From Tubulanus polymorphus (Eukaryota > Animalia > Nemertea): a stretch of 64,000 nucleotides of DNA. The position numbers were made by a program, and so were the translations under genes. The number at the start of each line of letters is the position of its first letter. Position 1 is the stretch's first letter. Location of the stretch: assembly GCF_964204645.1 (NCBI RefSeq), contig NC_134034.1, positions 2,294,072 to 2,358,071 on the forward strand, given 5' to 3'. This document shows, piece by piece, positions 1-64,000 of the stretch. The notes beneath the pieces were generated by a model. That model made no database searches, was not told the origin of the DNA, and was given only the letters and a program-made list of their open reading frames with translations.

Positions 1-677
1 TCAAGTTTCGATTGATTTTGACACAAAAATTGAACTCTGGCTATACTGTGTAACTTTCTTGTGTTTAAACGCAACTGATTTTAATCATCTACGATGAACT
101 CGGTCTGAAGTCATCGGTACAAAGTGTGACCGAAGAGTTCCGACTTTCAAACACTCTCAGTTTCGCCTTTGAAATATGACTGAATCAAAACATCCGCCTC
201 CGACAATTTGATCACTTTATGTAGATCGGCTTCGTTTGTTATAACGACTTATTGTCGCAAGACTTATTGACTTATTGTCTAGTTTGAAATACCGTATACT
301 GCGTCTATTCTCTATTAAACTATTCAAATCGAATTTTGAAATACGCCCTCGATGCTCGTTTGTAACCATTAAGATTAGGAATTTTTTCTCGCTGATAATG
401 CCCGACTCGTAAATATTTGAAAGCTATCGAAGGCTATGGCTTTGAAATGAAAATTGTTGACAAAATCGACAATTTTTTTTCAAAACTTCGAGTTGGATAT
501 ATATATAAAACAAAGTGTGGAACTACGTCCCGGGTTCTGAAACAAAACATCAGACTATCAGTTTATCAATACGTTTAGAGATATCTAGTAAATTATTTAA
601 TTGAGTTAAATTGAAAAGAGAATTTCGATCAGGTGGCTGATAAGATATGGCGGTGTTGTTAAGCGACAGGGAGTTCG

Positions 678-722
678 TTTATAGAGAATCTGCCCACAAC
701 CGGAGCCACCGACATCAACGAG
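678..722 (+). promoter_or_regulatory. Putative TATA-like promoter and tiny non-coding first exon of secreted precursor gene 1
   Basis: TTTATAGAG at 678-686, donor AG|GTAGGA at 722/723 and upstream GATA motifs (e.g. CTGATAAGATA ~638). The next acceptor (1547-1548) directly precedes the ATG, the same layout as gene 2. Confidence 0.5.
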
Positions 723-1548
723 GTAGGAATTCATTCCGTTTATCATTTTTCGTTACATTTCATGTTGTATTTTATATCGGGTGCATGAATTTCAAAACTT
801 AAAGGCCTTGGTGCCATCTTGTTCGTAGAAATGATGCAAGCCCATTTCTTGGCTGTCGGATACAAGTGATACACGTGATGGATCGAAATCCCCAACATTA
901 CATCGTTGAACCGTCTTAAAGTTCAGCATCACATGGTCAATTCTGACTCTGTTATAAGCCCGCAAAATAATAGTTTCTACATCCCCAATTACTATATCGA
1001 TGAACCTTCTAAAAGTTCAGCAACACATATTCAAGTCTGCCGCTGTTTAGACCCCGCAAACTAATAGTTTCTAGATCCCCAATCATTATGTAAATGTTAT
1101 GTGGTAATAATACATAGCCTAGCAGTTTTTGCGATCCCATCATTATAACGCCAGCTCAGATGGTCAATCATCTCGCCGTTCGGCTCTCGCAATGACATTT
1201 TATGGCTCCCACTTGCTAATAAATGCTGTATATTTGGCAATAAAACAGTTCCGAGTGGTTTCTAAATCCACATTATTATACAAATGTGTGTACGTAACGC
1301 ATTCCAGTAGTTTCTTTATCCCCATTATTATGCTAATGACATGGATGTACAAAAATCTTACAGTTCTGATGGTCGAAACACGTCGTTTAAAAACACCGCT
1401 TACTTTATCTTGTGAATCCAAAAATTCCGCAATGGTTTTTTTTACGTTGATTTTTCTGTTTAGCACCAATCTAACCAAAACAGGGCGTCTATATCGAAAA
1501 AATGATCCCTACACGATCCATTGTTTAAACAATTTCTTCACATTTCAG

Positions 1549-2721
1549 ATGAAGTCAGCGACAGTCGTGATTATTCTTTGCGCCGTTCTCGCGGCGGCGT
1601 GCTCCGCCCAAGAAACCACCGCCACCGCCGAAATCGAATCGACGGCGACGACGACCGCGAAACCGAAAACCCTACTCGATCGATTGAAAGAGAAATACGA
1701 AGAGAACAAGGAAGCTATCGTCGAGAAACTGAAGGAACTCGGAAAAGAAGCTTTAAAGCAGGCGACGGAAGCGGCGATTATGGCGGGGGAAGGTAAGTCA
1801 GGTTATGACTGATTTCGACTGATATAAATCTCATATTTCGAGTTAACAAGTAAAAATCCACAGTCGGTATTGGAAAGTTGATGTTGTAACAGTTTCGGGG
1901 GTTTATATCGTTTTGGGTAAACACCGAAACTGCTGCAAAACAGTTAGATAATCTAATTCAAAGACGTTTTTACCTGTCAGAAAAATAAATGATTTGACCT
2001 ACACGAGAGTCTGTTTGGCTTTACGTCGCTTGGATCTTGGTTTCCCAAGACTAACCCTATTGGATTATTTATTTGACCTCACGACGGGACGGCCTTGAAG
2101 CGTTGCCCACACACTGTAACCGACTATTTTCCACGCCATCTAGTGGTTTACCGATGTAGCGAGTTCCTTATTTTGCGACCTGATTGTGACGTGTATAAAT
2201 AAACCTTTGTTTCGGATTCGTAGGGAAAATCTTGGAGATGGTGGTTCAGAAAGGATTGGAGATGGCGTTAGGAGGTTTGGGCAAACGAGATCTGGATCGG
2301 CAGACGATTTCGCAGCTGGTTTCCGGCGCGATCGGAAAACTGGCCGCAACCGCTAAACAAATTGAAAACCGGATCGAACAGAAGTACGAAACGGCGATGA
2401 ACCAGTTGAAACTTGTGAAAGAACAAGTGATCGACGAATTCAACAAATCAGACCTAGCTGACGCGATGAAAATAGAAGCGAAACGAACGCAAGAATTCAT
2501 CGAGCAGGCCGCTCAAATTTTAGGTAAACCTTCGTCAGATTTTCATCGAATTAATCAAATCTATGATATGAAAGCACGTCTATGTTTCTTTTCCAGAACG
2601 AGAAGTCGGAGAATTGAGCTCGAAACTCGCTGAAGTAATCGACGAAAGTAAAAACAAATTGAACGCAGTTTTGGGAAACAAATCGATATTCGAACACGAT
2701 TTCTTGACTAGAGATAAATAA
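1549..2721 (+). CDS. Secreted amphipathic-helical precursor 1 (222 aa; signal peptide, Thr-rich linker, GGL-GKR amidation/cleavage site); family unrecognised
   Basis: Exons 1549-1792, 2224-2523 and 2597-2721, all GT-AG with phase 1/1 joins and an open frame to TAA at 2719-2721. Protein: MKSATVVIILCAVLAAACSA|QETTATAE...KLKELGKEALKQATEAAIMAGEGKILEMVVQKGLEMALGGL-GKR-DLDRQ...YETAMNQLK...FLTRDK. Aligns by eye with gene 2. Confidence 0.85.
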
Positions 2722-3754
2722 TATCGTTATCGAACATTACTCTTTAATCTATGTATCAAATATATTGACTATGCGTCAAATTTTGCAAAAAAGGTTTTAT
2801 CTTTCACATGGAATTGATATCTTCAATGATCCAGTTAATCGGTCATACGGTTCGTGATTAAAATGCGCTATGAGATCTTTAGAGCTACAGCAATAAATTA
2901 CGCTTAATCCGGACAAACTTAGACTGGTTAAAGGTGGCCCGAAGAATAAAGCGAAGACCGACTTAAAGATGAGAAAACTCGTCGCTAAGTTAGAAAGGTT
3001 AAACTAAGTAGACTTCGCTTAAGTCGGAACATTTGGGACCATAAATTGACCGAATTGAGCGATATCCGAGTTGGTTGCTATGTTATAAATAGTGTCACGG
3101 AAAAATGTTTAAAGAATTTACAATATACAAAAATAAAAAGAATTCTAAACATTTTGTAAATCATCATATATACATATATATACCCATACAGGTGGTCTCG
3201 CCTAGGGGTTGATATTCATTAGTAATCGGGCATTTTAACGAGCGATAGCTGATCTGAAACCTGTAGCCCGGAACCAGTCTCAATCCGCGGGGCTCACCGA
3301 CACCACACGCCCTGCTGCCGCAGCGATATATACCGCAATCAATTCGCCGTTTAACGATCCGCAACAAAGAGAAATTGTCGTCATTAATTTTACCGTTTGT
3401 ACCAGGTGCACGGAACTGTGCCTTCCAGCGTCTGGGGGTCGGTACTCAATCATATCCAGATACGGGGAAACGTCTCGCTAGGCGTAACCGACGCGAAAAT
3501 CGAAGTTATACTCAACGCGCAGTCGAACACAAGGTCAAGGTGAACTTTTTAGAAAATCGTCGTTAATTCGAACTCGAAAATTTGAAGAATGTATTGATAT
3601 AATTTGGGCCATGAAGTCACTCAAACGATAGTTTTGCTTCACCCGCTGAGAGGCACTTTGATAGGACTACAAGTTTATCCACTCAACGGTGGACCGATGG
3701 AGAAACGACTGTCCACCACAGTGATTCAAACCAATGAAAACACACGAACCGTTT

Positions 3755-4050
3755 ACACCTGGTGGACCCTCGCTTGCCACAAGTGGAATCCTCATATTGT
3801 CACAGTAAGCGTTATCGGGTCCTTCCTGAAATATAGAAGGAAGACTGACCTTCTACTAGCGACACCTGGTGGATCCTCAATGCAACAAGTGGAATCCTCC
3901 ATTGCCGCAGTAGTTGTTGTCCTGCTGCGCACTAGTGACACCTTGTCACTGGGGAATCCTCGATTGCCGCAGAAATTGATTATCTGCTGCGCACTAACAC
4001 CACCTGGTGGATCTTCACTTGCCACTGGTAGAATCCTCGATTGCCGCAGT
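3755..4050 (+). repeat. 77-bp tandem repeat family, array 1 (dispersed family)
   Basis: Unit ~CTGGTGGATCCTCACTTGCCACAAGTGGAATCCTCTATTGCCGCAGTAGTTGATGTCCTACTGCACACTAGCGACAC. Other arrays at ~5600-5960(-), 16920-17260, 19130-19455(-), 23030-23370, 29255-29700, 47980-48450(-), 52755-53035 and 57545-57925(-). Period of 77 measured at 48181/48258. Confidence 0.9.
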
Positions 4051-5297
4051 AGCGATGAAATATATGATAATGAGAGTTGAAATAAAACTCTAGTCTAAAG
4101 TAAACAATTCGACCCCCAGGAGGATTTCCAATCAAACACGACACGTCTATTCAACTACTCGCAATGACAGACGATCATTTTGATAACAACAATTTTCTCC
4201 CGCAGTCATTGGCTAAAAAATGCACCCTTCCTAAAAAGATGATATCATGCGCGCAGTAGGTGTTCGCGGGAGCGGGCGTTTACAACCGTTCAGGAGTTTC
4301 AATAAACGTCGTCAAATTAACACAGTTTCGACGAACAGGAATGACGGTTTGTTTCCATAGACCATTAAGTGACTGTTTGATATCAATGAAATAAAAAAAC
4401 CCACAGCGCAATAGAAAAACGAAATGAGAATTCGGCATATCGACCCAATTCTGTGTTTTAAAAAATGGCGCTTAGAATCGGGTCATAGAATTGGGTCGAA
4501 AGGTCAAATTCTCATTACGTGGGTTTTTCCTGAATGAGGAACAACGAAATTCATTCAAAGATACTCTATCAGAGGTCTTCTTTCCAATCCAAAGTCTGAA
4601 TATCGATTCAAATACTCAGTATAGAATAGCATTTTTTAGATGAGTAACAAGAAGAGAGTGAAGCTGAAATTTCGGTTTTAACGTGGCGTTAAAACGGAAA
4701 AGACAACGTTAATACCAAAAAAACTGGTTTTAACTTTACGTCAAAACGTAAAATTCATTATTGGTGGAAATCGAGTGAGTGTCATGATTTTTTTTTTCAA
4801 TGTTGCCCGAATTAGCCACCATATAAAAACGTGTCCGACACCGCTCCCAGCGTTGAAAACAAGTAAATTGAATAATTCATCGCCGAACAGCGTCAGAAAC
4901 GAACGCGCGCGGGCGAGTTCCGGGTACGATACGGCTAAATGGTAGGTAAACCGACAGCTAAGCCGGTTAGGGGATTTATCGCGGTACCTCTCGATACGGG
5001 GATGATTGACATACGAATTAATGCGCTTATTCGCGCGCGGCGGTGGCGGTTTACAAACGGTCCCTACGGATGCGTTCGCGTTGTGTCGAATACAAGCGCG
5101 TAAACGCACTATTTCGATTTGATTATCAATTGTTTTGGGAAATCCTTTAGATGAAATTGACAAAAAGTCGAAATCCTCGTGGATTGATTATACGATACGG
5201 AACAAGACAAGTATGAGAAAGAAGGAATTTTAGTGGAACAAACAGCAGAACTGGGCCCACTCGCGTAGTTCTAGTGATCAAATCACAAATCAATACA

Positions 5298-5545
5298 CCA
5301 GGGCCCAGTCTCACGAAAAAGTTTAACTCAAATATTTGTTGTAATTGCTAATGGTTAATTCATGTCTTCATTGCGGACAACAATTCAAACTTAACCGTAT
5401 TAGGCTTAAACTTGTTCGTGAAACTGGGCCCTGGATCCGGTTTCACAGTTGTGAGTTAAGATTTGACTCTGGGTTAAAACATTGAAAATGAACTAACTTT
5501 AACTCAAGAGTTAACCCTCACTCACAACTGTGGAACTGGGTCCTG
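5298..5545. mobile_element. Two abutting Harbinger/PIF-like MITEs
   Basis: GGCCCAGTCTCACGAA...TTCGTGAAACTGGGCC, then CTG, then GATCCGGTTTCACAGTTGTGAG...CTCACAACTGTGGAACTGGGTC. CWG trinucleotides at the junctions. The second family recurs at 44590-44700. Confidence 0.65.
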
Positions 5546-5599
5546 TAGTTCATTCAAATACTTTTTTCTACCCCGCCCCGATAAGTTCGTTTCAACGAC

Positions 5600-5960
5600 G
5601 CCAAGGTGGCTATATAAGAGGACTCCACTCGTTGGAATTAAGCAAACCAGGTGTCGCTAGTGTGCACTAGGACATTGACTACCGTGACGATAGAGGATTC
5701 TACTTGTGGTAAGTGAGGATCCATCAGGTGTCGCTAGTGTGCAGTAATTCCAGGAGATTCCACTTGTGACAAAACAGTGCGGATCTAACAGGTGTCGCTA
5801 GTGTGCGGTGAGACATCAACTACCGCGAGAGGATTCCACCTGTGGCAAGTGAGAATTCCCCCATTACTCTTCCATGCTACATCTTTTTTCTGCGTATCAA
5901 TGATGGCCCAGCGGTGATGCTACTGCGGCAATAGAGGATTCCACTTCTGGCAAGCGAGTA
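5600..5960 (-). repeat. 77-bp tandem repeat family array
   Basis: Repeated CCAGGTGTCGCTAGTGTGCA...AGAGGATTCCACTTGTGGCAAGTGAG. Confidence 0.85.
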
Positions 5961-6519
5961 GTTAATTCAGTCGCCCAGCAAAAAGCACGTAACTAATGCC
6001 TTGAATTGTTGCCGATTCTGTGGCGCTGAAAGGCTGCAGCGCGATTTCTCACTCCTCGCTCGCGTAAACGGCGCCTAAAACCATCAGATATTGTGTTGTG
6101 CCGCGCCGAAATTTAATTAATTACACATAAAAGGCAGGCATTAAAATACGCCGTAAGATATCCGTTAGTGAAGCGTATAAAAGCTCAAAGCGCGATTCTG
6201 ACTCGATAAAAACAATGAGATCGACGATCGATACGCCGGTTGAAATTTCAATGAATGTGAGATCTGATTCTTGAAATGCGCTTTGTTTATTTAGCTAACT
6301 GAGATTGCATTTACCTTCTACGCCCTGCATTGTTTGATATAAAGTGTCCTGGTTAAGTCTCAGTTTATGTTTGAATGAGGACTTTTATATCCAGTTCCAT
6401 ATTCCATCGCCTTAGTCGTGAGTAAGACTTGAATCTTGAGTCAAAATAAGTTGATTCTCAGTCATTTTTGAATGATTGCTATCGTCCTGATTATTTTGCT
6501 TTCATTAACTTTTACTTTA

Positions 6520-6812
6520 ACTTTATAGTCAAAATTAGTTAATTTTCTGTAACTTAAACTCTACAGTCAAAATCAGTTCATTTTCAGTAACTCAAACTCT
6601 ACAGTCAAAATTAGTTCATTTTCAGTAACTTAAACTCTACAGTCAAAATCAGTTCATTTTCAGTAACTCAAACTCGACAGTCAAAATTAGTTCATTTTCA
6701 GTGACTTAAACTCTACAGTCAAAATCAGTTCATTTTCAGTAACTCAAACTCTACAGTCAAAATCAGTTCATTTTCAGTAACTTAAACTCTACAAGCAAAA
6801 TTAGTTCGTTTT
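6520..6812 (+). repeat. 38-bp minisatellite (~7 copies)
   Basis: Unit AACTCTACAGTCAAAATCAGTTCATTTTCAGTAACTCA; period 6557 to 6595. Confidence 0.9.
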
Positions 6813-7141
6813 CTATTTTTTTCTATGCATTCAAAAGTAGTTATATTAGTTAGAACTAGCACAGAGCCGTGGATCGGGTCCAAGATCCATTCCTATAAGC
6901 GATTTAGATTTGAACTTCCAGTTAAAGGCAGTTTATTTCTCAAAATCCCGAGGAACTGTAGCCTTGAGACAATAAATCGTAACTTCGCGAAATCACATTT
7001 TCCAGATGTTTCCGAATGTCACTAATGGTTGATATTGATAAAAACCGCGATCAATTTTAACCGTTTAAATTCTTGATAACAAATCATTTTAATGTTTAAT
7101 CGATAACACATCTGTTAAGTTCGCGGTTGAAAGTGCTTTAG

Positions 7142-7198
7142 TATAAATGTGACAACACGATGACCGATGTCCGAGTCACTTGAATATACCTCGCTAAG
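7142..7198 (+). promoter_or_regulatory. TATA box and short non-coding first exon of secreted precursor gene 2
   Basis: TATAAA at 7142-7147, donor AAG|GTTAGT at 7198/7199 and several GATAA motifs at ~7030-7107. Confidence 0.6.
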
Positions 7199-7506
7199 GT
7201 TAGTTGGAATTCTAGCTTTCTAACAATTTCGTAGTTTTCTAGGCCCAGCAGTTGCATAGTCATGGCTTACATTTAAGACCAGTCTAAGACCAACTTAGTC
7301 AAAACCAGTCTTAAGATTTAAGACCATTTTTGGGCCCAGGTACGGTCTTAAATCTAGGACCGTTGTTAAATCGGTGGTTGGTTTTATAGAAGTCTGGTTT
7401 AAGAGTAGAACCGGTCATAGACTGGTTTTAGATATAAGCAATGACTGTGCTATTTTCCCCGCAGTTTTATGTTGAATTTATGATAAGACTTTTAATGTTG
7501 TTGCAG

Positions 7507-10500
7507 ATGAAATTCCTCGTGTTTTTAACTATCGCGGCCGTCGTCGGGTCCAGCTTAGCGCAACCGGAAAAGGCCGACGACACCAAACCTCTGAAACAGA
7601 GATTCAACGAGTTGATCGACCAACTGAAACAGATCGGCAAAGACACACTTGCCAGCGCTGCTCAACAGGCTCTCGCCGCCGGAAAAGGTTAGGAGGTATT
7701 TTTTGTATATCAAATAACTTCATAGTTCACCGGTTTAACAACTGGAAATGACTCGACCAGAGTCTGAATCGACCTGGATTGTGAAGCTGAAAATTACAGA
7801 ATTGCATCCATGTAATAATGATAATATCGATCATTTTAAATATAGCCGCAAAGCAGCGAAATCAGTTTTCCCATACGGCACACTAGCATAGAATACTTAC
7901 TTCGATAAACATATATACAATATTTCTAAATCAAGCTGCAAGGAATCAATCACGTCTTCTAAAAGGTTTTTGTAATGTAGGATTAGCATTTTTAGAAAAA
8001 CCAGGAAACATTTCGGACTTCATTTGCAATTATTAGTGTGATCCGTGGTATCATCACAGCACGGACACAGAGTGTTCCGATGTAGGTAATGAAATATCCT
8101 AAATATGTTATTTCCATCCGGCAGCTACACTGATCGACCTGCTGTTGAAATTGGAAATGGAACACATCGCCGGCGGTCTGGGCAAACGTAGTCTGAAGGA
8201 AGATGTTCTGGCGAACGCCGCCGATTTGTTCAACAAAGTTTCCGACGCCATCAAGTCGAACGCCGCCAAAGCGATCGTCGCCTACGAGCAGGCCATGGAC
8301 AAACTGAAGGCGACCGTCGAAAAGATGCACGAGTCAGACTTCGTCAACGGCCTCGGAGACAAAGTCAACGAAATCAAAGCCGAAATCGAAAACATCATGA
8401 GTGAGTTCTTAAGAAAAATTTTCAAAAAAAACCTCAAACATATATGATATAAGAAGAACCCCACTTTGAGTGATTTTTGAAGATTTCCGAAAATTTTTTA
8501 AACTCAAATATTATGATATATAGAAAAAAACTACCGAAGCGTTTTGAGCACAACAGACGAATATTTTTTAAATTCTTTCCTACAGCATATTTTAAAGAAA
8601 CGTAATTTCGATTGAATAGAAAATTTTGATTCGAAATATTAAGTCGAATGCATCTGAATATCTTTTCTTTTTTCTTGTGATGTCTATCTAGTCCCCGTGA
8701 CGGTTCCGTAGAACATCCCACTTTTTGAACACTTGAAAAATTAACTTTGATTTCTAAAATTTTATATGCACACGCCTGTGTTCGAAATTCAAATTACAAC
8801 AATGAAATACTAAGAAAAATATTCTACATTTTATTTAGCCCGGCCGCGTGAAAGAAAATACCGCATTTTTGTAATTTTTTAACTAAACAAAATCGAAATT
8901 TTACGGAATATTTAAAAATTGAAAATAACTTTTCAGATTTGCATATTTGCAGGCTCCATTAATTCTGTTTTTCAAGCTTACTTTCGATTTCAATCGTCAA
9001 ACTAATGAATAATGTTTGCATTTCATATATATTTATTCATTCTTCGATACGGCGACAATGTCTTTGAAAAAAAAAAAATCTTCCAGAGGAGCACAACATC
9101 GTAATGAGATCTGTCGAAGACGATATGGAATCCGACATTTCCCGGGCAGCGAAAAAAGCTAAACTCGGAAAGAAAATCGCCGATTTCTTCAAGCCACACA
9201 TCGACACAGTAAAAGGGGTAGGTATTCGTTGGAGTTTGATAAAAAAAAGAAACGTCGACTCCGTCTTGACAAGGAGTGGGAGAGCCGCGCGCGATTTTAA
9301 TAGTCTCGGAGACATCCCTGTTGGATGCACGCGTGAACGACCCAAACACGGTTTTGTTAACGCGGCTATGATTGATTTTGAACTGAAGATACTTCGTTAC
9401 TTTCTGATTTTAATTCGCTACGATGAACTCGGTCTGAAAGATATTCACATCGATACTAACTGTGAACAAACAGCGATGACTTATAAACAGTTTCGTTGGT
9501 TTCAATAAACAAATAACTGTCTAATTCAATTGAAGAAAATCCTGCAATATATAGAATGAACTTCGAGAGTAATTGACGTTTAGATTCAATCTTATGAGCC
9601 ATTTTCAAAACTAAGAGAGGGGTGACGTTTAGACTCAATTCTATGAGCCATTTTCAAAACTAAGATAGTGGTGACGTTTAGACTCAATTCTGTGAGCCCT
9701 CCCATAGCTTTTCTTTCCCGTATTGTGGGTTTTATTCAAAACATTCTTCAAAAACTCTTTAGTTTCATCTAAAACATGGCTGAAACATAATGAGCTCTTC
9801 TGGCGATCTGACCACGCGTACTATACTAGATCGACTGAATCTTAGACGAATGACGTCCTACGAAATATCTAATAGAACCCTTAATGATGACGTTCAAATA
9901 GATTTATGTATCCAGCGTTTCTTATCATTTATTTCGGGAGATTGAATAACCGAGATGTGATTAGATGTCGTCTACAGCAGGCTGCCCGTTTCACTCTGCG
10001 GAGTACTCCAAACAGTGCCATCTAGCGGAATTCTCGCTGCTCCACCAAATTTTGTGGAGTAGCGGAGTAGCGTCTGAAAGAGTCACGTGACCTGTTCTAG
10101 TGCATTTCTTTGCTCCGCACAGTGTTCGGAGTACTCCGCAGAGTGAAACGAGCAGCCTGCTGCAGTCACCGCGCAGGGAGCGACTTTCGATTTAAGACAT
10201 TCGATTGTATTTTTAGCATCTGCAAACAATCGGCGATTTGGCTAAAACGCACGCGACGAACATCCACTCGGCCGCTAAGGTGCACATTAACGATCTGGCC
10301 GATAAGATGATGGAACACGGAAAGACGTTAGTCGGACACGGGAAAACAGCCGTCGACCAGCTGAAAGAGGCCGTCACCGATATTCTAAGTAAGTAATTCG
10401 TGTCTTCTTCGCGGGGTGGACGTCATGCTTGAATGATTTATTTACTTATGATATGTACAAGATTATAAACATAATTTTTTTTGGATATAATTGCGTAGAT

Positions 10501-11345
10501 AAATAGACATATATAAGAAGGACAACCCCGAGCCCTAGGGGCTGAGCCTGATAGGGGGATTGCCTTGAGAAAAAAAATGAATTTGCTTAGAAATCTATCG
10601 CAGATATCCAGTTCAGAATGACTCTTGTGAGTTTGACTGTTCAAAGCTAATGAAAGTGTAATACTTTTGACTGTAGATTTAAAGCAATTTCAAATGAATT
10701 AGTTTTTTTTGTAAAATTAAGGAAATTGAAAATTTACCTAGTTTTTTACTGTTTAGTTTAGGTAATCGAACGAAATAAGATGATTTTGACTGTTAGAGTC
10801 AAAATGAGGATTTTGACTTTAAAATTTCAGTCATCGAAAATGAACTGATTTTGACTGTAAATTGGTAATGAACTAGAATTATGACTTTTCATTGACCTGT
10901 TCAGCAGTTGTTGGGACACATTCGGCTCAAGAGCGAGCTAATTCGACCCCGGCCACTCGAGCAGACATAAGTGTCGAATCGAAATGTAGCAAATGTAGGT
11001 AATCATAAACTTGTTAATAACAACGCAGACGTCGATAACGTATAAACTACAGGATGACATATTGCTGAGAGATGCGACGACCCCTAGACGTTCATTTCCT
11101 GCCGGTTTGAAGTCATCTTTCCCTGCAAATTTCCGATACATTAACGGCAACAGCAACAGCATCATCAGCAGCAGTCGCTTTCTATCTCAGGCCGAGCAAC
11201 TAATTTACTATTGATTACCGCTGCTGCCTTGTATTATAGCTAAATGCCAGGTTAAGGCGATAGTTAAATCAAAAGACAGCTGATGGCAAATGATACCGAG
11301 ATACATCAGCTTCAGCCGACAATCTCGTTCGCTAAAAAACGGCCA

Positions 11346-11388
<43 letters not shown>

Positions 11389-12241
11389 CTCGTAAAGTAT
11401 ACGATTGTTTCCGCAAAAATAGATCGCGACTCTCTTCCGCAATTATCGCGCTGTTCTCGGCGATACTTAGCACGCGACATCGCGGACGGTCGTTAGGTCG
11501 AAAACAATGCGCGGCGCTCGTAAAATACACTCCCGCAATTCCGCAATTCCTCCGAGATATGCTAGGAACAACTTCGATCGAAACGGATTCGCGAGAATGC
11601 GCTTCAGCGAAACTATCGAAAAAAGAATTGTTTCGTCAAGTGGCTGTCCGTAATTCGGGGGTTATTGGCCACACTTGTTATGGATTGCACAATACACCCG
11701 ACGACAATGCAACATATCATTATTGAGTTTTCTCGTATTGGGGTTCGGGTACCCCTACTGTGGCAATCGAGGATCCGCCTGGTGCGCCAGTGGTTATGCA
11801 GTTACGGCACTTCAATTTCTTCTACATTTGTCATTAGTAAATCAAATTCCAGTATAACTATACCATACGCTCTCATTAGGAGCGTCAATCTGATACCTAT
11901 TTGATGACTTGTTTGACAACATTTCCATTTTGGAGCCTAGGAATTCCAGTTCAAAATTCATTGAAAATGAACTAATTTTCATGAGTGCATTGTTAAGCCA
12001 TCTGGTACCCAATTCTATGGGTGTTCCGGTGATTTTTGGGCGATGCTTAGTATAATATTCTAGCAAACCGTACTCCTCATCGCATTCAAGCAAAAACTTC
12101 CGATTGTTCATTTATTTTTTTTTTGTCGTTGCAGATGAAACCTTCAAGAATATGGCCGGTACAATCAAAGATGCCATCGATACTGGCAAAGATTCCATCA
12201 ACACTATCACAGATCACGTTGCCGGAGCTGTAGAAGCTTAA
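7507..12241 (+). CDS. Secreted amphipathic-helical polyprotein precursor 2 (288 aa; amidated peptide A, helical peptide B, acidic spacer, His-rich 11-mer-periodic peptide C); family unrecognised
   Basis: Exons 7507-7687, 8125-8400, 9087-9217, 10217-10388 and 12135-12241. Phases 1,1,0,1 are all compatible, total 867 nt, TAA at 12239-12241, AATAAA at 12283-12288. Protein: MKFLVFLTIAAVVGSSLA|QPEK...EHIAGGL-GKR-SLKEDV...MRSVEDDMESDISRAAKK-AKLGKKIADFFKPHIDTVKGHLQTIGDLAKTH...VAGAVEA. Confidence 0.85.
9975..10162. mobile_element. MITE with ~35-bp terminal inverted repeats in an intron of gene 2
   Basis: CAGCAGGCTGCCCGTTTCACTCTGCGGAGTACTCC ... GGAGTACTCCGCAGAGTGAAACGAGCAGCCTGCTG. Confidence 0.75.
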
Positions 12242-12855
12242 GGGAATGGAGAGTCTTATCTTATGTTAAACTAAAGCTAAAAAATAAAATATTCTTTTTC
12301 AAATCAGAAGAAAATATCAACTTTTTTACTTGTGGCTTGGCGCGGGATTCATTTCTAATGCGCGCGCATCTCTGGTTCTGTAGGATTTGATCAAATTGAA
12401 GAATATGTTTAGAAAACCTCCTATATATCAGGCCAGCAGTAGCGTGACGGATTTTATGGGCTGTCCGTAGTCGTCGAGATGCGGACCTATTCGACAGTTG
12501 CCAGTTAATGCTTTTAGGCAATGCATTGTAACGGCAAAGCCGGCCGAAATTGGAGTTCAAATTGGCAAATCTGGCGGTTAATCGCGGAACCCTTTGCGGA
12601 ATCGCGGAACCCCGTTTTCCACAGCGGTTCCGGTACCCCATTACAATTATTGCATTTTGGTTTTTTTTTTCTTACATTTACCGTAGATGTATCCAGATAT
12701 CTTTCTCTATCGCTAAACGACTGTATCGCGTTTCTCGAGAATCCACCCGATTACCGCACACGTGATTTACCCGGTACATGTATCGGAGTGGATCAGCACA
12801 TGACTGTGTATCTAGATACCTGTCTAGCCACCGAGAGGTAGGGGTATCTATCAGA

Positions 12856-13055
12856 GAGTATATCCAATACGCGTGTTGACATAACAGCAATCGAATCCCA
12901 CAATATAAAACGAAAAAGTCCGAAATCTGCTAATTTTGAATTTTTGTTAGGCACGACGTTTCGAATGGTCTGACACAGCCAACGTCAGGTGGAATGAGAA
13001 ACAAGGGATCTGCAAATTATTAAACTTTTACGCTTTATATTGTGGAATTCTGATG
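12856..13055. mobile_element. ~200-bp Penelope-like (PLE) mini-insertion with inverted ends and degenerate hammerhead
   Basis: GAATCCCACAATATAAA (12893-12909) is inverted at 13034-13050 (1 mismatch). 9-bp TSD TCTATCAGA at 12847-12855 and 13056-13064. Shares the terminal TTTCGGACTTTTT...ATTGTGGGATTC with the 13.6-14.6 kb PLE. Confidence 0.7.
12952..12991 (-). ncRNA. Degenerate type I hammerhead ribozyme motif
   Basis: Minus strand reads CAC-CTGACG(T)-TGGCTGTGTCAGACCATTC-GAAAC-GTC-GTG. Stem I is CAC/GTG and the core CUGANGA has an A->U change. Confidence 0.5.
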
Positions 13056-13088
13056 TCTATCAGAATGGTAAGGAAGCAGTAGCAGCAC

Positions 13089-13182
13089 AGCAGCAGCAGC
13101 AGCGGCAGCGGCAGCGGCAGCGGCAGCGGCAGCGGCAGCGGCAGCGGCAGCGGCAGCGGCAGCGGCAGCAGCAGCAGCAGCA
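13089..13182 (+). repeat. (CAG)n/(CAGCGG)n microsatellite
   Basis: Read directly from the sequence. Confidence 0.95.
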
Positions 13183-13680
13183 ACATCTATGGGAATTAGA
13201 TCATGAAACACTGATGAATTTGTGTTAACCGCGTAAACAATGCTTGCGTATTAGAACGTGAGGATGATATGAACAGTTGCTGATGTGGGGCGGGAGAGGA
13301 ACCTAAGGAGCTCACGGGGAACCGAAATAGCTCTCAAGTCCGTCAGGCACAAGAAGTATCCGCGTGGAAGTCAAAAGGTTTCTGAGTGGGCAGGTATCCG
13401 GGAGGAATCTAACAGGAATCTAAGAGGGCTCAAGAGGTATCCGTGAGGAATCTGAAAGGGCTCAAGCGGTACCCTTAGGGAATCTGACGGGAGCTCTGAA
13501 AGGGCTCAAGCTGTATACCTAAGACGTTGCTAGAGGTGTCGATGAGGAATCCGATAGGGATCCGAAAGAATCATGAGGAATCTGACATGGATCTAGTATC
13601 CGAAAGAGCTCAATAGGTCACGATAGGTAAAACACAATATCCGTGTTGACGCGATGAGGAGAGAATCCCACAATGATAAT

Positions 13681-14190
13681 AGAACTCCTACGTTGGCTAC
13701 CGATAAACAGCCTATCATTGTACCGTATGTACCTTTCCTCGAGAATTCTAAAGTTTCTCTTCGGTCACTAAATAAACAACTCATCTTTAAATACAATAAT
13801 AAACTTAGTAACATATTGTTTAACAACAAACCGAAAACCGAATCCCTAAACTGTGGAATTTATAAAATACCTTGTAAAGTTTGCGACAAAGTATATATAG
13901 GAGAAACAGGTCGGAATCTTAATCAACGCATAAAAGAGCATAAATTAGATGTAAAAAACTTTAAACCTGAAAGCGGAGTTGCTAGTCATGTTTTTCAGAC
14001 TTCACACAATTTTGATTTTGCTAATGCTGAATTAGTTTACCCTTGCAGCGATAAAACTAGAAGACATATTTTGGAATCTGCATTAATTATTGAAAATTCG
14101 AACAACGTTGTAAACCTTAACAATGGTTTTTCCCCCCATAATAAACTTATATCAAAATTCCTCTGTAAACTGGTTAAACTCAACACTTGA
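13681..14190 (+). pseudogene. C-terminal fragment of PLE pol: thumb/linker + GIY-YIG endonuclease (no RT core)
   Basis: IVPYV...CGIYKIPCKVCDKVYIGETGRNLNQRIKEH...VASHV...H.FDF...R.ILESALI...LN is the PLE GIY-YIG/CCHH signature. The ORF-track ATG at 13654 lies in the inverted tail and is not a true start. Confidence 0.88.
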
Positions 14191-14499
14191 TTTCCCCTTT
14201 GATTATTTGTTATTTGTTCTCTCATCAATTTCGTCTCTGACTTAACTTGTATTCACCTTTGTTTTAATTTAAGTGCCCCTTAGTTTGTCTTTCTTTTTAC
14301 TACTGACTTTAAGTTTCATTTATATTTATACTCACTATTGTTGTTTATAATCACCCCTTAGTTTGCTTCCCTTTAATCTATTTTAGCGTGTAACTGTTTC
14401 TACGTTAATTTTCCTTTAGTTTGTATCATCTCTGATTACTTGAATTAGTCTCTTTGTCCCTGGATTGTATATATATCTCATAATTTCTGTAGTATCTCA

Positions 14500-14545
14500 T
14501 TATTCCTGAAGATTACTATTAGGATATAGTCGAAACGTTGAATAA
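14500..14545 (+). ncRNA. Minimal type I hammerhead ribozyme of PLE pLTR
   Basis: TTATTC-CTGAAGA-T-TACTAT.TAGGAT.ATAGTC-GAAAC-GTT-GAATAA. Stem I TTATTC/GAATAA, stem II ACTAT/ATAGT, palindromic AACGTT stem III. Confidence 0.75.
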
Positions 14546-15219
14546 ACTACTATCTCGAAGTTTCATTTTCGGACTTTTTATTATCATTGTGGGATTCTCT
14601 CCTCAGCTCAATAGGTATCCGTGAGAAATCCGAGAATGATCCGAAATAAATCCGAAAAAGAATCCGAGAGCGATGATAAATTTCGGCAGGATCGAGATCA
14701 TTATCATTCGTCGGAATCGAATGTCGGATTTGCGAGGAATATCAGAAGCATAGGTTTGAAAAGAACCAGAGCATCGACTCCTCTGGGGTATCCCCAAAGA
14801 GGATTCCAGGCAATATCTAATTGAGCGATATTCTGAAGGGTTATTAGAGAGATCCGATAGCTGCCGGGGATAATCTAGTAGAGATTTATTCCGATACATC
14901 TTACACGTCACGCGCTTGTAACGAACTATTCCGTGTGACAGCATCAGAATGATGAGAGCGCGAAAGTAAACAAAACTAAACTGCGAATGCGCGTGTCGAT
15001 TGTTCGAGTCACGAATCAGTTGATGAAATAAGCAACGAACAGGCAGCAGCTGGGAGGTTGATGAGGTTATCAGGAGGTAGAGAACGGAGGTTGTAGCGAC
15101 GGTCATAGAGATGCTGGTAAATGGAGCGGGTAGCGCGTGAATTAAGATGGACACAAGGTTCTCTAGACGAAAAGGGGGTGATTATGACAAGGAGGTTGTT
15201 TTCCCGATGACGATGAGAT

Positions 15220-15910
15220 GGTCCAGATGACAGGGAGGTGGTCACGATGACTAAGAGGTGGTCCAGATGACTAAGAGGTGATCCAGATAACTAAGAGGTG
15301 GTCCAGATGACTAAGAGGTGGTCCAGATGACTAAGAGGTGATCCAGATAACTAAGAGGTGGTCCAGATAACTAGGAAGTGGTCCAGATAACTAAGAGGTG
15401 GTCCAGATGACAAAAAGGTGGCCCAGATGACTAAGTGGTGGTCCAGATGACTAAATGGTGGTCCAGATGACAAAGAGGAGGCCCAGATGACTGGGAGGTG
15501 GTCCAGATGACTAAGAGGTGATCCAGATAACTAAGAGGTGGTCCAGATGACAAAGAGGTTGCCCAGATGACTAGGAGGTGGTCCAGATAACTAAGAGGTG
15601 GTCCAGATGACAAAAAGGTGGCCCAGATGACTAAGTGGTGGTCCAGATGACTAAATGGTGGTCCAGATGACAAAGAGGAGGCCCAGATGACTGGGAGGTG
15701 GTCCAGATGATAAGATGTGATCCAGATAACTAAGAGGTGGCCCAGATGACTAGGAGGTGGTCCAGATAACTAAGAGGTGGTCCAGATGACAAAAAGGTGG
15801 CCCAGATGACTAAGTGGTGGTCCAGATGGCTAAATGGTGGTCCAGATGACAAAGAGGAGGCCCAGATGACTGGGAGGTGGTCCAGATGATAAGATGTGGT
15901 CTAGATGATC
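15220..15910 (+). repeat. 20-bp minisatellite (~34 copies)
   Basis: Unit GGTGGTCCAGATGACTAAGA, with higher-order variants. Confidence 0.95.
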
Positions 15911-17764
15911 GAGAGGGGCCCAGGTGACTATGACAGGTAGGTTGTCAGATGAAATTGAAGTTGTCCAGATGATCGGAATGCGGCCTATACGACAATGAAT
16001 CGGGCAGGAATGGCCCAGATGAGGCGGAAAAGTCAATCAGACGATAGGGAGTTTGTCCCGATGACAAGGAGGTTGTCCAGATAACATGGAGGTACATGTA
16101 TTCCAGGGAGGTTGTTCCAACGGCTGGAAGGTAATTTCCCACCTCTGCGACTCAATATTTTTCCATTTCTATCGCTATCTCGAGGCGCGTATAGTTATTA
16201 ACCCCGTCGCTATAATGGAAGGTCGCACGCAATTGAACTGTAACCCAACCACACATGGTTGTTAATTTGTCACGGAATAAGCTGTAAGAGCGCAGACGCA
16301 TAATAGACCGCGCTAAGACAATCAACGAGCTATTTCTGTACTATTGTTCCCCGAATCGTCCGACTAATGACGTACGCACACATATATATATATATCTATC
16401 AGAGATCCGTTTCAAAGGGTTCGCGAGTATTTTACTAATGGACGTTATGTGATTGATTTGCCAGCGCAATTTTAACTTGAAACCTGAGCTAGTTTTATGG
16501 ACCATGGTTTTGAAAGTTTTTAACGCCAGCCCCTGGCGTATGGGATGAAAATAAACTCGGTCTGGAGAAATCCACCATTAAAGTACACGATTTAGTTGTA
16601 GCTATGTTTATGGCATTCATGACGTCAGAATGATGAACGGTATCTCTGCAGCAGCTGCTGCTGCTGCTGTTGCGGTGATATTTTCATCCAACGGCAACAA
16701 TTATCGCGTAAAATTAATCATCCGTATTAATAATAATCGCTGCAGCAGTCGCGGCCAATACAGACAGCACGACTCATTAGCTTCCGGCGGATGTACGGTG
16801 ACGTCACACAGATGACTACCGCGCGTATAAATTGTTTAATGAACTGAAAAAGGAAGCAATTAGACGAGTGGATAGATACACCCGGTGGATAGATAAACCC
16901 CTGGGTGGATGGATAACATCCCCTAGGTGGATTCTCACTTGCCGAATCATCGATTGCAGTAGTAGCGTTGCCGGGTTTTCTTCGAAATGGAGAAGATGTT
17001 GAAGCGTGGAAGACAGGCCTACCAGCTCACTTGATGGATCCTCGCTCGCAACAGGTGGAAACCTCTGTTGCCGCAAAAGCTTATGTCCTACTGCACACTA
17101 GCGACACCTGGTGTATCTTCACTTGCCAAAAGTGGAATCCTCTATTGCCAAAGCAGTTGATGTCCTGCTGCACACTAGTTACACGTGGTATAACCTCACA
17201 TGCCACAAGCGGAATCCTCTATTGCTGCTGCAGTAGTTGATGTACACTGGAACTTCGTTTACGACCGGTGGAATCCTCCTTAAGAAAACTGCTGGATCCA
17301 AGGAGAAATGAGCCTGGTGGAGCCGTCGTACTATTCAAATTGAAGTATCAAGGATCGGCTATAATTGATTTATCAATAATTAGTAGGCCTACTTAGAGAA
17401 CCTTGAACACCCTCGATTGCCACAGTTAGCGTCGCCAGGTCCAGCGTACAAACACTTGATTCTGGTTGCGCAATTCCACTAGTATCGAATTTTCGATATT
17501 GTTTTGAATTCACAGCGATGCGCCGCCTTCGCCTAGCTGAATATTCCGCCTCACGAACATAGGTAACTGAAACTGTAAACATACGCGCGGTCGATATTTT
17601 CACCTGCGAGTGAATTCGAAGCCGCTGTTTCCTTAAAACGTGACCCGAATCCGCGAGAAGCATTCAGACCGCGTCGTCTGCGTAACAATGACGTCATGAT
17701 ATCGATTTATTCTGCCGAGTATCGATTCTTTATTCTTTCTCGGTGGAAAGTTTGTGAATCTGAC

Positions 17765-18115
17765 CCTGAACCCCCAGTTCCACAGTTGTGTGGGTTTAAT
17801 CTGTCTCTGAACCCAGTTCCACAGTTGTGTGGGTTTAATCTGACTCTGAACCTAGTTCCACAGTTGTGTGGGTTTAATCTGTCTCTGAACCCAGTTCCAC
17901 AGTTGTGTGGGTTTAATCTGTCTCTGAACCCAGTTCCACAGTTGTGTGGGTTTAATCTGACTCTGAGCCCAGTTCCACAGTTGTGTTGGTTTATGACTGA
18001 ATCCAGTTCCACAGTTGTGTAAGTTAAATCTGACTCTGAGCCCAGTTCCGCAGTTGCGTAGTTTAAATCTGACTGTGAACCCAGTTCCACAGTGTGGGTT
18101 TAATCTGTCTCTGGA
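17765..18115 (+). repeat. 39-bp minisatellite derived from a MITE terminal arm
   Basis: Unit CCAGTTCCACAGTTGTGTGGGTTTAATCTGTCTCTGAAC, ~9 copies. An inverted array lies at 42630-42990. Confidence 0.92.
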
Positions 18116-19129
18116 CCGGGTTCTGTAGATCGCATGTAAACTCAAGCCACTTACAGCTATTAAAAGAAACTCAGCTCTTTTTCCATTCATGCGTTAAAAA
18201 GAGAACTTCTCTGAAAGTTTGTTGTATCTCGCTCGCTGTTTGAGAGAGGGGGAACGTTACAACTGTTGTCTGCTATTTAAAACATGTTTGATGTCTGATA
18301 TCACGTGATCCCTGTAATAGGCTATTCGCTAATCATTATATACACAGGGTTTTAGTGTTGAGGTTCTCAGATGAGTTTGAATGACAAAGCGAAAGTAACT
18401 CTGACCGCAAATGAATAAAAACATCACGAATGTGAAGGTCAGTAAAATAACAGTAAAATCCCTCTTGTGGCCCAGCAAACTATTGCAGGGGTCTCAAGAG
18501 CTAAGGTTTCTACCAGAGGTAGCTAGCAGTTAACGTTACTGCAGGTAACTGGACTCGAAGCGTAGCCACGACCAAACCTTCCCCGTTGGAATTTTTAAAT
18601 CCTGGTAATATTGTTTACCGAATTCAAACACGGTTGACAAAAGTGCAAAATCGTTAGAACATGTTCGGGTGGGGGGGGGGGGGACCACCGCTAGCCGGAA
18701 TTCAGTTTTTCTCCGAATCGGCTTGAGAACAGGTTTGTTGGGTAAAGTGCGCGGGTGTAACACCCGGATTTTCACGTGATTTCTGCCATCCCCGTTTAAT
18801 CGACTTGTCGTGTCGAATGCCATTATCAGCAGACGTCGGCGAATTTGAATTTTCCGATATTTTACGCCGAATCAGTTCCGACTAATATCGATTCGAGGGG
18901 GTTGAAGGATTGACTCCGGCGGCCAATGTAGGATCACTCAAAATCCTCTCAAACGGTTCTTGTCATATTTTACCCGTCTGTATCGGGAATTACGAGTAGG
19001 ACTTATTGGGCTAATTGTTAATTCTGTATGACTGCGTCAAATGCCCCTCAAAGTAAGACTCGGTAGCATTAATAGATTTAAGACGGATCTGTCTCGGTTA
19101 GATCATTAATTAATTAACGGTTTGCGCTA

Positions 19130-19455
19130 CTGTGCTAATAGAGGATTCCAAGTGTGCTAGTGAGGATCCACCAGGTGTCACTAGTGTGCAATGGGACATC
19201 CACTCCTGCGGCAATAGAGGATTCCACTGTGCTAGTGAGGATCAGCCAGGTGTCGCTAGTGTGCAGTGGGACATCGACTACTGCGGCGATGAAGGATTCC
19301 ACTTGTGCTAGCGAGATCCACCAGGGATCGCTAGTGCGCAGCTAGTGCGGCAATAGAGGATTTCACTTATGCTAGTGAGGATCCACCAGGTGTCGCTAGT
19401 GTGCAGTAGGACATCAACCACTGTGTCGATAGACTATTCCACCTGTGGCAAGAAA
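19130..19455 (-). repeat. 77-bp tandem repeat family array
   Basis: Repeated GGATCCACCAGGTGTCGCTAGTGTGCAGT... Confidence 0.85.
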
Positions 19456-19776
19456 GCATCCCCCACTCAACAACGGACTTTTTAAAGGATTAAATTCAAC
19501 ATTTTTTGTTTTTTGTAAGGAGTTCTGGTGTCCATGCACCCTCATTTGCATACCAGAAAATCTACGTAATGGCCCTAATCAGCCACCATAGAATAATGAG
19601 TAAAATTCAATTACAATTTTTAGAAACTTAACATGCTGCGCCATCTGGTGATAAATCTCACTGGACGCCGCAGTGTCGATATTACATTCTTAATAAAAAC
19701 ATTTATTGCGACCGCGGAATTGAAACGACATTCTTACCATCGTGAGCTCCGAAGTGATATAGCTAATCAGCTAGTC

Positions 19777-19823
<47 letters not shown>

Positions 19824-20641
19824 GACAGAGCAGGGTGACGTGACATGTCAGCTCTAGTTCACCGTGCAAACACACGGCTCGACTCTCCGTCGGGGTGACA
19901 CTTTTTTGTTGGAGAATTACGGATTAACCGCGCAGATTTCCTGCCGACTAACGACGTAAAAAGATGATGCAATTTCCGCGGTGGAAAATTTGCAGGATCC
20001 AATCTTGTCACTTGTTGACGGCTCTCGGGTTCGTCTGTTTGATTTAAAAAAATCATCTCCGTACCGTTGCGATGTCGAGTTAACGACGCTAATGGGGGTT
20101 TCGTATCGCGACAGAGTCTTGTTATATGTTCCGAATCCCAAATCCTTAATAAATTAGGATCGGTTTACTTTAGGCCAGGAAAGTCTGACGATGCCATCAG
20201 GTTCGAATCCCTGAACGTAGCAGAGTCTGAATTTAGACTTGAAAACGTGTTTTCCATTTTTTTGATATAATGCTTATCCATCTGCAGAGATTTGTTTCGA
20301 ACGCTTTCTCCGTGGAGTTTTATGTCCCTATCTCTAAGATGTGATCACGTTTGAATCCCTGTAAGGTGGGCGGGTATGTTTCAAATAGGGTTTCGTGCCG
20401 TGGTATCATCAGGTTCGAACCCCTGCTGAAGGAGGAGCGTATAGCAGTGTATTTAGAAGTGCTCGGATAAAATCAGAACAGATTTGAATTCCTCTCTCGA
20501 GGGTCGATGTGCAAAACCCTGCCCCAAGTACGTTTTTTGACCTGAAGGCTTACCAGGGGCAGGGTTTTCGCACCAAGTCTTGCGATGCCAATACATACCT
20601 GCAGGGTAGGGGTTTGTATGAACTGTGTGTCACAATCTCCA

Positions 20642-20944
20642 GGGGCCAGTTGCACAGCCATGGGTTGGACTTAAGACCAGTCTAAAACAAACTTAGTTCT
20701 ATAGCCAATCTAACAACTTCAGTCTTACGATTCAATAAGATCAACAAGATCAGTCTTAAGATTTGAGACCATCTTTGGACTTAAGAAGTCACAACTGAGC
20801 AACTGCGGCCGGTTCCCTAGTCAAGACTTCAGACCAAAAGTGGTCTTAAACCTTAAGACTGGTCTTAAGTTGTTAGATCGGCTTTATAACTAAGTTTGTC
20901 TTAGACCGGTCTTTAGTCTAAGCCCAGTCTATAGAACCGGCCCC
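20642..20944. mobile_element. Two abutting Harbinger-like MITEs (CTTAAGACCAGTCTTAAG family)
   Basis: GGGCCAGTTGCACAG termini. Other copies at ~7241-7345, 31790-31915, 35655-35940, 36070-36170 and 40541-40650. Confidence 0.7.
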
Positions 20945-22249
20945 TGGTCACATAGGGATGAACAGAGTTCAAATCCCTGCCCAGAGCGGTAGCTCAATTA
21001 TTATAATATACGTATATGCACGCGCGTAGGCCTCTGATGCTGTATACCAACTGCTGTATTTTTAATATATATACCTGGAAATATCTAAAGGTAGAAAGTG
21101 AATACGGACGGAGAGCAATTTTAATGTCACTACACGCATCGATTATATATGTATATACATGTCTCTGACTCCCACGTTGTTGTACTTTCACTAATATCCG
21201 AAACGTTATATAACGACGCAGTATAACTCGAATAGGAGGGCAACAAGACTAACCGAAAAACAGGCATAGATGTTTACTAGTTTGCACCCTAAACTTCCCC
21301 CACCCCACTACCCCAAAACGATGTATTTCGCGGCGATAAAAAAACAATCAACGCCCCAGATCTACTCCCTTCCCCAGCCTAACACTCCCTCTCGATCGGA
21401 TAGCTGGGCAGTGCGAGTCGCAGGACAGGTTGAGATATCGTGGACAGAGCCTCCATAAAATACCCTCTCCTCATCCGTATACACATACTAAAGAGGGACC
21501 CGTACCAGTTTTTCCCTCAATAATTCCCCTTTCATTTTTACATCCACCCGTCTGAAAATCAGCCATCCCTTCTAAGAATATATACTGCCCCTACCAGAAA
21601 TAGAAGATTGCACCAAAATTAGGCTAAGGTTTATATAATATTTATAATATATCTTTGGGGGGGGGGGGGGAGGGCATTGAAAGCCTCACTACTTCGGTAG
21701 CTACGATGAATGCAGCCCCTTTAAAATACCAGCATATGTTGAACACTGCGCCTACTCCCTCCCAAAGAATCAATAACAAGAGTTAAAAGAAAATATGGAG
21801 TCTCTCCCTTACCCCTCACTTAAACTGGGTATCAACACGAAGTGGTTACGAGGCGCGCTATATTACATTCAGTTTAATCGCAATCCCTTAAGACGTCTAT
21901 TCCCCCACCCCTCATAATCCCCTCCCCCCCCCCCCGACAGTAAGTCTGGATTCGTGACATATGCCGTATATCTCACAGCCGGGTTTCGACATCTCGCCGG
22001 CTCCGTCGCCGAATAGCCATCAAAAAGTCTGCAGGCCGAGAGCGAAAGAGAGAAAGTGACACTGCGTAACAGAGCACGATTCGACGAACCGCGCTTAATA
22101 ATAATATCATCCTCCGCATCGACGAACATGAAAAACAACCAGACATAAATATACAGAATCCCAAACAACCTCTTGAATGTAAAGCAGCCGCGGCAGCTCT
22201 GACATATCTATCCATCCGTACGCGTCGCTCTAATGGATGTCTAGTATGG

Positions 22250-22580
22250 CTGACACCATAAATCCCCCTATGACATCACATTCGAATCGATCTATAATAT
22301 ATAGACTCATTCAGCGAGTGCCACTGTGAATCCCCCTACGACATCATCGAAATTGCCTAATACTAATGATCTGACCAGCAAACATTTCCAGAAAAGATGT
22401 CTGCCACCATAAATCCCGCTACGACATCATCAAATTACCCACTAGCGACGTGGTCCGTAGGCACTTCCGCATGCAAAAAAGACGGCCATCATAAATTTCC
22501 AAAGTAAGACGTCATCAAATTGATACACAGACACTTTTAGAAAAAGATGCCCCCCTACTTATTCCCCTATGACATCATTG
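22250..22580 (+). repeat. Degenerate tandem/dispersed repeat AAGATGGCTGCCACCATAAATCCCCCTATGACATCA
   Basis: ~5 units here. Also at 37440-37510, 47480-47820(-) and 58050-58225. Confidence 0.75.
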
Positions 22581-23029
22581 TATATTAGCACTACTGATTG
22601 GATTCTTCCATTGCCGATGTTTTCTGGTAATGGCTATATATCAAAATTAGCAGGAGACATTTTTTATGATGCCAGACGTGCCCCATTGTTTCATGGAGGG
22701 TTGTTGTTTATATCGTTTGCGTTTTAAAGTGGGGGTAATGCACCTCGAAAACCTCCGCAAATGATAGGTTATGTTTATCGGTGTTGGATGTTCAGAGTTG
22801 AGCTGATGATCTACTGCGTTTGACAGGAAAATTGCCGATGAATTGATTAATCCGTGAATATCGCGGTCTAACGGCGCGGTGATTGGTACAAATTATCCCT
22901 CCGCAGGAGAGAGAGACGGCAATGATGATCGAACTGCTTTCTTCAAAACAACAAACGTCTCGTAGAAATTTCATTCGATTCCGGTTAGAATTTGGAGGAA
23001 GCGTGCACGAATGATTATAACTGTTATGG

Positions 23030-23370
23030 ACAACTGGCGATGGATCCTCACTTGCACAAGCAGAATCCTCTATTGCCGCAGCAGTTGATATCCTACACAA
23101 CACTAGTGACACCTTGTGGATCCTCACTTGTCACAAGTGGAATCCTTTATTGCCACAGTATTTTATGTCCTACTGCACACTAGCGACACCTTGTGGATCC
23201 TCACTTGCCACAAGTGGAATCCTTTATTTCCGCTGTAGTTTATGTCCTACTGCAAACTAGCGACACCTGGTGGATCCTCACTTGCAACAAGTGGAATCCT
23301 CTCTCTCCACATTGGCTGATGTCTTACTGTACGCTAGTGACACCTGGTGGGTATAGCATTGCTTGCCACA
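23030..23370 (+). repeat. 77-bp tandem repeat family array
   Basis: Same unit as the 3755 array. Confidence 0.88.
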
Positions 23371-25739
23371 TATGGGGAGGATCTTCGATTGCGCATTTAG
23401 CGCTTGGGTCATCATTGAAACTGAAGCGTGAGACCACCACATACTGCCTACGTATATACTATATCTGGTGGATGATCGCAACATTAGAATTCGTGTTGCG
23501 TCAATTGAAACAAAAACGAGATAAAAGAATATCTATATTCAAATTAATGAACTTTCATGGAATCGCGAATGACGGTTTCAGCACTTGCATCGTAGCCCTA
23601 GACCCAGTTCCCTAGTCACGGTTTAGGCAATCTTATACCTATCAGTCTAACAACTTATGGCCAGTGTTTCGATTAAAGACCTCTTTAGACTTAAGTCTGG
23701 GCTATTCGCTGGTCCCTGCAGTGTAGTCGTATCATAGAAAACGACGCCGTATGTCCGCGACATATTAAGATAGAAGGCCGCAGGGACACGTAGACGTGAT
23801 ATCAAATAAATCCTCCTGGAATCTAAGTAATCTCGGAGTAATCCCAAAGTAATCTCTTGCGATCGATACGGATATGTTTATATGTATCCAAAAAACTGGT
23901 GACCTTGACCTTGATTAGCTAGGCTGCACGCAGACGAATTGCCGGTTCGGTTTTCGGATTTCAGCGCGCACCCAGAAGATTATTGATCGTTTGAATATTA
24001 TATTCATTCATATATATTTCAAGGGTGAAGCAAAAACGTGTTTGAAAGTCGTCAGTGTTCGGTCACAGTTCGTATCGATGTTGATATTCTTCAGACCGAG
24101 TTCATCGTAGATGATAGATCAGTTGCGTTTAAACACAGGGAAGTCACTCAGAATCATCGGTTCAAATGTCGTTTCCTAATCAATCGTAGCCGCGTGAACA
24201 AACCATGTTTTTGGCAGAATGCTGTATAATCGGTTACGATGAATCGTCCATACAAAATATATATATGTAGCGTGATATCACACGTGAAGGCCTACCCCGT
24301 AAGGGTAGCTCCGATAATATACAATTCGCGATATATATTCGGAGCCATTCCGGCCCGTACGGTGAGTGATTGCGTTTCGGGGCTGTCTCGTTTTTACGTC
24401 GCTGTTAGTGAGAAACCTTTCGTTTATGATTCCTCATATTATGCTCGCGATCGAAGAAGTATTTTCCGTCTTAAAAAATCGCACGGACGATTTTAGATTA
24501 TTATTCGTGCTACGAGCGAGGATGGTCCTCGTTTTTTTAAGTATTTACTCTCGTTTGAGACGTTTGAGGGTAAACACAAGATGAATTCCGCTTCTGACTC
24601 AGGAGTAGCGGAGACGCACAGATCTCTCTCGAGACGCGCGCAGACTGTGGGGGAAAAATGTTCGGCACTCGACGTAGCTGTTATTCGTATAAATACTTGT
24701 AACTGTTTTTTATTACGTAAGAGAAATTGAGGAGACAAAGAGAGGACTTTGAGATGTGAACGGTAGGGAGCAGGTAGAGGTGAAACAGTTGGAGAGGAGA
24801 GAGAGGGAGAGGGGTGATGGAGAGATGAGGGAGGGTGAGAAGAGAAATCGAGCGTACTGCGTACGAAGTGGATGGGGCAGAGGGGCGATGCAGGGGGAGG
24901 AAAAAGAAAGGGATGAGAGGGAGAGGGAGTGTCGACGGGGAGTGTGATAAAGAAAAAAAATGGTCGAAGGAGAGAGAGAAAGAAGAGATGGGGGAAAAGT
25001 GATTGACAGAGTTGGGGGGGGGGTAATGGTGTGGGCATTATGAGGCGAGTCAGGTAATGAACGAACGAGGAAGTAGGGTAGCGGATGTACAACAATGATT
25101 TCATCAAATAAAATGAAATACGATGAATCACGTGACATTTATTAGAATATCAGGAGAACATTTTACCGCGACGATATTACTGTCACGCGAAGTAAGAAGT
25201 TCGCGTCGGCGGCGTTCAATTCCAGCGAACAGGAAGTTTCAATCTCGGCGCTGAAAGAAAGGGCTGACGTTGACGTGAGCAGAATGCACCGGCTTATTAG
25301 CTTATTAATACATTAAACACGATTAAAACTAACAGTCAATTCGAGACGAGGCGGTAATAGCCTCTTACGGGGTTTTATGGATGTTAGCAATTTTAATTCC
25401 ATCTCGCGTAAACCAGTTGACATGACGCGTCGAGGAGTCGACTTGTTGATTTACTTTCTGCGCCGCGAAGAAGTGGAGCTATCTCGATTTACCGGCGGTT
25501 TTATATAGACGCCCCGCGCCCCTCCAGCCCTCCGCCCCTTCTCGCTGGACAGGCGGGCTATATCCGTTACTCGTAAGACGCAAATATTTGATCTAAAGCG
25601 AAATCAAACCTTGAGGTGTTTATTGTAATTAACCGTGAGTGATAAATGGTTTGTAGAGCGAAGGAATTCGCAGAGTGCGAAACTCAGCCGTCTCAATAAC
25701 CCGAACCCCGCAACTGTTTATCGGATACAGTCTTATGAT

Positions 25740-26270
25740 TTGTGATCGTCCGTTTGTTCAGTGCTTCATCTGCGGCATTTTTAATCGAAAATAAACTAAA
25801 AACACCAGACATTAGACATTTTATCGGCGAACTTTCAGAAACTGATCGTCCATTCCGCTCGTGTTCAGTGCTTCACCTGAGACATTTCTTATTTAAAATG
25901 AACTACAAACACCAGACATAAGACATATGTCAGCACACTTTCAAAAAAAGATCGCTCACACACTTCGCACGTGTTCACTGCTTCACCTGAGACATTTTCA
26001 ATTGCAAATGAACTAAAAACACCAGACAGTAGATCGATATTTCATCAGCACACTTACAAATACTGATTGCCCATTCTTCAAATATATTCAGTGCTTCACC
26101 TGAGACATTTCTAATTGAAAATGAACTACAAACACCAGACAATAAACACTTTATCAACGTACGCACTTCCAAAAACTGATCGTCAACACCTTTCCATGGT
26201 GTTCAGTACTTCAACTGAGACATTTTTGATTAAAAAAGAACTGAGTCGCTACAAATACGTACCAGACATT
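25740..26270 (+). repeat. 109-bp tandem repeat family array
   Basis: Unit ...AACTGATCGTCCACACTTCACATGTGTTCAGTGCTTCACCTGAGACATTT...AAATGAACTACAAACACCAGACATTAGACATTTTATCAGCACAC. Also at 31170-31415, 41940-42260, 43340-43610 and 46060-46610(-); period 109 at 46182/46291/46400. Confidence 0.88.
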
Positions 26271-26483
26271 AAAAACCTATCATATCTATCACAGGAGAGA
26301 CCATGCAGTATGATGCGTGATAGACCGATAGACTGGCTGTCAAAACCTATTATATGGCCGTTGAAAGATCGTTCATCGGGTTGGAAGGAACCGATGAACC
26401 AATGAACAGAATCCTCTCCGAGTTCAAATAAATCGACTACCTTGAATGCGTTTATTTCGGGATTATAGTACGGAGGCGGAGGT

Positions 26484-26658
26484 GGAGGGGAGGGAGAGGG
26501 AGAGGGAGAGGGAGAGGGAGAGGGAGAGGGAGAGGGAGAGGGAGAGGGAGAGGGAGAGGGAGAGGGAGAGGGAGAGGGAGAGGGAGAGGGAGAGGGAGAG
26601 GGAGAGGGAGAGGGAGAGGGAGAGGGAGAGGGAGAGGGAGAGGGAGAGGGAGAGGGAG
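26484..26658 (+). repeat. (GGGAGA)n microsatellite
   Basis: Read directly from the sequence. Confidence 0.97.
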
Positions 26659-27211
26659 CTCTTCTGAAACTGTATAGATACCGATATAGCGAGAGCAGCT
26701 TCCCCGGTTCAGCGCACTTACAATCTATACAGAATCTAATAAAGCCCCGTTTCCGAGTACTCTCCTCAGAAACTGTAAATTCTCGAGCTGAAGAGAATCG
26801 ACTATCAGCCGTCTCTCTCTCTCTCTCAATCGGCCTGTATCTGTAACCGGGTTCGTTCAGTTATGTTTAATTTAATTCCAATGTATTTACTTAGATGTCT
26901 CCGCGTAGAAAGCCGATGTGACTGGCCAAGAATCCAGATCGGTTCGATCCCATTCTAGACTGGAACCAAATAAGCTCATTCCCGATGAATTTACTCTATA
27001 AACCAAGATATTAACTTCGAACTGCAGGCTCCGTTATTGATAAGCCGACAAAAATGCATTTTGCCGATCCACAGAACGACTTACAGTACGTATCATTATT
27101 CGCAGAAAACGTCGTTTTAATACCACTGTTGGGACCGATGCAAAACATGGAGCGTAAAAACGAATTCGGCAGCATCACAAAGAATGCCAATTTCCTTCGA
27201 AGTTGCGTTAA

Positions 27212-27499
27212 CCCTTTCAGTGCGTCTACACCGCGGTGCGGTGTATAAATCAGTGATGGATTTTGCTAGTACACCGCACTGCGGTGTATTGATGTAATTA
27301 GTAATTTGTAATTATCTCTATTGAAAAATGGCAGCAAGTGTCAAACATAGTGAAATACTAGTAACTAACGATACACCGCACTGCGGTGTAGACGCACTAT
27401 AGTGGTATTCCCATTGTTCAACACACTAGGGTGGAATTGTTTAGAATTTTCAAATTTTCTCCAGCACTATAGGGTATTAATTAGTCAGCACTGAAAGGG
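27212..27499. mobile_element. piggyBac-type non-autonomous element (MITE)
   Basis: TTAA|CCCTTTCAGTGC ... GCACTGAAAGGG|TTAA. Second copy at 55367-55654; fragments at ~57195-57355 and ~61170-61255. Confidence 0.85.
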
Positions 27500-29254
27500 T
27501 TAAATTGGGCAAATTGGTTCTCGAAATCATGTCGGCGTTATATTGGCGAGCAATGGAATTATAAAAAGGATGGCGTTGACTTTGGTTGTAAATATGTAAA
27601 AATTGAATGAAAAACCGTCGCTGAAACGGCAATCCCTCTAATCTAAGTTATCTAGAGCTTCGCAGCTTCGGACTGCACTTGTATATGTGGACATTTTACA
27701 GAAACCAAGCCTGTATACAAGTAAAATTCAAGACTCAAGACGTGGTGGCCGGTATATATGTGTTGGTCCGTTTACCAGAAACAGAAATGTAGAGATTCGT
27801 GGAATGCGGGTAGTGTGCATGTATGGATGTCTTACAGAAATCAATCTTGATCCTATATATAGCAGTAATTAAGCATCTAGCAGTAATCTAAGGGATTCGT
27901 GGATTTGGGCAGTATTTCTTAAAGAACCCAAGCTTGTAGAGTATTAAGGATCAAAGAACTAATTAATGAGATTCGGTAATGGGGCCACAGTATCGGGTCT
28001 TTGTTGACGTCTGAAAGAATCTATAACATCTAAGATTTAGAGAATGTTGAAAGTCTGTGTCAGTGTCGAGGTATAATTGAGCCCGAGTTTACGGAGCAGT
28101 ATTTATGAGTCCCGCGTGGATGCGGGCAATGTGTGATTGTGTAATGGGGGTATTGTGTACGGAATCCACGGGCGGGTCCAGAAAGGAACACAAGGAGCGC
28201 ACGTGCTCCCGTCGCGATTTTCCGCGCCCTTTTGAAAATACAATGGCAACTTTTTACAGGGCAATTTGTCAACCCGCAACTGATGACACGGCATGCAGTA
28301 TAAGCTTTAGCTTACATTATCATAAATGTTCCCAAGGAGTGCCTGGAAATTGTATGAAAATGCACTGAAATTTTAAAAATAATTCCAGACCCGTATTTTG
28401 GTGGTGGGGACCTGCCCTTGTTCAGTGCATGCGCGCCCTTCCATTTCTGTGAGCTCTCCAGTCAAAGTCTGCCCTGGATCCGCCCCTGGAACCCGAGCTT
28501 TCAGAGCAGCAGTATTTAGAAGATTTAGCAGATTCTGCCGATGCGGGCAGTGCGTGCGTATTGCTCGAGGTTACACAACGAGTAGAACCACCTGTGAGTT
28601 CACTCATGCATAACCAATACTGAAATACTGATATTATACATAAATATAGACAAGCGGTATACACACGTGTTAGTATATATACCGGTCTAGCTGCGTGTAG
28701 GCTCAACGCGTAGAGTTAACATCAAATCGTAGTTTAACACGAAATGCAGGCATTCGAAATTGATTTTAACTGGTAGAATTATAGACTAGACATGCCATGT
28801 CACTCGCTGGTGATTTCGTATCGATGGCGCGCGGAGACCCTAGCTCGCACAGACATACGCTTCTAGGCTCTCGTTTCGGCGAAAACCGTACCCCTATCCG
28901 CCGTTCTCTTATAAACCCTACGATTGATTGGCGCTCAGAAAAAGATTGAATCGCCGTTTTGATATTTGATATTCTTGAAGTTTGTCTCGTAGCAACCTCG
29001 CAGCGATGTGTGCAAATAATAGACGACGCTACGGATTTCCTATTGCGGCGCTAACTCCGAACGACTGAGTATACGCGAGTAGTCGGTTCTGCATCACTGA
29101 AAATGAGTTCACTTTCAATGTTCGGCTTCGAACTTGATTTTCAAACTCGCGAATCAAAATGTATATCAACAACGAACGTCGATTAAAAACATATGATTCA
29201 CTTGTGTTCAACTGGATGTTTGTCATAGTTTGTATCTGATTAGTACGATCTACT

Positions 29255-29700
29255 ATTGCAACGATAGTTGATGTCCGACTGCACACTAGCGACACCTGGT
29301 GGATCCTAACTTGCCACAAGTGGAATCATCTACTGTCGCAATAGTTGATGTTCTGTCACGCACTATAGCGAAACCTGGTGAATTCCTAGCCAAAAATCCG
29401 ATCTACTAATTGCCACAGTAGTTGATGTCCTACTGAACACTAGCGACGCCTGGAGGATCTTCACTTGTCACAAGTGGGATCCGCTATTGTCACAGTTGAT
29501 GTCCTACTGCACTCTAGCGACACCTGGTTGATCCTTACTTGCTACAAGTAGAATCCTCTATTGCCACAGTAGTTGATGTCGTACTGCACACTAGCGACGC
29601 CTGGAGGATCTTCACTTGTCACAAGTGGGATCCGCTATTGTCACAGTTGATGTCCTACTGCACTCTAGCGACACCTAGTGGATTCTCACCTATCACAAGG
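29255..29700 (+). repeat. 77-bp tandem repeat family array
   Basis: Same unit as the 3755 array, ~6 copies. Confidence 0.88.
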
Positions 29701-32700
29701 GTAATCTGATATGCAAGCTTCATATCCTCGATTTCCACAGTCGAGGATCTGCGACGTCGCCGTCTCGTCTGCGGCGCCGCGTGATGATAGTTGTTTAAGC
29801 GCAGACGACCGATGAAACCGCCATTAAATTGAGCGATGATAAATCGACGACGCGCGATGTTTCGTGAGAATTTTAAAATCGAAAAGTACGAATCGCGACT
29901 TCATTCGTCATTTACAAGATCATCACGCGTGTAGAGGATTCTGAATTAAAATCGAATATAGAATGATTTATCAAATCGCGCGGCTGTCAACAAAACACGC
30001 AGCGTCGGAGAGTGGGATGGGAAGGGAAGGCTCGCCTACCGCGTTTCTAAGATGGCTAAATAACGATTTTTGATGACGCCGTAAAAACCGTTAGAATAAT
30101 GTTTATACATTGATACCTAGTATATATATATATACGTTATTCAAGGAGTTCTGTGCGAGTCGTTGTGCATTACGTCATCGATATTGCCGTTTCTCAGATA
30201 ATCCCGTTTCAAAAATACCGTAAAAACTGAAATTGTGAATATTGACGTTTATTTTGTAATCAAATATATCTCATAGCTCTTACTTAATTTTTTATAAATT
30301 TTTTGGTAATTTTTGAAAAAAAAATTGGCTGTGCACTTCGTCGTGAAAATATCGGAGCTAGACTGGTTGCCGGTCAATTCAATTCAATTATCGATATTAT
30401 ATTAAATCAAAAATAACTTAATCCTTTATATTATATAATAAATTATTTCATTTATTGTCGGTAACACTAAGCGGTATGTTTTGATTTTTAAGCGTTAAGT
30501 TAGTTTTCTCATTCATTGGTCTCTTTAGTATGACTGTATTGCAAAGAGGCGGATCCCAAAGATCTGAAGGTTGGGGTCCAGAAGTTAAAGAACCTCGCGA
30601 GTAGCAGAACTTCCAAGGCCACGGGGAATACGAGATTTTTGAAAATCTCATCTAATCTAGAAAATCTAATCTAGAAAAAGTGTCGTCATTTTTGCAGATT
30701 GGCGATCACCGTTTCGATACAAACGACAACCTTATTGGGTAGGGTTCCAGCGCCGAAATGAGGATACAATGTTGAGAAGAAAATGAACCGATATTTTTTC
30801 AAGAAATTGAAGTTTCTCAAGATCCGCGAGTGGACTTGCATTCCCACACACACACACGCGCCTGATCCACCGTGATTCAGATATAAAATACGTATCTACA
30901 CGAATAACGCGAATCAAGGCGAAGCACTTGAAGAACATCTCGTATAAGAGACATAGACGGGGAGAGGGAGAGAGAGATAGGAGAGTGCAGACGACTTGTG
31001 GTTTATATCACTATATAACGGAATATTGCCTACAGTTTGACAGGTTTATCGATCGGATGAAATAATATCGATAACTAACGACATCGTCTGCGCGGCGTTT
31101 TAAGTCACCGATAAAAACCGTTGTAACGGAATTATGTTAAGAAACATATTTACAGCTGAATTAAAGGCCTGTTTATGCTCTTACTCGCTCACAATTCACC
31201 AGGTTTTTGGAGAATACTTCACCCGAGATATTTTCAACTGAAAATTAACTAGCGTACTACACACACACCAGACATTTTATTAGTACACTTTCATAAAGTG
31301 ATTATCCACAATTCACCGTATGTGTTCGGTGCATCACCGGATACAATTTTCATTGAAAATGCACGACGAACACCGGATTAGATATTTTTATCAGCACTTT
31401 TTCAAAAACTGATCTGATTGTCTGAAGGGATGGTTGCAAGCCGCAGATGGCATTTTCAGCCGAGTGAAATCCTTTCAAATATGGTCGGCCGTTACGCGAA
31501 TATACAGAAAAATCTTAATATATGTATATATGTACTATATCTTCCTCATTACTGTTGTGAGTCAGGGAGAAGGGCTGCACTCAAAATAGAATCTCTCAAT
31601 CGCGAGCCACGAGTATTTCTCAAAACAAACATCGTTTGAGTGAGGGGGGAGAGGGGAGAGAGATAAAAGAGTGAATCATGGTTTATAGTTAGGTAGTTCT
31701 CAGTAATCACAGGGAATATAACCAGGATGTTTCTATTCATGAGTCTAGATCAGAGGCCGGATTCGAGGACTTGTTTTAAATTAAAACCTGGGGCCAGCTG
31801 CACAGTCGTGACTTAAGTCCAAAAGTGGTCTTAGATCTTGTTAGATTGGCTATAGAACTAAGTTGGTCTTAGACTGGTCTTAAGTCTAAGCCATGACTAT
31901 GCAACCGGCCCCTGGGGCTGATATCGTGGAGTCGTTTGGGCTTGGTTTTATAGACAATTTTTGAAACTTGGGCCTAATTTCATAAACCAGTTTAACTTTT
32001 ACCCTGCAGGGGCTGGCTTTATAGACCGGTCTTAACTTAAGCCATTCTTGGGCTGGCTCTAAAGGCCAGTCGCAGGAGCTGCATGGTTTTACAGATCAAT
32101 CTTAACTTTGACCTTGCATGGACTGGTTTTACATACCAACCTTAACTTAAAACCTGCAGGGGCCTGTTAACTTAAACCCTGAGCTTATGTTGATAACTGT
32201 GTTTGATTCAGAGAGGAACATTTTAAAATGAACGTCAATTTTATCGCACTCAAGAAGAGTTAACTGTAACTCACGACACTGTAGAAGCGGGCCTGACTGA
32301 TGTTGTCGGTAAAGAATGAGTTCATATCAAATAAAAAGCCAGTGTCGAATTATAACCGAAAATTTGCTCGGCTGTAATCAACGACGATACGCCATTTATT
32401 CATTATCTCGTCGCGGCAAATAAAACCTCATAGGGGAACGCAAAAAACCGTGATTGATATAGACAAAAAAAGAGATCGCTGACACACAGACAGTATACGC
32501 CATCCATAATCAAACTGACACAGTTCTGTGTATAGCGATAATTAGTTCGCCAGAATATTAATCGGAATTCCAGTGTTCGAGGAACCCGCAGTGAATGTCA
32601 TCAAAAATACAATTGAATAAAAGCGCTCTGATTCTGGTGACAGTTCTGAAGCAATCAAAGGCTTCACTCAACACGTGTTACTCGTAAATCGGTCGTGTGA

Positions 32701-32736
32701 ACGTATCGCCTGTATCAATCGGCGAGTCTGTTCGTA

Positions 32737-32980
32737 AGCCGCGATCACACGGAGACGATTCGGCCCGGGCTGAAGTGGCACGTATCGGGTCAATTTTGAC
32801 CCTCGCCTAATTAGAGAGCGCGTTCACGCTTAAACCAATCACTCACTCGATACTAAACAAAACAATTTCCAGAACCAGAATCGTATGTCCCGCGCTTAAA
32901 TTTGGCTCCGGCCTGGTGCGACGTTTTTGGTCGGGCCAAAAAATTTGGCACAGGCCAAAAACGCTCGCGTAATCGCGGCT
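32737..32980. mobile_element. MITE with imperfect TIRs
   Basis: AGCCGCGATCACACG ... CGCGTAATCGCGGCT. Confidence 0.5.
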
Positions 32981-34842
32981 ATATATAGACCAAGTTAGGA
33001 ATGATAATAAAGTGTGTCACTATTCTTTCTTCATCGGTGATTTCACTACGAGTTAAACATATCGTGCCTTCATTCTTGAACAGATTTATCAATTTACGTA
33101 ATTCCGTCCGTTTGACATTCTTTTCAGGACATCCTACGTGTATATGCATTCAGTATTTTTGCCCTTATAACTTGTTGCCAATGGAAATTATGTCACAAAT
33201 AGATTTATATGCATAGAGCTTTTTTCCCATTTGAATCTTTTATAAACAACAATTTAAGCCTTCTAATATCTTCCGCATTATGTTCGAATATCTCATATTT
33301 TGTATATCTTTTTATGAAATATTGCGATATTTATTGCGGAAATTAATTCCATGTATGATTATCATCATAATCTATATATAGGGAATTCGTATCAGCGTTG
33401 ATATAATTTTAGTGCCTGCTTTTATTGACCATTTTCAGCTCGAACCCAAGAGGCTGATTTTACAGATTATCACTTTTTAAACCCGAGGACCGTTTTTATA
33501 GATCGGCTAACTTGAAATCGTCCGCGGCCTGTGCTTCAGTTTTGAATTCTAACACCGACGAACCAGTTTCAACGTTTCAAACCGAACAAACCCGATTTTA
33601 TGGGACAGTTTCAGGTGGGCGCCGAATACAATCCCTCGGGTGACGTTGTCTTTCTGACGTAACTCGGCAGACGATCTCTGAATACGCGCAAAGAACCACG
33701 GCGAAAGGAGAGTATCAGTCTTTTGTTCCGCGCGCACTATGGGCGTGGTGCCGATACAAACCAGTACCGATATGTACATATATATATATATATAGCACAA
33801 AAAACATTTGTAGATTGTGTTCCTGCTGCGCGCGCCGCGTGTGACTTCAAACAATTGATTTAGAGTTGAAGTAATTTAGATATTTTACGATTTATTAGAA
33901 AATCGATACTCATTTGTGGCGTTGTGCGATAAACCAAAACGCGCATTTGCGCGAAATGGAATTGAATGTCTCGTCGGATCTATGCGTCGTCTAACTCGTT
34001 TTGGATATCATCGTGAACGCCTACATATCCACCCCTTACCCATCGTTGTCCTGCCCCTAGACCCCCGCATTCATTATGTGCCTATATTCCTAACTTCTGC
34101 GATCCCTTCCGAAATTCCTTTTTCTTGACCGTCAATACCACTCGCATCGCTCTATCCCATTTCCCTCGAAATAACAATACATGGAGTTATACTGTAATTG
34201 ATTAAATTTCATGATTCTAATTTTTCCATTCAACAAATTTTCATGCATTTTTTTTATGAATTAGAATATTGCGTGAGTCTATGCGCACTACGTCATCAAT
34301 ATTGAGGCCAGACTGGTTGCCGGTCAATTCAAATTCAATTCAACGCATTCAAACTAGACTTGGCTCGGTTATGTCATCTACGTCACAATCATTGTCGACA
34401 ATATTAAACAATATACGTTATTTTTTTTTGAGGCGTTTCAAGTTATAGTTTTCTTGTTTATCTCATAGCGGACAATCGATCGTCGCCTATAATAACCACA
34501 ACAGCCGAGCTATCGATCGATTCATTGTCTCAATTACGTTTCTATAGCGTTAGAGAATTGTACACGTGAAGCTGGTGACGTTTACCGACTGTAAAAACTG
34601 TCGTCTCGTCTGTCGGTGTCTGTCTGTCTGTCGGTGTGTGTGCGTGTGTGTGGATGCATTGATGATAGCTTCGACAATCGAAGCGCTTACAAAAATCAAG
34701 ATAACGACGATGAATGAACGGATGTAAAGTAAATGAAAACTCATTTCCGACAAAGCGAGCGTTCGCGCGCGCTGTTTTTTGAAGTTTGCCGTCAAAAGTG
34801 CGTCGACTCTTTTAATGGCAGTTACTTTACTTAAAAACAGGG

Positions 34843-35097
34843 GACTCTCTCCCGCCCCGTAACTCCCTCTCTCCCGCCCCGTTACTCTCTCTCTCCTCGC
34901 CCCGTTACTCCCTCTCCTCGCCCCGTTACTCCCTCTCCTCGCCCCGTTACTCCCTCTCTCCTCGCCCCGTCGTTACTCACTCTCCCTACCAGGTCTGTCT
35001 CCCACCCGTTACTCCCTCTTTCCCGCCCCGTTACTCCCTTCCCCCCGCCCCGTTACTCCCTCTCTCCTCGCCCCGTTACTCCCTTTCTCCCCGCCCT
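34843..35097 (+). repeat. ~23-bp C-rich minisatellite followed by (CT)n
   Basis: Unit CGCCCCGTTACTCCCTCTCTCCT. Confidence 0.9.
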
Positions 35098-35747
35098 CTC
35101 CTTCTCTCTCTCTCTCTCTTTCTCTCTCTCTCCCTCCCTATTCCACCAATCTGAACTCGCTACGAGAAACTTATACAAACAGTTAATACAATCTTAACAA
35201 TACCGCTCTCTTCAGGTGGTTTTTGAGAGGTTGAATTGAGGCCACTCGCGCCCACTCGTAAAAAAAACCAGATACAAAGCGAGCCTTTATTTCTATATTT
35301 CTACCGCGGTATGAAACTCCTATAACCAGGCGTCAATCAATAGACGTGTGTCTTATAACCCCGCTTATCCTCTGTTCGTTTCTACTGATAAGCCCGGTAT
35401 ATTTGATAAGTTCAAGGGCTTCTTACCAGTCAATCCTATATAGACGCGCGGTGTTTTCTCGGTAAATATTGTTGTTTGTGTAGAAAGTTGTTGCGCGCTG
35501 TTTATTTGCTCGGCGGCGTATCGCGGGCAGCAACTACTTCCCACTGCGGATCAGTCACCAAAAAACTCGGTTAACCCCTTGCTATAAACCGCGTAACCCC
35601 TATCTCACGACTCGATGTGAATACGGTAGGAAAATATAAGGGCTTTTTAGCCCAGAGGCCGCTGTCATGGTCGAGGCTTAAGCCTGATTCCAAAAGTGAT
35701 CTTAAATCTTGAGTTGTTAGATTGGGTATATATAGATCTATCTTCTG

Positions 35748-35884
35748 GGGCCGGTTGCATAGTCATGGCTTAGATTTAAGACTGGTCTAAGACTAACTAA
35801 GTTCTACACTCAATCTTACAACTTTAAGACCAGTCTTAAGATTTAACCACTTTTGGACTTAAGTCACGACTGTGCAACTGGGCC
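35748..35884. mobile_element. Harbinger-like MITE with CTG TSD, nested in an older copy of the same family
   Basis: CTG|GGGCCGGTTGCATAG ... TGTGCAACTGGGCC|CTG. The flanks 35655-35745 and 35888-35940 form a split older copy. Confidence 0.75.
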
Positions 35885-36839
35885 CTGGTCTTCGACTGAT
35901 CTTAAGTCTAAGCATCGGCTATGATATGGAACTGGCCCCAGATCGCCAGACATTTCGATTCATTGTTCATTTGTTATAAGACCCACTACAGCATTTGAAC
36001 GATTGAACGCGACTTTTATTCATTAACAATTAAAATCAAGAGATACACGAAATCGTCGGGGGGGGGGGTGGTTGCACAGTCGCGACGAAGTCCAAAAATG
36101 ATCTTAAATCTTAAATCAGATTGGCCACAGAACTGAATTAGATCTTAAGTCTAAGGTTTGACTATGTTACTAATCCCACAGGTGTGTGACACCTGACAAT
36201 CATGGCTCTGGTGAGAGTTTGAAACGTCGTGTATTCTGATTTAAATTCATGATAAACAAAATTCGATTTTAATCTTTGAAATCCTGGCATGAGGTTTTTT
36301 TTATCATTCTATCTGTTTTCCACGTCTGAGTGCGCGGGCTCTTCTACCATTGGCCGTGATATTTAGGAGTAAAGGAGCATTTCAAAATCATTGAGTCAGC
36401 CAGGCAATGGAACATGTAAATGAAATATGTGAAAGTGCATGTTGGAAATGGCACCTCAGAAAGATAGACTATAGCTACAGGCATGTAAACATATAACATA
36501 TTTATATACATATGAATCAAGCATATGTTTCAGAATCGACGAAGTTCGAATGTATCGATTAAAAACGGTCATTCGTATATGGAAAACCAGGCGACCCGGT
36601 TCCGCCCCACTATATCGAGCCACTTGAAAGTATTCACGATTTTTCGAGGGAAACCACACCGCGACCTGTAATGTTCCGCGATTATAATATACCCGATTAG
36701 AATTCAGTGACTCAAAATATGAACTCGGTTGAAAATATTGGCGAATTCTCCTTACACAAGGAAATTTGAATTTTGAAATTTAACGGCCACTATCTGAATA
36801 TGACGTAAATTCAATGGCCGTGAATACATATAAAAATTA

Positions 36840-36946
36840 GGGGCCGGTTTTATAGACTGGGTTTACCTTTAACCCGGGGGTTAACTGAATTGAAAATGAG
36901 TTAGCCCCTGGGTTAAAGTTAATACCAGTCTATTAAACTAGGCCCA
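36840..36946. mobile_element. Near-palindromic ~107-bp MITE (GGGCCGGTTTTATAGACTGG family)
   Basis: Arms GGGCCGGTTTTATAGACTGGGTTTACCTTTAACCCGGGGGTTAACT / AGTTAGCCCCTGGGTTAAAGTTAATACCAGTCTATTAAACTAGGCCC. Confidence 0.75.
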
Positions 36947-37660
36947 AATGATTAAAGGCCATATGGATATAAGGATTTGATCGAATACGAATTTTGACAA
37001 TGAGATCATTGAAATATCAAACACATAGGCCTATATCCGATTTTAAAAATTTAACGGCCTATAGGCTTACGCATGCATTACGCATTATGCATTTTCAAAT
37101 TTATCGGGCATATATTCAACGGGCATATATATGAATTGCTAGGTTTAACGGCAACAAGAGGTGAAATAAAACGTTTGATTAAAAATGTAACGACCCTAGT
37201 TAGAAACACGATATCACGACGACGACGACGCGGGGCTTTGTGACGATACGCGGTGAAAATAATTTGTGCCGCCGTGTTCATGATAAAAGCCGTTTGAGGA
37301 AGTACTCGAATTGTTGACAGTCATCTGTGTTTGATGTACGTGTATATATAGGAACAAAAAAAAAACCCCGATGAAACATGATACCAATGCCAGCTGAATA
37401 TCGTATCGATACTATTGAAAACAATGGCTAAGCTGTGTCCGTAAACCCCCTATGACGTCACCAAATTGCCTACTAGTGATTTGATCACTTCCAAAAAGAT
37501 GGCTGCTGTAAAAGAAATTTAAAGTGTACAAGACCGACCTCCTTCCAGAGAGGAGCAGGTGGATATTGTCTTCCGGAGGTGGAATACTCTATTGCCGCAG
37601 TAGCTTTGAAAGATCCCCATTTAGACAAAACAGAAACAAAAAAAAATAATCAATACTTAC

Positions 37661-38368
37661 TAAAACCCACATTTCGTTGAAATCGGACGTTGCTATGGAC
37701 GTTGCTAGGTGACACAGCGGCAACAATACTCCTATCGCCATGGCCAACAGAATACGTAACGGAATCATACAATAAATCGCTAAAATTACGTAAACGATTT
37801 GCCAGACGCCGTCGGCGGGACTGTAAACTTCGACGTCGAGTCCGAAAATTCGAACCGGCATGTAGACAACACTGAACAGTACCGACAGGCCGATGTACGT
37901 AACCGATATGTAGGGCAGAATTTGTTCTTGCATAAATTTACTATTACAAAAAATCACCAAACAAACGAACACCAGGCAATGAAAGACGTTGTAGACTATC
38001 TGAACGGTCGGTCGTAAGGCGTAGGCGAATTGCAACGAGGCGAACAGACCGGTCAACACGATGAACATGAGAATCGCCTTCGACACGGATCTGACTTGCA
38101 GTTTGTAAACATATCTTTGGTATAGGTTATCGAGTTCTTCTTCGCGGAACGGGTGAATGTGTAGAACTTTAGAAAGTCGTGTTCGCTGATAAGGCGGTAG
38201 ACTACCGGTGCTTTGTATTTCCTGCATGTTACCGATACTGCTAGTCAGACTAGCTCCGTCGTCACGTCCGCCGCTGCGAGAAGAGATCGGTAACAATCTA
38301 TAGGTATGTTTATTATTACCGCGCCCGCCGCCGGTCAGTTTCGTTTGAGCACTTCCAGTCACGTCCAT
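37661..38368 (-). CDS. rut: Transmembrane adenylate cyclase, rutabaga/AC1-like (Ca2+/calmodulin-responsive type), first coding exon
   Basis: 708-nt exon ending at a phase-0 GTAAGT donor (37660). F.EEELDNLYQRYVYKLQ..SV, an M1 multi-TM block and DGVWQIVYVILAIYCMIPL...G..LP..H match my recollection of the N-terminal half of Drosophila rutabaga (ELELLYQRYTLKLQ; EGVWQIVFVVFLAYAMMPL). The subtype call is less certain than the family call. Confidence 0.88.
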
Positions 38369-40237
38369 CTTCTTTTTGAATTGTTCTACGATAATTTCAT
38401 TAAACGGATCTTAAATGCAGAAGTAGTTAACTTGTACTCGATGAAGTTATCACTACTATGAGGAAATCGGTCGGCGCATTTTCGGAAACCATTATTGTTT
38501 TTCGTTAACGATTCAAGAGATTGTCACAAGCAAGAGCAGTTCCGTCTCCGACGCCTGGCTGAGAGGATATATATATTATTTGACTCTCAGCCGAGAGGTG
38601 AGTTCCAGTGAACCCGTGTTATCCTTCGGCTGGGGCGTGTTCCACGGTATCCGTTTCACTCCAAAAGGAAGCAAGCGCGCGATTCTAAATCCACCAAACT
38701 CGAAGGCATCGCCCTGAATTTCAAATCCACGCGAGACGAGGACGCAACAAGTACCGGCGACAGGTACTTTTGAAAATTATCATTTTCTCCGAGTTCAATG
38801 GTGGTGAATTCATTAAGAAATTATCTCCCAATTCTACGAACGCTTGTCTTTCATTTCCCGAATCATCGACTTCAAAAAGAACACTGTTTCTATCCCAGCG
38901 AAATAAGTAGCTTCGTATTTTCTTTCCTCTCGCGCTTACTCGAATTAAAAGATAAATGTTCGACCATTTAGAAAAAGATAAGATAATTACTTCCTCTTGG
39001 AATTCAATCCTGGCCACCACAAAAACGCTAATCCATAAAATCGGCGCCGGTACGATTTAATTCTAATCCCAATCCAATAATCCACAATACGACGTCGAGC
39101 AACAGATAATTCAAACGTAATCCATTTTCATCAGAACACTGATTAAATTCATATTTGCTCCGGGAATGAACGGGCTTAAATCCTTGCGTTATAAACTCTG
39201 AGCAAAAGATAATCCGCCCGCAACATTTTTTTATTTCTATTTATTTCAATTCGCAAATCGACTGTTTCACCGCTGCCGCAGTACTGGTGAGTAGTGTGCG
39301 TGCAGTACTGCTCTCAGCCGCTTTCTGCAAAATGATTAATCGAAAAATCGTCTGCTAACGCTGCGAACAGATGGTGGCGACACGTAGTGGTTATGATCGA
39401 TGACTATTCGCGGTGCCGCCATCGGTCGGTCAGAAAATGCAGGCTGTGCACGCTGCGCGCCGCGAGGGCGAAATAAGGACAAACATTTGAAATTAGTAAA
39501 CGTTATTACAGTAAAGATCACTACGATTTCGGTATTTATATTATCTATTGCGATGATGCAGCCTTCCAAAGCTAGAAGAGGGCCTCAATACCTTAATACA
39601 CACGACAAACACCGTGACTGGTAATCGGTGTATTTCAGTAGTGTCCCTAATATTGCCTTTGTGGACAATGTGCCCTTTTGGGATGTGACTCAAAACTGGC
39701 CCCTCAGTACACATAATATTGTCATTTTCGACATCAAGGTGCCGTTTTGGAGATGCGTCAGTTAGTCCTACAAAACCGGTCTCTGGACACGGCCCGCTGG
39801 ACTGAGATAGACGGACCCGATCTGCGTTAGCAACACCGAAATCGTCTCTCCTGCACACTCAAACTTGCTTATCGTTGGTAGATGGGAAAATCATTACGTC
39901 GACGACTTATCCAAATAGGAACTTACACTTAGTAAATTGCTTTGTAAATTGTAATGGGACTTATGAATAGAGACGACTGAAGCGATGGTGACTTTACTTC
40001 GATTTAAACCGAATTGGTCGTGGCCTTCTTTGTGTCAGTGCGATTTCCGATGCCCTATGTTGCCAACAGGTGGCGTTGCTTATAATGGCGGACAAATAAA
40101 CAAGCGATAACGAACGTTTTTTTTTTTTTTACCAATAAACTATGAATCATGATTTATTCTTCGCAATAAAAATCACCAATAACACGTAGCAAGCAATCGA
40201 TATTCAACACGCGCACGTCATATACACATGAAACATG

Positions 40238-40398
<161 letters not shown>

Positions 40399-41763
40399 TT
40401 AAATTAAAATCATTCAAAATACCACAAAAAATGATATGTTTATTAAGAAAAATAACATTCGATTGTAAGGTTTTTAAATATTCTTACTGTGTATAATATA
40501 CTTCATTTTGATTGCAACTTACATTATGGTAGCTATAATCAGGGACCAGTTGCGCAGTAGTGACTTAAGTTCAAAAGTAGTCTTAGATCTTAAGACTGGT
40601 CTTAAGTTGTTAGATTGCCTAAGTCTAAGCCGTGACTATGCAACCGGCCGCTGCAGCCTGGGACCAACTCAGACTCGAAAACAGATTACATACACTAAAA
40701 TATGGCTTAAAAATTAAAACATCAGTTTGGAAAACAACTTGTTAATCGGGGTTTGAACGCGTCTTTGTTACGTCCAGTAAAGTTTCGAAATGAAATTTTT
40801 ACCCGTGGAAAAGTTTTATGTTATAATTAATCCACGCCATACAATTAGATTATACAAATATTGCACTGAAAGTTGAAAAAAAACAACGAATCCGTTAAAA
40901 GAATAAAATAGACTCGGATCATCTCGTTAAAACTCGAAATTCATGTTTGTAAAACTTGCCGCCCGTTACAAGGCGTGGTTCGTCGTACAGAGGACCGAGG
41001 ATCCTAGCTCAGACGAATTGCCACACGTACAACAGGCTAACAATCCTACGACCTATAAATAGTAACAGTGTATTTTAGTTGTAAGGTTATATCATGGCAC
41101 ACGAACTCCTAAATTTCACACGTCTGTGGGTATATCGGCAACATGGCAAACTTCAGATTTTTCGTAGATATTCTCGACTAGTGGCCGGAACTAAACCGAA
41201 CACACGCGCCGTATAGTTCGGTCGCAACGTTCCCAGTGTCGGCGATCTTGCTCCGAACTACAGCGACCGTGCCCGATGGTCGACATTTACCGGATAGCTC
41301 CGACTAAAACTGGTGATTCGGTTTTACTCCGTTCGCAAATAGTGGACTAACTCCGCTAACCGAAAAGTTCGCCAAGATGAGCTTGTGGTTGGTGGTTATC
41401 TTTGAGCACCGAGATGCGGAATATCTATCTGACAGTCAATGGTGGGTGACTTGTAATGAGGTAGCTGTCTATTAGGTAGTTTTGGTAGTTAAAGCCCGCA
41501 GTCGAAAAACTGCCCCGGGAGTCTAATGAACCAAACCGTAGTTACAGTGCATGCGTCCAATACCGGTACATGTCATTTACACGTGTATAACATGTACATG
41601 TATCAAGCGATCGATATTCAACACGCATGTCATATACATATACACATAAATCATGTTCATATATCAAGCGATCGATATCTTACATGCGCGTGTGATTTAC
41701 ACGCGTTACAAGTAGATGTATTACGCGATCGATCGATATTCAACACGCGCATGTGGTCGTCTG

Positions 41764-44700
41764 TCATCCGCTCTGGAAACTCTTTTTGATGTCGACTCGC
41801 GGATATTGCGAGTTCCACGAGTGAACTTGCATAAAATCGATAGCGGCGCAAAACGACACGTCCAAAAACACGAGCTGCCTACATTCATCCAACACCCTAC
41901 AAAATACATACAATTTACATAATACATGCGTGTATCTGGTAGTTCATTTTCAATAAAAAATTTCTATTAAAAATGTCTCAGGTGAAGTACTGAACACATG
42001 TGAAGTGTGGACGATCATTTTTTGAAAGTGTGCTGATAAAATGTCCAATATCTGGTGTTTGTAGTTCACTTTCAATCAAAAATATCTCTGGTGCAGTTCT
42101 TAACACGTGTGAAGTGTGGACGATCTGGCTGGGACGCTAGACCCCACTCAGGTATTCGAATTTTTAATAACCATTTTTTCCATATTCCATTTTTCATCCT
42201 CTAGACTATACATTAAACATTTCAAAAACTGATCGTTCACACTTCACGTGTATTCAGAGACATTTACTCGGCACCCGGTAGTGTATATACTTCTGGACGG
42301 CATCAGTTGATATGGCGCTTGTTCCGAGTATATCGAGTTGTTGAAGGTCAGGAAGATATTTGGCAATCAGATTCAACTCCGTATCACTCACCGTCCTGTG
42401 AAAAGCAGAAACAACATAACCAATTACATTCGTCGATTTAACAATCTAAATGACGACCTTCTTCGATTCATTGACTTTCAAAGATTTAGTCAATCAAATA
42501 CCTGTTTGCAGTGAGAAATAGCTTTTTTAATTTTCGACATCTACTGATCAGATTTGCCAGACAGTCGGACATTGCTGCTGATACACCACTACTGTAAGGA
42601 GAAATATCGACAAGTCAAATTAGACCTTTCGACCTCACACAACTGTGGAACTGGGCCCAGAGTTAAATTAAACCCGCCAAACTGTGGAACTGGATTCACA
42701 GTCAAATTAAACCAACATTACTATGGAACTGGGTCCAGAGTCAAATTAAACCCACACAACTGTGGAACTAGATTCAGAGTCAAATTAAACCCACACAACT
42801 GTGGAACTGGATTCAGAGTCAAATTAAAGCCACACAACTGTGGAACTGGATTCAGAGTCAAATTTAAGCCACACAACTGTGGAACTGGATTTAAGAGTCA
42901 AATTAAACCCACACAACTGTGGAACTGGATTCAGAGTCAAATTAAAGCCACACAACTGTGGAACTGGATCCAGAGCCGAATGGAACTCAGTTACAAAACA
43001 GCTCGTGCACATACATAAGATTCTTACCACCATCCCAAATCGACATCTTCGAGGTGAGGACAGTTTTCTGAGATCAGATTCAAACCTGAGTCGGTCAATG
43101 ATTTCATTCGCCAGAAATCGAGGCCGATCATCGATTTACAATTTCTACCGATTTCGCCGGCAACGACGTCGAAATTCGACATTAAATTCAAACACGATCC
43201 TAAATTTAGATATTGCAATTTCGTTTGAGTTCTGAAAAAGAAAGAAATTAAATTTCATTAAGTGGCTTATCTAAATCTTGTCCCCTGATGCAAGTATCAG
43301 GTCGATAGGTATCCAACTGCCTGGACCCTGCACCCCTTCAGATATTTGATGCTTTATCAGCATTCTTCAAATTAGTGATCGTCCACACTTCACATCTGTT
43401 CAGAACTTCCCCTGAGACATTTTTAATTGAAAATGAACTACAAACACCAGACATAAGACATTTTATCAGCACACTTTCACAAACTGATCGTCCACACTTC
43501 ACATGTGTTCAGAAATTCACCCGAGATATTTTTAATCGAAAATGAACTAGAAACACCAGACGTTAGACATTTTATCAGAACACTTTCATAAACTGATCAT
43601 CCACAATTCAAACTGGAATACTGAATGTCCGAACGGGTGCAGGTTGCAGGATACAGAAATCCGGCTGTGTAAACTGTAATCTGACGTTTGAACTTACTTG
43701 AGAATGTTTACGATCTGTTTCGAGCTGATGTTCGTGCGGTACAGATTCAGACGACGCAATTCCAGCGAATTCGTCGCCAACGGCAGAAAATTGAAAACGT
43801 TCCTACAACACTGCACGTCTAATTCTGCAACGAAACAAAAATCCAACAAAGCGTTGAGTATGACGCTTCAATTTCATTGATTGTTTATTCTCCATCATGC
43901 ACAGATTCGAGTTTCGTGCAGATGAATCAGCGACGAAATTAAAGTTAACCCGGAGTATAAAGCCAGTGCTAAATGAAATAGGTTTTAAAAATTGTACAAA
44001 TCATGTGTTACATTTATGTTGAATATTGTTTGAAATGGTCGTTTAAAGATTCTGTAGTTTTAGATTTAACTTTTAGGTAAAAATTAGTCCATTTTCAATG
44101 AGTCAAAACTGACAATACAATAATCATTTTTAGCATAGAATATCATAAACATATATACAATTTACCATTTTTACTATCCTCAATTTTCAACCCAGGATAT
44201 TGTATCAAATATCGGCCCCAGAAGCCTAGAGAATTCAGTCAATTAACTCTTTGAGCTCACGCAAGTTAATTCGTTTTCAACCTCGAACTCAACATATCAA
44301 AGCAAATAAACACTTAAAACACCTACGTTTCAGCTTTTTAGAGCAAGTCGCTATCGATTTGATGACGTTATCGTTAACGAATTTACAACAACCCAAACGA
44401 ACGTCGACCAACGAGCTGCAAGCTTTCAAAAACCTACGAAAGACAGTTAACCAAACATGAGACTAATTCGACATTTAAAAAAAACAGCGGTTTAATTGAA
44501 AATGAAAAAAGAAGTTATTCTGATTTCGAGAGTAGTTTGATAGAGTAGAAACTACTCTCAATTAGTTGACGTTCTGGTTCCGGTTCCGGTTCCGGTTCCA
44601 CAGTTGTGAGTTGAATTTATCTTTAAGAGTTAAAGCATTGAAAATGAACTGATTTTAACTCAGAGTTAACTCTTACTCACAACTGTGGAACTGAGCCCTG

Positions 44701-47700
44701 GTACGAGTGCGGACACTTCGAACGTTTCTTGGCCATTTCGACTTTCATTTATCGTATTTCAAATACCCGATGAATTCTGTAGATGTGATGTTGTTGCACC
44801 AGGATATATTGAGCGTTTGTAAGTGCTGACAGCAACGGGACCGCAGACCGACCAGACTAACATCGGTGAACTGAAAAAGACGATTTTAAAAATTTATCTT
44901 TTGAAATTTGTAATTGATCTTAAAGGCCCCTCTACAACCAAGTGGAGCTTGGTGTCGTGACGAGGAGAACACTCAATTTGATTGTCGAGGGAGGAGGGCC
45001 GGAGCTTCTGCCAGAGCCTTTGCTCCTCTGATGGAAACGAAACGATCTTAAAACTAGCCACAACGGTGGAAAGTTCTTTGTAATTCATTTCCAGCGCATT
45101 TTCAATCAAATCAGTTTAGTTTTTAGCGCGATTTGTGACCATTGCTTTAAAAACTTGAACGAATCGACGTATGAAAAGATTGCTTACTTTATCCCAGTAC
45201 GGTTGTAGATTGAGGGCTGTGTATTGTAAAGGGTCGTAGGCCTGTTTATGAAACAGCCGCGAGACCGACGCCACCTGGCACAACGATCTGTGGTCTAAAT
45301 AACTAAATATCAGCTGTATGATTTCGCCCTGAATAACGGAAAGAAAGTATTAGGTTTAGCGGAAATTAGCACGGAATTCGGCGAGATGTTTATTACAGTT
45401 TCTTCGGCAAGTTTCGATTGCAAGAATCAGGCCAACAGCGTGACTGGTTTCACGGGCAGCGCGGGTCACCTTTTTTGGTATCTTCATCAGACGGCGCTCG
45501 AAGTTAAAATCGTCGCGTATGACAGCAAATACGTTCGCATTTCAAGGCCATAACTGAGAACCCGCACGCTTATTGGACTGGGAGTACATAAGATTTATTT
45601 CGATTTCTGAAATTTTTGCAAACGAGGAACTTACTCTCGAATGATGGATTGAGATTCGCTATTTACCAAACGAAAACAGCCTTGAAAAACAGTTTCGTGG
45701 CGAATTTCGATCAGTTTCGAAACCGAGAAAATTTGAAAAACAAGATTGAAACCAGTTTCCGTAAGATGGGAGGTTTATAGCCTTCGACGAATAGCCGTAC
45801 TGGCAATCACGTGCTATACCGTACCGGTAATAGTGAGAAGTAATCAGTGTCGCGTACGTCTAAATTCAAATCTGAAAAACGTTCCGTCGTTATTTCGAGC
45901 GCGTTCTTCGAAGCGGCGGCCGGGTATTTCGTATCGACGCTCAAAACGGAATTCATTTGCTGAAGTGAACCGATCAATTCTACCGCGTCCAGTTCCGTGT
46001 AGTACGTGCAATACTTGGAGTTCAGTTCCAAACGAATTTTGCTGCAAAATACGAAACAAATACGATCAGGTGATGTCTCGGGTGAAGTACTGAACACATG
46101 TGAAATATGGTGGATGACCAGTTTTAGAAAGTGTACTGATAAAATGTGTAATGTCTGATGTTTGTAGTTCAATTGAATATGTCTCAGGTGAAGCACTGAA
46201 CACATGTGAAGTGTGGACGATCAGTTTTTTAAAGTGTGCTGATAAAATGTCTAATGTCTGGTGTTTGTAGTTCATTTGCAATTGCAAATATCTCAGGTGA
46301 AGCACTGAACACATATGAAGTGTGGACGATCAGTTTTTTAAAGTGTGCTGATAAAATGTCTAATGTCTGGTGTTTGTAGTTCATTTGCAATTGCAAATAT
46401 CTCAGGTGAAGCACTGAACACATATGAAGTGTGTCAGACGATCAGTTTATGAAAGTGGGCTGATAAAAATGTCCGATGTCTGGTGTTTGTAGTTCATTTT
46501 CAATTAGAAATGTCTCAGGTGAAGCACTGAACACGTGTGAAGTGTGGACGATCAAATTTTGAAAGTGTTCTGATAAAATGTCTTATGTCTGTAGTCCGTT
46601 TTCAATTACAAGCAGCCTGTTTTTTGTCTATATCATTATTCTTCATTTATCTTAATTTTGCTAAAGGTATCTTATGTAGTTGGAACATAAGTGTTTCGCA
46701 GATAGGAGGATTATATTTCTCATTTTCACTATTTCATATCTGACTTTTTTTCTTGTTTAGTCGTGGTTAATCAGTTGGACACTAACGTCTCTCACTTTCT
46801 CAACTGCAAAACGACTTGCGTATTGTTTCCCGAATAGAAGTTTGGATTCACAGAAGATCCGACATGACATAAGGGCAAATGATACAACGTATGCTTTCAA
46901 ACTTGCCTTTCTAACTCACCTAGTTAGAGACGGAATGGACATCAGTTTCGGCGAAAAAATCCGCGATTCTCTCCTGGCGTCGGTCGGCTCTCCTGACCAC
47001 AAAATTTCCCAACTGAAAGATTTTCCTTTTTTATTAATCACGTCAACTTAATCCAGATCTGCTAAATCCGACTTATGACATAATCCGGATTAAACAAATC
47101 TGTATTAAGCTTAATCTAGTGATGGACTGTGAACGTTTTGCAGATGAGATCGAATCTTAATCTAACCCGGACGGGACCGAATAATCCGGATTATTGGGGA
47201 TTAAACGAAACGCGTTTTTCTGAGCGAAATCTTCGATTAGAAATTTCAGAAATCGTCACGTCATCACTTACCGTTTTCTAACGGTATCGACCGCTAAAAT
47301 GCGGACGACCGCTCCCGGGTTGTAGGTTTCGTAGATCCTGATTTCGAACGGATGGACCGGTACGCTGAACTGTAATTCTACATTTAAACAAATTAAACAT
47401 TTCAAAACAATACGTAAATTAGACCTATATCGAAATCCTTTTACGTAGGCTCTACATATGAAATCAGTATTGGGTATTTCGGTGATGTCATAGGGTGATA
47501 AATAGAGGCCGACATTGCTCCTTTATCAAAGGATGTACAGCATCAGTAATGGCTCTGCTCTAATTTTTGGCGACTGATATTTGGATGATGTCATGGGGGG
47601 ATTTATGGCCTGTAGATGGAATCAATTGTCGAGGTAATTTGATAATGTCACTGAGGATCCAAAGAGGTAGCCATCATTTCTTGAAGAGTAGCTTTAGCTC

Positions 47701-48693
47701 CAATAAGAGTAAGTGGCAATATGATGATGTCATAGGGGTATTTATGGAAGCTGCCATAGTTTCTGGAAGGATATACAAATCAAGTTACTGGTACGATATT
47801 TGATGATGTCATGGGAGATGATGACCTTGAAGTATAAATTATTTTGCTCACCGATAAAATCTGTACTGAAGAAAGTGTCTGGAGTGCGTCTGATAACGGT
47901 CGGAGCAGACGGACTGATCTTCCACCACGGACCGTACGTCCTCTGAAATAATAATTCAAACGCATCGTGACAGGTGAGAGTATCCACCAGGTGGTGCTAG
48001 TGAGCAGTAAGACATTAAAACTACTGCAGGGGAGGATTGCACTTGTGGCAAGTGAGGAACCACCAGGTGTCGCTAGAGTACAAAAGGACATCAACTACTG
48101 CAGCAATACAGGATTCCATGTGCAAGTGAGAATCTACTAGGTATTGCTAGTGTGCAGTAGGACATCAACTCCTGCGAAAATAGAGGATTCCACTTGTGGC
48201 AAGTGAGAATCCACCAGGTGTTGCTAGTGTTCAGTAAGACACCAACTCCTGCGAAAATAGAGGATTCCACTTGTGGCAAGTGAGAATCCACCAGGTGTTG
48301 CTAGTGTTCAGTAAGACACCAACTCCAGCGAAAAATAGTGGTTTCCACTTGTGGCAAGTGTGGATCCACCAGGGGTCACTAGTGCGCAGTGGGACATCAA
48401 CAACAGTGGCAATAGAGGATTCTACTTGTGGCAAGCGAGGATCTACCGGTTTCAAAAACACAATGATAGCCGATTATTGCAAAAGATAAACTTACAAAAA
48501 CGCAAGCCTGCGTGTAATCACCGTAGCTCGGGTAAATGGAAATAGCGTTCGCTAAATTGGCGGCTGTGTACGCGATGCTCGCCTCACCGCCGTATTGAGA
48601 ACTAAAATCCGTTACTTTCTCCGCGAACTGGCTGTAGGTGTCAGGTACACCCGTGATTCGATCGCCTCCGCACAACGATGAGTTCGCCGCCAT
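41764..48693 (-). CDS. FBXL4: F-box/LRR-repeat protein 4 (571 aa, 13 coding exons)
   Basis: Exons 48693-48496, 47942-47852, 47377-47272, 47012-46920, 46041-45825, 45328-45188, 44870-44767, 44433-44327, 43824-43698, 43231-43028, 42591-42502, 42395-42291 and 41896-41764; all GT-AG and phase-consistent. Motifs DFSSQYG, RTYGPWW, ETYNPGAVVRILA, YYTELDAV, F-box LPGEIIQLIF...DPLQY..LNLQPYW, KKLFLTANR and C-terminal KKSF. Confidence 0.95.
42630..42990 (-). repeat. 39-bp minisatellite (same family as 17765) in FBXL4 intron
   Basis: CACACAACTGTGGAACTGGATTCAGAGTCAAATTAAACC repeats. Confidence 0.92.
46060..46610 (-). repeat. 109-bp tandem repeat family array in FBXL4 intron
   Basis: ~5 copies, period 109. 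Confidence 0.9.
47980..48450 (-). repeat. 77-bp tandem repeat family array in FBXL4 intron
   Basis: ~6 copies, period 77. Confidence 0.9.
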
Positions 48694-49225
48694 ATTTTAA
48701 TCGAGAAAACTCATCTGAAATGGTTGAAATGTTTATGCCATGAGGGAAAAATGTTGTTCAATTTTATTTCAGCGACGTGGTCCAGTTGCGGGAGTACGGT
48801 TCGGCTTTACAGTTGGTTTAGTCATTAGACCTACCTGTAAACTGGACTACAGTTCTTAGTCAGATACCGGACTGCGATTTATTCAGTAAAAGGACCTCGG
48901 TTTCGTCAGTTAGAGTGTACTGCAGCAGTTTTAGTCAGTGACAGTGAGTAATCAGATTGCGATTGGAATCAATTAAACTGAATTTAGTCTGTAACCATGG
49001 TTGGTAACTTGACTGCATTTTTAATCAGTAACCTGACCATTTTATTCAGTGAACGGACTACGATTTTATGAGGGACCTGACCGCAGTTATAGTTAGTGAT
49101 CAGACTTGGGTTTTAGTTAGTGACTTGACTGCGCCTTAGTCAACAAATATGGACTTTGGTCTGACTATGATTTTAGACACAAACCTGTATTTTAATCCTG
49201 TTTACGCGATAAATTAAATTGTTAC

Positions 49226-49260
49226 CATGGGCGGCGCCATTTTATGATCATGTGATCGGG
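49226..49260 (-). promoter_or_regulatory. Putative FBXL4 first exon/promoter with YY1-type motif and E-box
   Basis: Minus strand TCACATGA...AAAATGGCGCCGCCCATG|GTAACA, with a matching acceptor TTTCAG at 48720-48715. Confidence 0.55.
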
Positions 49261-49956
49261 TTCTAGTGGTAAAGAATTAATCACAAATTTAAATTTGTTT
49301 TATTGAATATGTCCTGTATAGGCGAGCCGGACGGAGACGGCCGGTATCGGGGGTCCATTTGGAATCTAGCCCAAAACCCCAAAGTAGGTAAAATACGTGC
49401 CTAGATTATCTTAAGTAATCCATTGGACCGTGATAACGTTGTGGATACTCGCTTGTCACTGAATCCGCGATCGCCATTTAGAGCTTTGTACGACTCCCGG
49501 TCGGCGCTGGATCTCCAGTTAGTTACCTAATCTTTGGTGGTAAGCTTTTTATAATCGGATGGGCTTATACCTTGTGAAAATATCCGATCGTGAAACTAAA
49601 CCACAGACAGGTTACTGACTACGCTGGATCGAAATACAAAGGAATTCAGAAGACCGAGTGAAATTGAGATTGATTTATTTTACCGTTTGCTATTCGCTTT
49701 TCTCAACATTCATTACATTACTACACCTGAATGTCTTGAATCAGTGCCCGTTAAAGTTTCCAGAGAACAGGCGAATGCATGGGCAATCTTAGAAAGCACA
49801 GAAGAAAATGCATTTCTATAAAAATATCAATAAACTTGAGAAATATTGAATGGACTTGTGCAGGCCTGAACGAAACGGGGAAGTATGTTTTAGATTTTTC
49901 AATATAACAGAGTGAATAAACTTGAGACTGGAGATTCAAGTGAAACATATACCGTA

Positions 49957-50065
49957 CAGTAACCCCCGAACAATTACCGGGCGTGTTTTATTGTGTATCT
50001 ATAGAAAACCTGGCGGTAAGCGGGGTGGCAGGTAAATGGGAGGGCGGTATATCGGGGGTTCACTG
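49957..50065. mobile_element. Tc1/mariner-type MITE
   Basis: TA|CAGTAACCCCCGA ... TCGGGGGTTCACTG|TA. Confidence 0.65.
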
Positions 50066-50424
50066 TATATAGATACAAAACTATGGAGTAAACTTACAGA
50101 TTCAGTAAATATGATTCATAACGCATTGAATAAAATGTATGCGGCGTTCGCCAAATTTCGAATTTCGCTTAGATTTCGGGACACAGGATATAGTTGACCC
50201 GAAATGATCCAAACTTAGCAAACCGACTGCACCATAGACAACCGGGTATAGATTGGAATTGTTTTCCGTTCGCAATTTGTTTGAAAAGTCATCTGGAGTT
50301 AATGGCCCTGTTTCGTAGTAGCGTACATTTGTGCCGTGGTTGCCACTACAGCTGGTACATACTGTTCCCACAACACCTCGGGTCGAATTGCATATCTTGC
50401 TTTACGTCCATATTGGAACCGTCC

Positions 50425-50750
50425 TCCCCGGCAGGGATTCGAACCTGATGGCATCGAGATTGCCACTGTACGAACCCCTGCCACACTAGACCGAGTGCGC
50501 AGCTACACGCGCAGCTTAGATGATGTCATTATTAGCCAACCAATGATCCCGTTTCATTTTAGCCCGGTTTTTCCCATTTACAGTTCTTCCGTGAAATTTA
50601 CTCAGCGATTATACAACGAACAATCTGATTGGTGCCGCAAATTTTCGTGCGGCAAAGCTGCGCATGTACTGCGCACCCGGTCTAGTGTGGCAGGGGCTCG
50701 TGCCGTGGCCGAGTGTAGCGATGCCATCAGGTTCGAATCCCTGCTGTGGG
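50425..50750. mobile_element. Foldback element with ~90-bp inverted arms carrying tRNA-like B boxes
   Basis: GCAGGGATTCGAACCTGATGGCATCG...CCCCTGCCACACTAGACCGAGTGCGCAG versus its reverse complement at 50668-50744. Confidence 0.7.
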
Positions 50751-51351
50751 AGTATGATTGGAACTTGGTTTCCCACCACGACTGAACCTATTGTAGTGGT
50801 GCTAACCTCACGACGGGACCACAAACCGTAGAGTAATCGATAACACGGTACGCAATTCCTACATTAAAGACATCCAGCACATATTTACGGTGGAACTCCG
50901 CTTGTGGTCTTTAGTTTGACCCACTTTCCTTTCCCCTAGGTCCGCCCCAGTTAAAAGATCTTGACGAAATTCTACTTGATCAAACAAGAACCGGTGACTC
51001 ACGCCGAGTAAAGAGATTAGAATTCTAAGAAAGTCCTGCAGCTAAATAATGGGGTCTCGATAACGATTTCAACAGAAATGGACACAGTTGTTTCGGTTCA
51101 TAACACAATGATTCAGAACTGAAGTACCTGGGGTCAATAGGTTTGTCGTTAGGAAAATCCTGCGCTTCCATTGTGGCGTTCAATGTCCCCATTATACTGC
51201 GGAATGCTCATGTAATGTCCACTGAACTATGCCGGTTTGTTTGGGCCCGCATTCCCGGCCCATTGACGACGGTATGAATACCTCGACTCGGTCCGTTCGT
51301 TAATCAGTGAGTCGTTGACCACACATCGAGTAAGAGGCAGTCAGCACGAAA

Positions 51352-53676
51352 ATGGAAAGAACTATCTTGATGATTTTGGCCGTTGCCGTCGTCCATTCGG
51401 CATCGGCAACAATTCGTAAGTATTCGTCATAGTCGTCCAAACATCGCAGACGTGTTTTTCGCACGATGCTAGCTTTCGAATTTTTGAAATCTAACGCCCG
51501 TTAACTGCCGTGTTTCGTCATAGCAAATTATGGATAGATTAAAACATGTAGACTATTTATCCAGATTTTATATCGTGATATCATTTGTTGTTGGAAGTTT
51601 GTTCTTGTAAATTTTGCCGCATTTTATATCTATATATTGCTCGATTTTTAACACTGGCTACATTTGTCCAAATTTTGAACACCCACTATCGAAGAATTTG
51701 AAATGTGAATTTTCTCTGAAATCTTTCAGGATTAGATTGTTTATCATATCATCAATTTTATTCCGCAGTGTACGATTTGGCGCAAGGACGAGATGCGACC
51801 CAGAGCAGTACTTTAAGGGACGCCAACCTGGCTATCAGAGGGAAGGAATGGCCCCGAGCTATCGATACGTGTAGCGCTACGGAAGATACCGCTAACGACC
51901 CCTGGTGGCAGGTTGATCTGGGCACCGAGCGCGAAGTGTCCGACGTTTTCGTTCAAGGTAATGAAATCAACTTTTCGAAAATAAATCAGTTGTTTTGTTA
52001 CCGCTTAAAATCAAAATACACCAGACGATGATATTTAGTGAGGGCTCGAAATGTCGTGTATTTTGATTTCAATTGTTGATAAACAAAATGCGATTCTAAT
52101 CGTTAAAATTCTGTATATATACGGGTTTTAAACTTATGGTCTGATCACCGCGTCTGGGTGTGCGGGCTATTCGACCAATAAATGTTTACCTACGTCCAAA
52201 AAAACTGTACACGATCTGTGTCTTTATCTAGGAATGCTGAAAACCTTTAACATTTTTGTATCGAACCAACCCGCGTCAGTAAATGACCTTCCGATCCAAA
52301 GTCGTCTGTGTTACGCAAACGAGAACACACTGACTGACGACCGAATGGGAAAGTTCAAGTGTGCTGAACCCCTGAAGGGGCGCTACGTAATCATCACATC
52401 TCCGGCCAAATTCGGAAAGTTAGAACTGTGCGGAGTTCACGTGTATGAAGGTGAGCTCATAAACCAGCTACGCCACTAGATGGCGTAGCTAACAATCAAT
52501 TTTTTGTTATTGCTCGAATACCGATAATGGGTTTGTGCGTGATAAATGATGATAATAATACTGAAAACAACAAAATAAATTCACTTGGAAATTTCGACTT
52601 CAAACTGTGACATTTTTGACTCAATTAATCCAAATACAAATTATCGTAACTTTTTTTCTCTCCTTGACAAACAGAATGCAAGACTGATAATTGTAAAATC
52701 GGTACCTGCATGGACCTGTCAACTCCGAGACGGTAAGCCTACGTAACTGGTATACTACTAGCACACCTGGACCCTTGCTTGCCAAAAAGTGGAATTATCT
52801 ATTCCTGTAGTAGTTAATATCCGAATGCACACTAGCGACACCTGATGGATCCTTGCTTGCCACAAGTGTAATCATCTATTGCCGATGTAGTTGATATCCT
52901 ACAGCGCACTAAGCGACACTTGGTAGATCCTCACTTGCTACAAATTGAATCATCTTTGCCGCAATTGTCCTTACTACATCTCAGTGGCGACACCTGGTGG
53001 ATCCCCACTCGTTACAAGTGTAATCCTCAAATGCCACAGCATTGAAAAGTTAAAGCGCAGTAAACTGGCTAACTACTAACGCACCAAATAGATCCACACT
53101 AGCCACAGTCAGAGGTGGATCAAATCGTGGTGGACTTTTTCAAAACTTTAAACGACCTCAAATTCAATTGTCGCATTCGCTTCGAAAGACGCAGGACTGA
53201 ATATAATTGCGTGGAATAGAACAACCTAGAAATACGCGAGCAATTTCAGTAAAATAAATGCACAATCTTTTTGAGAAGCATTGTTGGTATTGGAGCTTTT
53301 ACGATGCCCTTTTCTCAATGCGATTTACCCTGAGATTTTTTGGTAAAACTATTGCTCCCGAGCCTCCCTGACGGCCAGCCTTACTAGGTCTCCTTCGCGT
53401 CAAACGTGTAAGAATATTGAGATCTTCTATTTTTCGTTTCTTTTTTGTTGTAGCTGTAAACTGGCGGCTATGAAAGGATGCAAGGACTATTCGTTCTTGA
53501 AAAGCTCCGAGCAGTGCAGAGCGACGTGTAAATTATGCAAGCCTGAATCCGGAATCCCTAAAGCCCTGTGTTCCGACAACAGTAAATGGTGTCCCACTTG
53601 GGCGCAAAACGGCGAATGCGACTTAAATCCCAAATACATGCATGCTAATTGTAAAATATCCTGCGATACTTGTTAA
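51352..53676 (+). CDS. Secreted F-type lectin (fucolectin/F5-8 type C-like) domain protein with two C-terminal ShKT domains (250 aa)
   Basis: Exons 51352-51415 (signal peptide), 51769-51957, 52232-52450, 52675-52732 and 53454-53676; phases 1,1,1,2 are consistent. FTLD hallmarks LAQGRDATQSST, DPWWQVDLG, C..PLKGRYV.I and LELCGVHVY. ShK patterns C.D...C...CRATCKLC and CSDNSKWCPTWAQNGEC..NPKYM..NCKISCDTC. Confidence 0.9.
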
Positions 53677-53877
53677 TACTGTGATGAATTCCAGGTTTTT
53701 CGCCCTTTCGTTTCGCGTATCCGGTGTAGATCAATTTGAACATTGAATAGTAGTTATAAAGTAGCATTAATAATAGTCGTTGTATGATCAGTAGCGATGA
53801 AATATAATTAATCATCATAATAATAATATATACATACAACACTTGAGCCTTGATTTTTTGAATTGCTGAACAGATTA

Positions 53878-54050
53878 ATTAAGGGTAAATGCTACTTCGG
53901 TCGGATTGGCCAGCTCGAAGACCCACGGTACCGTGGAATTTTCACCCAGCACTGGCAGTGGTTGTCTCCACCAGTGATCTCCGCATCTTCACCCGTCAAG
54001 GGATTCGAACCCACTACGCTAAAGCTGTTCCCCGAACCCCTTGACCTCAC
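53878..54050 (-). mobile_element. Possible tRNA-derived SINE fragment
   Basis: Minus strand carries a GGGTTCGAATCCC B box, a GC-rich body and a TTACCCTTAATTAA tail. Confidence 0.35.
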
Positions 54051-55366
54051 GTGTCGTTGGAGTCGTTACTAGCCGACCAGAATCCGGTCGTACCAATCAC
54101 AGCGCTTGCAACAAACCGTCAGTAGACTTCTGTTGGTTTCCCGTTAAATTGACCAATCAGCGAACGTTTTACCGAACAAGGAAGTATTTCGCAAATCGAT
54201 ATATGACGTCACGCGCAACAGCGCCAGTAATGAAATCACGCTTCGTGAGGCCAGGGGGCTGGTGGAAGCGAGTTCGGGAGTGACCGGACCCCTGGCAAGC
54301 GAGGATGTGATCTCCGTCGCTCTACGATCCTAGTGTAACCAACCACTCAGACGCGTGCATTCAAATTCGCTGTACAGTTGCCAACCAGAATTTGGTCGGC
54401 TTTTTGTCCGTGTTCAAACTGCGATATCTCAGCAAATAAACAACCGATTTTGATGAATAAACTATCTACACTAACCTGATGATGTCCTGCGGTAGTTCAT
54501 TATATCATTTTGACGATAAATCTGATTTTAGTATGACTAGATTTAAGATACAAAAATGATGCGCTGTTTAGCGACGAGACACGCATTGCTCGAGTATCTT
54601 GTTGCTAACGAACTACAGTCTTACAATGCCTAGTTTCATAGTGAAGAAAAATGGTGTCATTTTTGCTATTTCTGTATTTATATCGCATCAAGCACGGACT
54701 ATGATGAAGGAACCTCCGAATGAAAATAATAATAAGAAAACTGAATGTTTGAGGTTTGTAAAGAGAGTTTATTTTTCACAATCGGTTTAGTGAAACTGGA
54801 TTTCTGGTGGTTTAAAGTCACAGCGATTTAAGAGTATTGAGAAAATGTCGTTCGCATCTTAGTGTCTGTGGTACATCAGACACTAAGATTCTTGGTGAAG
54901 TGGAATTCTGAATAGGTGAAGATCGTGATGTAAAGCGCTTCTATCGACTATTTGAAAATGCAACAAAACACTCATATACGTATGATTCGACCAGCACCTA
55001 ATAACATCAACGGATACACATCACGATATCAATTTTTAATCTATATGATTTAACAAAATATATAAGAAGATATTCTTGAACCGGGGCTAAATCGAAAATG
55101 AATTGAGTCGAGCCCCGGGTTAAATAAAGATAATACCGGTCTCTATAAAACTGGCCGCTGCGTATTATCCGGATCCACCGCTGCGTCAGACATAGTAAGA
55201 AGACGAAACGTGAATATTCATTTAAAAATCCATAAGCTTTTATTTCTTCATCATCGAATCTTTGAGCCATACAAGAAATTTTTACAATGTTTATTACTCA
55301 ATATTTCTTACCATCGATGACATAATGGTTCCTATTTTCACAGTCGTACAAAAAAATACACCTTAA

Positions 55367-55654
55367 CCCTTTCAGTGCATCTACACCGCAGTGCGGTGTA
55401 CAAATCGGTGATGGATTTTGCTAGTACACTGTGCCGCGGTGTATTTGATGTAATTAGTAATTACTAATTATCTCTCTTGAAAGATGGCAGCACCTGTCAA
55501 ACATAGTGAAATACTAGCAACTAACGATGCACTGCACCGCGGTGTAGACGCACTATAGTGGTATTCCTGTTATTCAACACACTAGGGTGGAATTTTAAAA
55601 ATTTTCAATTTATCTCCAGCACTATAGGGTATTGATCAGTCAGCACTGAAAGGG
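55367..55654. mobile_element. piggyBac-type MITE, second copy, just downstream of the EFTUD2 stop
   Basis: TTAA|CCCTTTCAGTGC...GCACTGAAAGGG|TTAT; colinear with 27212-27499. Confidence 0.85.
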
Positions 55655-55684
55655 TTATATTCCGCTTGCAAAACAATCGTCCCC

Positions 55685-63952
<8,268 letters not shown>

Positions 63953-64000
63953 CTGCAAAACACGACGAAAGAAATCACGATTCAAATACACATTGCATAA

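What the first reader, a model, noticed from the sequence alone, without database searches (positions are those of the whole stretch)
1549..12241. Tandem pair of unrecognised secreted precursors predicted to release pGlu-capped, C-amidated, Cys-free amphipathic peptides
Seen: two genes with the same architecture (tiny non-coding exon 1, ATG directly after the acceptor, phase-1 intron after AG[E/K]) and alignable proteins: KLKELGKEALKQATEAAIMAGE vs QLKQIGKDTLASAAQQALAAGK; GGLGKR in both; YETAMNQLK vs YEQAMDKLK. In both, the predicted signal peptide is followed by Gln, and the mature regions have no Cys. Established: G-K-R is the prohormone-convertase + carboxypeptidase + PAM amidation signal, and N-terminal Gln cyclises to pyroglutamate. 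Double end-protection is typical of bioactive peptides (neuropeptides, AMPs, venom cytolysins). Inference: gene 1 yields an 80-aa and gene 2 a 61-aa pGlu...GGL-NH2 helical peptide plus further helical products. GGLGKR is kept exactly while the rest has diverged, which suggests the amidated end is functional. I cannot assign a known family; candidates are membrane-active defence/toxin peptides or lipid-binding apolipoprotein-like proteins.
Basis: partly seen in the sequence, partly recalled or inferred. Interest (0 to 1): 0.85.

Follow-up and report, generated by a model that had tools for sequence, protein, structure and literature searches.

The report
Ribbon-worm apolipoprotein-like peptide polyproteins
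Two neighbouring ribbon-worm genes belong to an unnamed animal family, also found in a bryozoan, whose secreted precursors are predicted to be cut into several near-neutral helical peptides that likely coat and dissolve fats as blood apolipoproteins do, rather than acting as classic positively charged toxins.

Summary
The two genes are real. The window is from the ribbon worm Tubulanus polymorphus; my splice models equal the RefSeq models, and intronless relatives cross all four gene-2 junctions without gaps. A third paralogue lies upstream, fused to gene 1 in RefSeq. Searches gave about 20 distinct relatives, one named (bryozoan Bugula neritina): secreted, nearly Cys-free precursors of amphipathic helices separated by KR/RR sites. 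The first basic pair is kept in 20 of 20, the amidation Gly in 17 of 20, but GGL and the N-terminal Gln in only 4 of 20 each, so the 'pGlu...GGL-amide' signature is not the family trait. The first peptide is net negative in 16 of 20, unlike cationic antimicrobial peptides. The best-kept part is gene 2's His-rich C-terminal module (absent from gene 1): an 11/3 helix with the class A charge pattern of exchangeable apolipoproteins. ApoA-I/A-IV top the sequence hits but stay under Pfam's cut-off and tie with generic helical bundles. Best reading: processed, lipid-solubilising, apolipoprotein-like peptides (0.45); lytic defence or digestive peptides 0.3. No expression, processing or activity data. 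New variant; interest 0.5.

The parts
1549..1792 (+). Gene 1, coding exon 1: signal peptide (about 20 aa), Thr-rich spacer, first part of module A
2224..2523 (+). Gene 1, coding exon 2: end of module A, G-K-R, most of module B
   Evidence: junction crossed without a gap by P0004 and P0006
2280..2288 (+). Gene 1 Gly-Lys-Arg codons (predicted convertase cut and amidation)
2597..2721 (+). Gene 1, last coding exon with stop; no module C
6176..6256 (+). TATA box and alternative first exon of gene 2 used by RefSeq (coding from 6215, adds 14 aa); unverified
7142..7198 (+). TATA box and candidate tiny non-coding first exon of gene 2 (about 7174-7198); unverified
7507..7687 (+). Gene 2, coding exon 1: signal peptide (about 18 aa), first part of module A
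8125..8400 (+). Gene 2, coding exon 2: end of module A, G-K-R (8181-8189), module B
9087..9217 (+). Gene 2, coding exon 3: end of B, acidic 12-aa spacer (9110-9145) between single Arg residues where relatives have KR or RR, start of module C
10217..10388 (+). Gene 2, coding exon 4: His-rich core of module C (11-residue register)
12135..12241 (+). Gene 2, last coding exon: end of module C and stop

Best explanation
The two genes are members of an unnamed family of secreted, modular precursors that are predicted to be cut at Lys-Arg sites into long near-neutral amphipathic helices, which likely bind and solubilise lipid as exchangeable apolipoproteins do. Steps: (1) a signal peptide sends the chain into the secretory pathway (sequence shows it; cleavage site by rule of thumb); (2) a PC1/PC2-type convertase would cut at KR, carboxypeptidase and PAM would trim and amidate module A (site conservation shown, processing inferred); gene 2 would be cut again around an acidic spacer to free the 116-aa module C (relatives have KR/RR there, gene 2 only single Arg; inferred); (3) each product would fold on a lipid surface as a helix lying flat, with Lys and His at the edge of the hydrophobic face and Asp/Glu on top (charge geometry shown, strongest for module C; binding inferred); (4) His protonation would raise module C from about +1 at pH 7.5 to +8 at pH 5.5 (computed), a possible pH switch. 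Amidation points to release from gland-type cells, so gut lumen or mucus is more likely than blood (inferred). Genes 1 and its upstream paralogue are a diverged branch without module C and may have drifted towards other uses.
For: Family architecture: KR 39 vs 13.6 and GKR 23 vs 1.0 expected, KK 23 vs 81, in 20 precursors (related rows, so not 20 independent events). AlphaFold models are all helix, with a break at the GKR. Module C of gene 2: hydrophobic period 3.67, self-similarity at lags 7, 11, 22, 33, basic residues at 106 and acidic at 160 degrees from the hydrophobic face, 0 of 10000 label shuffles; Bugula 22 of 10000; module A of the upstream paralogue 15 and of gene 1 325 of 10000. This is the pattern given for apolipoprotein helices in PMC8146922 (passages), and 11-mer 3-11 helices in PMC5889406 (passages). 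Module C is the best-kept part against 6 of 6 relatives tested (79% with P0003, 32% with Bugula), unlike hypervariable defence peptides. Family profile A3 ranks apoA-IV (8e-8) and apoA-I (1.1e-6) first in the PDB; profile A2 ranks apolipophorin-III and apoA-IV first (about 1e-3). PF01442 is the top Pfam hit for 12 of 18 proteins. Module A is net negative in 16 of 20.
Against: No lipid binding, expression or processing data. PF01442 scores are 23-42 bits against a cut-off of 90, and gene 1's protein has no Pfam hit at E 0.01. In one search engineered helical bundles score 4e-6 and 6e-6, close to the apolipoproteins, so the match may reflect composition. The fold match to apoA-IV (Z 8.9, rmsd 3.7, 147 aligned) is tied with axonemal coiled coils and rhodopsins, on a low-confidence model (mean pLDDT 52.8). 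The class A test fails for module B of all three Tubulanus genes and for module A of gene 2; gene 1 has no 11-mer signal and no module C. Pro-punctuated 22-mers are nearly absent (1-2 per protein). Amidation is typical of bioactive peptides, not of known apolipoproteins (my knowledge). Class A helices also occur in perilipins, synucleins and LEA proteins, and apolipoproteins themselves can be antimicrobial (PMC2866484 passages).
Confidence: 0.45

Rival explanations
1. The products are membrane-lytic peptides for defence (skin mucus), prey capture or lysis of food cells in the gut; His-rich module C would be switched on by acid, as clavanins are.
For: Precursor layout (signal peptide, peptide, G-K-R, extension; intron just before the ATG) parallels myticalins (PMC5577615 passages). 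Gly before the first site in 17 of 20; last 40 residues of module A are +5 in the upstream paralogue and +6 in P0010. Tandem duplication and module repetition (P0004, P0022). Clavanins are His-rich and pH-dependent; several nemerteans have acidic body walls (PMC4986456 passage). Neutral amphipathic helices can be cytolytic (staphylococcal delta-toxin; recalled).
Against: Module A of genes 1 and 2 is -3 and -1 and 61-80 aa long; Arg is 0.4% of module A; its last 25-40 residues are no more amphipathic than shuffles; sequences are conserved, not hypervariable; no Cys, so no link to the six-Cys, pI 9-10 parborlysins (PMC6410017 passages).
Confidence: 0.3
2. The chains are structural or protective secretory-granule, mucus or adhesive proteins (granin- or LEA-like) whose helices self-associate or shield membranes.
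For: Near-neutral, Lys/Asp/Glu/Ala-rich, low-confidence all-helical models; dibasic sites also cut granins (my knowledge).
Against: Strict class A geometry and position-specific conservation in module C from nemertean to bryozoan; large hydrophobic faces; no LEA or granin Pfam hit at E 0.01 among 18 proteins.
Confidence: 0.12
3. The precursors are neuropeptide or hormone precursors and the amide end addresses a receptor (GGL-amide as in nemertean allatostatin A).
For: GGLGKR occurs 387 times in the proneuropeptide supplement of PMC8557429, in allatostatin A precursors among the passages shown.
Against: The three residues before the Gly vary across the family and the Gly is lost in 3 of 20; one long peptide per site instead of many short copies; seven family motifs had 0 hits in that supplement.
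Confidence: 0.06

Closest known systems
Vertebrate exchangeable apolipoproteins (apoA-I, apoA-IV, apoC-I; PF01442, PF04691)
   Same: Secreted, Cys-free, all-helical; class A charge pattern and 11/3 period in module C; top though weak sequence hits.
   Different: Polyprotein with KR sites and amidation signals; few Pro-punctuated 22-mers; His partly replaces Lys at the helix edge; far under the Pfam cut-off; gene 1 lacks the 11-mer module.
Insect apolipophorin-III (PF07464)
   Same: Invertebrate secreted amphipathic helical protein; best hit of profile A2 (E 0.001).
   Different: Single uncut five-helix bundle (recalled); scores under the cut-off in all 18 proteins scanned.
Linear amidated antimicrobial peptide precursors (myticalins; clavanins; frog dermaseptin/magainin types, recalled)
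   Same: Signal peptide, peptide, G-K-R, further segment; intron before the ATG; tandem genes; His-rich stretch.
   Different: Products 40-140 aa, near neutral, Arg-poor and conserved; the segments after the site are full amphipathic modules, not acidic throw-away tails.
Nemertean cytolysin A-III and parborlysins
   Same: Secreted helical proteins of the same phylum, with an amphipathic helix.
   Different: Those have six Cys and pI 9-10; these have none in the mature chain and no sequence hit to them.
Allatostatin A / buccalin (GGL-amide in nemerteans)
   Same: GGLGKR hexamer in genes 1 and 2.
   Different: Short multi-copy neuropeptides; GGL is not kept in this family (4 of 20).

Membership tests
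Exchangeable apolipoproteins (apoA-I/A-IV/E) | Secreted, signal peptide, no transmembrane anchor | tested here: met
   Hydrophobic N-terminus with -3/-1 sites in 20 of 20; rule of thumb, no SignalP
Exchangeable apolipoproteins (apoA-I/A-IV/E) | Class A helices (basic at edge, acidic at centre of polar face) | tested here: met
   Met for module C (0/10000) and module A of two genes (15 and 325/10000); not for module B or gene 2 module A taken singly; pooled family met for A, B, C (related rows)
Exchangeable apolipoproteins (apoA-I/A-IV/E) | 11/22-residue periodicity | tested here: inconclusive
   Present in module C (period 3.64-3.67 in 12 of 12 C-containing last segments; lags 11, 22, 33 mixed with 7, 18, 29); absent from gene 1 and modules A+B
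Exchangeable apolipoproteins (apoA-I/A-IV/E) | Tandem Pro-punctuated 22-mers | tested here: not met
   One P-[HYF]-x-[DEN] motif in gene 2, none in gene 1, at most two in relatives
Exchangeable apolipoproteins (apoA-I/A-IV/E) | PF01442 score above the curated cut-off (90 bits) | tested here: not met
   23.4 bits for gene 2, best relative 42.2, no hit for P0001
Exchangeable apolipoproteins (apoA-I/A-IV/E) | Shared fold | tested here: inconclusive
   apoA-IV Z 8.9, rmsd 3.7, 147 aligned, tied with unrelated bundles; model pLDDT 52.8
Exchangeable apolipoproteins (apoA-I/A-IV/E) | Reversible lipid binding, particle formation | not testable with these tools
   needs experiment
Cationic alpha-helical antimicrobial peptides | Precursor with convertase and amidation site | tested here: met
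   G-K-R in all three Tubulanus genes; 17 of 20 in the family
Cationic alpha-helical antimicrobial peptides | Net positive mature peptide | tested here: not met
   Gene 1 -3, gene 2 -1; positive in 4 of 20, including the upstream paralogue at +5
Cationic alpha-helical antimicrobial peptides | Killing or membrane lysis | not testable with these tools
   needs experiment
Myticalins | Mature peptide 23-42 aa, pI above 11, over 10% Arg (PMC5577615) | tested here: not met
   61-80 aa, pI 5.0-5.7, Arg 0.4%; definition
Cytolysin A-III / parborlysin | Six cysteines, pI 9-10 | tested here: not met
   No Cys in mature genes 1 and 2; definition
Allatostatin A / buccalin | Several short peptides sharing a conserved amidated end | tested here: not met
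   One long peptide per site; end not conserved; family motifs absent from the proneuropeptide list

The most novel reading that the evidence does not exclude
This is the missing exchangeable-apolipoprotein system of spiralian animals: a convertase-cut, amidated polyprotein releasing several class A helices, with a His-based pH switch, shared by ribbon worms and bryozoans and possibly of common origin with vertebrate apoA-I/A-IV; its module-C-less offshoots in Tubulanus show a lipid carrier being recruited as a membrane-active defence peptide.
Probability: 0.2. Interest if true: 0.75.

Novelty: new variant of a known kind. Interest (0 to 1): 0.5.

Why it matters
Exchangeable apolipoproteins are known from vertebrates and insects (my knowledge); a search for 'exchangeable apolipoprotein' with 'lophotrochozoan' found no paper. 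A conserved, processed family in two spiralian phyla gives concrete, synthesisable candidates for how these animals move or emulsify lipid, and a natural series from neutral to cationic variants for testing where lipid carriage ends and lysis begins. If the lytic reading holds instead, it is a new Cys-free peptide class from a nemertean group from which, by PMC12846013 (introduction), no peptide toxin has been isolated.

Tried and rejected
No whole genome is held, so paralogues elsewhere could not be counted; a profile scan of the window's six frames found only the known exons. No RNA holder was listed; the three runs gave no splice joints. ESM Atlas: no usable feature hit for gene 1 or module C, only generic helical structure hits. 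Foldseek: no match at E 0.001. NCBIfam: nothing above cut-off for 6 proteins. Rfam: none in 1-14000. Complex prediction of module A with module B: no answer, score 0.02, alignments not used. Tree test of the three Tubulanus genes as one clade: p-AU 0.059, undecided. Earlier scan findings: nothing in three look-ups. Lineus 'AGEamide' and 'GxGH' precursors were read and differ. P0009 (eight hydrophobic amidated repeats) was left out as only weakly alike (score 57, z 5.3). Paper searches without a description of the family: accessions and a motif (0 papers); motifs in supplements of PMC8557429, PMC7460313, PMC9415933. The mucus-proteome supplement of PMC12846013 could not be read and may hold relatives; subscription papers and bioRxiv supplements were not searchable.
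Full report
Observation. The window holds two multi-exon genes on the + strand. Gene 1 (1549-1792, 2224-2523, 2597-2721) gives 222 aa and gene 2 (7507-7687, 8125-8400, 9087-9217, 10217-10388, 12135-12241) gives 288 aa; of four donor/acceptor pairs tried for the third intron of gene 2 only one kept the frame open. Database searches returned the same proteins named as Tubulanus polymorphus, a ribbon worm: XP_074659459.1 (437 aa) and XP_074659460.1 (302 aa). Residues 216-437 of the first and 15-302 of the second equal my models. The first 215 residues of XP_074659459.1 carry their own signal peptide and a G-K-R site, score 325 against gene 1 (0 of 300 shuffles), and are not encoded in the window's first 1548 bases: a third paralogue upstream, most likely fused to gene 1 by the annotation. 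Relatives P0003 and P0018, on contigs of 925 and 950 nt that leave no room for introns, cross all four gene-2 junctions without gaps; P0004 and P0006 do so for the first junction of gene 1. No RNA run was listed and the three runs laid cover introns unbroken, so the non-coding first exons remain open: gene 2 has two TATA-plus-donor candidates (7142/7199 and 6176/6257), gene 1 none by my scan.

The family. A profile of the three Tubulanus genes found 10 proteins at E 0.001 among 1.84 billion representatives; a second profile found 14 at E 1 among 7996 scored candidates, including Bugula neritina KAF6034519.1. All others are unnamed records, mostly on contigs of 0.9-1.3 kb. Two more intronless copies came from the metagenome collection. 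Gene 2 against the Bugula protein scores 194 (shuffles 43, reversed 73). For counts I used 20 rows: the three Tubulanus genes and 17 relatives. I left out P0009 (weak), P0019 (no N-terminus), eight near-identical cluster mates (P0012-P0016, P0027-P0029) and the two loci. The rows include close groups, so counts are not independent events. Every row has a signal peptide followed by helical modules separated by basic pairs. KR occurs 39 times against 13.6 expected, GKR 23 against 1.0, while KK and RK are depleted. The first site is KR in 20 of 20 and has the amidation Gly in 17. GGL precedes it in 4; the first mature residue is Gln in 4 (signal cleavage set by hand). Some relatives repeat modules (P0004, P0022) or end in a four-Cys module (P0004, P0006). 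Where gene 2 has an acidic 12-aa spacer between single Arg residues, P0005, P0008, P0017, P0019 and P0020-P0022 have KR or RR just before module C. In trees of signal peptide plus modules A and B, gene 1 and the upstream paralogue group strongly (99/98) and join P0004/P0006 at 93/90 in one tree but not in the other; gene 2 sits near P0003 and P0018; one clade of all three Tubulanus genes was not rejected (p-AU 0.059).

Anatomy. AlphaFold models of gene 2 are all helix with a break at the G-K-R, but of low confidence (mean pLDDT 48.4 alone, 52.8 with 19 sequences; module C under 50). All segments except module A of the upstream paralogue (15 of 300) are clearly more amphipathic than shuffles (0-3 of 300), while the last 25-40 residues before the amide are not. 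Module A has side-chain charge -3 (gene 1), -1 (gene 2) and +5 (upstream paralogue); 16 of 20 are negative. Module C, found in gene 2 but not gene 1, is the best-kept part against all six relatives tested. Its hydrophobic period is 3.67, with self-similarity at lags 7, 11, 22 and 33. Basic residues lie at 106 degrees and acidic ones at 160 degrees from the hydrophobic face (0 of 10000 shuffles); in the pooled family His lies at 74 degrees. The same test passes for Bugula and P0021 module C and for module A of the upstream paralogue and, weakly, gene 1; it fails for module B of all three genes and module A of gene 2. Computed charge of module C rises from +0.7 at pH 7.5 to +7.7 at pH 5.5.

Comparison. 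Basic residues at the polar-nonpolar edge and acidic ones at the centre define apolipoprotein helices (PMC8146922, passages); 11-mer 3-11 helices occur in apolipoproteins, perilipins and synuclein (PMC5889406, passages). Family profiles rank apoA-IV, apoA-I and apolipophorin-III first among solved structures, but engineered bundles follow closely. PF01442 is hit by 13 of 18 proteins, always far under its cut-off; P0022 alone passes three cut-offs, for ApoC-I, L27 and an antitoxin family, which shows how loose such hits are. The fold searches do not discriminate. So membership of the apoA-I/A-IV family is not established, while the claim that module C works like one is well founded on geometry. 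Against cationic antimicrobial peptides stand charge, length, low Arg and conservation; myticalins share the precursor and gene layout but are 23-42 aa with pI above 11 (PMC5577615, passages). Parborlysins have six Cys (PMC6410017, passages). GGLGKR also ends nemertean allatostatin A peptides (PMC8557429: passages, one section and supplement searches), but the family does not keep GGL. Other papers seen: PMC12846013 (first sixth of the text), PMC9415933 (passages and supplement search), PMC2866484, PMC4986456, PMC10396302, PMC11767717 (passages), PMC7460313 (supplement search).

Mechanism and rivals. Most likely (0.45) the precursor is cut and amidated in secretory granules and the released helices coat lipid, emulsifying or carrying it in gut fluid or mucus. 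Shown: genes, architecture, site conservation, helix geometry. Inferred: processing, lipid binding, tissue. A lytic role in defence or digestion (0.3) uses the same physics and fits amidation, gene duplication, the cationic variants and the His content; apolipoproteins themselves can kill bacteria, so the two readings may both hold in part, and gene 1's branch is the likelier place for it. Structural or protective secretion 0.12; neuropeptide 0.06.

Novelty and verdict. The proteins are 'uncharacterized' in RefSeq, and I found no description in the searches named under Tried and rejected (and supplement look-ups). The building block is known; the packaging of class A helices into a convertase-cut, amidated polyprotein shared by a nemertean and a bryozoan is, to my knowledge, not.

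Noticed in passing
upstream of window position 1 (P0001 residues 13-215): RefSeq XP_074659459.1 joins a third paralogue to gene 1, probably an annotation fusion; its module A is cationic (+5) and starts with Ser, not Gln.
   Followed up: partly
window 1573, 2462, 2464: Run X1 shows other alleles in gene 1 giving I9V, D161E and A162V.
   Followed up: yes
P0004, P0006: Gene-1-like relatives end, after a basic pair, in a 56-aa module of a helix plus four cysteines with no Pfam hit of note.
   Followed up: no
P0009: Unnamed 426-aa precursor of eight near-identical hydrophobic, anionic 47-50-aa peptides ending in G-K-R or G-R-R; only weakly alike to this family.
   Followed up: partly
L001 927-1460; L002 from about 850: Both contigs are chimeric: L001 runs into ribosomal protein L18a, L002 into unrelated GC-rich coding sequence.
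   Followed up: partly
window 13627-14190 +: ORF with a GIY-YIG domain (PF01541, E 1.9e-6); likely a Penelope-type retroelement remnant (label recalled).
   Followed up: no
window 37589-38410 -: Exon of an adenylyl cyclase N-terminal region (PF16214, E 2.9e-13).
   Followed up: no
window 55685-61619 -: Exons of an EF-G-like GTPase (EFL1/EFG_IV hits under cut-off); resembles spliceosomal EFTUD2 (label recalled).
   Followed up: no
window 52132-52479 +: ORF resembling a fucolectin / F5-8 type C exon by eye (recalled); no Pfam hit at E 0.01.
   Followed up: no
window 6514-6813, 15202-15930, 17757-18117, 42636-42975, 61836-62663 and several 74-78-bp arrays: Minisatellites of 38, 20, 39, 39 and 34 bp and a dispersed 77-bp repeat family; high-depth repeats also lie between and within the two genes.
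   Followed up: no
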